In this document: positions 1-64,000 of the stretch, piece by piece | Position numbering within the stretch: position 1 is the first letter of the stretch | Layout: every line of letters starts with the position of its first letter | IMG/VR virus record: IMGVR_UViG_3300032007_000041 | Strand: one strand, 5' to 3' | DNA length: 64,000 nt | Source of the DNA: an uncultured virus (IMG/VR IMGVR_UViG_3300032007_000041) | Lineage: Duplodnaviria > Heunggongvirae > Uroviricota > Caudoviricetes | Notes under the pieces: generated by a model | Told to the model about the DNA's origin: nothing | The model's database searches: none | The model's input: the letters and a program-made list of their open reading frames with translations, nothing else | Made by a program: the position numbers and the translations under genes

Positions 1-858
1 ATTCATATTATTTAATTCATTATATAACGTTTGTATTTTGGTATTATTTATTTTATTATTATTAATAAAATCATATACTTTTAATTTTAAATAAATTAAA
101 TTAGAAATTTCTTCATATGCAAATGATGTATAGTGTGCAAAATCAATAAATTTATTATATGTTGTATTAGAATTAAAATAATCGTTTAAATAAATTGTTG
201 CATAGTTATTAACAAAATCATTAAAATATATTTTTGGTATACAACATATTACAATATCATTATTTAATATTTTTGTGTTTATTACTCTATGAAACATATT
301 TTCTATAGTTTCACCATTTGTAGCGAAATTATGAACACAAAAACTTTTAACTTTTTTCTGCAAATAGCTTGCCATCGTTTCTTCATCAGAAACATAATAT
401 CCTAATATAGTTGAATTACCAAACAAAAAAATGTTTTTATTCACATTTTTTTGATTTACAGTTCTTCGTTCTCCGTTTTTTATATTCATTGTTTTAGATT
501 GATAATCTTCAACACAAAAAAATGATGAGTGTTGTACGTTATCAGGATTATCATTTGATATTGACAATAAATATTCTTCATCATATTCACGAAAACAATT
601 ATAATATAATTTTTTATTATGTTGAACAACATCTATAAATTTATCTTTTGAAAAATTCTTTAACACAACATTAAATTCATTGTTATATGAATATTTATTA
701 TTGTATACATCGTCAGAAAATATATTACTAATACACCTTTCAAAATTATTTTTATTTATTACGTCTTTAACACACGGTTGTTCTAATAAAAATAATTTCC
801 CACCCCTTATAGAAACATATTTATCTATATCTTTTAAAATTGTATTTATATTTCCCAT
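1..858 (-). CDS. SGNH/GDSL-fold protein (possible sugar O-acyltransferase/esterase), 3' end runs off the window
   Basis: Not in the ORF track; translated by hand from ATG at 858 (GGAGG upstream): MGNINTILKD...IFLFGNSTILG...NFATNG...FIDFAHY. Matches SGNH blocks I, II and V (DxxH). Confidence 0.6.
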   Translation of the reverse strand, partial: MGNINTILKDIDKYVSIRGGKLFLLEQPCVKDVINKNNFERCISNIFSDDVYNNKYSYNNEFNVVLKNFSKDKFIDVVQHNKKLYYNCFREYDEEYLLSISNDNPDNVQHSSFFCVEDYQSKTMNIKNGERRTVNQKNVNKNIFLFGNSTILGYYVSDEETMASYLQKKVKSFCVHNFATNGETIENMFHRVINTKILNNDIVICCIPKIYFNDFVNNYATIYLNDYFNSNTTYNKFIDFAHYTSFAYEEISNLIYLKLKVYDFINNNKINNTKIQTLYNELNNMN

Positions 859-1679
859 TCTTTTTCCTCCATTGAACTAATTTTCCAATCAACCAAGGAA
901 TGTTTATGGCAATATTTACAAAAATTTATTCCTTCATCTTTATTATTTAATTCTATTATCTTATCTAAATTATTTATATTAAAAATATTAACATAATCTT
1001 TTCCATAGACCACTTTATATTTTTTATAAAAATAAACATTGTACTTATCAATATTAGCAGGAATAATACAGGGGAAATAATCTCCGTTCCAATTTAATTG
1101 AGCACATGGAAATACATTATAAAATTCATAATTATTTTTATCTTCATTTTGCTTAATTATGTCAATATCACAAGTATAATTATTACAACATTTGTATTTA
1201 TTATTCCCATCAATATTTAAATTTGTTTTATAAAATTTTTTGCCAACATAATATTTTGAACACAAAATTTCAATATTATGACAAAAACAGTAGTCCTTAA
1301 TTCTATCATTTAATAATATTCCATTTGTTACAATTTTCAAATTAATATTTGGAAAAATTCTTTTTGAAATGTCTAGTATTTCAAAAAGTTTGCTATGTAA
1401 TAATGGTTCTCCACCCATTAAACTAATTCCATAAAATTTTTTATCTTTAATAATAAACTTAATCCTATTTAATAAATTTTCAAAAACCTGAACACCTATT
1501 TCTTTGTGTTTATAAACTAATGGGGCAAAATGGTCGCAGTAAGCACAATTTAAATTACAATCTTCAACAATAGATATATCTATTTTTCCTAATCCATTTT
1601 TTCGATATGATAATTCATCTATATATTTTTTTATTGTATGCATATCTTTTTTTACTAATAAATCTATCATACCAATCAA
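846..1679 (-). CDS. Radical SAM protein with short C-terminal Cys (twitch-like) domain
   Basis: CNLNCAYC-DHFAPL, MGGEPLL, VTNG, C-terminal ..PC..FCKYC. Confidence 0.9.
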   Translation of the reverse strand: MIGMIDLLVKKDMHTIKKYIDELSYRKNGLGKIDISIVEDCNLNCAYCDHFAPLVYKHKEIGVQVFENLLNRIKFIIKDKKFYGISLMGGEPLLHSKLFEILDISKRIFPNINLKIVTNGILLNDRIKDYCFCHNIEILCSKYYVGKKFYKTNLNIDGNNKYKCCNNYTCDIDIIKQNEDKNNYEFYNVFPCAQLNWNGDYFPCIIPANIDKYNVYFYKKYKVVYGKDYVNIFNINNLDKIIELNNKDEGINFCKYCHKHSLVDWKISSMEEKEWEI

Positions 1680-1680
1680 C

Positions 1681-2544
1681 TCACCCCATGATTAATTTAA
1701 GAATTAAGTCATCTTTTTTCATAAATAATTTATTTTCTATTTCATTTTTTGTTATATTTAAATTTTGCTCTACATTATCATCAATATTAAATAACGAAAG
1801 ATAATCAGTTAAACCATCATCTTGTGACTTATTTTTCGGAGAATAATGTACTTTTTTACCTAACCACAAAAATTCAAATATCATTTTCCCTATATTTTCA
1901 GAATATATTCCTTTTGTTATTTCTCTCCACCGTTGATATTCTAATTTATTATACATCATATATTTAAATTTAATTTCATCTGTATCTTCAGTATTTCTTA
2001 CGCTTTCATTAAATACCTGATTTATTACTGGAAATTTATTTTTTATAAATTCTAACCTTTCATTTGAAAATTTATGATAATATAAATAATAATTATTCCT
2101 ATAAAAATTCATATTAATTCGATTACCTAAAACAAAAACATTTTCCATCTGTTCAATATAATTATTTTTTATATTGTTATTTGTAATGTAATCATAAAAC
2201 ATTAAGCCTGAATCCAAAACAATTATTTTATTATAACAAAATTTCAAACAAGATAAATATTTTGTAATAGAAAATGAAACAATTAAAACATTAAATTTAT
2301 TATTTTTATAAAATTTATCAATATTATTTATATCTATAAATTCACAATTTACTTTATTAAGAGGTAAAGATTTATATATAGTTTTTATGTATAACATTTG
2401 TTCTTGTAGCTTCAAGCAATCAATAAAAATATAACATTTTAAATTAACTACACCATATTTTTTTAAATTGAAATATAAATCAAACAAAGATGTGGTTATT
2501 CCATTCATTTGTGGATAAAACAATATAATCCCAACATTATCCAT
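1681..2544 (-). CDS. Divergent GT-B-like glycosyltransferase, ENIGKMIFEF family copy 1
   Basis: Paralogous to 7137..8048 and 34545..35699; ENIGKMIFEF resembles the GT4 E-x7-E motif. Confidence 0.5.
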   Translation of the reverse strand: MDNVGIILFYPQMNGITTSLFDLYFNLKKYGVVNLKCYIFIDCLKLQEQMLYIKTIYKSLPLNKVNCEFIDINNIDKFYKNNKFNVLIVSFSITKYLSCLKFCYNKIIVLDSGLMFYDYITNNNIKNNYIEQMENVFVLGNRINMNFYRNNYYLYYHKFSNERLEFIKNKFPVINQVFNESVRNTEDTDEIKFKYMMYNKLEYQRWREITKGIYSENIGKMIFEFLWLGKKVHYSPKNKSQDDGLTDYLSLFNIDDNVEQNLNITKNEIENKLFMKKDDLILKLIMG

Positions 2545-3527
2545 TATTCTATCATACCTTTTATAATATTCTTTAAATTGTTTTCATCTTTTATTTTTAA
2601 TATAATATTTCCTTTTTTTGTGACATAATTGTTATTTTTGATTTTAAAAAATAAATCATTTAAACATTCATCATATAAATTATTTATTATTACTAAATAG
2701 TTATAATTATAATATTTTTGTATTGCTTTTAAAACATTAATCTTCTTTTCTATATCAAAATCAATAAAATACGATATATCAAAATGTAATTGGTTTACAT
2801 CAATTTTTAAATCGGTTAAAACAATAGCTTTTCCTTTATACAACTGATAAAACTCATTATATAACATTCTCATATATTGAATTTGTGGATAAACATTCAT
2901 TATTCTCTTAATATTTTTTCTAATAAAAAATTTTGCTATTGGATAATCACAAAATTTATAATTTTTTGTTTTTGAAACATATCTAAAAATAATTTCATCA
3001 TCTGCCATACGTTTATATCTTAAATCCCACCCACCAAATTTATCATAACAAATTCTTTTATGAGCAAAAGAACAAGTGTCAACTTGATTATTTTCAAATA
3101 TATCAACTTTAGAACAATCTAATCCTTTTTCTTCTATTTTACCATTATCATATACAATTAAATATTTTGTTGTAATAACTTCTGTATTTTTATCAATATA
3201 ATTTAATAATTTTTCACAACAATATTTATCAACCTGGTCATCATCATCAGGATAAATTACCCATTCACCGGTTGAATGTTCAACACCATAATTTCTTGCA
3301 TAACAATGTCCATGATTTTTATCAAACCTATATAAAAATACTCTATCATCATTTAATTTATCAATAAAATTTTTCTTTAATTTATATTGATTTTTTTCGG
3401 AACAATCATCTACAACAATTAGTTCTATATTTTTATATGTTTGATTTACAATTGCTTGCACAGATAGCTTGAAATATTCATACCTATTAAAAGTTGGCAT
3501 TATAAAAGAAAATTTTATTCCATCCAT
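2544..3527 (-). CDS. Glycosyltransferase family 2
   Basis: SFIMPTFNR, ELIVVDDCS, ARNYGV, YPDDDD. Confidence 0.9.
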   Translation of the reverse strand: MDGIKFSFIMPTFNRYEYFKLSVQAIVNQTYKNIELIVVDDCSEKNQYKLKKNFIDKLNDDRVFLYRFDKNHGHCYARNYGVEHSTGEWVIYPDDDDQVDKYCCEKLLNYIDKNTEVITTKYLIVYDNGKIEEKGLDCSKVDIFENNQVDTCSFAHKRICYDKFGGWDLRYKRMADDEIIFRYVSKTKNYKFCDYPIAKFFIRKNIKRIMNVYPQIQYMRMLYNEFYQLYKGKAIVLTDLKIDVNQLHFDISYFIDFDIEKKINVLKAIQKYYNYNYLVIINNLYDECLNDLFFKIKNNNYVTKKGNIILKIKDENNLKNIIKGMIE

Positions 3528-4279
3528 TCGTTCTTATCCTTTTTAGATTTTTCCCACTCTATATTTTCAATTGGTTTTCTACAATATTTACAAAAATCGT
3601 TCTTGTGAGTATAAAAATTACAGATTGTCTCATCTGTAACTGAATCATCATATATATCTAATATGTCACCATCTTTTACTACAAAATTTTCATTAAAATA
3701 GTCATTAAATATATCTATATATGCTTGTATTGGGCATAAAAACAATTTCCCATCTTTTAGTTGTATACTTTCCCAATGTATCATACAACAATCAAATTCT
3801 GTTTGTTTTGCTTCATGTGTTAATATATGTTTTCTTAAAATTTTTGTATATTGTTTTTTATTAAAATCTTTTGTTCTAATTCCTTCTATTTCTAACAATT
3901 TGAATATACCTTTATAATCAATGTTTACAGGATATTTAGTTATTTCAACTAAAATATCATATTTTTTTATATACGGTAATAACTCATGTAATCTTTGTAA
4001 CAAAAGTAATCCATTAGTCAAAAAAGAAATATTTGTATTAGGGCTAATCTCTTTTATAGCATCAAAAAATAAACATATATTTTTATGTAATAATGGCTCC
4101 CCACCAAATATCCTAACATTATCCACATTAATTTTATTAGTTAATTGTTTAAAATCTTTTTTAAATTCTTCAACATTAGCAAACCATGATTTTGACAATG
4201 GGGCAAAATGAGCACACCCTTTACAATTTAAATTACAATGGTTTGTAATATGATATTCTATCATTCTAAGATGTTTCAT
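3515..4279 (-). CDS. Radical SAM protein with twitch-like C-terminus
   Basis: CNLNCKGC-AHFAPL, FGGEPLLH, LTNG, FCKYC; paralog of 846..1679. Confidence 0.9.
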   Translation of the reverse strand: MKHLRMIEYHITNHCNLNCKGCAHFAPLSKSWFANVEEFKKDFKQLTNKINVDNVRIFGGEPLLHKNICLFFDAIKEISPNTNISFLTNGLLLLQRLHELLPYIKKYDILVEITKYPVNIDYKGIFKLLEIEGIRTKDFNKKQYTKILRKHILTHEAKQTEFDCCMIHWESIQLKDGKLFLCPIQAYIDIFNDYFNENFVVKDGDILDIYDDSVTDETICNFYTHKNDFCKYCRKPIENIEWEKSKKDKNEWME

Positions 4280-4284
4280 AAAAT

Positions 4285-5526
4285 TTAGACTCCCTTATCT
4301 AATATTTTTTTTATTAACGATATTTTACTTAAATTCTGCCAAGTTGTATCGTCTGTTCTAAAAATATTAATTTTTACATTTTCAATATTTACAATTTTAT
4401 CTAATGGAAAATACATCCATATATTTTTAACTAATTCTTTATCAGCAATTGAATTTGCATTTTTATTAATAGCATATGAATTTTTATAAACATATAAGCA
4501 ACCTGGATTTAATACACAATCTTTAATTTTATTTAAAATTATTTTGCTATCTTCTCCAACGATAAGCCAATCAAAAGCATTTTTTATATCAAATATACTA
4601 GTTCCAATAGTAAACTGTTTTGGATTTATATTTTTATTATTAGTTGATATACAAACCTCATCAACTTTTTTTAATTGCTCCATTTTTAATTCATTCCATT
4701 TATAATTATTTTTTTTATAATCTTCTTTAGTAATAAGTTTTACGTTGTTTAATTTAATATTATCATTTTTTAATAACATATTAAATACTGTTTTACTCAT
4801 ATATGTAATATTTTCATTATCCATCGCCATTGGCAATCCTAATCTTGCTCCACAAAATTGACACCAATACATTTGTTTTTGATAACTAGTTTCTTTCCAC
4901 CAATCTTTTTGAACTTTGAATCCTGTATTACCATCATATAGCATGTCCATAGCTCCAGCCATTTCACAAAAAAAAGCACCATGATTATTAATTACTGCTC
5001 CACAATCATTATTTACCCAACAATTTTTACTTTGCTTAATAAATTCTTCATCAGATATTCCAAGGTCTTTATAATAAACCATAGTTGTAAAATGATTAGT
5101 ATAATTACTATGGTCATTACATCTTAAAGAATGAAATGTATCATCAATATCTTCAAAATAATCATAAAACTGCTTTGGAACACTTGTAAATAATCTTAGT
5201 TTACCATTATTATCAGGCATAGTATTTAAAGCATAATCATATATATCACTAATTGGATAACGAAAAAATCCATACTTTTTTTTGTATTTCGTTTGTAAAT
5301 ATTTCATTATTTCTTTAAAAAATGGATGTAATAATGGTTCTCCACCCATAATTGATATTTGCCCATTCCAATTATCCAATGAATCTATTGCATTTTTTAC
5401 ATCATGCAAATTCATAAAATATGGATTATTATTCAATTGACAAAATCTCATACAATTAGCACATTTATTTACACATGAATTTGTAATATCTATCAAAATA
5501 GATTTTTTATCTTTAATTAATTTCAT
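4285..5526 (-). CDS. Radical SAM protein
   Basis: CVNKCANC, MGGEPLLHP, CW...CG...FFCE...CQFCG. Confidence 0.85.
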   Translation of the reverse strand: MKLIKDKKSILIDITNSCVNKCANCMRFCQLNNNPYFMNLHDVKNAIDSLDNWNGQISIMGGEPLLHPFFKEIMKYLQTKYKKKYGFFRYPISDIYDYALNTMPDNNGKLRLFTSVPKQFYDYFEDIDDTFHSLRCNDHSNYTNHFTTMVYYKDLGISDEEFIKQSKNCWVNNDCGAVINNHGAFFCEMAGAMDMLYDGNTGFKVQKDWWKETSYQKQMYWCQFCGARLGLPMAMDNENITYMSKTVFNMLLKNDNIKLNNVKLITKEDYKKNNYKWNELKMEQLKKVDEVCISTNNKNINPKQFTIGTSIFDIKNAFDWLIVGEDSKIILNKIKDCVLNPGCLYVYKNSYAINKNANSIADKELVKNIWMYFPLDKIVNIENVKINIFRTDDTTWQNLSKISLIKKILDKGV

Positions 5527-5531
5527 TATAA

Positions 5532-7121
5532 TTATTCCTTATACGAAACTTTATTTTCAATAATTAACCCATCTAATTTTTCTTGATACATTCTATACAT
5601 ATCACTAAAATAATTAAAAATTGGTAATCCACTATCATTAAACGATGTATTAATTAAAATTGCAACTCCTGTTTTGTTGCCAAACGCATATAACAAATTA
5701 TATAACCATTTATCATCTTTTTCACTAACTGTTTGTATACGAATTGTTCCATCTTTATGTATAGCACCTAACAAATTATCAATTTTAGGTTTAGCTAAAA
5801 TATTCATATATGGAACTTGAATATTAATGTCAAAATATTCACTTATTTTATCATCAGGTACAATAATTCCGTATGGTCTATACCATTCTCTACCTTTAAT
5901 GGTATTTAATCTATCATGCATTTCTTTATGAAATGGAGAAGCCAATATACTACGTCTACCTAACGCCCTAGCTCCCATTTCTATGTTACCACGACAAACG
6001 CCAACAATTTTATCATCATTTAATTTATCAACAAGCTCATCTATATCGAATGTTTTAAATTTATTTTGTTTTCTCTCAAAAATTTCTTTTTCTTCCATAT
6101 TATTCGTACAAGAATAATTATTTGATGAAATATATTTCAATTCATCAGGTTTATAATGCAATAAATAATTTAAAACTGCACCGTATGACTGTCCTGTATC
6201 TGCAACTATAGGAGTATAATATACATGGTTAAACCAATTGGTTTTTTCAATCATATAATTTAGCATACAATTCATAGCGCAACCGCCCGAAAATACTAAA
6301 TTATCACTTTCATGACGATATTGAGCCAATTCTCTCATTATCCAATCAATCCATAATTTTTGCATTGTATATGCTAAATCATACTTATCAAATTCTTTAC
6401 TTTGTTCATCCAAAAAATTATAAATATATGTTTCAATCGCTTCTTTATCTTCCCATATATTCCAATTTACATCTTTTATTGCTTTTTCAAAATCATCAAT
6501 ATTTTTAATCTGAACAAAATTATTAGATAAACCTGCATAAGCCATAAATTTTCCTTCTAAACCTTGTTCGTACTTATGACGCTTATCTAAAAAATAACAA
6601 GAAAGAACTTCATAATACATACCATAAGAAAATTTCTGTTCTTGATATAATTTTGTTAATTTATTATTTTGCCAATGATAGAAAGCATGATTTCCATCAC
6701 CTTTACCATCTATAGATAAGCAAAGTGCGTCCTTTAAATTATTTTCAATTATAGCAGGTAACACATGGTTTTCTTGATGATGGAATTTAATTACATCACA
6801 ACGTTCCAACATTTTAACAAAATCATATGATTCTTTTTTCAAATACCCATCTTTAAATGTTTTATAATTCCAACAAACTACATCAAAATGGTCTACACCA
6901 AATTGTTCTTTGATAATTTTTTGACATTTATATAAATTATTACGAAGTTTATCGTTATAAATTCTATCTATTTCAGGCATATAATCAATTATATCTGAAT
7001 GAAAAGAAAAATGCTTCTTTTTTAAGAATTTTTCTAATTCAATATATTTTAATTCTTTTGTATCTGTATTATAATATGTAACATTATAGTCTTGATAACA
7101 TTGTATTCCTAGAATTTTCAT
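5532..7121 (-). CDS. Carbamoyltransferase (NodU/CmcH family)
   Basis: HHQENH, IDGKGD, EGKFMAYAG, FSGGCAMN, GARALGRRSILA, KGREWYRPY, HKDGTIRIQTV, LINTSFN. Confidence 0.92.
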   Translation of the reverse strand: MKILGIQCYQDYNVTYYNTDTKELKYIELEKFLKKKHFSFHSDIIDYMPEIDRIYNDKLRNNLYKCQKIIKEQFGVDHFDVVCWNYKTFKDGYLKKESYDFVKMLERCDVIKFHHQENHVLPAIIENNLKDALCLSIDGKGDGNHAFYHWQNNKLTKLYQEQKFSYGMYYEVLSCYFLDKRHKYEQGLEGKFMAYAGLSNNFVQIKNIDDFEKAIKDVNWNIWEDKEAIETYIYNFLDEQSKEFDKYDLAYTMQKLWIDWIMRELAQYRHESDNLVFSGGCAMNCMLNYMIEKTNWFNHVYYTPIVADTGQSYGAVLNYLLHYKPDELKYISSNNYSCTNNMEEKEIFERKQNKFKTFDIDELVDKLNDDKIVGVCRGNIEMGARALGRRSILASPFHKEMHDRLNTIKGREWYRPYGIIVPDDKISEYFDINIQVPYMNILAKPKIDNLLGAIHKDGTIRIQTVSEKDDKWLYNLLYAFGNKTGVAILINTSFNDSGLPIFNYFSDMYRMYQEKLDGLIIENKVSYKE

Positions 7122-7136
7122 ATATCCAACTTCTTT

Positions 7137-8048
7137 CTAAAACAATGATAAAAATTCATCATTTGATTGCATAAATAATTTTTCTTCAAAATATTGTTTT
7201 TCTTTGTTTGTAAAAATATATGTATTATTATCATCTAAATCCAAATAATTCATATATTCACTTAAACCATCATAAAACTTTTTGTTTTTTGGTAAATACT
7301 GTGATTCTTTCCCCAATAAAATAAATTCAAACATTAATTTACCAATATTTTCGTAATATCTCGCACCATCATCTGTGTATAAATTATCATTATTTTTTTT
7401 ATCATATCTATAATATAAATATTTTTTATAATCAAACGGTTTAATATTATTACCATTTATTTTATTTTTATAATAATCTTCTGCAATTAAAATATCATTT
7501 TTTGTTGTAGATAACTTCTTTAATTTTTCTATTCGTTCTTTAGAAAATTTCATATACCAAATAAAATTATCTTCCACAAATTTAGAATTATATTGATTGC
7601 AAACTGTCAAAACTTTGTGTTCCTTTATATAATTTATTTCATCATTGTATATTGTTAAATCTTTTTGTTGTTTTTTATATATAAATGCAGGATATAATAA
7701 AATCTCTTGTTTTGCAGATTGTTTAAAACGATTATTTTTTTGCAATTTGATTATTTCTGAACTTATGATATTTATATCACCTTTTATATTATAAGTCATT
7801 TTTTTATGTTTAATGATACTTGTATTTCCATACGTATCCATGTATTTTCCAACCCATAAAGGCAAATAACAAATACCATCACCAAATGCTAAATATTCCC
7901 TAAATCGTCTTAACAAATTTTTATCTTCGTATAAAATAATAAATCTTACATCATGATTTGTAAACTTTCTTAAATTATAAAATGTATCTTCAAATGATGT
8001 ATAAGCTCCATTTAATTCATAAAACAAATAAATTAAGTTAATTTTCAT
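7137..8048 (-). CDS. Divergent GT-B-like glycosyltransferase, ENIGKMIFEF family copy 2
   Basis: NGAYTSFED..YNL, MKFSKER, ENIGKLMFEF, DGLSEY shared with paralogs. Confidence 0.5.
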   Translation of the reverse strand: MKINLIYLFYELNGAYTSFEDTFYNLRKFTNHDVRFIILYEDKNLLRRFREYLAFGDGICYLPLWVGKYMDTYGNTSIIKHKKMTYNIKGDINIISSEIIKLQKNNRFKQSAKQEILLYPAFIYKKQQKDLTIYNDEINYIKEHKVLTVCNQYNSKFVEDNFIWYMKFSKERIEKLKKLSTTKNDILIAEDYYKNKINGNNIKPFDYKKYLYYRYDKKNNDNLYTDDGARYYENIGKLMFEFILLGKESQYLPKNKKFYDGLSEYMNYLDLDDNNTYIFTNKEKQYFEEKLFMQSNDEFLSLF

Positions 8049-9183
8049 CGTCTACACTCTCAATACATTCATTGATTTTTTTCATAATATTATTTATATC
8101 ATATTTTTTTGCTTCGTCTAAACAATTTTGTCTCATATTAGATTTGCCAATCTTCATAATTTTATCCATATTTTCATCAAAATTATTATCGATTAACCAT
8201 CCATTATATCCATCTTTAATAAGGTAATTCATTACTTTACATTCTTTAAACCCAACTATGGGTACACCATACGATAATGCTTCTATAATAACTGTCGGCA
8301 ATCCTTCATATTTTGATGGAACAACCAAAACATCTGCATTTTTGTAAAATGCACTTACATTTTCTTGATAACCGTAATAATGTATATTTGGATAATTATA
8401 TTTATCCATATCTATATATCCAAAACCTTTATAACTATATCCGACTACATCACATTCATAATCTGTATTTTTAACCCAATCTAACAATATATGTGTTCTT
8501 TTTGTATCACTATTAATACGCCCAACATATAATATTTTATTTCTATTAGATTTAATATCAATATTATTCGGGATATCTATGCAATTATAAAAGACAACCG
8601 ACTTTTCTTTATATTTTTCACTTATATATTGCGGTAATAAAAAAGCCAATATATCACAATTTTTTAATACTAATTCATATAAACTTTTTTCATCTTTTAA
8701 AATTTCTTGTTTACGAATATAATCCATAGCACGAATATGAGTAATAGTATCCATCATAAACTGCGGTTCATTATGAAAAAACATAATAATTGGTATTTTA
8801 GAAACTTTTGATATAATTGTCCAAAATAATGCATCTTGTCCACAACTAGCATTACAAAATATACATTTAGGTTTTATATTTCTAATTTTAACTACATAAT
8901 CATTAATTAGTCCACGAGATAAATATGTATTTATATTTGTATGTATTGTAACATTATCAATATCAACACATTTTTCTCCTGAAATAAATAAATGGACATT
9001 ATATTTTTTGCTCAATTCATTGCAAATTTTTAATGTATATCTTTCTGCTCCCCACAAATAATTATGTGTTTCTCTTTTACCCATACTATTTGTAACGACT
9101 ACTGTATTATTGTCACCTATATATGTATCAAATTTATTTCCTATCATAAATTGCAATAGAAACATATCATTTTTTGTATTCAC
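8038..9183 (-). CDS. Glycosyltransferase family 4 (GT-B)
   Basis: GAER, ILYVGRI, ADVLVVPSKYEGLPTVIIEALSYGVPIV, IKDGYNGWL. Confidence 0.92.
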   Translation of the reverse strand: MNTKNDMFLLQFMIGNKFDTYIGDNNTVVVTNSMGKRETHNYLWGAERYTLKICNELSKKYNVHLFISGEKCVDIDNVTIHTNINTYLSRGLINDYVVKIRNIKPKCIFCNASCGQDALFWTIISKVSKIPIIMFFHNEPQFMMDTITHIRAMDYIRKQEILKDEKSLYELVLKNCDILAFLLPQYISEKYKEKSVVFYNCIDIPNNIDIKSNRNKILYVGRINSDTKRTHILLDWVKNTDYECDVVGYSYKGFGYIDMDKYNYPNIHYYGYQENVSAFYKNADVLVVPSKYEGLPTVIIEALSYGVPIVGFKECKVMNYLIKDGYNGWLIDNNFDENMDKIMKIGKSNMRQNCLDEAKKYDINNIMKKINECIESVDDEN

Positions 9184-10006
9184 GGCAAGCCATCCTCAAA
9201 AGTTTAGTTTCGTATTCTTTATTTATTCTATCTTCTGCATACATCTTCCAAATTTCACCAAATAAAGAACTTTTCTTCCACGGTTTAGGATTACTAGCAA
9301 AATGTAAAATTCGTATATTATCAGATTTTATTTTTTCACCATAAATACGAATTAATTCATTAAACCTATATTTGCTATATGTATTAGCTAAAAAATTATA
9401 TCCATAACTAATATATTTTATTTTCCCTAAAAATGCTTTATTTAAAACATCTTGCTCCCATAAAAAACCTTTATTTTCTTTTAGTTCTTTATTCAATTCG
9501 TCATAATAAACATACATTGTTTTATCTTTATCTATTATACTTTCTCTAATCTTTTTTAAATTAAAATACACATTACCTGCATTAAAATATGAAAATCCAT
9601 TTATTTTGTCTCTTACTGCTCCACAAAAATAATCTGATATATTGATATTAAATATATCAGATATATCTTTTATAACAATAGTATCTGAATCAATATGAAA
9701 TACTGTATCACAATCTAATAAATTATGTAACAATAATTTGTAATATACAACACCTGCATTATCATCTGATACAAAAATATTTTTATCTATATAAATTGGT
9801 ATTATATGAAAATCATCACTATCTAAACTTTTAATATCCTGTATATCTTTAAATTCTATACATAATAAATAAACATCGTAACAAATGTCACGATGTTTAT
9901 TGAATTTCAATGATTTCATTGAAATATATGTTTGAAATAGATAAGATTGATTTGTCATATAAACTATATTAAAACAGTTTTCCTGACAACTCATAATAAG
10001 CCTCAC
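9167..10006 (-). CDS. Glycosyltransferase family 8 (true start probably the Met at 9994)
   Basis: HIDSDTIV (DxD), YFNAGN, EQDVLN, ILHFASNPKPW. Confidence 0.9.
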   Translation of the reverse strand: MRLIMSCQENCFNIVYMTNQSYLFQTYISMKSLKFNKHRDICYDVYLLCIEFKDIQDIKSLDSDDFHIIPIYIDKNIFVSDDNAGVVYYKLLLHNLLDCDTVFHIDSDTIVIKDISDIFNINISDYFCGAVRDKINGFSYFNAGNVYFNLKKIRESIIDKDKTMYVYYDELNKELKENKGFLWEQDVLNKAFLGKIKYISYGYNFLANTYSKYRFNELIRIYGEKIKSDNIRILHFASNPKPWKKSSLFGEIWKMYAEDRINKEYETKLLRMACREYKK

Positions 10007-10604
10007 TAATTTCTTGTTTTGTCTTTGCAGCTTTAATCTTTTCTTTATATTCTTTATATTTCATATAAACTGCATCAATAGCATTAAAATCATCAAGAGA
10101 ATCAAGATATTCTGAAAGTTTTTCTAGTGTTTCTGTATCGCCACTATTAATTACTTCCAAATATTTTTCTTCCCTATTTTCATCTGTAATAAAGAAACCT
10201 TTAGCTTCAAGATAATGGTTTAATTTAAAGAAATGATATAATTCAAAATTAGAAATCATTAATTGATTACTAATTAATTCATTAATCATTCTTAATGTTT
10301 TTTCTTTATAAGCATCTAAAACATCTTCGTCTGTTTCTTCTTGTAATTGTTCTACCTTAATTAAATCAGATACATCATATACTTTACTAGCATCTATTTC
10401 TCCATCAATATAAATAAGCATACGTGGTTCACGATGTTCCAAATCTAATTCTTGAACAACATAAGTATATGCTTCTGGTGTTAACCAAACATATTCTTTA
10501 TTACTTAGCAAAACTTGTTCCATATCTAATTTCTGAAATGGTTCAATTAAAAAATTTTTACCATCTTGTTCAAGAGTTTTACAAAAAAAATTCATTGTCG
10601 CCAT
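9969..10604 (-). CDS. Hypothetical protein in the radical SAM/Cys-rich protein operon
   Basis: 211-aa ORF overlapping its neighbours; no motif recognised. Confidence 0.7.
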   Translation of the reverse strand: MATMNFFCKTLEQDGKNFLIEPFQKLDMEQVLLSNKEYVWLTPEAYTYVVQELDLEHREPRMLIYIDGEIDASKVYDVSDLIKVEQLQEETDEDVLDAYKEKTLRMINELISNQLMISNFELYHFFKLNHYLEAKGFFITDENREEKYLEVINSGDTETLEKLSEYLDSLDDFNAIDAVYMKYKEYKEKIKAAKTKQEISEAYYELSGKLF

Positions 10605-10870
10605 TATTCTGTCTCCTTATTAATTTCTTCAATAATACTATCAATATTTTTTTCTTCTTTTTCTTCTTTTAATTGTACGTTTTCATCATAGTCTAATCCA
10701 TATTTTCTTCCCATACTTATCATAGACATAGATATAATACTATTAATAGCTTGATATGCAACCTTATCTAACGGATAAATCATTTGACGAGCCATTTCTA
10801 AAAAATTTCGTTCCGTCAACATAAATTCCAAAATTTTCTGTTTTTCTTCTTTTGTTTGTTCTTTTATCAA
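10604..10870 (-). CDS. Hypothetical protein
   Basis: 88-aa ORF, GAAAGGA RBS before a TTG start, overlaps the next start. Confidence 0.65.
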   Translation of the reverse strand: MIKEQTKEEKQKILEFMLTERNFLEMARQMIYPLDKVAYQAINSIISMSMISMGRKYGLDYDENVQLKEEKEEKNIDSIIEEINKETE

Positions 10871-10891
10871 AATACTATATCCTTTCTTATA

Positions 10892-12277
10892 TTATACAAT
10901 ATATTGATATGAATAGCACCAACCACGAACTTTAACAACATAACAAGCACAGGAAGCTTCATGTCCAAAACAAGAGCAATAATTACAATTGCAAACACAT
11001 AAACTAGAAATTAAATTGATAGCTTTCATAAAATATGTTGCTACATTCGTACCTGCAATATTTAATGTATATTCACCTCTTGTAATTCCTAAAGGATTCA
11101 TACAAAATCTTGCTACTGTAATATTTGATTCTTGTGAAAAATTCCTTGTTTCTATCTGTTTTATTGGATTACCATTAACATCTTTCATAATGTTACCGTT
11201 TTTATCTTTAACCACGGTTTCTCTTGTACCAATACAATTTTGAACAAACATTGGGTCAATATCACCTGCTTCAGATATTCCACCTAATAAAGCAGTTCTC
11301 CATCTGTACACATAAGTATATAGGTCTGAAGGTATATATCCAAATACATCAAATGCAGGTTTTCTAATGCCATCATCATAAGTTACATACTTAACATAAT
11401 CTATATTGCCATATGGTCTGCGTTTAGGTTGATATATAACACCCCCACCTAAATTATATATTGGTTGCGTTGAATATCCATAAATATCACTTGTTAGTAG
11501 ATTGTCTGGTTCATGTGCAGAAACAACAGTATTGCCTTCAATATTGTTTATTTCATCTTGCTGTATTCCTGAATGTCGATATACATATTCTCTCATATCT
11601 GAACCTGTAAACCAGTTATTCCCTTTATGTGAACCAACATTTATTTCAGAAGCATTAGGATTATAATCTAATTGAGCGAAATCAGGTTCATTCTTTGCAG
11701 ATGTATTAACGGTAGTTGAAGAACCACCACTACTATAAGTTATAATACTGTCACTTTTATCTACTGACAATGGGAACGTTTGTATAGGCAATCTATCATT
11801 AACAGAACTTGATGCTTTAGCTGGTAACTCAATTTTAAATAATGTCAATATATCAGAAAAAATTTTTTCTATATCACTTTGGCGTATTTTGTCACCACTA
11901 GCCATATATCCACTATGCCCATTTTGGGAATCCAATTGAGCACTCATTGGTTGCAAAGTTCCTGGTCCATTCATAAAATTATTTCTTAACATAAATTCTT
12001 GGCGAATTTTAATTAGCAAAGCATTCCATTCATCATTTGTAATTGGATTATCATCAAAATTTTCTCTCAATCTAGTTGAACGCCTTTGATAGCTATGATT
12101 TGCTAAATATGATTGTGAACTACTATCGAATGTTGACCACAAACTAGTGGAAAATTCATAGTCTTTATCACCACCTGGTGTACCATATGGTTTGCATATA
12201 GGAAATTTTCCTGTTGGGTCAGGAACATATTGATAAAATCCGTCGCCTTTAAATCTATTTGCTATTTGTACTGACAT
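10892..12277 (-). CDS. Large protein with C-terminal Cys cluster; candidate radical SAM/SPASM substrate, possibly virion-associated
   Basis: Ends ...SLCVCNCNYCSCFGHEASCACYVVKVRGWCYSYQYIV; directly downstream of two SPASM enzymes. Confidence 0.6.
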   Translation of the reverse strand: MSVQIANRFKGDGFYQYVPDPTGKFPICKPYGTPGGDKDYEFSTSLWSTFDSSSQSYLANHSYQRRSTRLRENFDDNPITNDEWNALLIKIRQEFMLRNNFMNGPGTLQPMSAQLDSQNGHSGYMASGDKIRQSDIEKIFSDILTLFKIELPAKASSSVNDRLPIQTFPLSVDKSDSIITYSSGGSSTTVNTSAKNEPDFAQLDYNPNASEINVGSHKGNNWFTGSDMREYVYRHSGIQQDEINNIEGNTVVSAHEPDNLLTSDIYGYSTQPIYNLGGGVIYQPKRRPYGNIDYVKYVTYDDGIRKPAFDVFGYIPSDLYTYVYRWRTALLGGISEAGDIDPMFVQNCIGTRETVVKDKNGNIMKDVNGNPIKQIETRNFSQESNITVARFCMNPLGITRGEYTLNIAGTNVATYFMKAINLISSLCVCNCNYCSCFGHEASCACYVVKVRGWCYSYQYIV

Positions 12278-12337
12278 ATCTATATCAACTCCATTATATA
12301 TTTATTTTCAAAAAATTGATTATCTATTTAATAAATA

Positions 12338-13414
12338 TTAATGAGTCAATTTATAATATGCTTTAATATAATCAGAGATTTTATTATATAATTTACAAAC
12401 ATCTTCTTTATTTGAATTATTCCATTGTTCTTTTTTACCATTGCTATTTAAAGCATTACATCTAAAACAAAATATAGATTCACAATTAGAACATTTTTCA
12501 TTTTTTTTAAACATATTGTTTGCAACTAAATAATTACAATCTACCTTATGCAAAAAATTATCTTCAAAAATATTCGTATATACTAAATCTTGTTTCCCAT
12601 ACAAACAACCGTGACAATAAGATACATCACCATTCAAATCTATTTGAAATGAATTATATCCACCTGAACAATCCGCATTACTATTTGGCTGGTCAAACCA
12701 TAAAAATCCTGTTTGACCAAACTCTTTATTTTTCAAGAAATAACGGATTAATTTAATAAACTGATTATTCATTTTATTATAATCCACATTGCCTACATTT
12801 AATGTATCTGGTGTTAACGCAAATGGAATTTTTTTCTTTAATTCTTTATTTAATTTCTCAAAATTCAAATATTGTTCAAATAAATGTTCTTCTAAATCAT
12901 TAATTGTACACGTAGATTTTGTGCCAACATAAAAATCATTTTCATCAAACCATTTTATTGCTTCTCGTACCATTTTATCTGTTTCTTCCGCACTATGATT
13001 TAATTGTATACGTTGATTATTTTCTATATTATGATAATCATATGATACTTGAATCTGTAATCTTCTTCCTACGTGTTCTTTTATTTCTAATAAATCATTT
13101 TTATATGCTTGCACTAACGAACCATTTGTATACATGAAAAAGCTAACATCTTTATTATCATAAAATTCTGATATTATTTTTTTAATTTTATCAAAATAAA
13201 CTGTTGGTTCTCCACCCCAAAATTCAATTCTTAGTTCATTAACTTCTGCTAATTCATGTAATACTTCTATAATTCTGTCAAAAACATTTTGTGGAATACT
13301 TTCGTTTTTTTCAACTGCTCCATTTTTAACCTCAAAGCAATATTTACAACGGAAATTACAACCGCTCCCCATATTAATAGAAACTGACATAGGTGTTTTC
13401 ATAATTATTATCAT
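12338..13414 (-). CDS. Radical SAM/SPASM domain protein
   Basis: CNFRCKYC, WGGEP, YTNG; SPASM-type CSGG...GDVSYC...CSNCESIFCFRC...C. Confidence 0.9.
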   Translation of the reverse strand: MIIIMKTPMSVSINMGSGCNFRCKYCFEVKNGAVEKNESIPQNVFDRIIEVLHELAEVNELRIEFWGGEPTVYFDKIKKIISEFYDNKDVSFFMYTNGSLVQAYKNDLLEIKEHVGRRLQIQVSYDYHNIENNQRIQLNHSAEETDKMVREAIKWFDENDFYVGTKSTCTINDLEEHLFEQYLNFEKLNKELKKKIPFALTPDTLNVGNVDYNKMNNQFIKLIRYFLKNKEFGQTGFLWFDQPNSNADCSGGYNSFQIDLNGDVSYCHGCLYGKQDLVYTNIFEDNFLHKVDCNYLVANNMFKKNEKCSNCESIFCFRCNALNSNGKKEQWNNSNKEDVCKLYNKISDYIKAYYKLTH

Positions 13415-14454
13415 TCCTTATTTAATATATTAATATTATATTTATTTTTCATATATTGATATAATTTTGTAACCATATGAAAACATATTTTCAAAACTTC
13501 ACAATATCCATCTATAATACCATTATTCTGTATTTGTGAATATAAACACCCTTGATTACAAAAATTATTCAAAATACATTTATTACATTTATCATTATAT
13601 GTATTATTAATAGATTTTATATATGATATATTATCTTCAAAATATGTATCGTTATTACTGTCATACAATGGATATTGATGATTTGTATAAAATCTTGAAC
13701 AAGGATAAATTATACCTTCAGGAGTTATACTAAATCCACTACTACCTGCAAAACATATAAAATTTCTTTTTCCATTTAACAAATTTTGTAATATCTTTTC
13801 AACAAATCCTATATAAATCCATCTATTATAATTGTCATAATTCATTACCATAAAATCATATAAATTGTTTACCTGATTTTTTAATTCATTTAAACTATTT
13901 TTGTCCCATATATTATCCTTGACAAAAGATACATCTATATAAAAATTATCTATATCATTCTTCATAGCTAATTTATAAAAATAAACGATGTTTTTCATCA
14001 TATTATAAACATTATGATTATCTATCATCATTTTTGGTTGCATTTCTACAATTTTATTTTTGTATAATTGTTCTATATATTTATGATTATTGTCATTACA
14101 ACCATCACAACTAATTCCTATATGAATATTTCTTGTGTCAAATTCATTTTTAATTTTATCATTCAATAATATACCATTCGTTTGCATAAAACTATGCACT
14201 ACATTTAAATTAGTTTTTAAGTACTCGTCAAATAATAAAATATTTTCATATTCTAATAAAGGTTCTCCACCAAAATATGTTACATCATATTCTCCGTCAA
14301 AACTATCATCTATTTTTTTAGATAAATATTGTATATTTTTGATTTGTTTTTTTAATACATCAAATGTTAATTTTTTTGAATTTTGATTTATATAACAATA
14401 CTCACATTTTAAATTACAAGCATTCGTCATATGAATTTGTATAACATGCTTCAT
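13411..14454 (-). CDS. Radical SAM/SPASM domain protein
   Basis: CNLKCEYC, FGGEP, QTNG; CFAG...GIIYPC...CNKCILNNFCNQGC...YC. Confidence 0.92.
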   Translation of the reverse strand: MKHVIQIHMTNACNLKCEYCYINQNSKKLTFDVLKKQIKNIQYLSKKIDDSFDGEYDVTYFGGEPLLEYENILLFDEYLKTNLNVVHSFMQTNGILLNDKIKNEFDTRNIHIGISCDGCNDNNHKYIEQLYKNKIVEMQPKMMIDNHNVYNMMKNIVYFYKLAMKNDIDNFYIDVSFVKDNIWDKNSLNELKNQVNNLYDFMVMNYDNYNRWIYIGFVEKILQNLLNGKRNFICFAGSSGFSITPEGIIYPCSRFYTNHQYPLYDSNNDTYFEDNISYIKSINNTYNDKCNKCILNNFCNQGCLYSQIQNNGIIDGYCEVLKICFHMVTKLYQYMKNKYNINILNKE

Positions 14455-14464
14455 TTTTCTCTCC

Positions 14465-14502
14465 TAAAAAAAGAAGTATATGTATATTATACTTCTTTTT
14501 TT
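14465..14502. terminator. Intrinsic terminator after the 910-aa gene
   Basis: AAAAAAAGAAGTATA-tgtatat-TATACTTCTTTTTTT inverted repeat. Confidence 0.7.
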
Positions 14503-14504
14503 AC

Positions 14505-17237
14505 TTATTCTCCTTTTTCATTAATTACCATATCGTTCATATACGTATTCCTATTTTTTATATTCAATGGATATTGATAAGAATATTTTGCCATATAACC
14601 ATACCTATTATCATTTGGTATACCACTAATACTTGTTATATTTTTCATTTCATGATAAATGTTATCATATCCACCATAATATAATTTATTAAAATCACTT
14701 ATTGAAAATACATACATATCTCTTTCTATTGTATCATACAAATATGATTTACTTAATAATACACTAAATGATGTTAGTTGTTGTTGTGCATAACTATAAA
14801 TATCATTAAAATGTATATCTGTTTCAATAATTTCTTGACCTATTTGTTTCTTTAAAATAATATTTATAGTCGTTTTTATCAATTTACCTTTTAACCAATT
14901 TAAAATTACATATGTATTTTCGTCCATTTCATAAATTCTTGCTCTACACAAATCTTTATATACAAAATGCTCTCTTGTATCATCATTCCCATAAAAATCT
15001 TGTGGCTTTGCAGAATATAAGTTAATTCCACCATAATATATATTGCAATTTCTAAAAATTGCATAATCATCAATGTTTTTTGTTTTAAATGGTTTTGATA
15101 CTTTGATAAAATATTTATTATTTAGACTTTCATATCCTATCTGTGGTATTAAATTCAATCCATCGTCTATATAATGATAATTCAAATTAATATTGTCTAT
15201 ATCTATATCATATCTAGGATTTCCTTCAGAAATATTATCATCATATATTAGAAAATCTTCTCTACAAGTTACATCTATATTCGCATTAAATTTAATATTT
15301 ACATTCGTTGTTTTATTTTGAAATTTAACAATTACAGGAATAGTAATTTTATAGAAAAACATTTGAGCAGAAAATTTTAAATTATAGTCAGTATAACCCA
15401 TATCTTTATAATAATAATCTTTCGTCTTATACGAAGATGTAGTATTATTATACTTTAATTCATATTCTACTCCATCTTTTGTTATCGTAGGTAAATTTTG
15501 TATATAAGACATTAATTTTGATTTTAATTCTCCATATATATTCGTTATCATATCATTACAATTAATTACAGTCAATTCATAATTCTCTATAATTACTTTT
15601 TGAAAAATATTTCTACCATCAAAATTAATAAATTTAATTAGTAAATTATCTTTTTTATCAAAACAACAAATATCATGCTCTTTTACATAATTTATTGTAT
15701 TTTGCGTTAATCTCACATTAAAATCATATTTTTCATAATTAATTCCATCATATTGAATAATGTGTACACCAAATTCATCAAAATTAACAAAGAAAAAATA
15801 TTTATCATTATATGTAATATAATCACAATCAAAATATTTTTCTTGACTTTCTGTAATTGGTAATTTTACTTTTTTAGGTACTGTAATCGTAGATGATGCT
15901 AAACTTGTTCCTACAGGAATAAAATTTAAATCATAATTTTTCTTATTTAAAGTAAAATATCCATCTAATGCATTTTCGTCTACTGTATTATCTACATAAG
16001 TAGAATCAAATTCAATATTAATTTTGTTTTTACTATATTTAACAATCTTATTACCTGTTTTACTTGTACTTAAAGCAAGTGAATTATCATGTTGTGGTGT
16101 AATCACAAAAGAAGTAAAAATATCATCACCACAAGATAATAATATATTAAAAGAACAGGTATCTTTATGGATTATTTTTCTATCTTTATCTATAACTTTT
16201 GTTATAATACCTTTTCCTGTAAATTCAAATTTGTTTGGGTCTTTATTTGTTGCATGTTTTTTATATTTCTTCCTTAAATATTGAGTGGAAAATTTTTCTG
16301 CGTGAAACAAATAGTCACCAATCTTAATCTCAACAAATCCATTATACTTTTCTCTTTTATCAATTACCATTTCAAATACTTTACCATCATATTCAGGATT
16401 TACAATGTCTTTAGATGTATCATCAATAGTATTGTTAATAACCCCAACAATTCCACCATAAATACCATATTCTTTATCTGTATCTTCATGCAAGTATGAA
16501 ATTGTATTCAAAGAAAGAGAATTTGGATAGATTAACGTGGATAATATAATAGGTTTCGTGATTCCATTTGTTGTAATAATAACTGCTTTATATAAAACTG
16601 TCCTTGTTTCTTTTAATGTGGTATCAAATGAAAAATGTGTATAATAATATTGATGGTCTTTTATTTCCATTTGACCTAGATAACTCCATTTTATATCTCT
16701 AGTATCATAATGATTATTATAATCAGATTCTTCTGATATACGACTATGTTCATCTATTTCAGTTAATGGAGCTATATGATTATATAGTAAAACCTTATCT
16801 ATTTGATATTCTGTTTCTAAATTCAATATTATATCTAAATAAGAATAGTTTTCATGTAATCCATAAGTAGAAAAACTTCTTATTTTTATTTTATCTTCTA
16901 CATTTGAATATACAATTTTAAAATAAAAATCATTCTTAAATATTTTTCCACCTTCAAGAATTAATTCTACTGCATAATTGTAATTACCAAAACCTAACCA
17001 ATTATCATCTTTAATTTCATATTTTGTACTTGAACGTTGATTAATTTTATAATCGTTATATACTTCTCCGTTTTTATAAATAATGATATGATTAATTGGT
17101 GATTCCAAATGATTTACAGCAAAATTAAAAGCAAAATTATATATATATTCTCTTGCAAAAAACACATCTTTAGTATCTTCTAATATATGTTCATATTTAT
17201 TATCTGCAAATGAAAATACTATATCACGATTTATCAT
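14505..17237 (-). CDS. Large hypothetical protein (910 aa)
   Basis: Long ORF with GGTGA RBS; Tyr/Asn/Ile-rich; no motif recognised. Confidence 0.75.
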   Translation of the reverse strand: MINRDIVFSFADNKYEHILEDTKDVFFAREYIYNFAFNFAVNHLESPINHIIIYKNGEVYNDYKINQRSSTKYEIKDDNWLGFGNYNYAVELILEGGKIFKNDFYFKIVYSNVEDKIKIRSFSTYGLHENYSYLDIILNLETEYQIDKVLLYNHIAPLTEIDEHSRISEESDYNNHYDTRDIKWSYLGQMEIKDHQYYYTHFSFDTTLKETRTVLYKAVIITTNGITKPIILSTLIYPNSLSLNTISYLHEDTDKEYGIYGGIVGVINNTIDDTSKDIVNPEYDGKVFEMVIDKREKYNGFVEIKIGDYLFHAEKFSTQYLRKKYKKHATNKDPNKFEFTGKGIITKVIDKDRKIIHKDTCSFNILLSCGDDIFTSFVITPQHDNSLALSTSKTGNKIVKYSKNKINIEFDSTYVDNTVDENALDGYFTLNKKNYDLNFIPVGTSLASSTITVPKKVKLPITESQEKYFDCDYITYNDKYFFFVNFDEFGVHIIQYDGINYEKYDFNVRLTQNTINYVKEHDICCFDKKDNLLIKFINFDGRNIFQKVIIENYELTVINCNDMITNIYGELKSKLMSYIQNLPTITKDGVEYELKYNNTTSSYKTKDYYYKDMGYTDYNLKFSAQMFFYKITIPVIVKFQNKTTNVNIKFNANIDVTCREDFLIYDDNISEGNPRYDIDIDNINLNYHYIDDGLNLIPQIGYESLNNKYFIKVSKPFKTKNIDDYAIFRNCNIYYGGINLYSAKPQDFYGNDDTREHFVYKDLCRARIYEMDENTYVILNWLKGKLIKTTINIILKKQIGQEIIETDIHFNDIYSYAQQQLTSFSVLLSKSYLYDTIERDMYVFSISDFNKLYYGGYDNIYHEMKNITSISGIPNDNRYGYMAKYSYQYPLNIKNRNTYMNDMVINEKGE

Positions 17238-17247
17238 TTCATCACCA

Positions 17248-17541
17248 TCATTCTGCTAAAAATAAATTTCCTGTTTTTATAGCCTTTGGTATTAAATCTC
17301 TTAATCCTTCCATACAATCTATCGCCAAATCATAATCTTTAAAATGCATCCTATCATTTTTTGATTTTTCCTCTGAATGATATTCGTTAATGATAAAATA
17401 TTTTAAATCTTCAGGATTTAAATTTAATGTCATAGCTAAAGTTTTATTTGTATTAAATTGTATTTCCACTCCACCTACAAGACGATATGCAACTACATAG
17501 TATCCATATTCATCTTCTTCTACTTTAAAGTCTATAAGCAT
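17248..17541 (-). CDS. Hypothetical protein (start reassigned to MLIDFK...)
   Basis: AAGGAGG RBS directly precedes the ATG at 17541. Confidence 0.7.
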   Translation of the reverse strand: MLIDFKVEEDEYGYYVVAYRLVGGVEIQFNTNKTLAMTLNLNPEDLKYFIINEYHSEEKSKNDRMHFKDYDLAIDCMEGLRDLIPKAIKTGNLFLAE

Positions 17542-17671
17542 AATTATTCCTCCTTCTAAAAACATATACAAATGTGTACAAAAGTGTATTTTACGCACGT
17601 TTGAACACACTTGCGTATGCTTTTGGATGCTTAACGATTAGTCCTATGTAATATATCTCTAATTAATAAAT

Positions 17672-17703
17672 AAAAGGACGTACAATTTAATATACGTCCT
17701 TTT
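17672..17703. terminator. Intrinsic terminator
   Basis: AAAAGGACGTA-loop-TACGTCCTTTT. Confidence 0.7.
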
Positions 17704-17706
17704 AAC

Positions 17707-17940
17707 TTAATTTATATGTAATAACAACCATCGAAACACAAAATCATCATTCAACAGATTTATTTGTTTATCTTGTAATTGAAATTGTCCATTAATCATT
17801 TTATTACAATAACAATTCCAAACCGGACCAGACATCATTACTGATAAACGTGTATCTCCTTTATCAAAATAATGACCTAATGGGTCTTTAAAATATCTAT
17901 ATCCTAATTTTTTCATATGACCTATAATTTTTCCTGTCAT
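17707..17940 (-). CDS. Hypothetical protein
   Basis: 77-aa ORF with GGTGA RBS, followed by a terminator. Confidence 0.65.
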   Translation of the reverse strand: MTGKIIGHMKKLGYRYFKDPLGHYFDKGDTRLSVMMSGPVWNCYCNKMINGQFQLQDKQINLLNDDFVFRWLLLHIN

Positions 17941-17944
17941 ATCA

Positions 17945-18487
17945 TCACCACAAATCTAATTCATCTGTGATTAACATTTTAATAAATGGAGTAATCATTT
18001 TTTTAGGGAACATAATATCTGTCTGCTTACGAATTTTTGCAGTAGCAGAATTATGTGAATCTCCATTCATACGACAACTATCATAAAAATCACATAAATG
18101 TAACATAATCGCATATAGATGAATATTATTTACATCCAGTCCGCTAGGATAACCGCTACCATCTAAATTTTCCATATGTTGTGATACAATATCTGCAATT
18201 CTATCATAATCGCCTAAATTACAAATAACTGCTTTTGAAAATAATGGATATACATTATCTAAAGAAACTATATCTTTCCCAATTTTAATTTCTTTATCAA
18301 AATTACATTTGCCAACTTCATGTAAAAATCCTGCAATATATAATGTTTCTCTATCCACACTATCTATATCAAACTTTTTTCCAAATTCATAGCACATCAT
18401 AGCTACACGTTCAGAATGTTTATAGATTTCAGGATATTTTTGTTCCATTATATCTAAAAGTTTATTTACTTTTTCCATTCGCTTCAA
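17945..18487 (-). CDS. HD-GYP domain protein with degenerate metal-binding motifs
   Basis: HSERVA, LHEVGK (canonical LHDIGK), QHMENLDGSGYP (canonical HHE..DGSGYP), CDFYD. Confidence 0.85.
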   Translation of the reverse strand: MKRMEKVNKLLDIMEQKYPEIYKHSERVAMMCYEFGKKFDIDSVDRETLYIAGFLHEVGKCNFDKEIKIGKDIVSLDNVYPLFSKAVICNLGDYDRIADIVSQHMENLDGSGYPSGLDVNNIHLYAIMLHLCDFYDSCRMNGDSHNSATAKIRKQTDIMFPKKMITPFIKMLITDELDLW

Positions 18488-18585
18488 TGGAAATCACATC
18501 CTTCTAAATATTTAAATCGAATATAATTTTATTTAATTAATAGATAAAAATATTTTTATAATCATCTATTAAAAAAATAATAATC

Positions 18586-18615
18586 TTGATTAAAATAATA
18601 ACGATTTTCTATAAT
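18586..18615 (+). promoter_or_regulatory. Sigma70/SigA-type promoter for the lone plus-strand gene
   Basis: TTGATT-18 bp-TATAAT. Confidence 0.6.
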
Positions 18616-18619
18616 ATTT

Positions 18620-19369
18620 ATGAAAATTTTTCAGAAAGGTAAAAATAGTATGGAAAAACAAATGGATATAGAATATACAGAATTAGATAGTTCATATAAT
18701 ACATTGGCAAAAGCTCTAGCTAATTTAATTAAACAACATACAAAAACACAAAAAAAAATTCAAGAAATAAAGCAACAATTAGAAGTTATATATAACAGGT
18801 TAGAAATTTATATTAAAAATGAATTTTATGATACATATTGTTATAAAAAACAAGTATTTATTTTAGATAAAGATAAAATCATATTCTATAAACAATCTGA
18901 TATGGACAAAGCAAAAGAAGCATATGAGGATTATATAGATGAAGAAGATGATTTTGACAAAGAATTTGAAGATATGTATAATTTAGATTTTATGGATATA
19001 GACCAAATCGAAGAAGAAGATAGTAATACATATCGCAAAATGGTAGATTTTCTAAAAAAAGAATTAAAAAAACCTTTATATGAAAAAGATATAAACCCTA
19101 GACAAATTAAAACTATGAATAAAATCATTTCTTCTAGTTTACATATAAAAGAAAAATATAATTATGCACAACAAAAACTATCAGATTTAGAAGCAGATTA
19201 TACAGATTGTTTAAATGAAATTCTTCAACAATTAACTGAAGATGAAAAATATAATTTTAATTATGATAAAGACGAATTAGTATCTGTAAGGGACGAGAAA
19301 ACAATGACTTGGCATTTAATCTTTTATCCACGAGCTAACACAGATACTTTAAATAAATTATTAAATTAA
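18620..19369 (+). CDS. Acidic coiled-coil hypothetical protein, the only convincing plus-strand gene (start may be Met at 18650)
   Basis: 249-aa ORF in a gap between minus-strand genes, with its own promoter, GAAAGGT RBS and terminator. Confidence 0.8.
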   Translation: MKIFQKGKNSMEKQMDIEYTELDSSYNTLAKALANLIKQHTKTQKKIQEIKQQLEVIYNRLEIYIKNEFYDTYCYKKQVFILDKDKIIFYKQSDMDKAKEAYEDYIDEEDDFDKEFEDMYNLDFMDIDQIEEEDSNTYRKMVDFLKKELKKPLYEKDINPRQIKTMNKIISSSLHIKEKYNYAQQKLSDLEADYTDCLNEILQQLTEDEKYNFNYDKDELVSVRDEKTMTWHLIFYPRANTDTLNKLLN

Positions 19370-19401
19370 AAAGGCTTTAGGAAAATTCCTAAAGCCTTTT
19401 T
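19368..19401. terminator. Bidirectional intrinsic terminator
   Basis: AAAAAGGCTTTAGGAA-aa-TTCCTAAAGCCTTTTT between convergent genes. Confidence 0.85.
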
Positions 19402-19403
19402 AA

Positions 19404-20945
19404 TTATTCTTCTTTATCTCCTAAAGATAATACATTTTCAAATTGCTTTTGTAATTCATCGGCAGTTATAGAAACATATCCATTAACTGTTGGGAGAACA
19501 CCTGCAAAATAGCAAGACATATAAACACCTGCTGCTTTATCCGTTCCTCTAAGTGATTTTTTAACCGTATCTGTCAAAGATAAATCATTTATTTTGTTAT
19601 TTTTATTATATCTCTTAAATAATTCTAATGAATTAAATGCTTCTACAACACCTGGAGCATACCATTTAATTTTATGACTCTTTAATCCATCAAAAATTCT
19701 ATCAATAATATTTTCTATTTGTTCTGTTTTTTCTACTGCCTTTTGTTGCAATTCATCTGCTGAAGAAAATCCATTTTTTATAGCGAACATATATGCTTGA
19801 ACATCCCTATCAAATTCTTTGTTCTTAAACATATCTACGATAGTATTATACATTTTATTGTATTCGTCACTACCATTTTCGATTTCTTTGTCATTCTTTA
19901 ATTCATTTAATAAGAATTGTTTTGTTGCATCGTTTACCTTAGCATTTATTTGATTTCGTTTCATACCATCAACAAAACCCCATATCTTAGAGACAGGGAA
20001 ACACTCATCTATATTCTTAGGTATATCTGCAACGTATTTACATTTTTCAACTAATGCTTCAAATTTCTTATCTGCCGTTTGATTTAAATATGGATTACCT
20101 TGCTTATCTCCATTCCCACCAAATACTTTTCTTAATACGCCTTGGAAATTACCATCACCAACTTTGGGAACATTGTTACGACTTACATTGAATCCACGTT
20201 CTTTTTGTAATTTATCTTCTTCAATATCTAAATCTTCTTTATATTGTGGGTCAACTTTTAATTGTAAACTCTGATTGTCTACTATTTTAACAGTTTCATT
20301 TGTAGGCTTTAAATGCTTATCATTGGTAGTTCCTTCGTTATTCAGTTTTTGAAATGTATATACTTTTACATCACCATAAACAAAAATATCTTTATAATCA
20401 TCTTGAATATCTAAATTACTACGATAATATTTTTTTTCTTCCCCTTTTTCATCAGTTGCCTTATCAACATATTGAATATGGAATCCAATACCTTTTTTCG
20501 GATTATTAACATCTAATGGAACTAAATTTTTCTCTACTATTTCCCAATTACTCCATCTTTTATGTTTTGATAATACATTTTGTACTTGTTCTATGGTGTT
20601 TGCTGTTAATTGCGGTAAACTTTTAACTTGACTCAAAAATGGTTGTATATCATCCATACCTAATAATTGTGGTAAATTTCTAATGTCTACTTTTTCTATA
20701 GAAATTGGTTTAGAAGCCAAATATGTACTTCCAAAGTTTCCAGATAATGGTGTAAATCCTCCTTGCGAGACAATTGTATTTAACGCAATATAATCAGTTA
20801 CATCATTATCTCCTTGTATCATAGGCATTGTTGATGTTTCAGACCATCTTCCCAATCTTTGAATCATAGCTAACACAACATTTTTCTGACGTTTTGGAAA
20901 CATTGTATTAAGTTGTTTTAAAACAATATTCATACACTTACACAA
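19404..20945 (-). CDS. Hypothetical protein, possibly virion-internal (likely start MNIVLK)
   Basis: 513-aa ORF; N-terminal MNIVL shared with 40842..41591; preceded by the putative late-promoter motif. Confidence 0.7.
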   Translation of the reverse strand: MCKCMNIVLKQLNTMFPKRQKNVVLAMIQRLGRWSETSTMPMIQGDNDVTDYIALNTIVSQGGFTPLSGNFGSTYLASKPISIEKVDIRNLPQLLGMDDIQPFLSQVKSLPQLTANTIEQVQNVLSKHKRWSNWEIVEKNLVPLDVNNPKKGIGFHIQYVDKATDEKGEEKKYYRSNLDIQDDYKDIFVYGDVKVYTFQKLNNEGTTNDKHLKPTNETVKIVDNQSLQLKVDPQYKEDLDIEEDKLQKERGFNVSRNNVPKVGDGNFQGVLRKVFGGNGDKQGNPYLNQTADKKFEALVEKCKYVADIPKNIDECFPVSKIWGFVDGMKRNQINAKVNDATKQFLLNELKNDKEIENGSDEYNKMYNTIVDMFKNKEFDRDVQAYMFAIKNGFSSADELQQKAVEKTEQIENIIDRIFDGLKSHKIKWYAPGVVEAFNSLELFKRYNKNNKINDLSLTDTVKKSLRGTDKAAGVYMSCYFAGVLPTVNGYVSITADELQKQFENVLSLGDKEE

Positions 20946-21039
20946 CCTTTTTATATATAAAATGATATTTTTTCTATTTGTTCTAAATAAAAAATACGAT
21001 AATACGTTTAAAACATTACCATAAAATAAAATCGTAGTA

Positions 21040-21233
21040 AATAGGGGTATACGAAATCCCTGACGATTTCAGGCGTTACTGTACACCAAATTATTTCAAG
21101 CACATCAATTCGTTTCTCTTGGCAAGCCAAGTATCACAACTCCTATCAACAGTTGCGTCTATTTTATATCCCAAACTAGGTTGGAGAGCAACAATCTCTT
21201 GGAAGTTGTTCTCTCCTAGTTGGAGGTTTTTGT
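21040..21233 (-). ncRNA. Candidate TnpB-associated omegaRNA-like structured RNA
   Basis: Successive helices on the minus strand: AACUAGG/CCUAGUU, GCAACU/AGUUGU, CUUGGC/GCCAAG, GGUGUAC/GUAUACC, CCUGA/UCAGG. G-U pairs favour the minus strand. Lies directly 3' of a TnpB-like C-terminus. Confidence 0.45.
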
Positions 21234-21315
21234 TTATGCTAATTTTTTGGTTTTTCTTTTCTTGGGTTTGATGTATTTGTCTATATAGCCTTGTCCCTTA
21301 CGAGCAAATCACAAA
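21234..21315 (-). pseudogene. tnpB: C-terminal remnant of an IS200/IS605/IS607-family TnpB-related protein
   Basis: Reads FVI[+1 T]ARKGQGYIDKYIKPKKRKTKKLA*; resembles the (Y/F)VIARRG.G(Y/F) end of Firmicutes TnpB-related proteins as I recall it. Confidence 0.5.
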
Positions 21316-21336
21316 ACACTCTCCTTTTTTTCTTTC

Positions 21337-21345
21337 ATTATATCA
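21337..21345 (-). promoter_or_regulatory. Extended -10 promoter upstream of the TnpB remnant and RNA
   Basis: TGA-TATAAT on the minus strand, followed by an AAGGAG RBS. Confidence 0.55.
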
Positions 21346-21366
21346 AACAAAACTTCAACAAAAACG

Positions 21367-21390
21367 AAAAACCACCAGAAGGTGGCTTTT
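21367..21390 (-). terminator. Intrinsic terminator of the nucleotidyltransferase gene
   Basis: GCCACC-ttct-GGTGGT followed by a T-run on the minus strand. Confidence 0.7.
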
Positions 21391-21391
21391 G

Positions 21392-22417
21392 TTAGAAAAT
21401 AGATTTAATATTTTTTGCCATAGTATTCATAAAGAAATTATTAATCTCCGTATAATTCGGTTCGTCTGGCAACGTGCTTTCTTTATAAGCACTTTTAAAT
21501 TCTTTTTCTAATTCTTTCTGCAAAGCAAAAATTTCTTTAAAAGATTTCTCACCATTACGAATAGACATAAGTAACTCGTGTTCTGGTCGATAAGTTACAA
21601 CCTCATGTTTTTTGAGAATGTCAATTCCCATAAGGTACAGCCTAATCAAGTGCATAGCGTGTTTTAAAAGATGTGGCTCATCTTTTTTACTATTACGCTT
21701 GTTTAATTTGCCATAGTTGCGTAACATATTGTTCATGCCAGCATTAATTCGTAAAAAATCTCTTAAAGGAATATGAGCAAGATTTATATCCAAGAAGATT
21801 TCTGTATCTAAATCTTCTTTTTTACTTTCATCGACAAATAGATGGAGCTTATTATCTTCGCCATATCCTTTAAACAAATCTTTTGCCATAAACATTTCTG
21901 CTTCTAAAGATTTAAGAATATGTTTTTCTTTTTCAGCTTGTGGATATGAATCCCGTGCAAGCGCATTTTCAAGCCGTCTAAGTTGAGCCGTAGCATAGCC
22001 ACCAAAAGTAGCATATGCCTTTTTAGAAAGAAATAACTCAAAATTATCCCTAAGATATTTAGAAGTTTCTGTTTGGAGAATAACATCTTCTTCTCTTGTA
22101 CCTAACATTTCAATAACATTAGGATTACAATTCATCAAAAGAGAAAGAAACTTTTTTAAAGAATAAACAACAGTATCCGTTTCTTTGTTTTCAACTTCTT
22201 CTTTCTTTTCTTCTTTCAAAGAAAGAATGTCATCTGGTTTATTAAAATAAAAACCTCGAATATCTACATCGGAAGTTGGGGTGTTTGTACCATAAGCACG
22301 AGAACCTCCCAAAGTCAAATAACCGATATTGTTATTTAAATTTTCATCCTCTCTTAGAAAACGATATTCTTTATGCTGAAATAAATCTTTATATTTCTTT
22401 TTAATTGTTTGCTCCAT
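21392..22417 (-). CDS. Pol-beta superfamily nucleotidyltransferase (RlaP/Nuc-transf-like)
   Basis: GGSRAYGTNTPTSDVDIRG, NPNVIEML, KHAMHLIRL, STLPDEP. Confidence 0.85.
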   Translation of the reverse strand: MEQTIKKKYKDLFQHKEYRFLREDENLNNNIGYLTLGGSRAYGTNTPTSDVDIRGFYFNKPDDILSLKEEKKEEVENKETDTVVYSLKKFLSLLMNCNPNVIEMLGTREEDVILQTETSKYLRDNFELFLSKKAYATFGGYATAQLRRLENALARDSYPQAEKEKHILKSLEAEMFMAKDLFKGYGEDNKLHLFVDESKKEDLDTEIFLDINLAHIPLRDFLRINAGMNNMLRNYGKLNKRNSKKDEPHLLKHAMHLIRLYLMGIDILKKHEVVTYRPEHELLMSIRNGEKSFKEIFALQKELEKEFKSAYKESTLPDEPNYTEINNFFMNTMAKNIKSIF

Positions 22418-22604
22418 AAATTAATCAAACTCCTTTCAAAAAAACAATTACGAAGCGTTGACAAGAATTTCAAATACATGAGATTATAAAGAATTATTAA
22501 CAGAAAGAACTTCCAGATTCTCACTAGGAGTATTTTCAATTTCCTCCATGTCTTTATTCAGAAAAAAAAATAGTATCTCCCGTTGCAACCGTGTTTATCC
22601 ATTT

Positions 22605-22865
22605 TTAATCAAAATACACTCGTTCATAATTACGATATAACTTGTTCAATTCATCATAATTATTACAGAAAATTTTTGGCTTATTTAATTCATATTCAAA
22701 ATAATGTTCAATTTGTTTTTTCTCCCATGAAATATTATCACCTTTCAAAGTAATATTTAATTCATGATTTGAATTAATACCTGTTAAATAATCAAATTCT
22801 TTTATTGATATATTCATTTTACCATCTAGCTGATTAATTGAACAAAAGAATATTTTATCTAGCAT
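22605..22865 (-). CDS. Hypothetical protein
   Basis: 86-aa ORF overlapping the helicase stop. Confidence 0.55.
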   Translation of the reverse strand: MLDKIFFCSINQLDGKMNISIKEFDYLTGINSNHELNITLKGDNISWEKKQIEHYFEYELNKPKIFCNNYDELNKLYRNYERVYFD

Positions 22866-24588
22866 TCTTCATCCTGCTTTCATATTCTTCTACATCAAAA
22901 TTGTTTACATTAACGATACGATTCTGAAACGATTTTGGTAACATATTTTTGTTATATCTCACAGTCGTTTCAAAAGCATTATCTAAAATATAAGTTACAG
23001 ACCAATCTTTATCATTTCTTGTACTACGTCCACATTCCTGAATAAGATTACGTAGCATTTTGCACGTATACCATTTTTTATTTTTCTGCATTTTACGTTT
23101 TACACGTTCATCTGCAAGAGAAATGTATGGCAATTTAACAATAATCTGAAATCTACTCAAATCATCATGCAAATCGACTCCTGCCATCAAAGAAGGACTA
23201 ACCAAAACAGTTGGTTTATCAGAAGTGACATGATATTTAAGCAACGACTCATTAGATTCTCCCACTTCACGCACAACAAACCTATCACTATCAATAGCTT
23301 CTGTCAACTGTTTAGCAATATTATACGTAGAAGTATGAATAATTCCTTTCTCATTTGGATGCATATCCATAATACGTTTTACTTCTTCAATTACATATGG
23401 CATAGTAGTTCCAATATTTTTATAATTCATAGAGCCAATCGGGTCATATACAATTGGAGAATTTGCAGAAGAAAATGTACCGTCACGAGTAATAAAAGCC
23501 GTTTCGTTTGGAGTAATACCCATATCTTTACAGAAACCTACTTTATCCAAAATAGTAGCAGACATAAAAACAACTTTTCTTTCTGCCCAACCATTAATCA
23601 ACTTTTGAAATAAACCATCTACGTCAATTGGTTTAATAGATAAAGTATTTTCTTTCACAGACATAATCCAATTATCTTTATTTTCGGAAAGAAAATACCC
23701 TTGAATTTTTTCATGCAAACGAAGAAGTTCTTCTTTTTTATTTGCAAGTTTCATCAAATCCATATCTTCCAATTCGCTTAACTCATCTGCGGTCATTGTT
23801 GCACGATTCCCTGTTTTTACACATTGAATTTGCTTATCAATAACCATCATTTTACGCATAATAATGCTATCAACCAAATGAACCCATTCAATATTCTTTT
23901 CATCTTCTCCATCTTTTAATTTTCTATTATAAAGACAAAGTTCTTTAAATCCTAATCCATGATTCGTTTTATAACGGTCATTCATTTTTTTAGAAGAAAG
24001 AGAAAAACCTGCACAATTAAGAAGCTGGTCCTCTAACATATGGCATTCATCAACAATAATCGCATTTCTCTTTGCAAATTTACCATGATAGTCTCCACCA
24101 GGCTGAAATTTACGAGAAATACGCAGAAAATAAGCATACGATGTCACATACATTTCAGAACCTTCTGCTTCTTTTTTTGCATTATAATAAGGACATTCAC
24201 CTGCCAAAGTACATTGCGTATAAATTCCTTTTGTAAATTTACATTCACCATTAGAACAAGGCATACCTTCATCACGAGAACACTCATAATTTACAGAACC
24301 TTTTACTGCCTTTGCTCCCATATTACCAAAGTCTTTAATATATTGGTCTTGAAGCTGTTTTGTTGCAGTAAGAAGATAACAATTCCCTTCCTTTTCAGAA
24401 ATTGCTTTAGCAATAGCCGATTTTCCAATCCCTGTACCAGCTTCAATAACGATATAACGATACTTATTACCAAACGCATATATTTTATCCAATGACGAAA
24501 GAATATCCTTCTGCGCCGTTCTCACAGAGTTATATGGGAAATGTTCTGAAACAGTACCACCCTGCAACGTTTTATATGTTCCTGACAT
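22855..24588 (-). CDS. DinG/XPD-like SF2 helicase with Fe-S cluster region
   Basis: Q-motif RTAQ, EAGTGIGKS, four-Cys region ending CPYY, IIVDECH, MSAT, GVDL, QECGRSTR. Confidence 0.9.
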   Translation of the reverse strand: MSGTYKTLQGGTVSEHFPYNSVRTAQKDILSSLDKIYAFGNKYRYIVIEAGTGIGKSAIAKAISEKEGNCYLLTATKQLQDQYIKDFGNMGAKAVKGSVNYECSRDEGMPCSNGECKFTKGIYTQCTLAGECPYYNAKKEAEGSEMYVTSYAYFLRISRKFQPGGDYHGKFAKRNAIIVDECHMLEDQLLNCAGFSLSSKKMNDRYKTNHGLGFKELCLYNRKLKDGEDEKNIEWVHLVDSIIMRKMMVIDKQIQCVKTGNRATMTADELSELEDMDLMKLANKKEELLRLHEKIQGYFLSENKDNWIMSVKENTLSIKPIDVDGLFQKLINGWAERKVVFMSATILDKVGFCKDMGITPNETAFITRDGTFSSANSPIVYDPIGSMNYKNIGTTMPYVIEEVKRIMDMHPNEKGIIHTSTYNIAKQLTEAIDSDRFVVREVGESNESLLKYHVTSDKPTVLVSPSLMAGVDLHDDLSRFQIIVKLPYISLADERVKRKMQKNKKWYTCKMLRNLIQECGRSTRNDKDWSVTYILDNAFETTVRYNKNMLPKSFQNRIVNVNNFDVEEYESRMKNAR

Positions 24589-24634
24589 AATATGAACCTC
24601 TTTCTTTTATCTCTACACGATTTTCTATACTCTT

Positions 24635-24662
24635 ATTATATCATTTACATAAATTTTGTCAA
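24635..24662 (-). promoter_or_regulatory. Consensus SigA promoter upstream of the helicase
   Basis: TTGACA-16 bp-TATAAT with an extended TG. Confidence 0.8.
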
Positions 24663-24679
24663 CACTTTTTTTAAATTTT

Positions 24680-25483
24680 TTAATATCCATATTTCTGTCT
24701 CAAAATATTTTCCACATTTTTATTTACATAAATTGTTCTAATTTCTTTTTCGTCCATTGTTAAAACACACAAATTAATAAATTCATGAAATACTACTGCA
24801 TAAGCATCATATAATTTTTCATAATTAATAGTATCACTAGGTTTTTTCCAATGTTTCCATGAAATTTGCTGACGAACTAACGCACAAGCATCAGACAAAC
24901 GGCAACTAGCCTTTAAAACAGTAATATCATGTGTTCTATCAACAAATGAATTTAAATATTTTGGTAATGTAATAGATTGTCTATCATACGCTTCTTCAAA
25001 CAAATCTACATTACTATATGTCCACCCAACATTATACATATCATTATAATGTTTCTTAATAATATTTTTATCTGCATTACCAACAATAAATAATTCCATC
25101 ATAAAATGAAGAATATCAATTACTTCTTTCTTTAATTCTAAATTTTTATCTACTTCAGAATCATATTTAGGTGTTTCTCCATATAAATCCAAATGTTCTC
25201 TTACTTCTCTTATTTCATCTTCAATACAAACTAAATATTGGTCTATCCATTTATCAATTTCTTGTTTTGTTAAACCTTCCATTTTTCTCATTCTACTAGC
25301 AAATGATTTTTGCATAGAATAAATTAATTCAAAATCAGGTAAATTAACATCAAAATGATTATCTAACATTACCTGTTGAAAAATTTCAGGATTTTTAGCA
25401 TCTACATATGCTTTATACTTTGCACAATCACATTTTAAATTGGCACATTGTATTTCTAAATAAGGACATTTGTTATTCATCAA
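24680..25483 (-). CDS. Dimeric (all-alpha) dUTPase-like NTP pyrophosphatase
   Basis: EDEIRE, KEVIDILHF, WKHWK, YVNKNVENILRQKYGY. Confidence 0.75.
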   Translation of the reverse strand: MMNNKCPYLEIQCANLKCDCAKYKAYVDAKNPEIFQQVMLDNHFDVNLPDFELIYSMQKSFASRMRKMEGLTKQEIDKWIDQYLVCIEDEIREVREHLDLYGETPKYDSEVDKNLELKKEVIDILHFMMELFIVGNADKNIIKKHYNDMYNVGWTYSNVDLFEEAYDRQSITLPKYLNSFVDRTHDITVLKASCRLSDACALVRQQISWKHWKKPSDTINYEKLYDAYAVVFHEFINLCVLTMDEKEIRTIYVNKNVENILRQKYGY

Positions 25484-25542
25484 TAAACCTTCTTCTTATA
25501 AAAAAATTAAAGGGAATATAAAAATTCCCTTAGAATTCAATT

Positions 25543-25878
25543 TTACTTTTTTTCTTCTCTGTTCATAGGAGCGGGTGATTGAGCGTTTCTTAACATTTGA
25601 CCCAATTTATTATTTCCACCTACTACACTATTAACTGCATTAATACCTGCTACTGCAAAAATTAATGTTTCAACTATATCTGCCCATACTTGACTTAAAG
25701 CACCTGTGGATAAATACATATATCCACCAAATATCAATGATACTACAAATCCTATCATTAATACTGATACTCTAGTTTCATCAACGGACATTATATTATG
25801 AAAGAAATTTGATACCTTTGAACGTTGTTGCGGTTGTTGTTCAATAGTTTGTATATCTTGTTCCATTTTTTCTGTCAC
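25543..25878 (-). CDS. Two-TM membrane protein, holin-like
   Basis: Hydrophobic segments VSVLMIGFVVSLIFGGYMYL and IVETLIFAVAGINAV; charged C-terminus. Confidence 0.5.
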   Translation of the reverse strand: MTEKMEQDIQTIEQQPQQRSKVSNFFHNIMSVDETRVSVLMIGFVVSLIFGGYMYLSTGALSQVWADIVETLIFAVAGINAVNSVVGGNNKLGQMLRNAQSPAPMNREEKK

Positions 25879-25925
25879 CTCTTACAAGAATGACATATTA
25901 TAAAAAACAAGATTTTATCTTTGTC

Positions 25926-26831
25926 TTACGATGGTAAATCTTTTCCATCTGTAATATATGCCTGACAAGAAATATTTTCACAATCTTGACAAGTTTGACA
26001 ACTACATTGTGATTGACACGTTACTTGTTGGCAACAATTATTATACATATTGTGGTTTTGACAAATTTGACATGATTGACATTTACATTGAGTTTCACAG
26101 GTTTGGCACACTTGACATGGTAACACAGATTGACAGGTTTGGCAAGCGGTATTTCTTTGACATAAAACTAATTGACAAGTTGTTACCTGACAAGATACTT
26201 TTTCGCAGGTTAAAATTGAATAATCACCATTTATTTTTTGACACGCTTTCCAACTTTTAGTAGAAACACTTATTTTATAATCCCTATCCTTAATATATTG
26301 ATACACATACGCTTGTATACCATCAGATGGCTTACCTGTAAATGGGTCATAAGGATATTTAAGCAATTCATAATTCACTTCATATTCATAATTATTGTAT
26401 TTCGGAGGAAAATTCGTTGGAAGTCTTGCATTACTTGGTATTTTTTTAAAATTTTTAAATGCTTTTTTCTTATCTGGGGGGTCATACATATCACGTTTTA
26501 TATTTAATCCATAATAATTGTTTTCCCATTTGTCATAATGAGTTTTGTCATAATATAATTTGTTATCATCATATTCGTCTACGAATTTTTGTTGGCAACG
26601 TATTGTTTGACATTCTACTATAGGTGTACAATTACAATTTTGTACATGTTTTTTATATTCCTCTAATCTTGTTAAAGCATTTGATATATCTATCAAATCT
26701 TGACGTTTCATTGTCTTATTTTCTTTTGTTTCTCCACTTATATCTCTAAATTTTGTTGGAGTAATAATACCATTAGGAGTATTTGTTATTTCACATTTAA
26801 ATTTTAAATCATCACTCATATACTGCACCAC
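25926..26831 (-). CDS. Cys/Gln-repeat protein; candidate radical SAM/SPASM substrate
   Basis: 22 Cys in the last ~105 aa, mostly as CQ/CE (e.g. CQTCQSVLPCQVCQTCETQCKCQSCQICQ), plus NCNC near the N-terminus; overlaps the SPASM gene stop. Confidence 0.75.
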   Translation of the reverse strand: MVQYMSDDLKFKCEITNTPNGIITPTKFRDISGETKENKTMKRQDLIDISNALTRLEEYKKHVQNCNCTPIVECQTIRCQQKFVDEYDDNKLYYDKTHYDKWENNYYGLNIKRDMYDPPDKKKAFKNFKKIPSNARLPTNFPPKYNNYEYEVNYELLKYPYDPFTGKPSDGIQAYVYQYIKDRDYKISVSTKSWKACQKINGDYSILTCEKVSCQVTTCQLVLCQRNTACQTCQSVLPCQVCQTCETQCKCQSCQICQNHNMYNNCCQQVTCQSQCSCQTCQDCENISCQAYITDGKDLPS

Positions 26832-27900
26832 CCAATATTTTAATTAACTGCATAATCGGATAGTTCATCTGATATGACATTTTACAATAATATTCTCCCC
26901 TAGCTTTATCATTTACTAACGGACAACCATTTCTACAAATAATCTGTACAAGACATTCGTTACATTTTTTTGATGTATCTTTTGTTTTATCTAAATCAAA
27001 TACGTTTTTCATTATATCAAAATAGTTATCTCTAATATATCCAATTTTTGTATCTGTATTGTGACATTTATATAAATTACCTTGTAAATCCATATTTAAT
27101 ACTTCGCAACCATTCCCACATCTATCTCTATTTGGTACAAATGATTTCTGATTAATGGCATTACGAATATAACCAATTTTTTCTTCAATAAATTTTTTAC
27201 GAATAACACTAATCGGTTTATTTTCTTGAAAATGTAATCTATATTCTTCACATAATTGCGTCATTTGTTCTTGTACTTTATCATAATCAAATTGTTTTAA
27301 ATCCTGATTTTGCATATTAACATCTAATAGTTCATCAACATTAAAATACAATGTATGACCATGATAATTTTCTACATAATCTCGATTAACTTCTTCACAA
27401 TCTTCTAAATAATCAAGAATATAATTATATGTACTTAATACACCCGAAAATGAAAAATTATTTAATTTAAAAATATTTTCTTTATTTTCTTTTACCACAT
27501 CATATCCACGAGTAATTTCACTATTTCTCCCATCCCAACTAATTGTTACATGAGAAAAATTTTTATTTAAATATTCAACTTTTTCCTCGTCTAACAATTT
27601 ACCATTTGTTATCATGGTGAAATATACATTATTTGGCATATTATGTTCTTTTAATCCATTAATAAATTCTTTTATTTTTTCAAAAAATACAAGTGGTTCT
27701 CCACCATAAAATTGCAATCCCAAATTTTCATTCTGATTGCGTGCTATATCATTGATAAAATTATATATATCAGGATTAATATCTTTCCCTAATGCAACAT
27801 TTACCACGTCATGTTGTAAACAATACTTACAATTCATATTACATTCATGACCTAACATAATAAAAATTGTAGATATATTTGTTTGTAAATAATTACGCAT
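26812..27900 (-). CDS. Radical SAM/SPASM domain protein
   Basis: CNMNCKYC, YGGEP, ITNG; CGNG...GNLYKC...CNECLVQIICRNGC...YC. Confidence 0.92.
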   Translation of the reverse strand: MRNYLQTNISTIFIMLGHECNMNCKYCLQHDVVNVALGKDINPDIYNFINDIARNQNENLGLQFYGGEPLVFFEKIKEFINGLKEHNMPNNVYFTMITNGKLLDEEKVEYLNKNFSHVTISWDGRNSEITRGYDVVKENKENIFKLNNFSFSGVLSTYNYILDYLEDCEEVNRDYVENYHGHTLYFNVDELLDVNMQNQDLKQFDYDKVQEQMTQLCEEYRLHFQENKPISVIRKKFIEEKIGYIRNAINQKSFVPNRDRCGNGCEVLNMDLQGNLYKCHNTDTKIGYIRDNYFDIMKNVFDLDKTKDTSKKCNECLVQIICRNGCPLVNDKARGEYYCKMSYQMNYPIMQLIKILGGAVYE

Positions 27901-27942
27901 ACATTACTATCCTTTCATAATTGTATATTATATATATTATAT

Positions 27943-27978
27943 AAAAAAAGAGAAGTGTTTTTTAACTTCTCTTTTTTT
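27943..27978. terminator. Intrinsic terminator
   Basis: AAAAAAGAGAAGT-loop-ACTTCTCTTTTTT. Confidence 0.7.
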
Positions 27979-27984
27979 TTAACA

Positions 27985-28578
27985 TTATTTAAATAAATCT
28001 TTTGATACTTCATACATAGTGTCTCGTGAATGTAAGGCATCTTGATAATCTTCTTCAACTAGCTTATCCCATTCTTCATCTGTATACTTTACAGAACCAT
28101 CGTCATGTTGAGAATCATATTCGCTAACAGATTGATATAAATCATCCATAATTTTATCCACTTTTTCAATCATATAATCTATATCATCTTCTAAATAACT
28201 CAAACATTTATCATCATGTTTAATACCATTAATCAAATATTTAATTACTTCTTCAGAAGCATTAATATCATCACCCGTTCCTAATACTTCAGGTAAGCCA
28301 ACTTGTTCAATAGCATCTTTTACATAACCATAATTTTCACTATTAGAAAGAAGAAAATCAACAAATCCATTAGCAGTTGCTTCATCATGAAAATTATCTA
28401 ATCCATCAAATGTCATAAACCAATCCTGTAAAGCACTATTTGCACGCCATGTATCATCAATGTAATCCATCAATTCATCTTCTGTCCAATCTTTATCAGA
28501 CAAAACTTGTTTTAACTGTTCAACAGTATTAATTGATTTAAATTCTTCTGCTACTTTTTTAAGCATTATATATATCAC
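27985..28578 (-). CDS. Highly acidic hypothetical protein (candidate inner-head protein) between two radical SAM paralogs
   Basis: D/E-rich ORF beginning MLKKVA. Confidence 0.7.
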   Translation of the reverse strand: MIYIMLKKVAEEFKSINTVEQLKQVLSDKDWTEDELMDYIDDTWRANSALQDWFMTFDGLDNFHDEATANGFVDFLLSNSENYGYVKDAIEQVGLPEVLGTGDDINASEEVIKYLINGIKHDDKCLSYLEDDIDYMIEKVDKIMDDLYQSVSEYDSQHDDGSVKYTDEEWDKLVEEDYQDALHSRDTMYEVSKDLFK

Positions 28579-28580
28579 CT

Positions 28581-29693
28581 TTATCCTTTAAAATTCAACA
28601 TAAATTCATATTCTTCTTTTTGTTTTTCATTTTTTATTATATCTAATTCGTATTTTAATTTTAAAATCGGATAATATCTTAATGTAGCCATTCTACAATA
28701 AAATTCATCACGAGAAGTTTGTGGTATCTTTGGACAAGCATTTCTACAAAGAGACTGTACAGGACAATCATTACAACCATTTAAACCGTGTTCAATCGTT
28801 TTATCATGGTCATTAATATTTTTCAATACATCAAAATAATTATCATGTATTGTTCCCATCACTTCGGAATCGCCGTGACAACAGTAAAGATTCCCTTGTA
28901 AATCTAAATTGATATTTTCTCCACCGTTTCCACAAAATAATCTAGTCGGTGTTTTATCACAACCACAATTACAATCTTCTATAAATTTAATATACATTGG
29001 ATTACTTATAATTTTATCATTTTTGATACAATATAAATATTCTTCACAAATTTCTTCCATTTGCTGATAAAATTTATTTTCATCAAACTTCTTTAATTGT
29101 GGATTTGGCAATTCTGTATCGTACTGCATTAAATTTTCTATATGTACAGATATTTCATGACCAAATTCTTTTTGTACTTCATAACAATCATCTAAATAGT
29201 CTTTTGGGTAACAATAAGAAGAAAATACTCCGTCAAAACCCCAAAACCCTTCTTTATCTAATTTAAATAAATTTTCTTTATTTTGCGCTATAACATCATA
29301 ACTACGAGTTATTTTACTGTTTCTCCCATCCCACGATAAACCAAATCCTTTTAAATTTTCTTTTATCCACGGAATCGTTTTATCGTTTAATAGCTTACCA
29401 TTTGTTACCATACTAAAAGTAATATTTTCATTTCCTTCTTTAGATTTTACCATATCTACTACTTTTTGCATAGTATCAAAATATACTAAAGGTTCTCCAC
29501 CCCAAAATAATATATTAATCGGATGAATATTATTAGCTATATCCAATAACCAATCTATTATCATAGGGTCAATTTCTTTCGCCATAGCATGATTTACTAC
29601 ATCATGTTCAATACAATATCTACAACTTAAATTGCATTTAAAGCCCATCATTAAATACACTTGATGTATTGGCAAATTTAATACATTTAGCAT
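28581..29693 (-). CDS. Radical SAM/SPASM domain protein, paralog of 26812..27900
   Basis: CNLSCRYC, WGGEP, VTNG, shared SWDGRNS.ITR.YDV; CGNG...CNDCPVQSLCRNAC...YC. Confidence 0.92.
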   Translation of the reverse strand: MLNVLNLPIHQVYLMMGFKCNLSCRYCIEHDVVNHAMAKEIDPMIIDWLLDIANNIHPINILFWGGEPLVYFDTMQKVVDMVKSKEGNENITFSMVTNGKLLNDKTIPWIKENLKGFGLSWDGRNSKITRSYDVIAQNKENLFKLDKEGFWGFDGVFSSYCYPKDYLDDCYEVQKEFGHEISVHIENLMQYDTELPNPQLKKFDENKFYQQMEEICEEYLYCIKNDKIISNPMYIKFIEDCNCGCDKTPTRLFCGNGGENINLDLQGNLYCCHGDSEVMGTIHDNYFDVLKNINDHDKTIEHGLNGCNDCPVQSLCRNACPKIPQTSRDEFYCRMATLRYYPILKLKYELDIIKNEKQKEEYEFMLNFKG

Positions 29694-29697
29694 AACC

Positions 29698-30927
29698 TCA
29701 ATCCTTTATTCCTTGTAATATCATACCTGTATTTGTCCAATCTGCTTTATCAATTGCTTCTTTTACAGTCATAACATGAAGATGTATTCTTTCCGTATCT
29801 TCAATAACACCATGTACTTGATTATCATTTTTAACTTTATTTATTTCTTCTTCTGATAATTCAACTGTGAACAAAGCTATCTTATGAGAACATAATGTAG
29901 CAGCAGACTGTTTCATATCTAATTGTTTAAATCTATTTTTATTTAATTTTAATCCAGTTTCTTCTTCTAATTCTTTTGAAGCGGTTAACAACATATCATC
30001 TAATGGATTTAGTGAACTTCCACCAGGCAACTCATATACCATTTCCGTTTCATTATTAATTGGTGTTCTAAATTCTTCACATAAAACAATTTCCGTATCG
30101 AGCAAATTATCTTTTTTACAATAAGCTAAGATATAACTCATATCTGTTCGTGCAACAACAAATTCATTATCTTTAACCCTATCTTCTTTTGCAATATATA
30201 CAGAAGGATGAAAAATCTCTAAAAACATTTGTTTTGCTTTTGGCATAACAAATTCATATTCCATATTAAAATCAGTTAAATAATTTCCAACATTTAACTG
30301 TTGTTTATACCAATTTTGAAACTGCTTTGTTTTATATATATGCATTGGTATTTTAACTTCCGTATCTTCACGATAAACACCTTGCCCTAAATATTCTACT
30401 GTAGCTTTTAATGTATCCTTTAATGTATTATGCCACTCATACTTATCTCTTGAAATTAATTTCAAATATTCCATTCTTGGTGCTTCATCAGGACAACCAC
30501 AAAACAGTTTGTTTGAATTTAAAAATCGACCAAATTCTACATTTGTTGTTAAGCCAATCATTTCAAAATCCGAACGCATTTCTCTAGGAATCCAAAATAC
30601 AATAGCATCACAAGCGCACATACAACTATATTCCCAATCTAATTGAGCTTTTAACGTAAATGTACGCTTCATTTCTTCACCTTTGATATTGTTATCATCA
30701 TAAGGTACTTTTGCTCTATCTTCAGGAATATATACAACACCATTATATCCCATTTCTTCTAAAATTTGTAATGCTTCTTTTTTCCACGATAATTCATATT
30801 CCTTTCGTGGAACTGGTCCAGCTAAGAACATGGACTTTGTTTCATCTTTTGGCATATCTTCTCGTGAATATACAACTGTCATTTTATTCATTCCTAAACG
30901 TTTCATTAAATCTTTCCTTTCATACAC
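29698..30927 (-). CDS. Nucleoside 2-deoxyribosyltransferase-like domain fused to a Nudix hydrolase
   Basis: N-terminal FLAGP, QLDWE, IVFWIPR, TTNVEFG; C-terminal Nudix box ELPGG....ASKELEEETG. Confidence 0.85.
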   Translation of the reverse strand: MYERKDLMKRLGMNKMTVVYSREDMPKDETKSMFLAGPVPRKEYELSWKKEALQILEEMGYNGVVYIPEDRAKVPYDDNNIKGEEMKRTFTLKAQLDWEYSCMCACDAIVFWIPREMRSDFEMIGLTTNVEFGRFLNSNKLFCGCPDEAPRMEYLKLISRDKYEWHNTLKDTLKATVEYLGQGVYREDTEVKIPMHIYKTKQFQNWYKQQLNVGNYLTDFNMEYEFVMPKAKQMFLEIFHPSVYIAKEDRVKDNEFVVARTDMSYILAYCKKDNLLDTEIVLCEEFRTPINNETEMVYELPGGSSLNPLDDMLLTASKELEEETGLKLNKNRFKQLDMKQSAATLCSHKIALFTVELSEEEINKVKNDNQVHGVIEDTERIHLHVMTVKEAIDKADWTNTGMILQGIKD

Positions 30928-31711
30928 TTTTTAATTTAGCAAGTCGCGTAACTTGTTTATCATGGCAATCATAATAATATACTTTATTTACATTTGTCTG
31001 TGATTTTATTGCATCTGCTACTTCTTCTCGTGTACAATTTGATAAATTATCATCTATAAATGCCATATTCATAGCTATATGTCCAAAAGCAAATACATCA
31101 GAACCTACATCTTTTTCCATTGTATCATTATCTATACGTTGTATATCTTTATCATTATCATATCCTTGTTTTAAAAATACACGTTTGATTAATTGCGTAT
31201 GTGTTTCAAAATTTTTTCCTATATATATTTTACCATCTACATATACAAATGGATTTTCACGATTATTATAATCCAATTTATACGTTAAAAATGTACTATC
31301 TCCTACATTGTCTTTCTTATTTTTTAAGTCCTCCATATATTCTATTGTATCAGGATAATATTTGTCTTTATATTTTAAATAATTTTGATAATATCCTTTT
31401 CTATCTGATAATTCCGTTAATATATCTTCAGGTAAATTTTCAGATACTTCAAAATCCTCTATATATACTCCTATATTTTCTTCACAAGTAAATAAAAAAT
31501 CTGTATCTTCTATCAAATTATACACATATAAATCTATATCTGCATCTTCATTATTTTCATCTTTTTTACTAAAATAATTTTTCAAATATTCTTCACTAAA
31601 ATATTTTGATATATCTGAATCTTTGTCTATTCCTTCTAAACATTTATCAAAATTATTCCCTAACAAATCTTTTAATTCATATATATCATCTATATATATT
31701 TCTTCATCCAT
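30920..31711 (-). CDS. Acidic tandem-paralog family member (start reassigned to MDEEIYID)
   Basis: Shares LDY..R...FVY.DG, THxQ, AFGHI..NMAF and C-terminal RLAK with the next two genes; ORF-track start overlaps a terminator and the upstream gene. Confidence 0.75.
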   Translation of the reverse strand: MDEEIYIDDIYELKDLLGNNFDKCLEGIDKDSDISKYFSEEYLKNYFSKKDENNEDADIDLYVYNLIEDTDFLFTCEENIGVYIEDFEVSENLPEDILTELSDRKGYYQNYLKYKDKYYPDTIEYMEDLKNKKDNVGDSTFLTYKLDYNNRENPFVYVDGKIYIGKNFETHTQLIKRVFLKQGYDNDKDIQRIDNDTMEKDVGSDVFAFGHIAMNMAFIDDNLSNCTREEVADAIKSQTNVNKVYYYDCHDKQVTRLAKLKSV

Positions 31712-31751
31712 ATTTTCACAACCCTGTATATTATCTATAAAAAAAATAAAT

Positions 31752-31779
31752 AAAGACAAGTTTTTTACAACTTGTCTTT
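31752..31779. terminator. Intrinsic terminator
   Basis: AAAGACAAGTT-loop-AACTTGTCTTT. Confidence 0.7.
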
Positions 31780-31784
31780 TCATT

Positions 31785-32714
31785 TTATTTTGTATAGCAT
31801 CTGAATTTAGCAAGGCGTTGAACCAAATAATTATTCGTATCATAAAAATATGCTTTGTCTACGCCCAATTGTTTAATACAAGCCTTTGCTACATCATCTT
31901 CACTTGCACCTGATTCAAGTACTTCAATAAATGCCATATTATCAACAATATGTCCAAATGCAATATCTTTTGTACCTGTTAAACGTTCCATTCTTGCTTG
32001 GCTAGGTCTACTTCCTCCAATATCACCATCACCTTCAAAATCTTTTGGAATCCTATCTCCTTTTCCTACATCTTCCAAATATTTTTCTAAAATTTGTGCA
32101 TGGGTTTCTCCCTTATCACCTTTGATACAATCACCTGCTATATAAATGAACGCTGCGTCTCTTGTATCATAATCTAAATTTTCTGTAGATTCTACTTCTA
32201 TTGTATCACCAATATTGTCATCTAATTCATTTAAATCAGACCACTCATCTACACTTGCAGATTTTTCATCATAATCTAATTCTAGTGTTTCGTCTTGATT
32301 TTCTTCCCCAAATCCATACGAACGTTCATTATCTTCCATATACATATCTTTTGCTCTATCAAATTCTTCTTCAAAATCTGTATCACTAGGAATATCATCT
32401 GCTATTTCCGATACACAATTATCCGTTATGGATAATTCATCTTCTGAATTATAATCACCTAACCATGAATTGTATTCGCTTACTAATACATCAGAATTAA
32501 TGATACCATCTAAATATTCTTCTGAATTAATGTTTTTTACTCCCTCATATGCCGTTTGATTCATATCACAATCGAAATCAGCCGTTGGGAATAATTCTGC
32601 AAGTGTATCATATATTCCATCTTCTGTAATACTATAAGCAGAATTAATAAAATCTTTATAATCAGAATCTAAATAATCTTTTAAATCATTTGCATTATCA
32701 AAAACTATTTCCAT
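31785..32714 (-). CDS. Acidic tandem-paralog family member
   Basis: Colinear similarity to 32854..33786 (KDYLDSD, ITE.GI.D, SRP.Q.RM.RL, AFGHIVDNMAF). Confidence 0.85.
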   Translation of the reverse strand: MEIVFDNANDLKDYLDSDYKDFINSAYSITEDGIYDTLAELFPTADFDCDMNQTAYEGVKNINSEEYLDGIINSDVLVSEYNSWLGDYNSEDELSITDNCVSEIADDIPSDTDFEEEFDRAKDMYMEDNERSYGFGEENQDETLELDYDEKSASVDEWSDLNELDDNIGDTIEVESTENLDYDTRDAAFIYIAGDCIKGDKGETHAQILEKYLEDVGKGDRIPKDFEGDGDIGGSRPSQARMERLTGTKDIAFGHIVDNMAFIEVLESGASEDDVAKACIKQLGVDKAYFYDTNNYLVQRLAKFRCYTK

Positions 32715-32821
32715 TATACATCCATCCTTATTATCTTTGCTAATCTTTTTACTACATCTGTTTTAGAATTTCTACTTACCATATATACTTTGTCTACTTT
32801 TAATTGCTTCTTACAAACATT
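32714..32821 (-). pseudogene. C-terminal remnant of another acidic paralog
   Basis: Startless frame NVCKKQLKVDKVYMVSRNSKTDVVKRLAKIIRMDV* matches ACKKQLKVDKVY...VVKRLAK of 32854..33786. Confidence 0.75.
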
Positions 32822-32853
32822 CTACTATTCCTTTTCTTAAAATATTATCTTTT

Positions 32854-33786
32854 TTATTTCGTATAAACTTTCCATTTAGCCAAACGTTTAACTACACCGC
32901 TGTAATTATCTAAGAAATAAACCTTATCTACTTTTAATTGTTTCTTACAAGCCTTGGCTACATCATCTTCATTTGCTCCTGTTTCCAAAACTTCAACAAA
33001 CGCCATATTATCTACAATATGCCCAAACGCTACATTATCTGTATCTACCAAACGTCTCATACGTGACTGCGTTGGTCTACTTCTTGCTATATCATCACCT
33101 TTTAAATCCTCTGGTATCATATCTTCATTTCCAAGTTCTTCCATGTAATCCGCTAAAATCTGCCCATGTGTTTTTCCTTCTTCGCCATAGGCTACATCAC
33201 CATCTATATATACAAACGCACCATCGCGATTATCATAATCTAATGACCTTCCATCTTCAATGTTTGTTTGTTCCCCTATTTTATCATCTACTTCTGCTAA
33301 ATCTGACCAATCATCAACAGAATTATCTTCTTCATTATACTCTAAATCTAGGGTTATATCATCATCTTCTTCACCAAAACCTGAACAATTACGCTCACAA
33401 TAAGATACATAACTATTCAATGCTTTATCAAAATTTTCCTCAATATCCGTTTTGCTTGTTAGTTCCCCTGCCATTTCAGAAACACAGTCGCTAGAAACAT
33501 CTAATTCATCTTCTGTATTATAATCAGATAGCCAATTTTCGTATTCATCTAATAACAAGTCATTATTTGTAATATCATCAATATAATCATTGACATCTAA
33601 ATTACTTAACCCTTCATAAGCAGTTTCGTTCATTTCATCGTCACCGTTACGTGTTGGATAAAATGCTTCTAATTCATCACGAATACCTCCTTCTGTAATG
33701 CAATAAGGTGAATTTAAAAATTCATTAAAATCTGAATCTAAATAATCTTTCGCTTCGCTTATTGTATTAAAAACAATCTTTGCCAT
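32854..33786 (-). CDS. Acidic tandem-paralog family member
   Basis: AAGGAGG RBS; paralog of 31785..32714. Confidence 0.85.
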   Translation of the reverse strand: MAKIVFNTISEAKDYLDSDFNEFLNSPYCITEGGIRDELEAFYPTRNGDDEMNETAYEGLSNLDVNDYIDDITNNDLLLDEYENWLSDYNTEDELDVSSDCVSEMAGELTSKTDIEENFDKALNSYVSYCERNCSGFGEEDDDITLDLEYNEEDNSVDDWSDLAEVDDKIGEQTNIEDGRSLDYDNRDGAFVYIDGDVAYGEEGKTHGQILADYMEELGNEDMIPEDLKGDDIARSRPTQSRMRRLVDTDNVAFGHIVDNMAFVEVLETGANEDDVAKACKKQLKVDKVYFLDNYSGVVKRLAKWKVYTK

Positions 33787-33909
33787 TTAAACATCCTCCT
33801 TTGTATATAAAACCACTTTTGCCAATCTCTTGACTACATTATTATTATGATTTACATAATATACTTTATCTATTATATATCTATCCTTTATTTTATTTCG
33901 TGTATTATA
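33787..33909 (-). pseudogene. Second C-terminal remnant of the acidic paralog family
   Basis: Startless frame ...IIDKVYYVNHNNNVVKRLAKVVLYTKEDV*. Confidence 0.65.
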
Positions 33910-34081
33910 TTATCCTCTTTTGGCTTTCATATATTCATACCAATAATATATGTTTTTATCTCCATTTACCGAACTAATAAAAAACCACACTATCAATACT
34001 GTAACTATAATCGAACCTATTGTATTAACAACTACCTGTAATATATAAGAAAAAATTAGTACCATTAAAAACGCCGTCAAA

Positions 34082-34537
34082 CTATTCATTACTATCTTCC
34101 CTTTCTATACGATTATTATATTTCTCTATTAAATAGTTTTTAATTGATGTCCTCATATTAGATAAAAATTCGTGATATTCTGTATATTGACAATTTAATT
34201 TTATCTGCAATATTTCTACATCATTGAAATTCGTCTTTACAAAATTGTTTAGACTACCATATTCACACGTTATATCATTTATCCCTTTATCATTCAAAAG
34301 TAATGTGAACATAATTAATCTCGTATTCTTACGATATGTTTTTAACCTGATTACATGACGTGTATTTATCTTTGCATACTCATTCATATATTCCGTTATT
34401 TCATCTACTATCGTCTTTAAATAAGGAAAATCCATAGATTTATATATATAAAATGATAGATTGTTAATATGGATAAAATCTATCGCTTTATCCATTACTC
34501 TCTTGACTCTATCATTTAATCTTACATTGTCTACCAA
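34082..34537 (-). CDS. Hypothetical protein
   Basis: 151-aa ORF, AGGTGA RBS. Confidence 0.65.
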   Translation of the reverse strand: MVDNVRLNDRVKRVMDKAIDFIHINNLSFYIYKSMDFPYLKTIVDEITEYMNEYAKINTRHVIRLKTYRKNTRLIMFTLLLNDKGINDITCEYGSLNNFVKTNFNDVEILQIKLNCQYTEYHEFLSNMRTSIKNYLIEKYNNRIEREDSNE

Positions 34538-34544
34538 TTATATC

Positions 34545-35699
34545 TCACCTACTTTTTATACTATCATTTAATATATCTTTTAATAATACATCATTATCTT
34601 TCATGCCTAATATATCAAATAATCTTTTTTCATTTATATGTATCTCTTGACTTATATTATCATCTATATCAAATAGTTTTAGATAGTATGTTAATCCATC
34701 ATTATGCGTTTTGTTTTCATTACTATAATAGACTTTTTTATCTAATGCAGAAAATTCAAATATCATTTTCCCTATATTCTCTGCATATACATTATCTATT
34801 ACTTTTCTCCAACGTTGATAATATAATTCTGTAGCTTTTAAATATTTAAAGTCTATATTACCTGTCCTTTCTCTTTTATCTTCTGTTACTATTCCATTTA
34901 TACGATTTAATCGTTTTAAATGATTGAATCTTTCATGACTAAACTTGTGATAATATATCTTATATCTTTTATCTAGTTCTTTTTGTATAAAAAGATTATT
35001 TTGTATATGGTTATTTGTATTCTTAAATAGATTTTGTTGAAATAAATTTTGTTGAAATAGATTTTGTTGTATATTATATCGATTATCTATATTAATGTTT
35101 TTACTATCTATCACAAATTTTTCTTTATGATTATTTGTGGTATTTTTTATAAAAAGGTTTTGTTGCATAATATATTGATTTGTTATTTCATTTTGATATT
35201 GTATCTGATTGGTTTTAACAAGATAACTGTTAAGTGAATATTTTTGTAATAAATATTGTGAGCGATATAGTATAAGATATTGTTGCATAATATATTGATT
35301 GGCAGGATTACCATATATAGTACAATTATTTAAATTCCAAATATAACCAATATATTTACAATTATCTATAAAATAATCATATATGATTCTTCCTGCATCT
35401 AACAAATACAATTTATTATAATTTGGTATTTTATCTAAAAATCTAAATACACCGAATGACATAATAAGCTGGTCAAATTTATAATCATATAGTTTATTTA
35501 ATGGAATAATATTGTATTCAAAATTATCAGGAACACTTTTTTTTAGTTGCATAAAATATTTTACATTTTGTTTTATGTTTTTTGTATCTACAACTATATT
35601 ACATTTTACATTAATATAATGATTTAAATTAAACCATAAATCAACCAAAGAAGTGGTTGTTCCATCCAAATAAGGATAATAAATTACTATATCTATCAT
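34545..35699 (-). CDS. Divergent GT-B-like glycosyltransferase, ENIGKMIFEF family copy 3, with a low-complexity insertion
   Basis: YPYLDGTTTSLVDLWFNL, YYHKFSHER, YQRW, ENIGKMIFEF, DGLTYYL. Confidence 0.5.
   Translation of the reverse strand: MIDIVIYYPYLDGTTTSLVDLWFNLNHYINVKCNIVVDTKNIKQNVKYFMQLKKSVPDNFEYNIIPLNKLYDYKFDQLIMSFGVFRFLDKIPNYNKLYLLDAGRIIYDYFIDNCKYIGYIWNLNNCTIYGNPANQYIMQQYLILYRSQYLLQKYSLNSYLVKTNQIQYQNEITNQYIMQQNLFIKNTTNNHKEKFVIDSKNINIDNRYNIQQNLFQQNLFQQNLFKNTNNHIQNNLFIQKELDKRYKIYYHKFSHERFNHLKRLNRINGIVTEDKRERTGNIDFKYLKATELYYQRWRKVIDNVYAENIGKMIFEFSALDKKVYYSNENKTHNDGLTYYLKLFDIDDNISQEIHINEKRLFDILGMKDNDVLLKDILNDSIKSR
35025..35300. repeat. Internal direct and tandem repeats (NQYIMQQ x2, QQNLF repeats)
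   Basis: 21-bp direct repeat TTGTTGCATAATATATTGATT at 35160 and 35280; 15-bp tandem units near 35030-35070. Confidence 0.85.
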
Positions 35700-35765
35700 A
35701 TCAAAATCTCCTATTAAAAAAATATAAAAAAAAAGACTAAATATAGCTTTAGTCTTTAAATATAG

Positions 35766-36305
35766 TCAACGATAAATCCACATCCGCTGAGCATAGCTAC
35801 GAATCCGAACTGGTGCAGGATTACTCTTGATACCTCTAGCAGAAGGACGCATAGCTTTTTTAATATTCGTTTTTTGTTGTTGATATGCACCTTGCATAGC
35901 TTGTGCAATAGATTGATACCCTGCTGCTTGATTTATATTTAACGAAATACCATTATCAGAATAACTAAATGCTTCACCGTTTTGTACAATTGCTTCCCCA
36001 AGGAGGGACATGATGAATGCTCCTGCTAAAACACAACCTTCCCAACTAACAGGAACATCATATAATGTGTATACTGTAAATGGTGGTTCTGCATTAATAT
36101 CTGCCATAGCTATTTGTAAATAAATCAAAAGTAATTCATCTGACCACCTTTGACCTCTTTGTTTTTCTACTAATGTATTTAAACTACGAAACTGTTCATC
36201 AGGAATATCTTTTAACATAGCACGTAATTTATGTACTAAATCTCTTTCTCTATCTGTTAAAGGAGAAATTGAATTATCATCTGATGATTGTAAAATAATG
36301 GGCAT
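35766..36305 (-). CDS. Probable head-completion/adaptor (neck) protein
   Basis: Position downstream of the capsid gene, size, helical character, YSDNGISL segment. Confidence 0.45.
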   Translation of the reverse strand: MPIILQSSDDNSISPLTDRERDLVHKLRAMLKDIPDEQFRSLNTLVEKQRGQRWSDELLLIYLQIAMADINAEPPFTVYTLYDVPVSWEGCVLAGAFIMSLLGEAIVQNGEAFSYSDNGISLNINQAAGYQSIAQAMQGAYQQQKTNIKKAMRPSARGIKSNPAPVRIRSYAQRMWIYR

Positions 36306-36386
36306 AAGTTATTCACCACCTTAATTTATTCTCTCTAATTAAAATATAGTGAAAACTCATGCCTATTATAGTCAAGATATTCAATT

Positions 36387-37685
36387 TTATAAAGTAATAA
36401 TCCTATCAAATGGAATTTTATTTTTATCTATTAAATTGTTATTTGCTATATCATCTAAATAATCTTTAAATAATCCCTTATAATCAAAAATAAATCCATC
36501 GTCATATAATTTACTTTCTATATCATGTGGAATTAAATCAGGTTCATTTAAAGCGACAAAAATACAATCATTTCCGATAAGTATTTCATCTAACAAATCT
36601 ATATCATATTGTTCTTTAACTAATTTTTTATTACATTTGTTATCAACAATATAAACTTCCGCACCTGCATCAGTTAAACATTTATACAAATCATAAATTT
36701 TAGTATTACGAATATCGTTACAATTTTCTTTAAATGAAAAACCTAATATTGTAATACGTGGATGTTCTTTATTAATACGGTTTAAAATATTATTTGCTAA
36801 AAAGAACGGAACGACTTCATTAACAGTTCTAGCAGAATCTATTAATCCATACCATTCTTTATTATATTCATTTTCATAATTGATAAAGTAATAAGGGTCT
36901 ACACCTATACAATGTCCTCCAACCATACCAGGACGATAAGTGGCACTATTAAAATTAAATTTTGTTTCTGCTGATTCAAGTACATCATGAAAATTAATTC
37001 CTGTGTCAGAACAAATCATTTGAAATTCATTTAATAGAGCAATATTCACATCACGTTTAATATTTTCAAGTAATTTAGACGTTTCTGCTACTTCAAGTGA
37101 AGAACATTTATGGAGTCTGTTCTTGGGTAAAATTAAATGATATATATCATATACTTTTTCTAATGCATTATCACTTGAACCGGAAATTAACTTAGTTATT
37201 TGTTTTATTTTTTTACCATTTTTACCTGGTTGTAATCTTTCAGGAGAAAAACCAACATAAAAATCTTCATTACATTTTAACAAAGAAATTTTTTCTAATG
37301 TGGGAATGCAAATTTCTCTAGTTGTTTTTGGGGCTACAGTAGATTCAATAATTACTGTGTCTCCTTTTTTTAGATAAAAAGCTACATTAGTAATTGCTTT
37401 CGTTAACATTGTAATATCAGGTTTTTTATTTTTATCAATTGGAGTTGGAACACAAATAATCCACACATTAGGATTATATATATCTATATCACTTAATTCA
37501 TTTATATATATAATATCATCTAATAATGTTGTATCAATTGATTGTGTATTGTCTATACCATTTTTATATTGCTGAATTTTTTCTTTATTCGTATCATATC
37601 CATATACAGGAACTTTTTTAACAAATTCACAAGCCAATTGTATACCAACATATCCTAGACCAACTATACAAATTTTATAATCCAT
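36387..37685 (-). CDS. Nucleotide-sugar dehydrogenase (UDP-Glc/GDP-Man dehydrogenase family, UDP-HexNAc 6-dehydrogenase-like)
   Basis: VGLGYVG, CVPTP, ESTVAP, FSPER, KLLEN..RDVNIA, GGHCIGVDPYY, GFSFKENCND.RN. Confidence 0.93.
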   Translation of the reverse strand: MDYKICIVGLGYVGIQLACEFVKKVPVYGYDTNKEKIQQYKNGIDNTQSIDTTLLDDIIYINELSDIDIYNPNVWIICVPTPIDKNKKPDITMLTKAITNVAFYLKKGDTVIIESTVAPKTTREICIPTLEKISLLKCNEDFYVGFSPERLQPGKNGKKIKQITKLISGSSDNALEKVYDIYHLILPKNRLHKCSSLEVAETSKLLENIKRDVNIALLNEFQMICSDTGINFHDVLESAETKFNFNSATYRPGMVGGHCIGVDPYYFINYENEYNKEWYGLIDSARTVNEVVPFFLANNILNRINKEHPRITILGFSFKENCNDIRNTKIYDLYKCLTDAGAEVYIVDNKCNKKLVKEQYDIDLLDEILIGNDCIFVALNEPDLIPHDIESKLYDDGFIFDYKGLFKDYLDDIANNNLIDKNKIPFDRIITL

Positions 37686-37698
37686 ATTTTATACTCCT

Positions 37699-38388
37699 TC
37701 ATATAAATTTGTTGGATAAATAATCATCAATTTTCTTACCTAATCTATGATTATTATATTTTATAAAATATTGATTAATATAGTATATTATTAAATGTCT
37801 TTTTTTCATTTTCGCGCAACAATCTATGTCAATAATTGTAAATTTTTTATTTTTATATATGATATTTAAATCATCTAAATCAATAATATTAATATTTTTT
37901 ATAAAAATCAAATATAAAACAAATATAAATTTTAAAATTTTATAATTATATTGTTTTTTATAAAAAATCCTTTCTTCTATTAACATGGTATTGCTAAAAT
38001 AAAATATTTTTGGTAATAAATAGTCCAATCCTTTCTTATTAAAATGTTTTAGATTAAAAGGTATAGTTTGTTTTTGATACCTTGTAATAAATCTGATTGC
38101 ATATTTATTGGTTAATATTTTACTTCTTCCTCTAGTTCTATTTGCTACTATAATTTGTTGTTTTTTATAATTAATTAAAACATATTCATTTGAAACTAAG
38201 AAACCTTGATTTGTAATTTGAACAACATTATATATTTTAATTAATTCTTCATATTTATTTATATTAAATTTATTTCCCAAAATATAATAAAAATCATATT
38301 TACCTGTTTTATAATCATTTTTTGTAAAACAACAATTATATTTATTTTTTGCTTCTAATATATCTAAATTAAAATATTCACATATCAT
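37699..38388 (-). CDS. Divergent protein-kinase-like (small-molecule/sugar kinase-like) protein
   Basis: PKI...LIEERI, DLDDLNII (catalytic loop), IIDID. Confidence 0.5.
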   Translation of the reverse strand: MICEYFNLDILEAKNKYNCCFTKNDYKTGKYDFYYILGNKFNINKYEELIKIYNVVQITNQGFLVSNEYVLINYKKQQIIVANRTRGRSKILTNKYAIRFITRYQKQTIPFNLKHFNKKGLDYLLPKIFYFSNTMLIEERIFYKKQYNYKILKFIFVLYLIFIKNINIIDLDDLNIIYKNKKFTIIDIDCCAKMKKRHLIIYYINQYFIKYNNHRLGKKIDDYLSNKFI

Positions 38389-39117
38389 TCAATCGTCTCT
38401 TTTCAATCTATCATAATATTTTTTGGATATTTTATCTGAAATATCAGAACAAAAAAAATCAATTATATATATATTAATATAAAATATCAACAGTTCAAAT
38501 TTATTAAAAATATTTTTATCTTCTAAATCAACAATATAAAATTTAAAATCTTTACTAATTATAATATTATCTCCTGATAAATCAAATATCATTATGTTTT
38601 TTATAAATAGTAAGTATAATGAAAATATAAATTTAAATATATCGAAATCATTAAATGATGATGATTCAATATATTCTTCTATTAATAAATTTTCATATAT
38701 TTTATATATTTTTGGACAATTACAATTATTTAAAGCACTTATATTTTCCAATATATTATGCAAATATTTTTTATTATCAATATATCTAAATACATATTTA
38801 TTATTAATAAGAATTTTGCTAGTTGTATTAATATCATTAAGTCTTTTACATTTATATATTTTATTATTATAAATTGCATATTTATTTGATAAAAGAAGTT
38901 TATTACCAATATAACATATAAAATTATATTTTTTATATACATTATAATTTAATTTTTTATTTATTAAACAAAAATCATAATTTTTATTAAATTTTATTTC
39001 ATCAAAACATATGGAATAATTAGATAAAATATATGGAAACATGCTTTTTTGTATATAATATAATTTTTTAATCATAATTTCACCATTTAAACAAAAAGAA
39101 GGATGAATTTTTATCAT
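38389..39117 (-). CDS. Divergent protein-kinase-like protein, paralog of 37699..38388
   Basis: PKIY...LIEEYI, FDLSGDNII, IVDLE. Confidence 0.55.
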   Translation of the reverse strand: MIKIHPSFCLNGEIMIKKLYYIQKSMFPYILSNYSICFDEIKFNKNYDFCLINKKLNYNVYKKYNFICYIGNKLLLSNKYAIYNNKIYKCKRLNDINTTSKILINNKYVFRYIDNKKYLHNILENISALNNCNCPKIYKIYENLLIEEYIESSSFNDFDIFKFIFSLYLLFIKNIMIFDLSGDNIIISKDFKFYIVDLEDKNIFNKFELLIFYINIYIIDFFCSDISDKISKKYYDRLKRDD

Positions 39118-39126
39118 CCTTCTTTT
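39093..39126. terminator. Intrinsic terminator after the major capsid gene
   Basis: AAAAGAAGGATGA-loop-TCATCCTTCTTTT. Confidence 0.75.
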
Positions 39127-39143
39127 CTTTATCTATATTAAAA

Positions 39144-39989
39144 TTACTTAATTGTAATCTTAGCAACGGACATACCATTGACAACGGACATACCGATTTC
39201 TTCATAGACAACCCAACCAATACGGAGACGTTCAGGAATATCGGCTGGAATGACTTGGATATCCTGACGAATTGGCATAACACCAACAAACTCTGGGTCA
39301 GCAAGTACATAAACTGTATTGAGTGGAACTTTCTTAGAAATGAGAATTTCAGCAGTCCACAGATGACCAAATGTACCTGTCTGAAGAACTTCGTGCTGTG
39401 TTACTGGGTCGAACTCATTCTGTCCCCACTTACGAATATCAGCAAAAGCCTGTGCATTCATGACAATCTTTGTAACGGCGAGGTCATGCTTTTCAACTTC
39501 ACGGAAAGCAGTAGCAAGAGCATCGCGTGTAAGTCCACCAGCGGAAATCGTTTCAGGATTTACAGATGTTGCAGCTGCATCGAGAAGTGAGAAGCAAGTT
39601 TCATCTTCGACTGCCATAATATCAGACTTAGCACGTTGCTGGGCACGGTCGATAATATTGAAACGACGTTCCTTAATCTGGGAGAAACGAACCTGTGGAT
39701 AAGCAACAACTTCAAAAGTTGGAACCTGGATACGTTCACCCTCAACGAGCTGGTCTGGAGCCTGTCCACGCTTAGAAACGACAAATGCCTTAGCATCAAC
39801 ATCACGGTCGTAAACAGGAAGTGCGCCCTGTGGAAGTGGGTCAACAACGAGTAACTTACGTCCAATACCCTGATAATCAAGGGAAGTACGAATTGGGTTA
39901 GCCATAGCGGAAGCAAGAGCGGCGCGTCCTTCACTTGTTTCAAGAGCATTGGAGATTAAATATTCTTTTTCTTCTTGTGTCATAGACAT
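39144..39989 (-). CDS. Major capsid protein (HK97 fold, phage G-like size)
   Basis: 281 aa, GGAGG RBS, strong codon bias, downstream of portal and protease; GRAALA..MANPIR..LDYQGIGRKLLVVD.LPQG. Confidence 0.85.
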   Translation of the reverse strand: MSMTQEEKEYLISNALETSEGRAALASAMANPIRTSLDYQGIGRKLLVVDPLPQGALPVYDRDVDAKAFVVSKRGQAPDQLVEGERIQVPTFEVVAYPQVRFSQIKERRFNIIDRAQQRAKSDIMAVEDETCFSLLDAAATSVNPETISAGGLTRDALATAFREVEKHDLAVTKIVMNAQAFADIRKWGQNEFDPVTQHEVLQTGTFGHLWTAEILISKKVPLNTVYVLADPEFVGVMPIRQDIQVIPADIPERLRIGWVVYEEIGMSVVNGMSVAKITIK

Positions 39990-40006
39990 AACTAATCAAC
40001 CTCCAA

Positions 40007-40525
40007 TTAAACGTGCATAATAAAGCCGAGGAACTTGCCACCATTAGCAGCTTCGCCAGCCCATTCATACATATTGCCCTGACGGAACTCACCGATAGAA
40101 ACAACTGTACCGAGAACCTTATCACCATCAGCAGCAGGAACAATAGCACCATTAGCATCAGTTGTAATTGTCTTACCAACTGTGAAAGCACTAATTTCCT
40201 TACCAAGACGGCTTTCTGCAACGTGATATTCTCCACCCATGCCAAGCATATAGAATGAAGCCTTACCACTAGCGTTAATCATATCCTTCAAATCTTCGCG
40301 GATAAGACCAACTGCACCTTCGCCCTTTGCACCTGCTGGAACAACCTTTCCATCAGCGGAGATAGCAGCAAAGTGACCTGCCAACTTTCCATCAAGAGCT
40401 TCTGCCTTTTCTGCATCAACGTCATAAAAACCGTTGATAGCACCTTCGATAGCTGCACGCACATACTGCGTAGAGTTAAATGTAGGACCAAAAACAAAAT
40501 GTCCACCTGCATTATTCATAGCCAT
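40007..40525 (-). CDS. Capsid decoration (cement) protein
   Basis: 172-aa Gly/Ala-rich ORF directly upstream of the MCP, same codon bias, GGAGG RBS. Confidence 0.65.
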   Translation of the reverse strand: MAMNNAGGHFVFGPTFNSTQYVRAAIEGAINGFYDVDAEKAEALDGKLAGHFAAISADGKVVPAGAKGEGAVGLIREDLKDMINASGKASFYMLGMGGEYHVAESRLGKEISAFTVGKTITTDANGAIVPAADGDKVLGTVVSIGEFRQGNMYEWAGEAANGGKFLGFIMHV

Positions 40526-40574
40526 CGAAACAACACCTCCAAATAATTATTACAAATTTATTAGTTATTATTAA

Positions 40575-40695
40575 GAGTGTGTTTGTTTATAAAACGTGAT
40601 AATAGCGTGTTTGCAAACTATACATATTTGCGAATATGATTTATTCTAAGATAAATCGAATTATAAAAATTTTGTTTTATCAAACAAACACATTC
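40575..40695. other. Three-way-junction structure upstream of the capsid operon
   Basis: ~21-bp outer stem enclosing two hairpins. Confidence 0.55.
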
Positions 40696-40841
40696 CTTTT
40701 TTTACTTTTACATTAAAAAAATATACATTTTTTCAATATTTATAACCCCATTTTTAAATTCATAAATTTTATTTATATAAAAATGGATAGCTATTACTAT
40801 CCATTAAATATATTTTAAAAATATTATTATTCCTTAAATAC

Positions 40842-41591
40842 TTATACTCTTTCAATTTCTTTGGTTGTATTGTATTTCGTTTTTAATCCGCAGGTATTAA
40901 AGAACACATCATTATCAAAAACATAATTTGAATCGTTTGGATTTGTCTTTGCTTCATCTGCGACCCAATTAGTAATTTTTTCAAACCAATTACTACTAAG
41001 TAAATTATCCGAACTTTGTTTATATTGTTCAATAGCATTTTTTACTTGGTCAATACCATTTGATTTATCGACTGTAAATTCTTTATGGAACTGATAAGGT
41101 GAATCCATATCAAATATACCTATTATGTTCATATTAATATCTTTCAAATCTTCAAAACCAGACTCTGAATTAATATAAACTTCCACTTTTAATTTACCTG
41201 TTGTAGTTTCTTCATCTTTTTTATCCATATTATCATTATCAAATGGATTTGCCCCTTGCGGGAAATCTGATGATAAATATGGTAAAACAATAGTGTCACT
41301 AGTGTTTGTATCTCCAACTCTATTTGTCAAACAAAAATGTTTTGGACTATAAACTGTATATGTATCACACACACTAATATGTTGTGTTGTCTGACCATCC
41401 GGAATATCAATTACTTTTTTCCAATTATTAGGTAGCTGATTAATAAAATCTTTTATTGCTTGATTGGAATCTTTTTCTTCATCTTTGTTTTTATTAAAAA
41501 GATTTTTTACCTTATTCTTTAAATCACCAAAACCAAAAGCATATCTATTCTGATACTCATTTTGACGAATCTTATTAAGAACAATGTTCAT
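40842..41591 (-). CDS. Hypothetical protein (candidate virion-internal)
   Basis: 249-aa ORF, AAAGGA RBS, MNIVLNK N-terminus. Confidence 0.7.
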   Translation of the reverse strand: MNIVLNKIRQNEYQNRYAFGFGDLKNKVKNLFNKNKDEEKDSNQAIKDFINQLPNNWKKVIDIPDGQTTQHISVCDTYTVYSPKHFCLTNRVGDTNTSDTIVLPYLSSDFPQGANPFDNDNMDKKDEETTTGKLKVEVYINSESGFEDLKDINMNIIGIFDMDSPYQFHKEFTVDKSNGIDQVKNAIEQYKQSSDNLLSSNWFEKITNWVADEAKTNPNDSNYVFDNDVFFNTCGLKTKYNTTKEIERV

Positions 41592-41637
41592 CTATATCAT
41601 ATCCTTTATAAAAATAATATCTATAAATTATATAATT

Positions 41638-42708
41638 TTAAACCAATGAATTATAATCATTGACTGCGTTCTGTAGTTCTTTAATATTCATATATGTATA
41701 TATTGGGAAACTAATTGAATTATGTGTTATATATTCTGAATTTGGTGTATTTTGACGATATTGTTTATACAATGTATTATCACAAACATCTTTATTATAC
41801 AAATCATCTGTTTCAAACAATTGATTAATTATTTCTATAGATTTACTATCTGTAACAATACCTTGCATTCTTGCCCATGCACTTATGGCATCTGGTTCTT
41901 GTTTTTGCCATATAACATTTTTCATTTGTTTATATGTATTAGCAATTTCATTACGTTTTTGCAATATATGACCAATATATTTCATTTTAGTATCTAAAAA
42001 TACACCATGTAACATATCAAATCCACCATTTGTACCGATTCTAATACAATTATCATTATCATCTGAACCGTGGTCTAATATTGATTTTGATAATTTATAT
42101 ACTTTTTCATTATTTGTAAATATAGCTCCACCTTCACCAAAACCTCCAAATGGTTTTGTCGGATAAAATGAAGTACAAGATACATCACAGATACTACCTA
42201 ATTTTTTATTATCATATATGGATGTCATAGCTTGACACATATCATCAATAACAGGTATATTATGTTTTTTAGCTATTTCACAAATCTTTTTATAATTGCA
42301 TGGATTTCCAAAAATGTCAACAGACATAATAGCTTTAACTGTATCATCTATTTTTTCTTCTATTTTATTTTCGTCTATATTCCATGTATCTTTTTTTACA
42401 TCAACAAAAATTGGTTCTGCTCCTACCAAACGAATAGCATTAATCGTAGCAATAAAAGTTAATGGTGTCGTAACAACTTTATCTCCTGTACCAATCCCAT
42501 AGCATTTTAATGCAACTGCCAATGCTTGTGTACCTGATTTTGCTAAAACTACATATTTAACATTTAAAAAATCTTTTAATTTATTAGCAAAACTATCTAA
42601 AGATTTACCCCAAATAAAATCTCTCGTTTTACTTTGTTCATCTATAGTTTTAACTGCATCTCTTTTTGTTATTAACCAATCTGCTTCATTTGAAAAATAT
42701 TTTATCAT
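41638..42708 (-). CDS. DegT/DnrJ/EryC1/StrS PLP-dependent sugar aminotransferase
   Basis: SGTQAL, TFIATINAI...GAEPIFVDV, VDIFGNP, SFYPTKPFGGFGEGG (PLP lysine intact). Confidence 0.93.
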   Translation of the reverse strand: MIKYFSNEADWLITKRDAVKTIDEQSKTRDFIWGKSLDSFANKLKDFLNVKYVVLAKSGTQALAVALKCYGIGTGDKVVTTPLTFIATINAIRLVGAEPIFVDVKKDTWNIDENKIEEKIDDTVKAIMSVDIFGNPCNYKKICEIAKKHNIPVIDDMCQAMTSIYDNKKLGSICDVSCTSFYPTKPFGGFGEGGAIFTNNEKVYKLSKSILDHGSDDNDNCIRIGTNGGFDMLHGVFLDTKMKYIGHILQKRNEIANTYKQMKNVIWQKQEPDAISAWARMQGIVTDSKSIEIINQLFETDDLYNKDVCDNTLYKQYRQNTPNSEYITHNSISFPIYTYMNIKELQNAVNDYNSLV

Positions 42709-43090
42709 GAATGTATCTCCTTAAAATATTGAATTGTTTTTCTAAGCCCATTTCTAACATCATATTTTGGTTTCCAATTTAATATTTTATTTGCTTTTGT
42801 TATATCAGGTTTACGTTGTAAAGGGTCATCTTCAGGTAAATCACAATATACATATTTTTGATTTACTTTCATTTCATCACATATTATATTAGCCAATTGT
42901 AATATTGTATATTCTTCATTATTACCAATATTAACAGGAAAATGATAATCTGATTTCATTAATTTTAATAACCCATCAATCAAATCATCTATATAACAAA
43001 TACTCCTCGTTTGACTACCATCACCATATATAGTAATTGGTTTATTATCCAAAATTTGATTAATAAAATTAGATACTACACGACCATTTG
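42705..43090 (-). pseudogene. C-terminal third of a UDP-glucuronate decarboxylase/NAD-dependent epimerase
   Basis: GRVVSNFI..., YGDGSQTRS.CYIDDLIDG, PVNIGN, LPEDDP.QRKPDI; Rossmann GxxGxxG and YxxxK motifs absent. Confidence 0.85.
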
Positions 43091-43380
43091 TATAATAATA
43101 CAACTTTTGTATCTGTATTCTTATATATTTCAGAAGCATAGTCAACATATTTCATTATATCTTTATTCAAAAGCGGTTCCCCACCCATAATTTCAAAATA
43201 TTTAGTATGACATACTTCTTTAATTATTTTTATATTCTTTTTAAATTTATCAAAATTAGACATAAATGGATTTTTATAATTAGCAATAGGAGCACAATTA
43301 TTACATGATTTACAATTAAGATTACATATATCATTCGTCATATATGCAATAAATTCAAGTTGTTGCACATTATCTCCCAC
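43069..43380 (-). pseudogene. N-terminal fragment of a radical SAM protein
   Basis: CNLNCKSC-NNCAP, MGGEPLL; the frame breaks at the YTNG motif. Confidence 0.85.
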
Positions 43381-44089
43381 CCATTGTCCAATCTAAATTA
43401 CTAAATATATCATTTAAACTCTTGTTAAATGGAGTACTTTCATGTACAATTGGCTTTGTCAAACCTTTTAAATTAGACATCGGTTTTTTATCTGCTACAA
43501 TTTCTTTTTTCACATTATTTCTTGATTTTAATTTATTGCTTAAATCCATCATAGCATTATCCATAAATGTTTCTTCATTGTAGGAAGAAATATCTAAATC
43601 TCTATTAGCTTTTATATCACTTAATGACCTACTATCTCCACCATCAAAACTAGTTGTTTTAGTTGTAGTAGGAATTTCTTTCGAAAAATCACCAATAATC
43701 GGTCCAGATTGCTTAATTTTTCTTAATGCTTTCTCTGCTTCTGTTAAGTTTTCATCTTCAGAATCATTTTCTTTTGCAATATTAGTAATTTCCATACTTA
43801 CTTCAGAATGTACTTCATTAGCATAATCGTCAAATTCTTTATCTGATAAACTTTTTAATTCTAACAGTTTCGTTTCTCTATCAGATTCATCAATTAAATG
43901 TTTCTGTATAGCTTCATCAACGATTTTATCATATTTATCTGCAAATTGTGTCTTGCTAATAGTTTGTTTTGGTTCTTCAGAAATAACTTTATTTTCCTCT
44001 TTTATAAACAAATTATCTAACATAGCGTACTTAATACGATAAAATTTTGGTCTTGGTTTAACTATTTTCAGTTTCAAAAAGTTTACCAC
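43370..44089 (-). CDS. Probable capsid scaffold-like protein
   Basis: Charged, helical, located between protease and capsid genes. Confidence 0.4.
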   Translation of the reverse strand: MVNFLKLKIVKPRPKFYRIKYAMLDNLFIKEENKVISEEPKQTISKTQFADKYDKIVDEAIQKHLIDESDRETKLLELKSLSDKEFDDYANEVHSEVSMEITNIAKENDSEDENLTEAEKALRKIKQSGPIIGDFSKEIPTTTKTTSFDGGDSRSLSDIKANRDLDISSYNEETFMDNAMMDLSNKLKSRNNVKKEIVADKKPMSNLKGLTKPIVHESTPFNKSLNDIFSNLDWTMGGR

Positions 44090-44096
44090 CTTTCAA

Positions 44097-44576
44097 TTAT
44101 TCTTCAGGTTCAGGTTCTTCTGTTTTTTCTTCATTATTTTCACTATCTAAGTCGAAGTCTGTATCTTCATCAGAATCTTCTTCATTTTCTTCTTCTGATG
44201 TATCTTCTGTATTTTCATCTTTTTCAGGCATAGTATCAGCAGGAATTTCATCATTCAAGTTATAATCACTATTATCAGAATCTGGATTATCTTGATTACT
44301 CATATCAATTTGGTCTACATCATATTGTGGAACTAAATTAAAGTTTTCTAAATCATAACATACGCTAAATAGTCCATCCATAATTTTATCAACCATATCA
44401 TATTGTTGATGGATTTTATCCCTTAATTCACTATTCGCAGAAACATTTGTACATTGTTCCATTTTAAATTTAAAATTTTCTAACTCTTTTAAAATTTTAC
44501 GACCATCTCGTGCGACCCCTTTAACAACGCTTTCAATAGCTTCGGAATTATCTGCTTTAATTAATCTTTTATTCAT
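44097..44576 (-). CDS. Coiled-coil protein with acidic tail (head module)
   Basis: MNKRLIKA start; D/E-rich C-terminus. Confidence 0.65.
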   Translation of the reverse strand: MNKRLIKADNSEAIESVVKGVARDGRKILKELENFKFKMEQCTNVSANSELRDKIHQQYDMVDKIMDGLFSVCYDLENFNLVPQYDVDQIDMSNQDNPDSDNSDYNLNDEIPADTMPEKDENTEDTSEEENEEDSDEDTDFDLDSENNEEKTEEPEPEE

Positions 44577-44679
44577 AATTTATATTTCAACTCACTTTTA
44601 TATTAAAACGATTTCATCTTCTATTTTAAAAATAAAAGTTTAATCACGTTATATATTATTATATTTATTTTATCACCAT

Positions 44680-44711
44680 AAAAAAGAAGTGGAGTATATT
44701 CCACTTCTTTT
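44680..44711. terminator. Intrinsic terminator
   Basis: AAAAAGAAGTGGA-gtatat-TCCACTTCTTTT. Confidence 0.75.
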
Positions 44712-45610
44712 TATGACCAAGGAAGATTACTTAATTTATCACTTAATGATTGTATTTTCCCATTAAACGTTCTTTGATTTTTCTCATTCCTATAAACATT
44801 ATCTTCTTTATGATAATATTTTGGTACAAAAACATTAGAACGGTTTTGTTTACTTGCAACTCTTTCTAATATTTTCGCATCTGGGTCTGCACCTTCAGTT
44901 ACCAAACTATCTTCAAAAAATTCTACACCACGGTTATCTTCAAAAACAGGTAAACCATTATATGTTAAACCTTTATAATTTAAAATATGTTCACAAACAT
45001 CATCGTTCGTTCTAGCTTCATGTCCACAAATTGAACAAATTGCATATTCACAATGACAACCCATAGATGTATCTGTTACATATCTTTTTTCAATACCTGA
45101 AGCTAACTGTGGGAAAGCCTTTTTATCAATAGCTTCTAATAATTCAACAAAATATCCATTTGTATTATAAATAGCATCTAATATAATACCACGAGCATCT
45201 TCTACATTTTCATCAACATGGTCAACAAATACTGATTTACCAATAAATGTTTTATATGTTTTTAATAATTCTTCATGCGAGAAAAAATCTCCATTTAAAT
45301 TAGCATTTCTGCAAACCTGTGAATATTTCGCAAAATCGTTATAATATTCTTCGATAGGAACTAATTCTACCGAACCACCTTTGTGTTCAATAACATTTCC
45401 TGCCGAAACTGCACGGTTTCTAATATATAAAAAATCTTTTTCTTTTGGAACAATCTTAACTACTTTGGCAGTCTTAGTTATATTATTCAAAGTTTTACTA
45501 TCTTTTAATAAAGATAAATTTGCTTTATTGTTACCAAATAATGTAACATTACCATTTTTTTCTAAAGTATAATCTTCTATACGACCTCTCGTATTATTAA
45601 TAACAATCAT
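44711..45610 (-). CDS. Prohead protease (herpes/HK97-type fold, jumbo-phage variant)
   Basis: NLNGDFF..EEL, FVDH, RGIILDA, TSMGC...CSICG...VCEHI, FFEDSLV..GADP.A. Confidence 0.8.
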   Translation of the reverse strand: MIVINNTRGRIEDYTLEKNGNVTLFGNNKANLSLLKDSKTLNNITKTAKVVKIVPKEKDFLYIRNRAVSAGNVIEHKGGSVELVPIEEYYNDFAKYSQVCRNANLNGDFFSHEELLKTYKTFIGKSVFVDHVDENVEDARGIILDAIYNTNGYFVELLEAIDKKAFPQLASGIEKRYVTDTSMGCHCEYAICSICGHEARTNDDVCEHILNYKGLTYNGLPVFEDNRGVEFFEDSLVTEGADPDAKILERVASKQNRSNVFVPKYYHKEDNVYRNEKNQRTFNGKIQSLSDKLSNLPWS

Positions 45611-45627
45611 TTATTTCACCACACTTG

Positions 45628-45927
45628 TTAAAGAGTTTCCCATATTTTAATTTCATGTAAATATCTACTTGCTACATCTAAACATTCTTGCCAATGTTTA
45701 TCAACTTCTTCAATTGGACAAACTTCATCTAACAAACCAAATTGAATGGATTGAGCTAAATTATATGTTAATCCACCTGTGGGAACAAGTGGTAAATCTG
45801 CAAGAATTTTTTTTGCAATTAAAAACGCATTATTCGCGTTCATTTTATCTGTAGCTTGCTTTTTAACAAGAGTTGTGACAACATCATGCGTATACGGAGA
45901 TACATGATTACTTAATCTTTTAAACAT
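45628..45927 (-). CDS. Hypothetical protein
   Basis: 99 aa, AAGGAG RBS. Confidence 0.7.
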   Translation of the reverse strand: MFKRLSNHVSPYTHDVVTTLVKKQATDKMNANNAFLIAKKILADLPLVPTGGLTYNLAQSIQFGLLDEVCPIEEVDKHWQECLDVASRYLHEIKIWETL

Positions 45928-45966
45928 TTAATTTTCTCTCCTTTATATATATAAACGGAGATAATA

Positions 45967-46284
45967 TTAGTTTTCATCTAACGCTTGTTTAATTGTTTTA
46001 TTTTCAATTTTCTTTACAGGTGAAAAATCATAATCTGATAATTGCGATTTTAATACATCATAAAATCTTTCATCTTTTAATGTTATTTTTTCTTTCATCT
46101 GTACATAGGATGAACCAACCTTATCCCCTGTTCTTGTTGTTAAATAAGGAATATCGGTCAAAATATTCAATATATTGTTTAAATTAACATCTTCATTATT
46201 GACAAATCCTATATTTTCATTTTGTTCATCAATAACTATTTTTGCTAACGCTTTTGTATTTTTATAAATATCAAATGTATACAT
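45967..46284 (-). CDS. Hypothetical protein
   Basis: 105 aa, AGGTGA RBS. Confidence 0.65.
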   Translation of the reverse strand: MYTFDIYKNTKALAKIVIDEQNENIGFVNNEDVNLNNILNILTDIPYLTTRTGDKVGSSYVQMKEKITLKDERFYDVLKSQLSDYDFSPVKKIENKTIKQALDEN

Positions 46285-46290
46285 ATTTTA

Positions 46291-47307
46291 TCACCTTTCA
46301 ATTTCATTAGCCCAATAATCAAACATTTTCTTATCTAGTTGCTTCAGTTTATCAGGAGATAAAATATATGCTATAAAAGTTTCAACATAATAATATTCAG
46401 GACTCTGTCCTGCTAAATAATTAATAAATTTGTCCTTTGAAAAAATCACGTCTTTGTGTAGTTTATCATAATAATAATTTTTCACTTCATCAGGAACTTC
46501 TTGTAAATCATTTAACGCTTTTAATATATAGTATTGAAACGATTTTATATCAAATTTTATATAATATGTGTTTTCATTATTATCATATAAATATTCAATT
46601 AAATCTGTTATATCTTTGTATTTTTCTTCCAAATCAAATTCTTGTACAAATTTAATTTTAATTTTATCTTTTATATATCGTGAATATCTTAAAGATACCA
46701 ATTTATAAAATGAAGATACTTGTCGCTTATATTTTTTCGGTACATTATAAAAATGTATTCCATTTGAAATAAGATTATCTGTTTCAATCGTATCTACTTT
46801 TTTCACGAAATAAGAATCGCAATCATCTTGTTCAATAAAATCTTTTGTAATCAATCCATTTTCCGATACAAATTTACATACAGGGCAAGAAGATTCATGA
46901 CAAACAAATTCAGTATCTAAATTATTTTCTTGAATAATGATATATTGTAAATTTTTATACAAATATTGGATTTCTTTATTTACAATTTGTTCAAATGAAT
47001 TTAAAAAATTTATATTAAATTCATGATAAACATTATTGATTTTTTCTAATACTAAATATACTTCCATTTTCCAATCTTCTAATGATAAAGTATATTTTTC
47101 TATAAAATCTTTATACTGATTAGATGGTATATAATCTTCATATACAGATTTTATTGCGCATTGACTAATTACATTAACATTATGTTGTAATTCTTGTTTA
47201 ATCGATTCCGCTTTATCATATAATGGAGCGTTTAAATAATCGTTATTTAGTATTTCATTTATTTGTAATATCAAATCTTTAGAAATGTTTCTAATAGTAT
47301 GTTCCAT
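46291..47307 (-). CDS. MuF-like head morphogenesis protein with a degenerate zincin-like C-terminus
   Basis: Directly downstream of the portal; SCPVC; C-terminal EYYYVETF.AY..SPDKLK..D..MFDY. Confidence 0.4.
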   Translation of the reverse strand: MEHTIRNISKDLILQINEILNNDYLNAPLYDKAESIKQELQHNVNVISQCAIKSVYEDYIPSNQYKDFIEKYTLSLEDWKMEVYLVLEKINNVYHEFNINFLNSFEQIVNKEIQYLYKNLQYIIIQENNLDTEFVCHESSCPVCKFVSENGLITKDFIEQDDCDSYFVKKVDTIETDNLISNGIHFYNVPKKYKRQVSSFYKLVSLRYSRYIKDKIKIKFVQEFDLEEKYKDITDLIEYLYDNNENTYYIKFDIKSFQYYILKALNDLQEVPDEVKNYYYDKLHKDVIFSKDKFINYLAGQSPEYYYVETFIAYILSPDKLKQLDKKMFDYWANEIER

Positions 47308-47320
47308 TATATTTTACCTC

Positions 47321-49063
47321 TTATTCATCTTTTATTTTTTTATTTGTAAAAGTTTTTCCCCTTCTATTAAAGAATTTATCTAAATCTAACGAAGTTTTTA
47401 CATCATGAGTTTGTAAACCAAAATCTTCAGGATTGTTACCTATACTTGGCGTATTTGATGGAGAACTAGGTCTATTAAACGAATTTTCTTCTTCATTTTC
47501 TTCACGAGACGGCTTGTTTTCTCTAATTGTATCGCCTGTCTCATATTCATTAACAATAGGTTTACCTTCATTTGGAAGCGGACCAGTTTTTGGAGCATTC
47601 TCGTCGAAAACGCTACCCCTTTCTCTTTCAAGATTGCGTTTTTCTGTTTCAGGGTCAAGACTAAGTAAAGGCAATACGGTTGTCATTGAAACTAAACCTT
47701 TATCACGTAAACTTTGAATAAATGACATTACTGTTTGATTTGACGTTAAATCCTGATGTTGCCATAATAATTTTGGTACAATCAATTCCATCTCTTTATT
47801 CGCAGCAGCACGTTTAATTTCTTTTGGAGACATATATCTACGAGCAATAGAACCATTAATAGGTTTATAAAAACCTTGTGTTTCTGCAATAGGTTTATAC
47901 ACTTTATTTCTAATCCATGATTCCAAACGTAATCTATAAGCCATATATCTTCTTGCTAATGCTTCTGCGCCAACATTTGCAGCTGAATAAGCAGAACCAT
48001 CACCATTTAACATAGCTTGTGTAATACCTAATCCTGTCATTAATTCATTTTGAATAAAATCAAACTCTGTATTTAATGGAAGGATTTTACCTGTAGAACC
48101 AACATACTCAAATGATAATCCATAATGATATACTAAGAAGAAGTTTGGGTCATCCTCACCTTCCATTAATATATCACGAAAACTATCAATATCATCCTGT
48201 GTAGGCATTGGTTCACCAGGCGTACCTATTTTAGCTACACGTAAAGGCATAATATGTCTATTAGCTATTGCATCCTGTGCTTGTCTTAATTTATCTTTAT
48301 AAATTAAAGTTTTAAAACAACGCATCATTAAAGGTGTTCCCCATGTTTCATAAGGACTTGCTTTGTGTGCAATATGAGAAATCAAACGATTATCTAATGA
48401 TATATTTTTACCCATTTTTACTTGTGTAATTATATCATCAGGGAATTGTCTATATAATTCTCCAAATTCTCCTGATGGACCACCTGAAATTATATTTGTA
48501 ATTTGGTCATCAGGAATCAATTCAATTTGTTGTTCGCCTGCAAAAATAGAAGCGGTTACATTTACATAATCAGGATTTAATAATGTAAAGTTTTCCCAAA
48601 TTCCTTCAGATTCATTAAATTGACCGAAAGGAAATACGTCTCCTATTTTCCAATATTCTAATCCAATTTCCAATAATAAATTAATTAAATCAAGTTTATC
48701 AAACGCCATATAATCAAAAAAACGTTTAATATATGGGTCACTACAAACATTACTTAAATCAGAAATTGGAAATTCTGTATGTAAATCTAATGCCGTAGCA
48801 ATTATCGGTTCAGTTCTATAAAAATGTCTGCACCACTCATTACGTTCACGTCTATCACGAGGCAACAACATATTTGTTGTCTGAAATAATGGCTGATAGA
48901 ATGTTGGATTACCCATTCTAACAACACCACTAGAAGCGTGTACAGTTTTCCCACGTTTCATTCTTGATTGTATTCTTTTTGGTAAATCTGATTTATTTAC
49001 AATACTATTTTTTGCAAGATTACCATCATATCCTGCGGTAACAGTTTTATGATTTTTTCTCAA
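47321..49063 (-). CDS. Portal protein
   Basis: 580 aa; WCRHFY..EPII..ALDLH.EFP, EYWKIGDVF, LNPDYV, WGTPL..RCFK.L.YKDKLRQAQ.AIA.RH..PLR; first gene of the head module. Confidence 0.85.
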   Translation of the reverse strand: MRKNHKTVTAGYDGNLAKNSIVNKSDLPKRIQSRMKRGKTVHASSGVVRMGNPTFYQPLFQTTNMLLPRDRRERNEWCRHFYRTEPIIATALDLHTEFPISDLSNVCSDPYIKRFFDYMAFDKLDLINLLLEIGLEYWKIGDVFPFGQFNESEGIWENFTLLNPDYVNVTASIFAGEQQIELIPDDQITNIISGGPSGEFGELYRQFPDDIITQVKMGKNISLDNRLISHIAHKASPYETWGTPLMMRCFKTLIYKDKLRQAQDAIANRHIMPLRVAKIGTPGEPMPTQDDIDSFRDILMEGEDDPNFFLVYHYGLSFEYVGSTGKILPLNTEFDFIQNELMTGLGITQAMLNGDGSAYSAANVGAEALARRYMAYRLRLESWIRNKVYKPIAETQGFYKPINGSIARRYMSPKEIKRAAANKEMELIVPKLLWQHQDLTSNQTVMSFIQSLRDKGLVSMTTVLPLLSLDPETEKRNLERERGSVFDENAPKTGPLPNEGKPIVNEYETGDTIRENKPSREENEEENSFNRPSSPSNTPSIGNNPEDFGLQTHDVKTSLDLDKFFNRRGKTFTNKKIKDE

Positions 49064-49195
49064 ATTGTTTCACCTAACTTCCTATTAAAAGAAAGAATTA
49101 TCTACAAAAAATATATATAGCACAATACATTTTATGTCTTATTTTATCTCTATCATTTATTATACAAAAACAAATAATAAAATTATAATTATTTG

Positions 49196-49224
49196 TATAC
49201 ATTTGTTAATAAATTTAATATAAT
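49196..49224 (+). promoter_or_regulatory. Putative SigA-type promoter for a plus-strand ncRNA
   Basis: TATACA-17 bp-TATAAT. Confidence 0.4.
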
Positions 49225-49227
49225 AAA

Positions 49228-49520
49228 TAAGAATTATTATGTATGGATAGCAATAAGATGTTCTTTAATTCTATTCGTGGTCGATATACATAATCAGTCT
49301 TAAAGAATGTGACTGTAATTACATTCTCGTACTAATAAATATTAGTACATATATTTAATTTTATATTTTTAAAATACCATGTTTCATTTGACCTCTGGTG
49401 AGCATAGTAACGGTGCTCAGAGTTTAGAATTCTAAACAAAAATATACATTCTTTTACCTATGAATATATATTTTTGACGTTATACAAAAAAAGTCATTCA
49501 TTTAAGAATGACTTTTTTCT
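49228..49520 (+). ncRNA. Candidate structured ncRNA of unknown family
   Basis: Six consecutive hairpins with plus-strand G-U pairs, no ORF of 60 codons or more, ends at a terminator. Confidence 0.5.
49487..49518. terminator. Bidirectional intrinsic terminator
   Basis: AAAAAAGTCATTC-atttaa-GAATGACTTTTTT. Confidence 0.8.
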
Positions 49521-49533
49521 TTATATTTAAAAT

Positions 49534-51918
49534 TTATTCAACTTTAGATGTAGAAATTGTACCATCATCGGCTACTACCAAACGATATTTTGTACCATTA
49601 GCAGAACTTAATACAACAGAAGTTGCATTATCAGTTTTCTTTGCATAATTAGCTAATTCTGTCTTTGTAGCAAATGAAGATTGAGCACTTTGTAAATCTG
49701 CAACATCTGTAGCTTTTGCATAATCAACAAGCGTATTTGTAAGAGTTGCTTTTGAAACCACGTCTGCCGTTTTTGCATAAGAAGCAAGTTTCATATCAAC
49801 AGAACTTTTAAGAGCTACATTTGTATCAATAAAGTCTTTATCATAAACATCTGCTACATTTGCTTTAGAATCAATTAATGTAGATTTAGCATATTTACTT
49901 AATTTTGTATCTAAATCTGTCTTAGTAACATAAGCATCTAAATCTGTATCATCTGCTTTTGTAGAAAGTAAATTAATTAATTCTGCTTTGTTACCTTTAT
50001 CTGCTAATTTAGCATCAATATCATCTTTTGTATATACATCGGCAACTTTAACTGCTTGTGTTTGAAGTACATTAAAATCTGCTTTTGTAACATAGTTACT
50101 TAATTTACTATCAATAACTGCGGAAGAATAATATTGTGCTTTATCTGCTTTTTCATTTAAAGCTGTATTAACTGCGGTTGTATCAGCTTTAGAACTTAAC
50201 AATGTATCAACAGAAGTCTTTGTATATACATTATTAGATTTTGCATAGTTGTTCAATGTAGCAACAACATCATCTGATTTTGCATAGGGTAATAACTGAC
50301 TAGCTATTTCCACTTTAGTATATACTTTATTCAAATCAGCTTTATTTGTTAATTTAATATCAACATCATCTTTTGTATATACATCTGCTACATTTGCTTT
50401 CGTTGCAAATAATCCATCTGCACTAGTCTTATCATATACATCTGCTACATTTGCCTTATCGTTAAGAGCAGTATCTACTTCATCTTTCTTATACGTATTT
50501 AAAGCAAGAGCGAATTTACCATCTGCTTCTGTCTTTGTATAAGTCGTAGCTACATCTGCTTTTAATGTTAAGAAACCATCAACATCTATTTTATTATATA
50601 CATCTAATGTATTGGCTTTTAGTGCAAGAGCATTATCTACTTCTGACTGTGTGTAAACAGTAGAAATATCTGCTTTATTCAATAAAAGACCATCTACTTC
50701 AGATTTTGTATAAGTAGTTGCCTTATCTGCTTTATCAGCTAATAAAGTATCTGCTTGTGTTTTATCATAAACGGAAGTAATATCTGCTTTATTATTTAAT
50801 AAGGCATCAGCGTCAACTTTACTATATACATCTGCAACATTGGCTTTTTTTAACATTGACATATCGGTTTCTGCTTTTGTATAAGCGTCGCCAACATTAG
50901 CTTTACCCATCAACTTAGCGTCAATCTGTGCTTCTGTATACAGTACATTAATGTCCATTTTTCCTGCAAGCATTTCATCAATTGACTTACGAGAATAAGT
51001 AAACTTATCATCAATCTTATTCTTTAACATATCGTCAATATCTGCTTTGTTGTATACATCATCAGAATTTGCTTTTAATGCAATTGCAGAAATACGTGGG
51101 TCATTATCACCAATAGCAATTGGGTCAAATGCATTAGCTGGTTCAACAGAAAGTTTTACAACACCTTTAGCAGAAGCCGTAGCATCTTTTAAAGTACCAT
51201 CAATATTGACATAGGAAACAAATTCATTCCATGTAGAACCATCATTAGTAAATTCCCAAGAACCTTTCTTTTCGTTATAACGTAATCCTACAGAATTTTC
51301 GTCACCACGGTTTACAGAAATTCCAACATTTGCAGTTGGTTCACCTGTTTGTGCTTGATTTAAAATAAATGTTGCCGTATTTGTACCTTTAATATTATCA
51401 AGTTTTAAATCAAGTTTATCCAAATCTGCATAAGTAGCTTTATCTGCTAATGTTTCTTTTAAATTAGTAATAGCAGAAATTGGATGGCAATTTGGTAAAT
51501 CTGTATTCTCTAATAAACTATGGTCACCAGGATATGAGCCACTAGACATAAATGGACGAATATCAAAAATCATATCATTTGTGATTTTTGCAGTCGTAGC
51601 TTTTAAATAAATAGCAGCTAATGGTAAATAATCTTTTGGAACGACAGGTACTTCAGGTTTTGAATCTGGTTTACCTTCTACAACAGATAATGTACCTTGC
51701 TTATTTAAACAAATAACAACCCATTCATTATTTGTTGCAGGAGCTTTAATAACAGGAGAAGTACCACCTTCATATTCAACAATCTTCATACCTTCGGTAT
51801 AAAAAGAACCTTCGTTAATAGCAACTGTCATATTTGGGTCTGCTTGTGCATAAACACGTAATTCTTCTGTAAAAGCACCTATTTTACGATAATTGCTACC
51901 TGAAACTGGTTTATTCAT
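49534..51918 (-). CDS. Fibre protein with ~19-aa tandem repeats
   Basis: About 19 copies of KA(N/D)..DVYTK.E.D..L; C-terminal SANGTKYRLVVADDG motif typical of trimeric phage fibres. Confidence 0.75.
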   Translation of the reverse strand: MNKPVSGSNYRKIGAFTEELRVYAQADPNMTVAINEGSFYTEGMKIVEYEGGTSPVIKAPATNNEWVVICLNKQGTLSVVEGKPDSKPEVPVVPKDYLPLAAIYLKATTAKITNDMIFDIRPFMSSGSYPGDHSLLENTDLPNCHPISAITNLKETLADKATYADLDKLDLKLDNIKGTNTATFILNQAQTGEPTANVGISVNRGDENSVGLRYNEKKGSWEFTNDGSTWNEFVSYVNIDGTLKDATASAKGVVKLSVEPANAFDPIAIGDNDPRISAIALKANSDDVYNKADIDDMLKNKIDDKFTYSRKSIDEMLAGKMDINVLYTEAQIDAKLMGKANVGDAYTKAETDMSMLKKANVADVYSKVDADALLNNKADITSVYDKTQADTLLADKADKATTYTKSEVDGLLLNKADISTVYTQSEVDNALALKANTLDVYNKIDVDGFLTLKADVATTYTKTEADGKFALALNTYKKDEVDTALNDKANVADVYDKTSADGLFATKANVADVYTKDDVDIKLTNKADLNKVYTKVEIASQLLPYAKSDDVVATLNNYAKSNNVYTKTSVDTLLSSKADTTAVNTALNEKADKAQYYSSAVIDSKLSNYVTKADFNVLQTQAVKVADVYTKDDIDAKLADKGNKAELINLLSTKADDTDLDAYVTKTDLDTKLSKYAKSTLIDSKANVADVYDKDFIDTNVALKSSVDMKLASYAKTADVVSKATLTNTLVDYAKATDVADLQSAQSSFATKTELANYAKKTDNATSVVLSSANGTKYRLVVADDGTISTSKVE

Positions 51919-52145
51919 AGTATTGTTTCACCTCTACTTATATATCTATAAATGATTTCTTTGTCTATGAAAATATCATAGAAGATAATTCCTTACGAAT
52001 AAAATGAACGGTATTCACCGTATTTTTCATTCCTACAAAGTATATATATCTTTTTATTTTTATAATTTTTATATTTATACGCATAATAATTATCATTGAA
52101 TATAAAAAACGATATTACATTTTTACGTAATATCGTTAAAAATAT

Positions 52146-52508
52146 TTATTGTTTTTTTATAGAATCTGAAATAGCACTTACAACACTACCATCTTCCATT
52201 TGTAATTCATAAACTTGTTTATAATTTTTTTCAAATGGTCCAAAAACAACAGTAGCTTGTTTTTTACGATAAATAACAATATCTCCAATATCAAATAATT
52301 TAATTGGCTTTTTTTTCTTCTTCATCGTTGTGGCTTTTGCTTTTATTTGTTTAGATGGCATTTGATTATTATCTAAATTATTTAAAATATCATCGTCATT
52401 GAAATTAAATGAATTGTTATTTTTTTCTTCTTCATCATATTCATATGAATAATTTTCGTTATTTGAATATACATCTTCTTTATTATAATTGTCATTTTGT
52501 AGAAACAT
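52146..52508 (-). CDS. Hypothetical protein with an acidic N-terminus and SH3/KOW-like C-terminus
   Basis: GGAGG RBS; FDIGDIVIY...ATVVFGP...YELQMEDG. Confidence 0.6.
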   Translation of the reverse strand: MFLQNDNYNKEDVYSNNENYSYEYDEEEKNNNSFNFNDDDILNNLDNNQMPSKQIKAKATTMKKKKKPIKLFDIGDIVIYRKKQATVVFGPFEKNYKQVYELQMEDGSVVSAISDSIKKQ

Positions 52509-52590
52509 TCTATTTCCTCCATATTATTATCATATATATTGTATCACCACAAAAATATATTTTCATATAGTATTTTATAACAGATATATA

Positions 52591-52770
52591 AAAATACCAA
52601 CAAATAAATTTATTTGTTGGTATTTTAGAATATTATAACAAAGAAAGAGGTACAAAACTCTTTATATGGAGTATAGAAAGCTCTTCTTTAAAATAGGAAT
52701 GATGTTCTGTGTCAACATCATATGGATAACATCATGGACAATATGAATTGTTACCTACTTCCCATTTGTT
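52591..52770 (-). ncRNA. Candidate small RNA (~170-180 nt)
   Basis: Lies between a consensus promoter and a 36-bp palindromic terminator; internal stems; no RBS-led ORF. Confidence 0.55.
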
Positions 52771-52776
52771 ATCCAT

Positions 52777-52805
52777 ATTATACAATAAAAATAAAAACTC
52801 GTCAA
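52777..52805 (-). promoter_or_regulatory. Consensus SigA promoter whose -35 lies in the upstream terminator hairpin
   Basis: TTGACG-17 bp-TATAAT; hairpin AACTCGTCAAGC...GCTTGACGAGTT at 52796-52827. Confidence 0.75.
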
Positions 52806-52832
52806 GCATTTTTTTGCTTGACGAGTTAATTA

Positions 52833-53075
52833 TCAACGAACGTCTGCTACACTAGCAACCTTCTGATTATCTGTAAGAATATCTTTTTCTTTAAGGAAGT
52901 CATAAAGTGATTCCATTGTGATATTATCACCATTTAAAGCAAAATAATTAATAGCATCATTTACCATTTCATCTGTTGGGTCAACACCCATCATCTGTAG
53001 CATTTCCTTTACAGAAGTGTTATCATTTACCATAGCACAAATACTGCGACCATGAATTAAATTCATATCATTCAT
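52833..53075 (-). CDS. Small protein with a degenerate EF-hand-like segment
   Basis: EMLQMMGVDPTDEMVNDAINYFALNGDNITMESLYDFL. Confidence 0.55.
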   Translation of the reverse strand: MNDMNLIHGRSICAMVNDNTSVKEMLQMMGVDPTDEMVNDAINYFALNGDNITMESLYDFLKEKDILTDNQKVASVADVR

Positions 53076-53092
53076 TTATAATTCACCATTCC

Positions 53093-55108
53093 TTATTTCT
53101 TTAAATAAATATGGTCATTCCCGACTGCATATTCTTGACCACAATGTTTACAAACAACACCAGTTAAACTAGCAACCTTTTGTATACCTTGTAATGATTT
53201 TTTAGCATTGCAAATTGGACATTGTTGATTTACAAATTTATCTACATCATCAGGACTATCCAATGTAACAATTACAGGCATATCTGTTGGTTCTTCTTCA
53301 ACCACTACTGCTTTTTCATCATCAGGAAGTTCTTCAACAACTTCTTCAACAGGTGCATCAGTTTCAATTTCCACTTCATCTGTTGGAGTTTCGTCATCTA
53401 CTTTAATGACTTCATCTTCTACTTCAGGAGTATCAATTTCTTCTTCTCCTGCTCCTTGTGGGTCTTGTTCAACCATATCCACAAGTTCATCATGCGAAGG
53501 AACATCGTTTAAAGCTTCATCAACAACGTCCATTTCCTTATCAATATCATCTAAGAAATATTCATTTAATTTAGCTCTATCAGACATTTTAGAAAGGTCT
53601 AATTCATGTTCTCTATCAATTACTTTTTGAGTAGCTTTTTCAGATTCATTAAAATGTTTTACTTCTTCATCTTGACTATTTAAATCATAAGCATCATTTT
53701 CAGGAGAAGTATATGCGTGTTGTGCTTCTGTATATGCTTTTCTCTTTTTCTTACCAAAGATTCCACCAAACTGCTCTGCATTATTTAAATCACGGCTATC
53801 TGCATCATTTGACGGTGGTTCGGATGGCATTATACGCATATTAGACATATCATCACCTGCAACAGATTCATCATATCCAGGTAAATCTGTCATATTTATT
53901 CCACCTTCAGGAATATCTGCAATCAAACGATGTTTGCATTTTACATCTTTCTTAGAATTCCTAGAATCAAATGTTCCATTTTCTCCCTGTGATTGTTGTT
54001 GCGCCCAATCAAAAGCATTGCCAATAGCATCTCCAACTGCTCCAACTCCATCAGAAATTGCATTACCAATATCTTGGAAACCTGTTGAACCAGTATCTCC
54101 TGACCAATCATCAGCTTTTTTATCCATAGCAGAAATTTTCTTTTCCAATTTCTTAACTTTTGCTAAGAGACGATTATAACTAGCTTTAGATACAAAATTA
54201 TCTGTATCAAAAGGAACTTCTTCAGGAGCAACGTCTCCATCATTAGCATTATGTTGATACTTATCCGTTCCTGCTTCCTCAATTGTTTCATGTGGTTCAC
54301 CTGAAATATCATCAATTCCTTCATGTGGTTCGCCTGAAACATCTTCTATACCTTCGTTAATAGAAGCAGTAGTAGATTGTTCTTGTTGATTTTCTCCACT
54401 ATTTGTAGTATCTGTAGAGGTATTTTCTTGTCCTTCTTCAGTAGCTTGTGGCTGACCATCTTCTAAATCTGCTACTTTAGCTAACTCATTTTCAAATTCT
54501 ACATCATTAGAACCTGCATTATTTTGATATTTATCTGTGCCTGCTTCTTCAATTCCTGTATGTGGTCTACCAACAATATCCTGTATACCTTCATGTGGTT
54601 CGCCTGAAATATCTTCTACACCTTTATTAATTGAATCACTAACATCTTGTATCTGGTCAGTTGGAACACCAAATCCACCAATTTCGCTTTCCATACCGTC
54701 ATTATCAGTAGGCATATCTTCATTTTCAGCAGTTTTATCCAAATCAAAATAATTTGATTTACTTGCTTCAACATCACCACTACCATCATCTTCTGTAATA
54801 GTTTGTGAATCTGTTGAATCGTTACCATCGTCTGCTAATTTTGTTTTACTAGCCACAACGGAATCTTTATTTAATTCATCATTAACCTGCTCAATAGATT
54901 TAACGCCATCCATTGACATAACTTCATTAGCTTGGTCATTATATAAAACTGCACCATCATCTGTAAGATTTACATAATATGTTTCATTCTTCCATGTAAC
55001 TGTTGGAAGATTTTTAACATTTTTTGTGGCAACTTTTTTGTTTTGAATCTTATTAACAAAACTGTCCAACCAAGAAGGAAGTGTACCACTATTTTTTTCA
55101 ATCCTCAA
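53093..55108 (-). CDS. Large acidic repeat protein with a C-terminal zinc ribbon (candidate inner-head/scaffold polyprotein)
   Basis: Duplicated G.ED.SGEPHEGI.DI.G.PH..IEEAGTDKYQ.NA block; CPIC...CKHC. Confidence 0.75.
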   Translation of the reverse strand: MRIEKNSGTLPSWLDSFVNKIQNKKVATKNVKNLPTVTWKNETYYVNLTDDGAVLYNDQANEVMSMDGVKSIEQVNDELNKDSVVASKTKLADDGNDSTDSQTITEDDGSGDVEASKSNYFDLDKTAENEDMPTDNDGMESEIGGFGVPTDQIQDVSDSINKGVEDISGEPHEGIQDIVGRPHTGIEEAGTDKYQNNAGSNDVEFENELAKVADLEDGQPQATEEGQENTSTDTTNSGENQQEQSTTASINEGIEDVSGEPHEGIDDISGEPHETIEEAGTDKYQHNANDGDVAPEEVPFDTDNFVSKASYNRLLAKVKKLEKKISAMDKKADDWSGDTGSTGFQDIGNAISDGVGAVGDAIGNAFDWAQQQSQGENGTFDSRNSKKDVKCKHRLIADIPEGGINMTDLPGYDESVAGDDMSNMRIMPSEPPSNDADSRDLNNAEQFGGIFGKKKRKAYTEAQHAYTSPENDAYDLNSQDEEVKHFNESEKATQKVIDREHELDLSKMSDRAKLNEYFLDDIDKEMDVVDEALNDVPSHDELVDMVEQDPQGAGEEEIDTPEVEDEVIKVDDETPTDEVEIETDAPVEEVVEELPDDEKAVVVEEEPTDMPVIVTLDSPDDVDKFVNQQCPICNAKKSLQGIQKVASLTGVVCKHCGQEYAVGNDHIYLKK

Positions 55109-55217
55109 TTTACATTCACAACCTTTTATTATAAAATTATCAGTATATTTACAGTATTATTTTATTATTTTTTCTTAATTACCTAAAAAAGAAATAGATT
55201 AATTTTTTTAAATTATA

Positions 55218-55406
55218 TTATTTTTCGCTTAACAATCTCCATTCATTATTATCTATTGGTTCTTCAAATTTATATTCAGGAGTATATTTACTATTTTCTA
55301 TTTCTTCATTATTAAGTATCATATCTTCATAAGTATTATTTTCTAGCCCTATTTGCATAGGAATTTCTCTATGAGTAATTGGTTTTGATATTAGTCTTTT
55401 TTTCAT
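55218..55406 (-). CDS. Hypothetical protein
   Basis: 62 aa, GGGTGA RBS, MKKRL start. Confidence 0.6.
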   Translation of the reverse strand: MKKRLISKPITHREIPMQIGLENNTYEDMILNNEEIENSKYTPEYKFEEPIDNNEWRLLSEK

Positions 55407-55412
55407 TAAATA

Positions 55413-55775
55413 TCACCCATTTATAAATTCAGAATCTCCCAGTGATAATGGTTTCATTTTTAATGTCATATCTTGTGATTTTTCTTTTAATAAGTCTATT
55501 TTACTAAGTACCAATTGTTTTTCCCTTGCAAAGTCTTCTGCATAATTAACGCCTTTTAATGCAATCGCCAATTCACAAAAAAATTCAAATGATTCTTCAA
55601 ATGATGTTCCATCATATAAAGAAGATGTATCATATGTATCTATTGCAACAATAGAATACATTGGCTTATTATTTAAAAGACGAACGGAATACTGATAATA
55701 TATTCCTCCTTCAGTCATAAAACCATTTAATTCCATTATTGGTTTAGAATACATATTTTTTGCTAAACGTTTCAT
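55413..55775 (-). CDS. Hypothetical protein
   Basis: 120 aa, MKRLAK start, abuts the upstream stop. Confidence 0.65.
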   Translation of the reverse strand: MKRLAKNMYSKPIMELNGFMTEGGIYYQYSVRLLNNKPMYSIVAIDTYDTSSLYDGTSFEESFEFFCELAIALKGVNYAEDFAREKQLVLSKIDLLKEKSQDMTLKMKPLSLGDSEFING

Positions 55776-56753
55776 TTATTTCCATTCATCCCCCATCTGA
55801 AATAGCCCATGCACATGATAACAAGTTCCATTGTTCGATTGATGTTGTAAATTACATACTATGTTATGTTTTTGTTCTTTCTTTAAATCAAAATCTTTAT
55901 CAAATATTGATTTTTTCGTAGTAATCGCTTGTTCACAAGAACATGATGTTAATCTACCGTCTAATTCAATATAACAATAATTTTGGAAAATTGGACATTT
56001 TTCACCACAATATTCATTGTGTTGTAAAAAACTTAATCTTTCCCCTTTTATATTATCTATCAAAAACTTAGATAGTTCTTTATCAAAATATAAACAGGAA
56101 GCTACATTTTTAACTGTTTCTTCTGCATTATAATCTCTACGAACATAAGATATAACTAGATTATTGCCATACTTTTTATGTATTTTATAATATAAATGTT
56201 CTATTAACTGTTTATAATCTTTTGTTTTTTGTTTGTCTAACAAAAGATTAAATTCCAATTCAACAAATTTATAAGAATTAGCCATTCTAACTAATCTATC
56301 AATATGTTCAATATACTTTCTTGGATTACGTAAAAATGTTTCATAATGTGCAGAACAACATATTAATATTGGCATATGTAATGTAGCAATTTCACAACAT
56401 TCTTTAAAAAACTTTTCATCATTTCCATTTGTCATAATATTAACTAAACATTTTGGTTTTAAATAATCTAATGCGAAAAACAAGTCTTTATAACATGAAG
56501 GTTCTCCACCTATAAATGTTAATTGTTGTAATCCATGAATTTGGTTTTTTATAAAATCACAAACTTTTTTTGTTTCCTCATGTGTCATATTTCTATAATA
56601 TTCTTTATAAGTATGACGATTCAAACAGTAAGAGCATCTTTCATTACACACATTGCCAAAATACCATTCTACTTGATATTTTTTATACCTAGAATGATAA
56701 ACAACATTATAACTTTTAAAATGAATTTTTTTTATTTTTCTATAACGTTTCAT
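55776..56753 (-). CDS. Radical SAM protein
   Basis: CNERCSYC, IGGEP, MTNG, SAH; C-terminal Cys cluster. Confidence 0.88.
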   Translation of the reverse strand: MKRYRKIKKIHFKSYNVVYHSRYKKYQVEWYFGNVCNERCSYCLNRHTYKEYYRNMTHEETKKVCDFIKNQIHGLQQLTFIGGEPSCYKDLFFALDYLKPKCLVNIMTNGNDEKFFKECCEIATLHMPILICCSAHYETFLRNPRKYIEHIDRLVRMANSYKFVELEFNLLLDKQKTKDYKQLIEHLYYKIHKKYGNNLVISYVRRDYNAEETVKNVASCLYFDKELSKFLIDNIKGERLSFLQHNEYCGEKCPIFQNYCYIELDGRLTSCSCEQAITTKKSIFDKDFDLKKEQKHNIVCNLQHQSNNGTCYHVHGLFQMGDEWK

Positions 56754-56754
56754 T

Positions 56755-57018
56755 TTATCTTCCTATCCAACGCAAAGAAGAAGCCCACGGACCAGGAATA
56801 CCAGGACGTGGGCTTGTATCTCTTTGGTCATTATCATAATCAACCAAATTGGTAGGATTTATAAGAAACGTCTTAGCATCATTATTTGTATGTTCTTTTA
56901 ACTCATAATTTTTATGTCCTTTGTCATAAAAATCTTTTTCATTATCTTCTATAATACGGCGATATTCTTTTTCAAGTTCGTCCATATCCAATTCAGATAA
57001 TTTGACTAAACGTTTCAT
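56755..57018 (-). CDS. Hypothetical protein
   Basis: 87 aa, AAGGGG RBS, MKRL start. Confidence 0.65.
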   Translation of the reverse strand: MKRLVKLSELDMDELEKEYRRIIEDNEKDFYDKGHKNYELKEHTNNDAKTFLINPTNLVDYDNDQRDTSPRPGIPGPWASSLRWIGR

Positions 57019-57040
57019 AACAAAACCCCTTATTTAATTT

Positions 57041-60000
57041 TTAATAACGATTTAATTTTTTATTAAATTCATCTAATTGTTCAAAATTATCCACTTGATT
57101 TAATTCCTTCTGTAACAAATCGACTCTAGTTTTGGAAATTTTATTTTTTCCAATTAATGAACTTAAACGATATTGTGCTTTTGAATGAAGTTGTTTAAAA
57201 TATTCTTTTGATTTACCATCAGAAATATTTTTAATATCTTTACTATCACTATCTTGTATATGATATTCTTTTGGTATTGCCAATCCATTTATTTGTGCTT
57301 TCTTAAATTGGTTATCAATTGCTTCTTTATCATAAGCATTCAAATCACTTAATGAAAGTAATTCTTCAAAACTATATTGACTAGCATATTTATCACTATT
57401 TATTTTGCTAATCTTATTAGTTTTTTCCCATTTACTAATTGTGTTTAAAATATCTTTTTCATTAGCAATTTTTTTCATCTTATTAAGCATTTCTCGCTTA
57501 GATAAAATAATATTGTGTTTTTCATGCTTATTAGAAGAATATTCATTATATGTTTTGTTAATTGTAGAAAGTTCAAATAAACTATCTAAATCCTTTTCAC
57601 TTTCTGTATTTACCAAACCATTTTCAATTCCCATATCAAATTTAGCAGTTATACTCAAACCATTATTTTTATTGAAAATTTGTGCAGTACAACGCACATT
57701 ATTTTCATCCATTTTAATAGAATCAAATTTAATACATTCTAAATGTTTTGGTAAAGCATTTGAAAATTGTGATTTAAATTCAGATACAGTTAATCTCTTT
57801 TCTACATTTCTCGTATCTGTATCATCTATATATTCTGCTTCTAATTCTTTATCTGCTACTTTATTTGCTTTACTTAAATTATCCTCTTTTAATCCTTCTG
57901 ATACATTTAAATTACTACTACGCATTAAATCTTCAAAAGATTGTTCAGAAGCATATAATGTACTTGAAATTTTAGTAATAACATTCTTTTTAACTAATTC
58001 ATCAATCATTATATCTATATTTTCTTCAGGAAGAATGTTAAATAATTTTTCATGAAAATTTCTCTTAGAAATAATTACTTTGTTATGGCTATCAGAATTG
58101 TTTTCTTTTAAATAAGCACTTAGCATTTTGCTATTTTTAAAACGATTTGCTAAATCTTTAATTTCAATCATTTTATCATTAATTTTGCAATAAACATGTT
58201 CATTATCAATTTTAGCAACAATATTACGTTTCTTATTATCTTTTGCTTTAAATGCAATTATCATATTCTGATTATCTAACATAGTTAAATCAAAATCATT
58301 TAAATATTTACCAATTAAATTATATGCTTTAACAAAATGTTGTTCTTTTTTATCTAATGCTTCTTGTGTTCTTGTATCATTATCAGAAATATAATGTCTT
58401 ACTAATTCAGACAATGTAGTTCTATTTGCTTTTTCTAAATTGTATGTTTTTAAATTTTTATCTATATCTTTTGTATAAGAATTTAAAAGATTATTAAATG
58501 ATGTATTTGCAACATACGTATTAGAATTAATCTTTGCAATTTTTTTACTATTGACTAAATCATTAATTAATTGATTCGTTTGTTCTTTTGTTAAATAATC
58601 TTTTAAATTATTTACAAATTGTTTATGACTAATAATGATTTTTTTGTCTTTAGAAATATCTACATCTGTATCTTTTACATATGCACTAAGTAATTTACTG
58701 CGTGTAAACATAGTTTTTAATTCATCTAAATTTACATACTTAGTTCCTGCTTTACAAAGAATATTGCCTTTTTTAATATATCCTGATACAATTCTCTTTT
58801 TATTATTGCTATTAATAAAAGATAACACGAACTTATCTTTACTAAGCATTTTTACGTCACAATTTTTAAATTTATGATTAACCTGTGCTACAACTGCTTC
58901 TTTATATGCTTCAATATTTTTAATTGCTTGTTGTGTTCGTGTATCATTATCTTTTGTTTCATAAGAATAGAACTTATCATCATTACCAAAACGAATTTTT
59001 GCTTGCTTAATGTTTTCTATCTCATTCTTACTTCTAAATTTTGTTCCACGAACCAATTCAGACAATGATTTATTAGAAGCATATGTTGTTGAATTAAGTT
59101 TCGTAACTAAATTATTTTCTTCCCAATCTTGAATCATCTGATTGATATTTTCAGAAGAAATATAATTATGCAACTGCGCTTTTAATTCTTTAGCAGAATA
59201 TACATATCCACCTGCAATCTGATTATCTTTACCGTTCAGATATTCTTTAATTTCTTTATCATCGTTACCAAATTTTTGTAATAATTGTGCTACAGTAAAT
59301 CGATTCATTTGTTCATCTTCAATATACTGCAATTTAGCTACTTTTTCATTTTCAATATTAAAAACAAATCCATAACTATCTCTCATATTATTATGATTGA
59401 TAACTGATGTTATATATAAATTATCATTATCTCTACTAGCATTAACCATTTTATATACATTAAATGTACGATTAATAATATTACTAGCTTCAATTGCCAA
59501 ACGATTTGCAGATTTATTTTCGTAACTAGCTTTTGCTACACGATTATTTACAAATTCAGCAGTATGTGATACTTCACCTACAAATTGTTCTCTTGTATCA
59601 GGGAATAAATAATTTATATCATACGTGGAAGCATATTCATTACTACCAATAGCAACAATATTTCCCTCTTTTACATTTTTTTCAATAAGTTCTTTGGCTA
59701 AACTTAAACGATTATTACAACGTTGTAAAATTTCATATCGTGTCATAACAGTATATTGGTATGACGCTTGTTTTACTTTTGTTGGTTTATTTAAATCTAC
59801 TGTTTGACTATCTTCTATGGAATCTTCTAATCCCGCTTCACTATATGGGTATTCATTAATGATACTAGCAATTTTAGTTGTAAATGTTTTATTTGCAACA
59901 ATTTTACCATTATCATCATTGTACGTAAATGTATATTCCAATGGATTATTTAAAAGAGTTGCTTTAATAACAACTTTATCATTATCCACAGAAGCATTTG

Positions 60001-60268
60001 CAGTATATCTATACTTTTTTAAAAATTTAGATAATTCATTCATTGCAAATACTTGCAACTGTTTTTCATTAAATGAAAATTTCATTTCACGTACATTACC
60101 TAAATCATTATTACGTTCTGCAATAATGTGTTTACGGTTAATGGTATTATTATCAAATTCAATATTCATTTTACGTTCAACAGGATTATTAAATTTAATG
60201 TTATCAATCCAATCAGGTACATTTACCTTTGGATTTGTAAGTAATTTTCCATCTACCTCATTGAGCAT
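57041..60268 (-). CDS. Large protein with five internal repeats
   Basis: Repeated (I/V)IS...L...I..MI..L....I.KI.S..YAS..S..EL and D.DTR motifs. Confidence 0.8.
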   Translation of the reverse strand: MLNEVDGKLLTNPKVNVPDWIDNIKFNNPVERKMNIEFDNNTINRKHIIAERNNDLGNVREMKFSFNEKQLQVFAMNELSKFLKKYRYTANASVDNDKVVIKATLLNNPLEYTFTYNDDNGKIVANKTFTTKIASIINEYPYSEAGLEDSIEDSQTVDLNKPTKVKQASYQYTVMTRYEILQRCNNRLSLAKELIEKNVKEGNIVAIGSNEYASTYDINYLFPDTREQFVGEVSHTAEFVNNRVAKASYENKSANRLAIEASNIINRTFNVYKMVNASRDNDNLYITSVINHNNMRDSYGFVFNIENEKVAKLQYIEDEQMNRFTVAQLLQKFGNDDKEIKEYLNGKDNQIAGGYVYSAKELKAQLHNYISSENINQMIQDWEENNLVTKLNSTTYASNKSLSELVRGTKFRSKNEIENIKQAKIRFGNDDKFYSYETKDNDTRTQQAIKNIEAYKEAVVAQVNHKFKNCDVKMLSKDKFVLSFINSNNKKRIVSGYIKKGNILCKAGTKYVNLDELKTMFTRSKLLSAYVKDTDVDISKDKKIIISHKQFVNNLKDYLTKEQTNQLINDLVNSKKIAKINSNTYVANTSFNNLLNSYTKDIDKNLKTYNLEKANRTTLSELVRHYISDNDTRTQEALDKKEQHFVKAYNLIGKYLNDFDLTMLDNQNMIIAFKAKDNKKRNIVAKIDNEHVYCKINDKMIEIKDLANRFKNSKMLSAYLKENNSDSHNKVIISKRNFHEKLFNILPEENIDIMIDELVKKNVITKISSTLYASEQSFEDLMRSSNLNVSEGLKEDNLSKANKVADKELEAEYIDDTDTRNVEKRLTVSEFKSQFSNALPKHLECIKFDSIKMDENNVRCTAQIFNKNNGLSITAKFDMGIENGLVNTESEKDLDSLFELSTINKTYNEYSSNKHEKHNIILSKREMLNKMKKIANEKDILNTISKWEKTNKISKINSDKYASQYSFEELLSLSDLNAYDKEAIDNQFKKAQINGLAIPKEYHIQDSDSKDIKNISDGKSKEYFKQLHSKAQYRLSSLIGKNKISKTRVDLLQKELNQVDNFEQLDEFNKKLNRY

Positions 60269-60289
60269 AATTTACATACACTCTCCTTT

Positions 60290-60631
60290 TTATGCTAATC
60301 TACCATAAATTTTATCTATTGCTTCATCGACTGTACTATAAAATCCACGATACTGTACATCCGACCATTTTGATTTTTTATATCCTGCCAATGTACAAAT
60401 AGCAGAAATAACTACAAATACTTCTTTATATTCCTTATCATTTAATGTAAATTTCCAAACTTCAAATACATCTAACACATCAGGAACATTAACAACTGTA
60501 TAAAAATCATCTATATTACTACGTGATTTATTTGTTTGTTTTCTAATGCTTCTAATTGGAGCAGGTGGATTAGCAAAATTTTGTTTTAGTAATGTACTAA
60601 TATTGTCACTAGCTTCATTAATAGCATCCAT
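60290..60631 (-). CDS. Hypothetical protein
   Basis: 113-aa ORF in the operon. Confidence 0.6.
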   Translation of the reverse strand: MDAINEASDNISTLLKQNFANPPAPIRSIRKQTNKSRSNIDDFYTVVNVPDVLDVFEVWKFTLNDKEYKEVFVVISAICTLAGYKKSKWSDVQYRGFYSTVDEAIDKIYGRLA

Positions 60632-60669
60632 AACTTGACTTAATGGTATATTACCAATTTCATCAGCTA

Positions 60670-61551
60670 TTAGTCTTTTTTTTTTGCATGAACAGAAGGT
60701 GTTTCATACATTTCAGGCTTTACCCCATCAAATCCACGCATATCTGTAATATAATCATATCCCATATCTGTACTACTTGTATTACCACCATTATAAGGCG
60801 CATCATATGGGTCTTGATTACCATCCATCATACGTTCAATATTTTTTAAACTTTCGTCTGAAATATTAAAATCTTGATAATGTTCGTAACCCTTATCATT
60901 TATTTTTTCATCAACTAAATCTTTAGTTAAACAAATTGCATAATCTTCAGGGAAAATTACACTATAATAATCTAACAAATCAGAAACACGTTTAGCGGAA
61001 ACATTTACTCCCATTTCTTGTATATCGTCTATCTCACCTAAACAAAGTTTTAATGCTTCGCTATTTTCAAATAAATGTTTCGATATATTTAATTTTATTT
61101 GAATATTTTTATTTTTAGCCATTTTAACAATTTTACTAAATTGTTTTTTTGCATAAAAAGCTCTATCGTCAACTAAAACAGGATAAACTTTATATCCTAA
61201 TTTTTCTATTTCATCTGCTACTGCTTTTTTTAATTTATTATCATAACGCAAAGTGAATGCTTCATAAAAATTTTGTAATTCACCATCTGTTCCATTCCAC
61301 AATGTAAGAATATAATCTGCTAAAAATTCAGGATAGAAATGCATATTAATCATTTCTTGACCTGCAACCTTTGTATTTATTCCTTTATTCTTTGCCCATT
61401 GTTGAAAAGCATAAGGTTCATTCTTATACCCTTTTAAATAATCATTCATAGAAGCATCACCTAAAATGTCTCCATCATCACGCCAATTTAAATCTAAGTC
61501 ATAATCATATGGCTTATTGACTTCAGGGTTTTTTCTCAAATCTTGTGTCAT
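60670..61551 (-). CDS. Hypothetical protein
   Basis: 293 aa, AAGGAG RBS, overlaps the upstream stop. Confidence 0.75.
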   Translation of the reverse strand: MTQDLRKNPEVNKPYDYDLDLNWRDDGDILGDASMNDYLKGYKNEPYAFQQWAKNKGINTKVAGQEMINMHFYPEFLADYILTLWNGTDGELQNFYEAFTLRYDNKLKKAVADEIEKLGYKVYPVLVDDRAFYAKKQFSKIVKMAKNKNIQIKLNISKHLFENSEALKLCLGEIDDIQEMGVNVSAKRVSDLLDYYSVIFPEDYAICLTKDLVDEKINDKGYEHYQDFNISDESLKNIERMMDGNQDPYDAPYNGGNTSSTDMGYDYITDMRGFDGVKPEMYETPSVHAKKKD

Positions 61552-62132
61552 TATTTGTTCTCCTTTAAAGCATAATTTATAATTAATTGCTTAATATCTG
61601 ATAACAATTTAGATGATACAACAATTTTTTGTTTACGTAAAAACTTAGATAAACTTTCGTCAAATTCATCTTTGTTTATTATATTATTTTTCTTGGCAAC
61701 TTTCTTACGGATTACTTCATTTTCATTATCATCCTGTACTTCTTTTATAAGATATTGCTGACCATCTTCATACGTTTTTAAAGTCCAAATAGAACCATCA
61801 TCAAAATCATAATCATATAACCCCGCTACCGTATTTTTACCAAAAGCACGGTATTTATTATCTCCGATATTCGTAAATGATTTTAATACATTTTCATCTA
61901 CCTTAAATTTTGGAGCACTAGGAGAATAATATACATTATAATATTTTCCTACTTTTTCATACATTGACTGATAACCATTCACATTTAAATCATGCTGAAC
62001 CTGTTTTGCTTCTGTTTCAGAATTTACAACAGAAAATAATTTCTTACTCTGTTTATGCATTGATTCCGCAATTCGTGTAAACGTATCATTATCAAAGATT
62101 TCATCTGAAACTCTTTTAATCACGTTTTTCAC
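61551..62132 (-). CDS. Hypothetical protein
   Basis: 193 aa, preceded by the late-promoter-like motif. Confidence 0.7.
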   Translation of the reverse strand: MKNVIKRVSDEIFDNDTFTRIAESMHKQSKKLFSVVNSETEAKQVQHDLNVNGYQSMYEKVGKYYNVYYSPSAPKFKVDENVLKSFTNIGDNKYRAFGKNTVAGLYDYDFDDGSIWTLKTYEDGQQYLIKEVQDDNENEVIRKKVAKKNNIINKDEFDESLSKFLRKQKIVVSSKLLSDIKQLIINYALKENK

Positions 62133-62273
62133 ACTCCCTAATTCGTAAATTCTGAAACCAAAAGTTATAGTGGTATCAGAACGTTTATATCTATTAAAAA
62201 AATAATATAAACGTTTTATATTATTACTTTTTCTTATATATACAAAGCTATAATACTTGTTTTATAACATAAA

Positions 62274-62304
62274 AATAAAAGGTAAGATTAATCTTACCTT
62301 TTAT
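62274..62304. terminator. Palindromic terminator after the methyltransferase
   Basis: TAAAAGGTAAGATT/AATCTTACCTTTTA. Confidence 0.7.
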
Positions 62305-62311
62305 AAAATTA

Positions 62312-62983
62312 TTATTTATCATTAATCAAATCGCAACCAATAAAATTGCGATTTGTATCTTTACAACAAGTTAAAACAGAATAGCCACCTGCACATGGGT
62401 CTAATACAAAGTCTTGTTCATCTGTTGTGGCTAAAATTAATCGTTTCTGTAATTCAATTGGTTTACTATGTGGATGTACTTTTACTACCTTTTCTTGCCA
62501 AACATCAGGTATACCGTGGTCATTCCAACAGCCCTTTGCACGAATAGGCTTCTTCTGTAATACTACCATATATTCTGCCTTATGTCTTGAACGGTATCCC
62601 ATTCCTATTTTCATCTTATCCCACGTAATCATATCAACTACTTCAAGTGGAAGTCCTTTCCTCCATTTATGAGCACTACCTTCACAAAGATGAAACCTAT
62701 CTACCCACAAAAATATATGTCCACTTGGTTTTAATACTCTTGAAATTTCAGTTAAAAATTCAACAATTTTTTCTTCAGTCATTTGTGGTAATGCACAACG
62801 GTCTACATTACGATTTTTACCTTCATCACCGTAATGCAATTGGTCTAAAATACCTCTATACTGTGGGTCAAACACACAAAGTTTAATTGTTTCATCTTTT
62901 AAACTTTTCATTAACTCCATGCCATCAGACTTATTCTTATCGTTAATCACATAATTAGTTTGGCTAGAAAAAATATCCTGCAT
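62312..62983 (-). CDS. DNA amino-methyltransferase (N6A/N4C, beta-class order)
   Basis: FDPQY (DPPY variant) near the N-terminus; HPHSKP; VLDPCAGGYS...RNFIGCD near the C-terminus. Confidence 0.88.
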   Translation of the reverse strand: MQDIFSSQTNYVINDKNKSDGMELMKSLKDETIKLCVFDPQYRGILDQLHYGDEGKNRNVDRCALPQMTEEKIVEFLTEISRVLKPSGHIFLWVDRFHLCEGSAHKWRKGLPLEVVDMITWDKMKIGMGYRSRHKAEYMVVLQKKPIRAKGCWNDHGIPDVWQEKVVKVHPHSKPIELQKRLILATTDEQDFVLDPCAGGYSVLTCCKDTNRNFIGCDLINDK

Positions 62984-62985
62984 TA

Positions 62986-63645
62986 TTAATCCTCTTTCTT
63001 CAACAATTTTTCATACAAATAACTTTTTAATTCCTCTACGTGCATTTCACGTTTTTCCTCATCTGTATGTTTTTCATCTAAAATCATATATAATTCTTTT
63101 AATGCTTTTTTCTTGATAACTGAAACTCTACTTTGACTGATTTTAAGTTTCTTACCAATTTCTTGTTGTTTATATCCTTCTAAAGTAAGTCCAATAACTT
63201 CTTTTTGACGTTTATTAAGCAAACTAAATATATACTCTACATACATATCTGATTCACTATCACCAATGTCATCAACAGTTTTATTTTGTAATAAATAATC
63301 ACAATCAGAAGGTTTTTCTCTATTTCCTTTAAAATAATACCTTTGAATGTAAGCTCTTAATTTAATAATTAAATTCTTAAATAAATATCTATCAAATTTA
63401 AAGAACTTCCCATCATAATATGGGTCATATGCTTCACATAAAACTGTAAAATAAATATATGCTTGTTGTAATAATTCATTTTTATCAAATGATTTCATCC
63501 AACCTAGCCAACCTACTAATCTTTGTATTTTTTCCTCATACATAAACCATATTTTATTTCTATCTGTTTTAACATCCTCATATAATGGTTCAAAAGGAGG
63601 AACTAAATCAAAGTTTTCTTTGGTTTCATCAGACGTATTTATCAA
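62986..63645 (-). CDS. Phage sigma70-family sigma factor
   Basis: Region-2-like ELLQQAY...YDP...FDRYL; region-4 HTH LNKRQKEVI..EGYKQQEIG..LKISQSRVS. Confidence 0.8.
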   Translation of the reverse strand: MINTSDETKENFDLVPPFEPLYEDVKTDRNKIWFMYEEKIQRLVGWLGWMKSFDKNELLQQAYIYFTVLCEAYDPYYDGKFFKFDRYLFKNLIIKLRAYIQRYYFKGNREKPSDCDYLLQNKTVDDIGDSESDMYVEYIFSLLNKRQKEVIGLTLEGYKQQEIGKKLKISQSRVSVIKKKALKELYMILDEKHTDEEKREMHVEELKSYLYEKLLKKED

Positions 63646-63657
63646 ATTAATCCTTCC

Positions 63658-64000
63658 TTATTCACTTTGTTCAACAACAATAAATCCTATTTTCATATCA
63701 CGACACATATCTTTAATAAACTCATTTACATCATTTAAATCAATTGAATTTAATGTATCAATAATAACATCTTTATCTATTGTATCGTGTGCTGCATATT
63801 GGTCTAATTTAAAACTATTTGCATCTTCACAACAACGAAAAGCCTTTTTAAAATCACTTGTTAAAAATGCTTTTGCATGATTAAATTCTTTTTGTGTAAT
63901 GCCTTTATCTAAATCATTTAATTTTTCGACAATTAATTCTTTCGTTTTTTCAATATTATTTTTATTTAATGCAGTATAACAAAACATTAATGATGGTTCA
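63658..64000 (-). CDS. C-terminal part of an M16 (insulinase-like) peptidase-family protein; start lies outside the window
   Basis: GITQKEFNHAK...LNSIDLNDVNEF pattern; the frame is open to the window edge. Confidence 0.55.
   Translation of the reverse strand, partial: EPSLMFCYTALNKNNIEKTKELIVEKLNDLDKGITQKEFNHAKAFLTSDFKKAFRCCEDANSFKLDQYAAHDTIDKDVIIDTLNSIDLNDVNEFIKDMCRDMKIGFIVVEQSE

Follow-up and report, generated by a model that had tools for sequence, protein, structure and literature searches.

We found that a gene module for two radical SAM/SPASM enzymes in an uncultured tailed phage is not special to this phage and, as judged from sequence comparison, is a divergent form of a cassette that is widespread among phages. 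On balance, we favour the explanation that its two enzymes, A and B, work jointly to form thioethers at Cys residues of a fibre-type virion protein, with Asn/Asp as the probable partners, and that a 211-aa protein serves as a Tfa-like chaperone. No published description of the cassette was found.

Gene order and possible transcription of the module

The module lies in a stretch of 64,000 nucleotides (hereafter, the window; IMG/VR record IMGVR_UViG_3300032007_000041) from a 281-kb phage-G-related myovirus from cattle gut, and is situated between head and tail genes of this genome. The initial annotation had described two overlapping and mutually divergent radical SAM/SPASM genes, followed by genes for a 461-aa, an 88-aa, and a 211-aa protein. 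An examination of the ORFs confirmed this arrangement, with all five ORFs on the minus strand, as follows.

13411-14454, minus strand: enzyme A (radical SAM/SPASM), 347 aa
12338-13414, minus strand: enzyme B (radical SAM/SPASM), 358 aa, ATGA overlap with the gene for enzyme A
12324-12337, minus strand: candidate late promoter (TATTT-N4-WATAG), 47 nt before the start of the 461-aa gene
10892-12277, minus strand: gene for the 461-aa protein, the putative substrate
10895-11053, minus strand: last helix and eight-Cys tail of the 461-aa protein, residues 409-461
10604-10870, minus strand: 88-aa gene, TTG start
9969-10604, minus strand: 211-aa gene, TAATG overlap with the 88-aa gene
9167-10006: GT8 gene, overlapped by the 211-aa gene
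9868-9901, minus strand: terminator-like 15-bp hairpin within the 5' part of the GT8 gene

The 910-aa protein encoded upstream of the module did not match any family in Pfam, NCBIfam, or PHROG.

The putative late-promoter motif in front of the 461-aa gene was present (TATTTATTAAATAG). Its pattern occurs 12 times in intergenic DNA of the minus strand, whereas 200 shuffles gave a mean of 1.6 and a maximum of 5; this excess is somewhat inflated, as the genome itself was the source of the pattern. The motif also precedes the orthologue of the 461-aa gene in three of five related loci. We regard it as a candidate promoter, presumably a late one. A scan for sigma-70 promoters remained at chance level (54 vs. 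48.5). The unit had also been thought to run on into the glycosyltransferase cluster. The 211-aa gene does overlap the GT8 gene, but the hairpin at 9868-9901 was kept in all six loci of the clade (-18 to -23 kcal/mol), while only 1 of 40 random stretches was as strong; its conservation suggests that the 211-aa gene is, for the most part, the last gene of the unit. The segment 9951-13366 is covered, at near-100% identity, by contigs of RNA libraries from four studies; the depth there is 9-67 (mostly at least 25), compared with 3-10 on either side, and two of the contigs stop at 9951. As the runs were picked by means of this stretch and come from RNA libraries alone, the contigs give a weak hint of transcription of the unit.

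Occurrence of the cassette in other phages

The 211-aa protein belongs to phrog_25260, a family with 248 representatives at 50% identity, and loci with a 211-type gene were used for the co-occurrence search proposed in the initial annotation. From 135 loci, we dropped 9 without a profile match, 41 near-duplicates including the window's own contig (L049), and 51 of the remaining 85 with less than 5 kb of upstream sequence, which left 34 distinct loci. Upstream of the 211-type gene, a Cys-tailed protein was encoded in 30 of these 34, enzyme B in 29, and enzyme A in 26, against 1, 0, and 1, respectively, in 36 downstream control flanks; as the A and B profiles were built from the same loci, these counts classify rather than discover, and a leave-out profile test covers the window's own enzymes. 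A and B were found together in 26 of the 34 loci. B occurred without A in three; A and B are thus not a strictly obligate pair. The expected co-occurrence was thus observed, and the 211-aa family is a marker of the widespread cassette. On the same grounds, the 461-aa protein is likely the substrate of A and B, as had been proposed.

After the 211-type gene, a cluster of glycosyltransferase and Twitch radical SAM genes follows in the window and in many other loci, and radical SAM genes other than A and B were found in 31 of the 36 downstream flanks. Moreover, Cys-x-Cys runs can bind metals. Such observations would fit the idea that the Cys tail stays unmodified and serves a structural protein as a metal, Fe-S, or disulfide site, and that the enzymes load or repair a cluster or act elsewhere, e.g., on a glycan from the neighbouring glycosyltransferase cluster. 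We consider this idea quite improbable, because A and B keep to the upstream side, together with the Cys protein and apart from the sugar genes, the conserved hairpin lies between the two units, and A and B are SPASM enzymes that resemble peptide maturases, unlike the Twitch-type enzymes of the sugar cluster.

In distant relatives, the Cys tail is found in a fibre context. Peptidase_S74 (PF13884) directly follows the tail in 8 of 9 fused distant proteins tested, and all three split ORFs after a Cys tail match the same domain (a regular-expression match to S74 at locus L041 was spurious). One relative has a Gly_rich_2 insert, and tail-fibre PHROG matches were obtained for 7 of 9 genes tested upstream of distant Cys-tailed proteins. 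In the case of the 461-aa protein, no Peptidase_S74 domain was found with Pfam, and no recognisable fibre gene adjoins its gene. As the gene set occurs among tail-fibre genes of many unrelated phages, these phages probably cross-link a fibre protein of their own. The virion role with late expression that had been suggested for the 461-aa protein is likely, in view of the fibre and S74 context of its relatives and the position of the module between head and tail genes.

The cultured Campylobacter phage CP220 keeps all four core parts: gp023, gp136, and gp015 are orthologous to A, B, and the 211-aa protein, respectively, and gp140 corresponds to the Cys protein, with a helix and CNCNYC repeats. 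The genes are unlinked and scattered in this Firehammervirus genome. The PHROGs of the Firehammervirus genes are phrog_1802, 25260, and 26958. A tblastn search with a distant Cys protein as the query gave no phage record. In the CP220 report, the repeat gene is CPT_0180 (CPT_0186 is gp48), and its product is absent from the 11 bands that were identified in virions there (PMC2853527). In the sections cited here, the Firehammervirus papers go no further than to note that radical SAM genes are numerous and that a 21-bp repeat lies within a gene, and the surplus of radical SAM genes in Campylobacter group II phages has been noted since 2010 (PMC2853527).

Properties of the two enzymes

A and B share 28% identity (89/316), and both have the CxxxCxxC core and the GGEP- and SxDG-type motifs of SPASM radical SAM enzymes. 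In enzyme A, CxxxCxxC is at residues 13/17/20 and is accompanied by a conserved PCxR; the SPASM Cys residues (234, 252, 290, 293, 299, 303, and 318) were all kept in 29 of 29 sequences. Enzyme B has a conserved C-H-G and FWGGEP and a shortened SPASM spacing (Cx2Cx4Cx2C); its seven Cys residues (249, 267, 308, 311, 316, 319, and 340) were kept in 33 of 33 sequences and His268 in 32. The SPASM model TIGR04085 gave 39.7 bits for A, above its cutoff of 27, and was absent from the best 25 models for B.

The independence of this pair from the window's other pair (the CQ pair, 26812-29693) was borne out. With leave-out profiles, the window's A and B scored 209 and 253 bits, versus 55-94 for the CQ enzymes. 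In the trees, A and B are separate from the CQ enzymes and form two clades (support in a 31-row tree: A, 98/92; B, 91/94), and no close CQ-type enzyme was found in CP220 or in the complete record G005. On sequence grounds, A and B are two old clades apart from the CQ pair.

For both enzymes, the best NCBIfam model was of the PapB type (A, 121.5 bits; B, 69.3 bits; cutoff, 340), and the best PDB match was CteB (A, E 1e-13; B, E 2e-8). The scores for the other maturase families were, like those for PapB, far below the cutoffs: SCIFF, 69.9 bits for A (cutoff, 425); QhpD, 67.9 (A) and 35 (B; cutoff, 453); and the anaerobic sulfatase maturase (anSME) model TIGR03942, 66.5 for A (cutoff, 349), which was absent from the best 25 models for B. 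No sulfatase gene was found among the 63 window proteins scanned. A and B are closer to thioether-forming maturases than to anSME, an affinity that would have counted against the initial annotation. Like CteB/SCIFF and PapB (PDB 5WGG/5WHY; NF047865, TIGR03974), they have a SPASM domain with seven conserved Cys. Unlike these systems, there are two enzymes, the scores are far below the cutoffs, the substrate is presumed to be a phage protein of 461 aa that carries Cys-Asn runs, and an N-terminal RRE is absent from both enzymes: in the alignments, CteB residue 99 pairs with their residues 5 and 11. No discrete RRE was found in the cassette.

Six residues in catalytic proximity in CteB are F, F, T, S, H, and Q, according to PMC10288494. 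Enzyme B has F, W, Y, S, H, and G at these positions (three of six match, including the His after an auxiliary Cys), and enzyme A has Y, F, Q, S, S, and R (two of six). That A and B are unlike each other at five of the six positions may mean that they catalyse two reactions, and that the Cys tail is modified in ways other than, or additional to, thioether formation: Cys may be converted to formylglycine, or epimerisation or Tyr/Trp-linked C-C or C-O cross-links may be involved. The conserved aromatics of the tail (W453, Y455, Y457, and Y459), the distance of B from every characterised family, and the anSME score of A, which is near its SCIFF score, are in line with this view. Nevertheless, we regard it as unlikely, as anSME has eight SPASM Cys where A and B conserve seven, PapB-type models come first for both enzymes, and the aromatics are lost in distant Cys tails that keep Cys-Asn.

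Thioether formation in whole proteins has precedents. In Methanococcus voltae, the SPASM enzyme CrpC staples the Cys-rich C-terminus of CrpA, a whole protein encoded by the adjoining gene, and the introduction of the same paper describes QhpD/QhpC likewise (PMC13692751). The auxiliary clusters of CrpC have a 3+4 ligation, which the seven-Cys pattern of A and B fits; however, CrpC is, according to this source, a single archaeal enzyme with an RRE that acts on CxxQ/D repeats (PMC13692751), whereas A and B have no RRE and the tail of the 461-aa protein has no such repeats. TIGR04463 (CrpC) was absent from the best 25 models for A or B, and the word 'phage' occurs 0 times in the main text of the CrpC paper (PMC13692751). 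In thuricin CD, two radical SAM enzymes, TrnC and TrnD, are described as jointly installing thioethers as a complex, the product being a sactionine bacteriocin (PMC12093266); an A-B complex here is putative. The prediction of a complex of A, B, and the 88-aa protein (median, 0.39; one control, 0.42) was evidence neither way. NxxcB is described to make a Cys-Asn beta-thioether on NxxcA, a short streptococcal peptide (PMC9389541), in contrast to the 461-aa protein of the window. The window tail lacks the exact N-x-x-C spacing from N430 or N432, so its ring size would differ from that in NxxcA.

The Cys tail and its possible modification

The 461-aa protein is Gly/Ser/Pro-rich with a C-terminal Cys cluster, as previously noted: G+S+P amounts to 21.9% (rank 3 among 191 genome ORFs of at least 150 aa), and 8 of its 11 Cys are in the last 35 aa. 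Among 338 genome ORFs, only two CQ-type proteins also have at least eight Cys per 35 aa. The protein starts with a conserved FPIC[KR]P, and its model (overall pLDDT, 57) contains three confident helices (81-98, 133-150, and 409-425) around a variable insert. The last helix directly precedes CVCNC in the predicted model, in agreement with the initial annotation. All eight tail Cys were invariant in 13 of 13 aligned sequences, and the tail is 69-86% identical among relatives, versus 27-55% for the middle. In 40 tails, the residue after Cys was Asn in 196 and Asp in 23 of 431 cases. The helix and Cys tail (residues 409-461) are presumed to be the site of recognition and modification. The initial annotation had proposed that the two modules are orthogonal and that helix plus CNC may be the recognition element. 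As helix and CNC are common to all three Cys proteins of the genome, cross-talk between the modules could equally occur.

No match in Pfam, NCBIfam, or PHROG was obtained for the 461-aa protein, and fold searches gave nothing clear. Atlas matches (at most 0.85; nearest named family, PF27846 at 0.77) are leads only. Its profile matched distant Cys-tailed proteins (probability, 85.6; E 5.6e-6), and the match was weak without the tail (probability, 12.8). A profile from 31 distant Cys proteins ranked it first of 827 genome ORFs, but with an E of 0.24, and a Cys-free profile of the last helix did not pick it out (E 4.9). The relationship to fibre-type proteins thus appears to lie mainly in the helix and Cys tail.

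The 461-aa protein resembles RiPP precursors in that a conserved helix is followed by a small C-terminal core. This, together with the variable middle and the lack of a detected fibre fold, may suggest that the modified tail is cut off as a RiPP-like peptide that acts within or outside the cell, in host take-over, anti-defence, or competition, and that the rest is a giant leader rather than part of the virion. This seems very improbable to us, as the cassette has neither a protease nor a transporter and the relatives have tail-fibre neighbours. In addition, S74 is a self-cleaving chaperone, and its position after the tail in relatives means that the tail would stay on the larger protein.

The initial annotation had proposed that the small ORFs replace an RRE or act as chaperones. 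The first proposal was not supported: fold searches with the 211-aa model gave no PqqD/RRE match, and the 88-aa protein matched no family in Pfam, NCBIfam, PHROG, and other searches. The second is weakly supported, for the 211-aa protein. Its model (pLDDT 90) has a variable N-terminal beta domain and a conserved C-terminal domain of helices, which is the two-domain layout described for Pam3 gp25/Mu Tfa (PMC9608196). Unlike Pam3 gp25, Tfa, and DUF4376 proteins, it has no significant sequence or fold match: we obtained phrog_1348 (E 0.0066 over 28 aa), six weak DUF4376 rows (E 0.07-0.86), and 7ypx_a (E 0.88) but no fold match at E<=0.001, only generic helical bundles among solved structures, and no DUF4376 match in Pfam for 121 members of phrog_25260. 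It is probably a Tfa/DUF4376-like fibre chaperone, as the layout of the model weakly suggests. The 88-aa protein is acidic, probably helical, and limited to this phage clade; its Atlas match (0.77) is a lead only. In other loci, a gene of similar size adjoins enzyme B. Homology of the 88-aa protein to these small helical genes was not significant (hhalign probability, 2%), and their profile did not find it in the genome. The complementary distributions of the two are a hint only.

The favoured explanation, thioether formation by A and B, can be outlined as follows. During infection of an anaerobic host, the Cys tail of the 461-aa protein would be the joint target of A and B, which may form a complex as TrnC and TrnD do. 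One Cys of this substrate would bind the open site of auxiliary cluster I, and the 5'-deoxyadenosyl radical would take a hydrogen from a nearby side chain, most likely the C-beta of Asn/Asp. With the closure of a thioether ring, a helix-scaffolded virion protein of the fibre or adhesin type, which has an exchangeable middle, would carry at its end a stapled knob that is insensitive to redox conditions. The 211-aa protein may be a Tfa-like assembly chaperone and the 88-aa protein an accessory. A broader reading, which is conceivable although we hold it with some doubt, combines several elements: many unrelated tailed phages may share an undescribed virion-protein maturation pathway, in which an old A/B heterodimer with dedicated small proteins staples the Cys-Asn tail of an adhesin at the fibre tip that has three helices in a pseudo-threefold arrangement and an exchangeable insert for host recognition, and this phage may possess two stapling pathways, each with a substrate code of its own (CN or CQ).

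Proven radical SAM thioether stapling of whole proteins is limited to a few cases (QhpC and CrpA), and we found no case in a virus. As core parts also occur in the cultured phages CP21, CPt10, and F379, in addition to CP220, mass spectrometry of virions can test the idea directly. Enzymes that staple Cys-Asn runs of folded proteins and need no RRE could also become tools for protein engineering. If the explanation is true, part of the surplus of radical SAM genes reported for Campylobacter group II phages (PMC2853527) would be explained. Phages would then be using enzymes to cross-link the proteins with which they contact the host, and this would be a new type of virion modification.

Distribution of the cassette among phages

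The 211-aa protein that marks the cassette belongs to a family of 248 representatives at 50% identity, and a motif scan for 211-type loci returned 21 viral, 3 genome and 104 metagenome stretches. After pooling with earlier loci, 126 of 135 gave a profile match; removal of the window's own contig and near-duplicates left 85 distinct loci. Upstream counts rest on the 34 distinct loci with at least 5 kb upstream, five of which are from the window's own clade. Upstream of the 211-type gene, we found a Cys-tailed protein in 30 of the 34, enzyme B in 29 and enzyme A in 26; A and B occurred together in 26 loci, B alone in three and neither in four. The downstream flanks (n = 36) contained one Cys protein, one A and no B, and other radical SAM genes were present in 31. 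The co-occurrence that the initial annotation had proposed to look for, of the 211-aa protein, Cys-tailed proteins and SPASM pairs, is seen upstream and almost never downstream, and the cassette is real, conserved and widespread in phages.

The distant Cys proteins have repeated helices and CxC[ND] tails, and one relative carries a Gly_rich_2 insert. Peptidase_S74 follows the tail in eight of nine fused Cys proteins tested, and seven of nine upstream genes tested matched tail-fibre PHROGs. Four parts are present, unlinked, in the cultured Firehammerviruses: gp023 is enzyme A, gp136 is enzyme B, gp015 is of the 211-type, and gp140 is the Cys protein, a 534-aa helix and CNCNYC-repeat protein.

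Several loci showed variations. Clade C, a third group of radical SAM enzymes that are shorter and end in a motif with four Cys, was found upstream in 8 of 34 loci (L043, L091, L015, L108, L023, L019, L027 and L008), all eight with long CNCNYC-repeat tails. In L012 (8392-9377), L013 (8399-9201), L035 (3985-4870), L074 (3696-4484), L019 and L028, the Cys protein stops shortly past the S-D-x-R-L-K start of S74, and a distinct ORF of about 90 aa encodes the remainder. This ORF adjoins the Cys protein in the first four; in L019 and L028 it lies at a distance of several kb. The arrangement may reflect a naturally split chaperone or else recoding. Enzyme B is split into two ORFs in Campylobacter phage CP21 (78875-80003) and L095 (6531-7607), by either a real break or a sequencing error. 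Genes inserted within the cassette resemble a DNA methyltransferase in L004 (6095-7297) and L006 (5080-6282) and a transposase in L057 (4096-5325). A Bdellovibrionales genome bin (L029, 8453-11301) holds a complete cassette (A, small gene, B, Cys protein and 211-type gene), as either a phage contig or a cellular copy.

Two enzyme clades and the CQ module

Enzymes A and B form two supported clades spanning many unrelated phages (SH-aLRT 95 and 99 in a quick tree of 88 rows; 98/92 and 91/94 in a careful tree of 31 rows). PapB was the top NCBIfam model for both, with scores far under the cutoff, and CteB was the closest solved structure; the alignments begin at CteB residue 99, and therefore the RRE is absent from both enzymes. 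They resemble the ranthisynthases, as SPASM proteins, but fall outside that family, being below cutoffs and lacking the RRE. Seven SPASM Cys are invariant in each clade, and the residues past the second are clade-specific (C-x-R in A, C-H-G in B). The seven Cys fit the 3+4 auxiliary ligation with an open site described in the available text on CrpC (PMC13692751). Of six catalytic-proximity residues listed for CteB in the accessible part of PMC10288494, three are matched in B and two in A.

The genome has two further Cys proteins outside the module:

25926-29693 of the window, - strand: CQ-type module, two SPASM enzymes and a 301-aa helix+NCNC/CQ protein
L138 13773-15185 (G000 275772-276446): third Cys protein, same type as the 301-aa CQ protein, 224 aa

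Helix plus CNC is common to all three, which leaves room for cross-talk between the CN and CQ modules as well as for orthogonality. The 224-aa protein lies far from the CQ module; the gene immediately before it weakly matches a tail-fibre family (phrog_6722), and no radical SAM gene is beside it. The CQ enzymes share 44% identity and form a separate branch. With A and B profiles built without the window clade, window A was assigned to A (209 bits) and window B to B (253 bits), and the CQ enzymes scored 55-94 bits. Genome record G003 has a single CQ-type enzyme, and neither Campylobacter phage CP220 nor the complete record G005 contains a close match. The separate branch, these scores and the absence from CP220 and G005 support the earlier proposal of a second, independent enzyme pair.

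Genome setting and the putative transcription unit

The window belongs to a 281-kb phage contig, and most sequencing runs containing the module are labelled bovine gut. The major capsid protein (39144-39989) shares 80% identity with its counterpart in Bacillus phage G; downstream, that strand also encodes a tail sheath and large lytic tail proteins. Within this myovirus, the positions of capsid, portal and sheath place the module between the head genes and the tail genes. Other features of the window are:

47321-49063: portal
846-10006, - strand: glycosyltransferase/carbamoyltransferase/Twitch-type radical SAM cluster 3' of the cassette; many loci have one after their 211-type gene, and a virion protein may be what it glycosylates
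14505-17237, - strand: 910-aa protein unmatched in Pfam, NCBIfam and PHROG, immediately upstream of enzyme A here and in L003, L004, L006 and L033, in the slot held by tail-fibre genes in distant loci
17352-18000: in each of the four RNA libraries, contig depth is high and variants are mixed near 17550-17650, which may reflect a repeated element or an abundant small RNA
30920-33786, - strand: three tandem, highly acidic, paralogous-looking proteins of about 310 aa with no Pfam match
42705-43380, - strand: a radical SAM gene and an NAD-dependent epimerase/dehydratase gene reduced to short overlapping pieces (103 and 147 aa, respectively), probably through decay or deletion

The initial annotation holds for the five ORFs and the way they overlap, for the Cys tail and Gly/Ser/Pro bias of the 461-aa protein, and for the upstream motif. 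The general form of the motif, TATTT-N4-WATAG, has 12 coding-strand intergenic copies (1.6 in shuffles), ten of them in the 5-130 kb part with structural genes, and precedes the 461-aa orthologue gene in three of five relatives; we infer its late character. A 15-bp hairpin about 70 nt past the 211-aa stop, of a strength equalled by 1 of 40 random stretches, is kept despite sequence changes in all six clade loci. Thus, the transcription unit probably stops largely before the glycosyltransferase cluster, rather than running into it from the 211-aa ORF as previously described.

In the model of the 211-aa protein (pLDDT 90), a beta domain at the N-terminus is followed by long helices at the C-terminus, the two-domain layout of the Pam3 fibre chaperone gp25 in the available text of PMC9608196. 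Fold matches included six DUF4376 proteins and 7ypx_a, none reaching E 0.001; PqqD/RRE was absent among them, giving no support to the suggestion that the small ORFs replace an RRE. The 88-aa protein is confined to the window's phage clade. Many other loci have a helical gene of similar size beside enzyme B in its place, with no significant homology.

The 461-aa protein and its proposed modification

Across 13 sequences of 255-525 aa, there is no variation in the FPIC start, in C28 or in any of the eight Cys of the tail; identity to relatives is 69-86% in the tail and 27-55% in the middle. Three helices are confident in the model (pLDDT 57), and the insert and tail are not; fold searches with it were uninformative. 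The three-helix base with a variable insert is reminiscent of T-even gp38 adhesins. Profile-profile comparison matched helix and tail to the distant Cys proteins with a probability of 85.6 (12.8 without the tail), and a profile of 31 such proteins ranked the 461-aa protein first among 827 ORFs, yet only at E 0.24. These comparisons suggest a moderate kinship with the fibre-type Cys proteins. The protein lacks S74, and no gene next to its own is recognisable as a fibre gene. Its putative fibre role is therefore extrapolated from relatives, which share the enzymes, the 211-type gene and the order of the genes.

In 40 tails, the residue after Cys is Asn in 196 of 431 cases. As the most likely reading, held somewhat above even, A and B would jointly staple the Cys tail by thioethers, probably from Cys to Asn or Asp. 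The available parts of the sources offer precedents in the Cys-Asn thioether of NxxcB (PMC9389541), the two-enzyme action of TrnC/TrnD (PMC12093266) and the whole-protein substrates of CrpC and QhpD (PMC13692751). Other radical chemistry on the same Cys tail is unlikely. It is less likely still that the invariant Cys stay unmodified, binding metal or forming disulfides, while the enzymes serve something else, and release of the tail as a peptide is the least probable.

In a search that covered titles, abstract openings and few subscription papers, no work relating radical SAM/SPASM enzymes to phages, virions or fibres was found to describe the cassette. Campylobacter phage papers (PMC2853527, PMC3322345 and PMC4546147) report, in their accessible text, that radical SAM genes are numerous and that there is a 21-bp intragenic repeat, with no link drawn there to the cassette. 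The proposed chemistry would be of a known kind in a new setting, phages.

Follow-up and report, generated by a model that had tools for sequence, protein, structure and literature searches.

On sequence evidence, the 458-nt intergenic gap between an RlaP-like gene and a 509/513-aa gene of a rumen jumbo phage houses, on the minus strand, the 3' end of a tnpB-only element of the IS605 family, i.e., the C-terminal tip of the gene together with a complete omegaRNA scaffold. The relic runs from 21327 to 21019 (minus strand) and consists of a 94-nt frameshifted tnpB remnant, one nucleotide and a 214-nt scaffold. The earlier note, written from the letters alone, had taken the place for a tnpB element that kept only its tip and its structured RNA, and the tails of the tip, together with the 106.3 bits of a covariance model described below, bear out this identity as a truncated tnpB/omegaRNA element. 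We think it probable that the truncated transposon relic is now a fossil, most likely an inactive one.

Positions refer to the window, the whole stretch of 64,000 nt that was analysed, which corresponds to bases 38862–102861 of a linear virus record of 281,186 bp (completeness 98% by CheckV) from a phage whose source samples are bovine gut metagenomes. Upstream of the relic lies the RlaP-like nucleotidyltransferase gene (21392–22417, minus strand; PF10127, E 3.9e-26), whose intrinsic terminator (21367–21390, minus strand; a 10-pair stem followed by a T run) is the upstream limit of the gap. Downstream lies the 509/513-aa gene (19404–20933/20945, minus strand), which belongs to no known family and for whose 509-aa product a search for relatives found none. 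The relic, a stretch of ~210 nt, is richer in GC than its flanks, as had been noticed before, with 0.36–0.375 over 21000–21299 against 0.245–0.30 in the flanks and about 28–30% in the surroundings.

The RNA is absent at 28 of the 29 loci of RlaP relatives, which show little synteny, and among helicase relatives only two loci resemble the window here: L040, on the contig of the sister phage L036, and L041, which is more distant and is without the entire segment, all between the helicase and about 19328 being absent. The sister phage is also without 946 nt of the body of the RlaP-like gene (window 21417–22362; 10-nt overlap at the junction), of which it retains 19 codons at the start and ~25 nt at the end, and in the comparison with L036 and L041 the region of this gene looks deletion-prone and variable. 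At 22180–22216, many short RNA-library contigs (35–127 nt, with 2–3 mismatches and loose at both ends) are stacked to a summed depth of about 500 in RNA run X7, a pile-up that is probably a short repeat or low-complexity stretch common to other organisms.

The omegaRNA scaffold and the tnpB tip

The scaffold occupies 21019–21232 (minus strand) and folds, according to model, alignment and RNAalifold, into two hairpins, a long one that bears a CAAGA loop and a short one, together with a three-way junction and a long-range helix that closes the fold; it ends in ...GAUUUUAUUUUAUGG, whereas its relatives end in ...UACGG at the right end of the transposon. A structured RNA of ~190 nt had been proposed on the minus strand; the RNA and its strand hold, and the length has to be corrected to 214 nt (21232–21019). 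Folding energy beats that of shuffled sequences in either orientation (z −2.6 for the minus and −3.9 for the plus strand) and thus favours neither reading, so that the strand is set by the match to a covariance model. This model, R3, was built from three bacterial RNAs behind full-length tnpB-like genes (Megasphaera, Acidaminococcus), with the window excluded; it is the kind of model that the earlier note had suggested as a check. Against the 281-kb phage genome R3 gives a single match, 21019–21232 (minus strand), with 106.3 bits, E 1.3e-27 and model positions 1–211 of 211, which settles the homology and fixes the end of the scaffold at 21019. The RNA is therefore a full-length homologue, in sequence and in structure, of RNAs found immediately 3' of full-length tnpB genes, the very kinship on which the earlier reading had been made to depend. 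The four RNAs, i.e., that of the window and those of L163, L165 and L167, are collinear, and RNAalifold predicts 56 base pairs for them, 16 of which carry compensatory changes, mostly in hairpin 1 and one in the closing helix GAAAUCGU/ACGAUUUU.

At Rfam gathering thresholds the whole 64,000-nt window has no match. At E-value thresholds the best match in the region is RF03065 (IS605-orfB-I), with an E-value of 0.21 in a 391-nt search and of 0.035 genome-wide for this one family, which has its best match in the genome here. As in RF03065, the first hairpin of the window's RNA carries a CAAGA loop, and the whole Rfam model aligns, including the sites of the long-range pairing CCGUA...UACGG, a putative helix here with changes in both partners; unlike it, the RNA scores 16.8 bits, below the gathering threshold of 94.2 bits, lacks the core GGAAUAGGUUAACCGUAAGACCUU that is invariant in 19 canonical RNAs, and has lost its gene. 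Five true members, taken as positive controls, score 104–168 bits. As RF03065 gives only 16.8 bits, the window's RNA is, as judged from its sequence, a divergent sub-family. With the canonical model R1, built from 19 RNAs, the window scores about 0 bits, which is a matter of sub-family distance and not of lacking homology; model R2, which includes the window, also matches the canonical member L159 with 30.7 bits.

The 3' remnant of the tnpB-like gene lies at 21234–21327 (minus strand) and comprises ~31 codons including the stop at 21236–21234. The frame FVI/ARKGQGYIDKYIKPKKRKTKKLA, closed by this stop, can be read in the sequence as the frameshifted 26-codon remnant that had been described, and the frameshift is one extra T at 21306–21308, which is absent from L036, from a ~1%-diverged variant of the phage (X9, a DNA run) and from intact elements. 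That this remnant is a TnpB-related C-terminal tip is confirmed by its tail, VIARKGQGYIDKYIKPKKRKTKKLA before the stop, which matches those of L196 (VIARRGQGYVDKYIKPKKRKIPKTA), L176 (VIARKGQGYVDKYIKPKKRKSEEPA) and L163 (VIARKGQGFVDKNIKPKKSA). Between the tip and the full-length metagenome element L176, 78 of 92 aligned bases are identical, and in a blastn search of the whole phage genome with this element the tip is the sole match (88% over 78 nt, E 4e-21); in tblastn with the last 30 aa of L156, the remnant is likewise the best match in the phage genome (E 0.082). A six-frame search with the HMM of the protein family ranks the tip 14th (4.0 bits, E 17), a low score because the tip is too short alone. 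The AGGAG at about 21326–21322, which had been taken for a ribosome-binding site, aligns with the ..QGA(S).. codons of intact tnpB-like genes and is thus coding remnant. We note that in the X9 variant, where the extra T is absent, the tip is an open 25-codon frame with a GTG start behind the AGGAG.

Relatives of the element and what the phage lacks

The close relatives of the element were reached through protein representative P0186, chosen among the 150 representatives listed (of 2089) because its tail, ..GFIDKNKKPTRKRKKQTA, resembles that of the window. Its relatives in genomes include L163 and L165 (Megasphaera hominis) and L167 (Acidaminococcus hominis), and the RNAs downstream of these three genes are 68–70% identical to that of the window over 226–250 nt; in viral contigs, no relatives of P0186 were found. 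L163 and L165 are 1918-bp copies, 94% identical; each starts from a left end with a palindrome, contains a single tnpB-like gene and stops exactly at ...TTTTACGG, straight after which the two diverge, and the flanks differ in the other relatives too. These are ordinary tnpB-only elements of the IS200/IS605 type, i.e., real transposons. A pattern derived from the alignment of the sub-family finds at least 20 metagenome loci and at least 9 genome loci, and R3 matches 20 of the 20 metagenome loci. Seventeen of these could be assessed: eight have an intact tnpB-like gene, two a split one and seven none, the last including the window's own record (L188), its near-identical twin (L189) and three fusions of a left end with the RNA. 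Such decay is thus common in the sub-family, which ranges over Megasphaera, Acidaminococcus, a rumen Veillonellaceae metagenome-assembled genome (MAG), one Desulfovibrio MAG and metagenomes.

A comparison with intact tnpB elements had been recommended to define the right end. With L176 the window aligns over 310 nt at 85% identity (185/212 in the RNA), in an alignment that begins at 21327, at the AGGAG, and ends at 21019 but for two chance bases. L196, from the rumen Veillonellaceae MAG, has an intact 481-aa frame that ends in ..GQGYVDKYIKPKKRKIPKTA before the stop, and it shares 83% identity with the window across 296 nt. An exact 20-mer searched in genome contigs and a 21-mer searched in viral contigs gave 0 matches each, and blastn against phages and plasmids gave nothing meaningful; three exact 18-mer matches in viral contigs, considered as further copies, were dismissed as chance since no similarity extends around them. 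In the metagenome contigs L177, L171 and L186, a left end of ~121 nt with the palindrome is fused to a 211-nt RNA, without tnpB; the 2.2 kb upstream are 99.5% identical between L177 and L171, yet the two differ straight after the end of the RNA.

The canonical family was sampled with a pattern taken from the best-conserved part of the Rfam consensus, which yields five RF03065 members in Enterococcus and Erysipelotrichaceae genomes. In two of the five, the RNA starts 23–47 nt past the stop of a tnpB-type frame. A third, L135 (Enterococcus cecorum), is another gene-less canonical RF03065 RNA, with just the tip ..VHTGAAYVIARRGQGFKETKIN and its stop ahead, as in the window. The 444-aa gene of L138 is matched by NCBIfam guided_TnpB (41 bits) and TIGR01766 (32.2 bits) and has no Pfam match; its protein ends in ..HTGAAYVIARRGQGFKETKVS and that of L136 in ..RRGQGYIDTVN, each before the stop, with the same motif as the remnant in the window. 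The degenerate pattern VIAR[RK]GQG[FY] occurs in viral contigs at no fewer than 22 places, i.e., at least 14 family members, the tip of L036 and 7 unrelated places. The 14 comprise ten open frames of 442–489 codons, two shorter ones (L141, L159) and two cut by the contig end (L157, L160); most are on contigs of 90–400 kb, and each precedes a canonical RNA that ends in AGTTACGG(T/C), with sequences that differ beyond. The wider protein family counts 4411 clusters at E<=1e-5, many of them on contigs of 130–508 kb, and 2089 representatives at 50% identity.

We note that this RF03065-linked family (~443 aa; L141–L161, P0013–P0282) is abundant on phage-sized contigs, one of which (264.6 kb) carries four diverged copies with different guides. 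Its C-terminus reads ..KVNPAWTSW.A..YC..MKLN.H.GA..VIARRGQGY.D.. up to the stop. The motif around the third RuvC aspartate of canonical TnpB is D.NAA.NI; by eye, the putative corresponding position reads H.GA..VI in this family. The family has no Pfam match, and when its alignment was searched as a profile against solved structures, nothing related came up.

Upstream of 21327 the window has no homology to L176 (score 18, against a shuffle mean of 21.7), and in the whole phage genome neither blastn with the L176 element nor tblastn with the L196 protein finds a left end or any other piece of tnpB. A cognate protein is equally absent from the phage genome in searches with L138 and L163 as queries, with the family HMM on six frames (best match 11.1 bits, at an unrelated place) and with L196 in tblastn. 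The partner that the earlier note had envisaged as encoded elsewhere thus fails to appear in the phage: the sole TnpB-like ORF of the genome (L004, 362 aa) is of another sub-family, with an hhalign probability of 0.6% against the profile of the relic's family, and nothing connects it with the relic. This ORF lies outside the window, about 173 kb from the relic (G000:C1 about 233175–234263; L004:1093–2181, minus strand). Its product matches PF01385 only (36–38 bits), has no zinc-ribbon match and carries D142, E278 and D319, which are invariant among its relatives, few of them close (55% and 35% identity). Directly behind its stop lie a promoter-like TTGACA-18-TATAAT site and a GC-richer stretch, possibly a guide RNA that belongs to this ORF and has a promoter to itself; the flank of the ORF matches neither RF03065 nor R2, and RF03065 was found at none of 20 loci of relatives of the 362-aa protein.

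Decay, retention and rival readings

The history that best accounts for these observations would begin with an IS605-family tnpB-only transposon, with an RNA akin to IS605-orfB-I but of a divergent sub-family of Negativicutes, that at one time occupied the space between the phage's RlaP-like gene and its 509/513-aa gene. A later deletion would have taken the left end and about 1.4 kb of tnpB, leaving the last ~31 codons and the whole scaffold, up to the former right end. Transcription of what is left may come from read-through out of the RlaP-like gene or from the motif TGaTATAAT.

This motif, at 21337–21345 (minus strand) and about 105 nt upstream of the scaffold, sits just outside the tnpB-homologous region and is identical in L036. 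It had been put forward as an extended −10 promoter; the motif is indeed present, but a −35 is absent, on which account a scan for two-hexamer promoters does not call it, and TGNTATAAT motifs number 85 in the phage genome, counting both strands (0.30 per kb); it is a candidate promoter. RNA-library contigs cover both flanking genes as well as 21250–21426 (X7, X8) and 21141–21426 (X6, depth 4), and those of a single library, X6, extend to 21141 inside the scaffold; as assembled contigs they do not let ends, strand or level be read, and the gap at 20954–21140 is uninformative on expression. Over the downstream gene, the RNA-library contigs of three studies all end at 20925–20953, whereas a contig from the DNA run continues.

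The position of a guide would be taken by the flank TAATGTTTTAAACGTATTAT (20999–21018, minus strand), since the relatives diverge after ...TTTTACGG and the homology to L176 ends at 21019; the guide had been expected near 21045–21000, and the flank begins at 21018, inside that range. As in omegaRNAs, the scaffold ends at the right end of the transposon and the sequence beyond differs between copies. The search for matches of the flank next to a TAM, proposed in the earlier note, finds nothing convincing within the phage genome, where a 12-mer of the guide has two other matches against about one expected. Neither of the two is preceded by AGCAG, with which the shared left-end region begins, and three independent left flanks have no common motif for a TAM. 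In a transposon, the 20-nt stretch past the scaffold is simply plain flank.

Signs of decay are found in the relic and in the sister phage. L036 is without the 201 nt at 21037–21237 (minus strand), most of the scaffold, between the imperfect short repeats ATTAGC and ATTTAC. We take this difference to be a deletion in L036, because tip and RNA are contiguous in intact elements and because the scaffold extends 18 nt beyond the indel, so that L036 appears to have lost the scaffold rather than the window to have gained it. The window has three private changes at columns where 13 other distinct full-length RNAs show no variation, and two of these turn ACCGUAAC into ACAGUAAC and the terminal UACGG into UAUGG. 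By reading, with the pairing taken from the Rfam structure line, the putative CCGUA/UACGG helix retains three Watson–Crick pairs and one G-U pair and has one mismatch among its five positions. Under the R3 structure the window keeps 50 of 63 pairs, against 56–62 in the RNAs beside intact genes and 53 and 48 in two other gene-less copies, and in the three-way junction 13 of 20 against 17–20; this structure comes from distant members, and the counts are biased against the window. Compared with X9, the 214 nt of the scaffold differ by 3 substitutions and a 3-nt deletion, the 94 nt of the tip by 5 substitutions and 1 indel, and the 1534 nt of the downstream gene by 9 differences; on these small numbers no constraint is seen on the scaffold. 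The 3 nt that are absent from X9, at 21174, lie in the 3' arm of hairpin 1.

That the relic is most likely a fossil follows from the frameshift in the tip, the mutation of both CCGUA/UACGG partners, the smaller number of pairs kept and the 201-nt loss in L036, and it most likely does nothing because the phage has no partner protein and the conserved pairing is weakened. Several observations pull in the other direction. The scaffold is full length, aligns collinearly without any large gap and still forms 50 of the 63 pairs; in hairpin 1, most differences from the Negativicutes RNAs are compensatory, although these may predate the truncation. The three private changes are no outlier, as L180, beside an intact gene, has six. 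At least three assemblies (window, L189 and the X9 contig) retain the relic with hardly a change, its upstream −10-like motif conserved in L036, and the X6 contigs reach into the scaffold. In addition, an intact related TnpB exists in a rumen bacterium (L196), which makes a partner in trans conceivable.

These same observations feed the rival reading of a working orphan guide, in which the phage would express the scaffold with ~20 nt of flank, a TnpB of the same sub-family from the host or a co-infecting phage would be loaded with it, and the complex would cut or bind DNA with a matching sequence beside the TAM of the family. To the full-length scaffold, the TGaTATAAT upstream, the retention in the window, L189 and the X9 variant, and the close intact relative in the Veillonellaceae MAG, this reading can add that the wider family is common on phage-sized contigs (14 viral loci, 4411 clusters). 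The use in trans of omegaRNAs from gene-less elements has also been proposed, in those parts of the preprint by Meers et al. available to us (PMC10055086). We nevertheless regard it as unlikely, given a GC content of about 28–30% in the phage against 48% at the L196 locus, the mutated CCGUA/UACGG partners, the loss of the scaffold in the sister phage, a guide with no second site above chance in the phage genome and a scaffold with no excess constraint against X9. Somewhat more doubtful still is the stronger proposal that the phage keeps the scaffold on purpose and expresses it from TGaTATAAT so as to redirect or tie up the TnpB of a Veillonellaceae-like rumen host or of a co-infecting jumbo phage; on balance, a function of this kind is less likely than a fossil.

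Phage RNA anti-CRISPRs mimic repeats, and by analogy the scaffold, with a meaningless guide, might act as a decoy that ties up the TnpB of a host or rival and so shields the phage from RNA-guided cutting. The structural completeness and the promoter-like motif would suit a decoy as well as they suit a guide, but we hold it very improbable: the relic is single-copy and bears no sign of high expression, the mutated pseudoknot partners are those that protein binding would need, the sister phage has lost the scaffold, and we know of no role of TnpB as a phage defence. A role in cis, with motif and relic serving as promoter and long structured leader of the downstream 509/513-aa gene, could draw on the 95.5% identity at which motif and tip are kept in the scaffold-less L036 and on the lack of a terminator between scaffold and downstream gene. 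L036 does without 201 nt of this would-be leader, and the ends of the RNA-library contigs at 20925–20953 give a weak hint of a transcript start near the start codon, which together make it improbable, if a little less so than the decoy. Practically no probability attaches to the last candidate, a 201-nt mobile insertion or intron in a gene for a small membrane protein of 52 codons, with the tip as the N-terminus of the frame. The 201 nt absent from L036 are divisible by 3, and L036 then has an open frame of 52 codons with a basic N-terminus and a hydrophobic tail. Against this candidate, the N-terminus is none other than the tnpB tip, tip and RNA are contiguous in all intact elements, the scaffold runs 18 nt past the indel, the hydrophobic tail is translated T-rich flank, Rfam gives no intron match, and the exact 18-mer matches are those set aside above as chance.

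Known systems and meaning

The closest known system is the omegaRNA (reRNA) of IS200/IS605 TnpB, captured by RF03065, which likewise lies directly behind the tnpB stop, ends at the right end of the transposon and takes its guide from the flank. PATE and MITE-like gene-less derivatives also carry an omegaRNA without tnpB, and such PATE elements often encode omegaRNAs that need TnpB from other elements in trans, as stated in the portions of the Meers et al. preprint at hand; within the window's own sub-family, the fusions L177, L171 and L186 are elements of this kind. In contrast, the relic in the window is truncated on one side, with a piece of coding sequence, and has one of the two ends that a PATE possesses; because it has no left end, it cannot be mobilised. 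TldR proteins are nuclease-dead TnpB derivatives with adjacent guides, some of them on prophages, according to the accessible parts of the preprint by Wiegand et al. (10.1101/2023.11.30.569447). The window resembles their guide RNAs in having a TnpB-type scaffold in a phage and, as an idea, in a use of the guide other than transposon homing. As far as those parts go, a TldR protein sits beside a guide that matches a promoter, whereas the phage genome that was searched holds no cognate gene, adjacent or distant, and no TAM-adjacent second match of the guide.

TnpB is often phage-encoded, as reported in the sections available to us of a paper on landfill megaphages (PMC12607003). In the accessible portions of the literature on TnpB, its guide RNAs and phages, supplements aside, no description of an orphan omegaRNA in a phage was found. 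Gene-less omegaRNA elements are already known in bacteria, and the surprise would lie only in a demonstrated function in the phage.

As a fossil, the relic shows that TnpB/omegaRNA transposons of the Negativicutes sub-family have reached rumen jumbo phages, in which their decay proceeds from the left, that an RNA scaffold can outlast its gene, and that RF03065 misses a whole sub-family of guide RNAs. It also offers a test case for the question of whether a guide scaffold without its nuclease is used in trans by a TnpB encoded by the host or by a phage. If the doubtful proposal of a purposely kept scaffold were true, a phage-borne orphan omegaRNA acting on a foreign TnpB would parallel the repeat mimics and orphan CRISPR arrays known from phages.

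Follow-up and report, generated by a model that had tools for sequence, protein, structure and literature searches.

Radical SAM/SPASM enzymes paired with a cysteine-repeat protein in a jumbo phage and in phage tail-fibre cassettes: a candidate protein-stapling module

What use would a giant gut phage have for two radical SAM enzymes encoded in one operon with a protein that has a tail of Cys-Gln (CQ) repeats? The question is raised by a stretch of 64,000 nucleotides of jumbo-phage DNA, hereafter the window. The initial annotation had described an enzyme gene overlapping a Cys-rich ORF, with a close paralog of the enzyme just upstream, and our analysis reproduced this description exactly. The stop of the proximal enzyme gene (rSAM-A) and the start of the CQ gene overlap by 8 nt (ATGAGTGA), with GGTGGTG ahead of the CQ ATG, and rSAM-A and its paralog rSAM-B share 42% identity over 359 aa (E 2e-98). 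The features of the locus are collected in Table 1.

Table 1. Features of the radical SAM/CQ locus (window coordinates)
Feature	Position	Strand	Remarks
rSAM-B	28581..29693	-	370-aa radical SAM/SPASM enzyme, paralog of rSAM-A
Acidic 197-aa ORF between rSAM-B and rSAM-A	27985..28578	-	accompanies rSAM-B
rSAM-A	26812..27900	-	362-aa radical SAM/SPASM enzyme; conserved partner of the CQ protein
CQ-repeat protein, presumed substrate	25926..26819	-	297 aa from the ATG at 26819
Cys-free N-terminal module of CQ protein	26637..26780	-	residues 14-61, NGIITPTKF...LTRLEEYKKHVQ
Cys-free Lys/Tyr-rich insert of CQ protein	26244..26594	-	residues 76-192; lineage-specific, fast-evolving
Cys-rich tail of CQ protein	25929..26243	-	residues 193-297
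111-aa ORF with two hydrophobic stretches	25543..25878	-	downstream of the CQ gene
Terminator-like hairpin and T-run	25510..25531	-	just past the 111-aa ORF; 8-bp stem followed by TAATTTTTTT

The hairpin behind the 111-aa ORF likely marks the end of the transcription unit of rSAM-A, the CQ gene and the 111-aa ORF; it comes from a consensus scan only, which found 2 sites against 1.3 expected. The 111-aa ORF itself was found 3' of the CQ gene in 15/15 related jumbo-phage loci, and its hydrophobic stretches, read by eye, resemble two membrane helices. The 197-aa ORF, which does not figure in the initial annotation, has one ortholog among the related loci compared (L004, 72% identical). Neither ORF matched a family in Pfam, NCBIfam or PHROG. 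Elsewhere in the window a second PapB-like radical SAM pair immediately precedes the gene for a 461-aa protein whose C-terminal tail is rich in Cys, and only 3 credible Cys-dense proteins were found among the 386 ORFs of the source phage.

Both enzymes belong to the radical SAM superfamily, each scoring 42.4 bits against Pfam Radical_SAM (PF04055; cut-off 29.5) and carrying the CX3CX2C motif at residues 20-27 (CNMNCKYC and CNLSCRYC). The SPASM core CX2CX5CX3C begins at residue 313 in rSAM-A and 307 in rSAM-B. For rSAM-A the SPASM assignment is confirmed by TIGR04085 (34.1 bits, cut-off 27) and by a 12-sequence alignment in which Cys 261, 279, 313, 316, 322 and 339 are invariant and Cys 326 nearly so; for rSAM-B, where TIGR04085 is not among the best 25 NCBIfam matches listed, it is made by motif. 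The best NCBIfam matches of the enzymes are thioether-forming maturases, namely PapB, the SCIFF maturase, CcpM and QhpD, all of them far below cut-off. With the PapB model NF047865 the scores were 111.5 bits for rSAM-A and 103.8 bits for rSAM-B, which places neither enzyme in that family (cut-off 340). Nevertheless, residues 8-336 of rSAM-A align to positions 1-326 of the 330-position PapB profile, and this end-to-end coverage points to the same size and architecture. The most significant structural match is CteB (5wgg; E 1.9e-19), in which residues 10-327 of rSAM-A lie on chain positions 97-417. Together, the late start of the CteB alignment and the fully spanned PapB profile bear out the earlier statement that no RRE domain is fused to these enzymes. 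The enzyme tree places rSAM-B as the sister lineage of all rSAM-A sequences (support 99/99, branch length 0.82). Its gene occurs in the window type and in L004 but is missing from those loci in which an NDT gene adjoins rSAM-A (L005, L012, L015, L016, L017); it is limited to the two lineages whose CQ protein bears the insert.

The longest reading frame of the presumed substrate runs from a GTG (25926..26831), whereas its homologs begin at the ATG (MSD...) that yields the 297-aa protein. Our counts for the tail matched the earlier ones exactly: its 105 residues hold 22 of the 27 Cys of the protein, arranged as 16 CQ, 3 CE and 1 CC and mostly spaced 3 or 5 residues apart. The resulting 19 CQ or CE dipeptides were reached by none of 100000 composition-preserving shuffles, and the family shows no variation in the tail Cys or in the Gln or Glu behind each of them. 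Ahead of the tail the N-terminal part closes with NCNC...CQ...CQ (Cys 62, 64, 70 and 75). The Cys-free middle proved to be 117 aa long, against about 110 as first estimated, and contains 18 Lys, 17 Tyr, 12 Asp and 10 Asn. It behaves as the variable insert that had been suspected: it is missing from the 170-203-aa forms (P0004-P0008), and in comparison with P0003 it is the fastest-evolving part, with 36% identity against 77% in the N-terminus and 70% in the tail. For the receptor-binding role that the initial annotation had tentatively raised for the insert, relatives of known function would be informative, but a search found none outside the CQ protein itself, so that this role stays a conjecture. 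The protein as a whole matched no Pfam (E <= 0.01), NCBIfam or PHROG family. We defined a phage CQ-repeat family in this analysis, without a curated model, by a single NGxIxxTxF...ELxxAxxxLxxY..NVxNC module followed by CQ or CE repeats, to which the protein belongs according to its alignments and to an hhalign match of its N-terminal module with that of small CQ1 proteins of the tail-fibre cassettes described below (probability 97.2%, E 3.7e-11, 44 columns). Other proteins contain three copies of a repeat to which the module corresponds as one unit; of the 149 further representatives that a module profile search listed, 56 had at most 1 unit, and 33 of these 56 had at least 8 Cys per 50 aa. 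The module may serve as an enzyme-recognition or trimerisation element, and because the CQ protein has just one copy where these other proteins have three, it may be a homotrimer.

The linkage of the enzymes to CQ-repeat ORFs, which the initial annotation had named as the point to check, was found in our comparison and extends well past simple synteny. Within the jumbo-phage clade, 14 of 15 related loci have rSAM-A immediately 5' of the CQ gene, and the 15th begins inside that gene. A neighbouring enzyme clade (34-39% identity) adjoins small CQ-repeat proteins in 21/21 phage loci and in 14/14 Negativicutes prophages, among them those of Acidaminococcus massiliensis, Acidaminococcus fermentans and Megasphaera sueciensis, and its cassette stands directly behind a tail-fibre gene. 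The order of tail fibre, rSAM, CQ1, CQ2, a Hint-like ORF, a 280-aa ORF and a second rSAM was observed in four phage loci (L026, L033, L035, L036) and, as far as each contig extends, in all 14 Negativicutes genome loci. In two further loci (L053, L078) the Cys-repeat tail ends the tail-fibre protein itself and the rSAM genes come next, while in Ralstonia phage RSP15 an rSAM gene follows the tail genes without a Cys-rich neighbour. The proposed virion association is indirectly supported by the position of the cassettes in relatives but not by the source phage, whose module has no tail genes at its flanks and sits in a DNA-metabolism neighbourhood of NDT/Nudix, dUTPase, DinG/Rad3-type helicase and RlaP genes, with NDT/Nudix on one side and dUTPase and helicase on the other.

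A wider survey was based on 79 viral loci for which the enzyme had been the only query. A Cys-dense neighbour was defined as an ORF within 3 kb, on the same strand, that has 10 or more Cys per 50 aa. Such neighbours accompanied the enzyme in 2/2 loci at 60-100% identity, in 23/26 at 33-59% and in 19/51 at 20-32%; the 441 kb close to the enzyme held 70 Cys-dense ORFs, compared with 6 in the 387 kb at greater distance. The residue after Cys changes with the enzyme clade: partners were of the CQ/E type in the window clade (2/2) and in one cluster (21/21) and of the CS/T type in another (10/10), and the third and most distant cluster contributed 9 loci with CN/D partners and 23 of 32 without a Cys-dense neighbour at this threshold. 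Both Asn and Thr are known as thioether acceptors. Many loci are mutually related, the 21-locus cluster falling into 11 groups at 90% identity, so the locus counts do not represent independent events.

Related phages keep the enzyme/CQ pair beside tail-fibre genes, and therefore the enzymes probably fix a protein associated with the fibre by permanent bridges between sulfur and carbon. By analogy with the action of CrpC on CrpA in archaea, we rate the chance that they put many Cys thioether bridges into such a phage protein as slightly better than even. According to this proposal, rSAM-A, joined here by rSAM-B, would be a SPASM-type maturase with the CQ protein, translated just behind rSAM-A, as its substrate, which would be bound without an RRE and probably via the conserved Cys-free N-terminal module. 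At each repeat, after reductive cleavage of SAM, the Gln or Glu behind a Cys would lose a hydrogen at a side-chain carbon, and a Cys sulfur would be bonded to that carbon to give a ranthionine-type thioether. Repetition of this step up to about 20 times per chain would produce a covalently stapled, non-reducible rod or knot; the counterpart of this protein in relatives is part of the tail-fibre module.

The same enzyme-substrate pair might perform other chemistry on Cys or Gln, such as conversion of Cys to formylglycine as by anSME, sactionine formation at C-alpha, C-C links, or side-chain methylation or epimerisation. SPASM reactions are diverse, as the range of NCBIfam matches shows, and the scores are too low for family assignment, with anSME TIGR03942 (58.2 and 53.9 bits for rSAM-A and rSAM-B), the cyclophane-forming YhhB (55.2 and 46.6) and DynA (49.4 and 43.5) matching as well. 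We nevertheless consider such chemistry unlikely, given that the families ranking first for the four PapB-like window enzymes form thioethers, that Cys is the sole constant across the three partner repeat types, and that Cys followed by Q/E, N/D or S/T resembles known donor/acceptor pairs, among them those described in PMC9413430 and PMC13692751.

Alternatively, the CQ tail could remain unmodified as a metal- or Fe-S-binding Cys ladder, either with structural Zn or Fe or as an electron or cluster donor for the radical SAM enzymes of the phage, their adjacency then reflecting co-function. Metal or Fe-S binding is plausible because the tail, besides many CXXC pairs, holds a CX2CX2CX3C (CQVCQTCETQC), a typical ferredoxin spacing; the 10 Radical_SAM matches of the source phage, 8 of them above cut-off, imply a high Fe-S demand, and metal binding has also been suspected for CrpA by its authors (PMC13692751). 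However, the Pfam search (E <= 0.01) revealed no Fer4-type ferredoxin domain or other family, and the conservation of the residue after Cys, together with its co-variation with the enzyme clade, is more than ligand Cys alone would call for. Furthermore, the occurrence of Cys-repeat ORFs follows that of peptide-maturase-type SPASM enzymes, and the partners include C-terminal tails of tail-fibre proteins, all of which makes an unmodified ladder quite improbable. We regard it as very improbable that the CQ protein is the leader-and-core precursor of a released RiPP-like product, a bacteriocin or signal, with the membrane-like 111-aa ORF acting in export or immunity. The leader-like N-terminus ahead of a Cys-rich core, the conservation of the 111-aa ORF with its two hydrophobic stretches in the operon and the occurrence of CQ motifs in a classical SCIFF peptide (L019) would fit such a product, but no protease or ABC exporter was found in any cassette of the loci compared, the cassette of relatives has tail-fibre genes on one side and lysis genes on the other, the N-terminal module corresponds to one unit of a folded repeat domain, and the products would be 100-300 aa long.

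Returning to thioether stapling, a broader proposition, to which we give somewhat less than an even chance, is that phages of strict anaerobes modify their own virion appendages with dedicated radical SAM/SPASM enzymes. These would insert tens of non-reducing thioether staples into tail-fibre-associated proteins or the fibre C-terminus, possibly between the chains of a trimer, with at least 3 enzyme clades matched to CQ/E, CS/T and CN/D codes. If so, the staples would be a redox-proof substitute for disulfides in host-surface-facing parts of phages from oxygen-free habitats and an undescribed class of post-translational modification of virions; the products would be the largest natural thioether-stapled proteins known, and two or three of these modules would be present in the source jumbo phage. 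The matched clades and codes would then constitute RRE-free multi-site enzymes for protein-sized substrates, of interest for protein engineering. If the chemistry holds, thioether stapling by radical SAM enzymes reaches viral structural proteins, beyond small bacterial peptides and one archaeal protein. The cultured hosts of Acidaminococcus and Megasphaera prophages with the same cassette make the system testable. A literature search for a comparable phage system found no published case, and what is new here is the linkage of enzyme and CQ protein across loci, the cassettes of the neighbouring clade, the co-variation of clade and repeat, and the recognition of the module as the unit of a threefold repeat.

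Among known systems, CteB/CteA (PDB 5WGG/5WHY; TIGR03974) provides the closest solved structure, similar over the radical SAM and SPASM parts, and a SCIFF core with CQ motifs was found as a 47-aa ORF in L019. Residues 1-96 of CteB, which we take to be its RRE, have no counterpart in the phage enzymes, whose SCIFF maturase alignments begin at profile positions 93 and 96 and score 80.9 (rSAM-A) and 95.6 bits (rSAM-B), outside that family (cut-off 425); where the phage tail has 22 Cys in 105 aa, SCIFF contains about 6 in about 45 aa. QhpD, likewise a SPASM enzyme, matures quinohemoprotein amine dehydrogenase by forming cross-links from Cys to Asp or Glu in a protein subunit and not in a released peptide. 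The phage enzymes score 68.5 and 83.4 bits against its model TIGR03906 (cut-off 453), and its substrate QhpC is an enzyme subunit with few links, not a repeat protein. PapB, which acts on PapA (freyrasin), ranks first among the families matched by each of the four PapB-like enzymes in the window (69-122 bits, cut-off 340); it joins Cys to Asp or Glu at several motifs per substrate and tolerates 0-6 residues between them (PMC9413430). PapA differs in being a short peptide with CX3D motifs, whereas the phage substrates have 170-300 aa and a presumed Gln or Glu acceptor directly after Cys, and the host is a phage.

The initial annotation knew of no characterised system of this kind, a statement since overtaken by CrpC/CrpA of Methanococcus voltae (2026), in which a SPASM enzyme makes protein-level ranthionine cross-links shown by MS (PMC13692751). 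The same paper names QHNDH as a protein with RiPP-like modifications and describes CrpA as a 28.8-kDa Cys-rich protein with a C-X-X-Q/D motif in its repeats (PMC13692751). CrpA and the CQ protein belong to unrelated families; the archaeal pair is chromosomal, while the present system, with its predicted chemistry, is encoded by phages and stands in tail-fibre cassettes in relatives. CrpC also has an RRE, which the phage enzymes lack, and with 33.0 (rSAM-A) and 39.4 bits (rSAM-B) they fall outside its family TIGR04463 (cut-off 525). Both systems nonetheless place a SPASM enzyme gene beside a protein-sized, repeat-built, Cys-rich substrate with a leader-like N-terminal part, a C-terminal Cys region and, in CrpA, Q/D near Cys (PMC13692751).

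The phage record holding the window comprises 281,186 bp (CheckV completeness 98%, GC ~25%), and the module analyzed here lies on its minus strand (table). The ATG of the gene for the CQ protein, a Cys-rich protein whose tail is dominated by Cys-Gln (CQ) pairs, overlaps the stop of rSAM-A, a radical SAM/SPASM enzyme, by 8 nt, and a hairpin resembling a terminator lies just past the 111-aa ORF. The rSAM-A/CQ junction was bridged by RNA-library contigs from 4 runs of 4 studies; DNA carry-over is possible and the contigs cannot prove transcription. They share breaks near 27.9-28.0 kb, accompanied by loose ends. Promoter-like sites did not exceed the number from shuffled sequence (52 vs 46 expected). 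The 409-aa protein at the head of the module region joins a nucleoside 2-deoxyribosyltransferase (NDT)-like domain (Pfam 39.1 bits, cut-off 30) to a Nudix-like C-terminal part (PHROG nudix, E ~2e-4), and this fusion was kept upstream of the module in every locus reaching that far. Three tandem acidic paralogs on the same strand (table) matched no Pfam or PHROG family.

Features of the module, of the second radical SAM module and of other loci discussed in the text (window coordinates unless a genome or locus is named)
Feature	Position	Strand	Remark
Three tandem acidic paralogs, 307, 309 and 310 aa	30920..33786	-	Common C-terminal motif ...AFGHI.xNMAFI...V.RLAK
NDT-like/Nudix protein, 409 aa	29698..30927	-	First in minus-strand order of the module region
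rSAM-B, paralog of rSAM-A	28581..29693	-	After the NDT/Nudix gene
Acidic ORF, 197 aa	27985..28578	-	Between rSAM-B and rSAM-A
rSAM-A	26812..27900	-	Directly before the CQ gene
Cys-rich CQ protein	25926..26819	-	After rSAM-A
111-aa ORF	25543..25878	-	After the CQ gene; two hydrophobic stretches
Terminator-like hairpin	25531..25510		Behind the 111-aa ORF
dUTPase_2 protein, DinG/Rad3-type helicase, RlaP protein		-	Beyond the 111-aa ORF
RNA-library contig X5	25540-27273
RNA-library contig X20	25573-27147
RNA-library contig X6	26267-27919
Second module of like type	10892..14454	-	Two rSAM genes directly upstream of the 461-aa protein
PapB-like rSAM/SPASM, 347 aa	13411..14454	-	PapB 121.5 bits
PapB-like rSAM/SPASM, 358 aa	12338..13414	-	PapB 69.3 bits
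461-aa protein	10892..12277	-	Last ~45 aa Cys-rich (CVCNCNYCSC...SCAC)
Glycosyltransferase cluster	1..10604	-
GT2	2544..3527	-	In the cluster
GT4	8038..9183	-	In the cluster
GT8	9167..10006	-	In the cluster
NodU-like carbamoyltransferase	5532..7121	-	In the cluster
Short MoaA/twitch-like radical SAM	846..1679
Short MoaA/twitch-like radical SAM	3515..4279
Radical SAM protein, 325 aa	55776..56753
224-aa CQ-repeat protein, 23 Cys	G000:C1:275772-276446 (= L021:5772-6446)	-	The phage's own genome, beyond the window

Read from the ATG that every homolog uses, the CQ protein comprises 297 aa and contains 27 Cys, 22 of which fall within the last 105 aa together with 16 CQ and 3 CE pairs; these tail counts match the initial annotation to the residue. 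The resulting 19 C[QE] pairs of the tail were reached by none of 100,000 shuffles. Between the tail and an N-terminal part ending in NCNC..CQ..CQ lies a Cys-free, Lys/Tyr-rich segment of 117 aa. Seven relatives of the protein divide into three long forms (290-297 aa) and four short forms (190-203 aa) devoid of the middle segment, a 170-aa form being held by the related locus L005, and each Cys with its following Gln or Glu is invariant throughout the family. The middle insert had been proposed to be variable, and it is the fastest evolving part: its identity to the long form P0003 is 36%, whereas the N-terminus and the tail reach 77% and 70%, and no relatives of it were found outside the CQ family. 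AlphaFold2 modelling of the protein from 9 sequences gave a mean pLDDT of 33.8 and no usable fold, the ESM Atlas look-up with the short form P0004 returned no usable match, and the GenBank phage collection contained no match to the locus (blastn) or to the CQ protein (tblastn).

Both enzymes passed the Pfam Radical_SAM model (42.4 bits each, cut-off 29.5) and carry CX3CX2C at residue 20 as well as the SPASM core CX2CX5CX3C, and rSAM-A also passed the SPASM model TIGR04085 (34.1 bits, cut-off 27). In PHROGs their sole annotation is 'radical SAM domain-containing protein' (phrog_1802). Their best NCBIfam matches are thioether-forming maturases, all far below cut-off, and the chemistry is not callable from such scores: for rSAM-A and rSAM-B, respectively, PapB gave 111.5 and 103.8 bits (cut-off 340), the SCIFF maturase 80.9 and 95.6 (cut-off 425) and the CrpC family TIGR04463 33.0 and 39.4 (cut-off 525), while CcpM and QhpD were also among the matches below cut-off. 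Since the PapB profile (330 positions) is matched over its whole length and the alignment with CteB, the closest solved structure (E 1.9e-19), begins at CteB residue 97, the enzymes have no N-terminal RRE, as the initial annotation proposed. The two share 42% identity. Phylogenetic analysis placed rSAM-B as sister to all rSAM-A orthologs (support 99/99), on which basis a recent tandem copy of rSAM-A was rejected, although its long branch may reflect fast evolution. The predicted complex of rSAM-A with CQ residues 1-80 (median 0.27, mark 0.32) counts neither way for binding.

In 14 of 15 loci from viral and metagenome contigs of the jumbo-phage clade, the CQ gene is immediately preceded by an rSAM-A ortholog; the fifteenth starts inside the CQ gene. 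Several of these loci derive from one phage or from near-identical ones. All 15 carry the 111-aa ORF and then the dUTPase behind the CQ gene. Because all these loci are syntenic, the linkage within the clade, taken alone, could be mere synteny, and a search for rSAM-less relatives via the neighbouring dUTPase recovered no contigs beyond two known before. The long, insert-bearing CQ form (window type and L004) is the only one accompanied by rSAM-B and the acidic ORF; NDT adjoins rSAM-A in L005, L012, L015, L016 and L017, where the CQ protein is of the short form. This association is suggestive only, since one or two evolutionary events account for it.

Outside the clade, viral contigs searched with the enzyme alignment alone yielded 79 loci, in which an ORF counted as a partner if it was on the same strand, no more than 3 kb from the enzyme, and contained ≥10 Cys per 50 aa. 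Such partners were present in 2/2 loci at 60-100% enzyme identity, 23/26 at 33-59% and 19/51 at 20-32%, and Cys-dense ORFs numbered 70 in 441 kb near the enzyme versus 6 in 387 kb farther off. Regarding the three misses at 33-59%, the L047 contig stops 30 nt past the match, the CQ ORFs of L049 fall just short of the threshold, at 9 Cys per 50 aa, and none was present in L046; the ORF counted for L025 is open to doubt, since this locus breaks off immediately behind the enzyme. The linkage of enzyme and CQ-repeat ORF, for which the initial annotation had suggested a gene-neighbourhood analysis, is conserved both within the clade and at 33-59% identity. Behind enzymes of 34-39% identity, at +8 to +390 nt, come two small CQ-repeat proteins of ~100-150 aa each, CQ1 (MAKNGxIxKTxFTD...ELxxAIxxLxxYAxNVDNCGNC, then CQ repeats) and CQ2 (...AINxLExxFSGNCCQANCCQ...).

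When the enzymes were clustered at ≥40% identity and cross-tabulated with the dominant dipeptide of the neighbour, a CQ/E partner accompanied all 21 loci of one cluster (11 groups at 90% identity) and both loci of the window clade, and a CS/T partner all 10 loci of a second cluster (5 groups at 90% identity). The largest and most distant cluster (32 loci) showed a CN/D partner in 9 and none at threshold in 23; several of the latter do have NCNC tails that contain 8-9 Cys. Thus the residue that follows Cys varies with enzyme lineage, as would be expected if the enzyme recognises or attacks that residue. Binding of metal by the CQ tail remains a live rival because CX2CX2CX3C is present there, yet a plain ligand set would not be expected to follow enzyme lineage in this way. 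The evidence best supports a reading in which rSAM-A would introduce Cys thioether bridges into the CQ protein translated along with it, the Gln or Glu adjoining Cys being the likely acceptors.

PHROG annotation placed the cassette of the relatives in the tail module. Locus L026 reads Dit, tail-fibre protein (499 aa), rSAM, CQ1, CQ2, 134-aa ORF, 280-aa ORF, second rSAM (322 aa) and endolysin; in L033 the cassette is preceded by baseplate wedge, tail and tail-fibre proteins, and L036, another jumbo phage, has the same arrangement. Collagen-like tail-fibre proteins of L053 and L078 (646 and 615 aa) end in an NCNCNCDCNC tail followed by rSAM genes, and CS/T-type proteins of L057 and L080 start with a 'tail protein' PHROG module. 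Counter to a fibre context, the neighbours of the module in the present phage are DNA-metabolism genes. BLAST found no match between the 263-320-aa accessory proteins of the cassettes and the phage's own ORFs. The six-gene order was present, as far as contigs reach, in 14/14 loci from bacterial genomes, all Negativicutes (Acidaminococcus massiliensis, Acidaminococcus fermentans, Succiniclasticum, Dialister, Megasphaera sueciensis and Selenomonadaceae). These are strict anaerobes, which fits oxygen-labile enzymes. Starting from the tail fibre, 7 of 80 loci had both rSAM and Cys ORF, 73 lacked both and none had just one of the two; since the 7 are close relatives and the 73 share only the central fibre motif, this table separates clade from non-clade and is not independent evidence.

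The ORF behind CQ2 in L026 (L026:7844-8248, 134 aa) matched Hint_2 slightly below cut-off (27.2 bits, cut-off 28.4, E 5.7e-6), its counterpart L033:7699-8115 more weakly, and in P0019 (282 aa) a CQ1 protein is joined to a Hint domain starting C-F-I-A-G-T, a hint that CQ proteins of some phages are autoprocessed C-terminally. The cultured Ralstonia phage RSP15 (NC_030948.1) encodes a distant rSAM homolog, ORF045, just behind tail protein/side-tail-fibre genes, with no Cys-rich ORF near it.

The Cys-free N-terminal modules of the window family and of CQ1 are homologous (hhalign probability 97.2%, E 3.7e-11). A profile of this module matched 841 representatives at E ≤ 0.001 and 30 at E ≤ 1e-10. 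Among 149 further sequences listed, 56 had at most one unit by pattern, of which 33 with at least 8 Cys per 50 aa belong to the CQ1 family and many others are fragments; the remaining 93 are otherwise unrelated proteins that end in two or three units (a Pfam sample gave M23 peptidase, subtilase, Ig and FG-GAP domains), and none of them had at least 4 C[QE]. The single unit per chain suggests that CQ1 may form a trimer, as in fibres.

The three-unit form is an unannotated ~110-aa domain of FTDxxLxxGxTxIKAVHIxELRxAI units (P0022, P0024, P0029 and 40 others, alignment A12) that occupies the C-terminus of a variety of bacterial proteins, e.g., an M23 peptidase, and is covered by no Pfam or NCBIfam model. 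Its AF2 model is confident (pLDDT 83.1, >90 in the repeats) and shows three helices with an extended segment ahead of each. Foldseek returned nothing at E ≤ 0.001, and the best VIA-align matches (a designed filament, Z 8.0; the BARA domain of Vps30/Atg6, Z 7.1; Beclin 1 ECD, Z 6.4) lie within the chance range for helical models and may serve as a hint only.

The whole genome holds 10 Pfam Radical_SAM matches, 8 of them over cut-off, with sites in the window at about 1299-1577, 3968-4252, 5224-5487, 43117-43332 and 55776..56753; the set includes four PapB-like enzymes, NrdG, the two short MoaA/twitch-like proteins and the 325-aa protein. In the second module, PHROG and Pfam yielded no family for the 461-aa protein or for an upstream 910-aa ORF. 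The glycosyltransferase cluster, which may be a glycan-modification or virion-modification module, is interspersed with two short radical SAM genes. The 224-aa protein has a segment (...AINYLENRFSKNCNC...) resembling CQ2-type proteins (BLASTP E 6e-5 and 9e-5 to L026 CQ2); on one side of it is a 240-aa ORF that faintly matches a tail-fibre PHROG (E 1.1e-4), on the other a genuine NrdG activase (168.2 bits vs 126.1), and no SPASM enzyme adjoins it. The best tblastn match by E-value in the GenBank phage collection (5e-18, H5), L019 (MT835472.1, 4498..6089), is a classical SCIFF pair of a 47-aa peptide (GGCGECQTSCQSACKTSC...) with a 451-aa maturase behind it in an unannotated 91-kb 'Bacteriophage sp.' record.

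A full-text literature search returned no description of a phage radical-SAM/Cys-repeat system, and a term search of PMC13692751 gave no mention of phage. The supplements of that paper, a catalogue of RS-associated Cys-rich proteins from every domain of life, might include prophage genes. As precedents for the proposed chemistry, CrpC installs ranthionine links on the 28.8-kDa CrpA, the repeats of which carry C-X-X-Q/D (PMC13692751), and PapB links Cys to Asp or Glu, accepting 0-6 intervening residues (PMC9413430).
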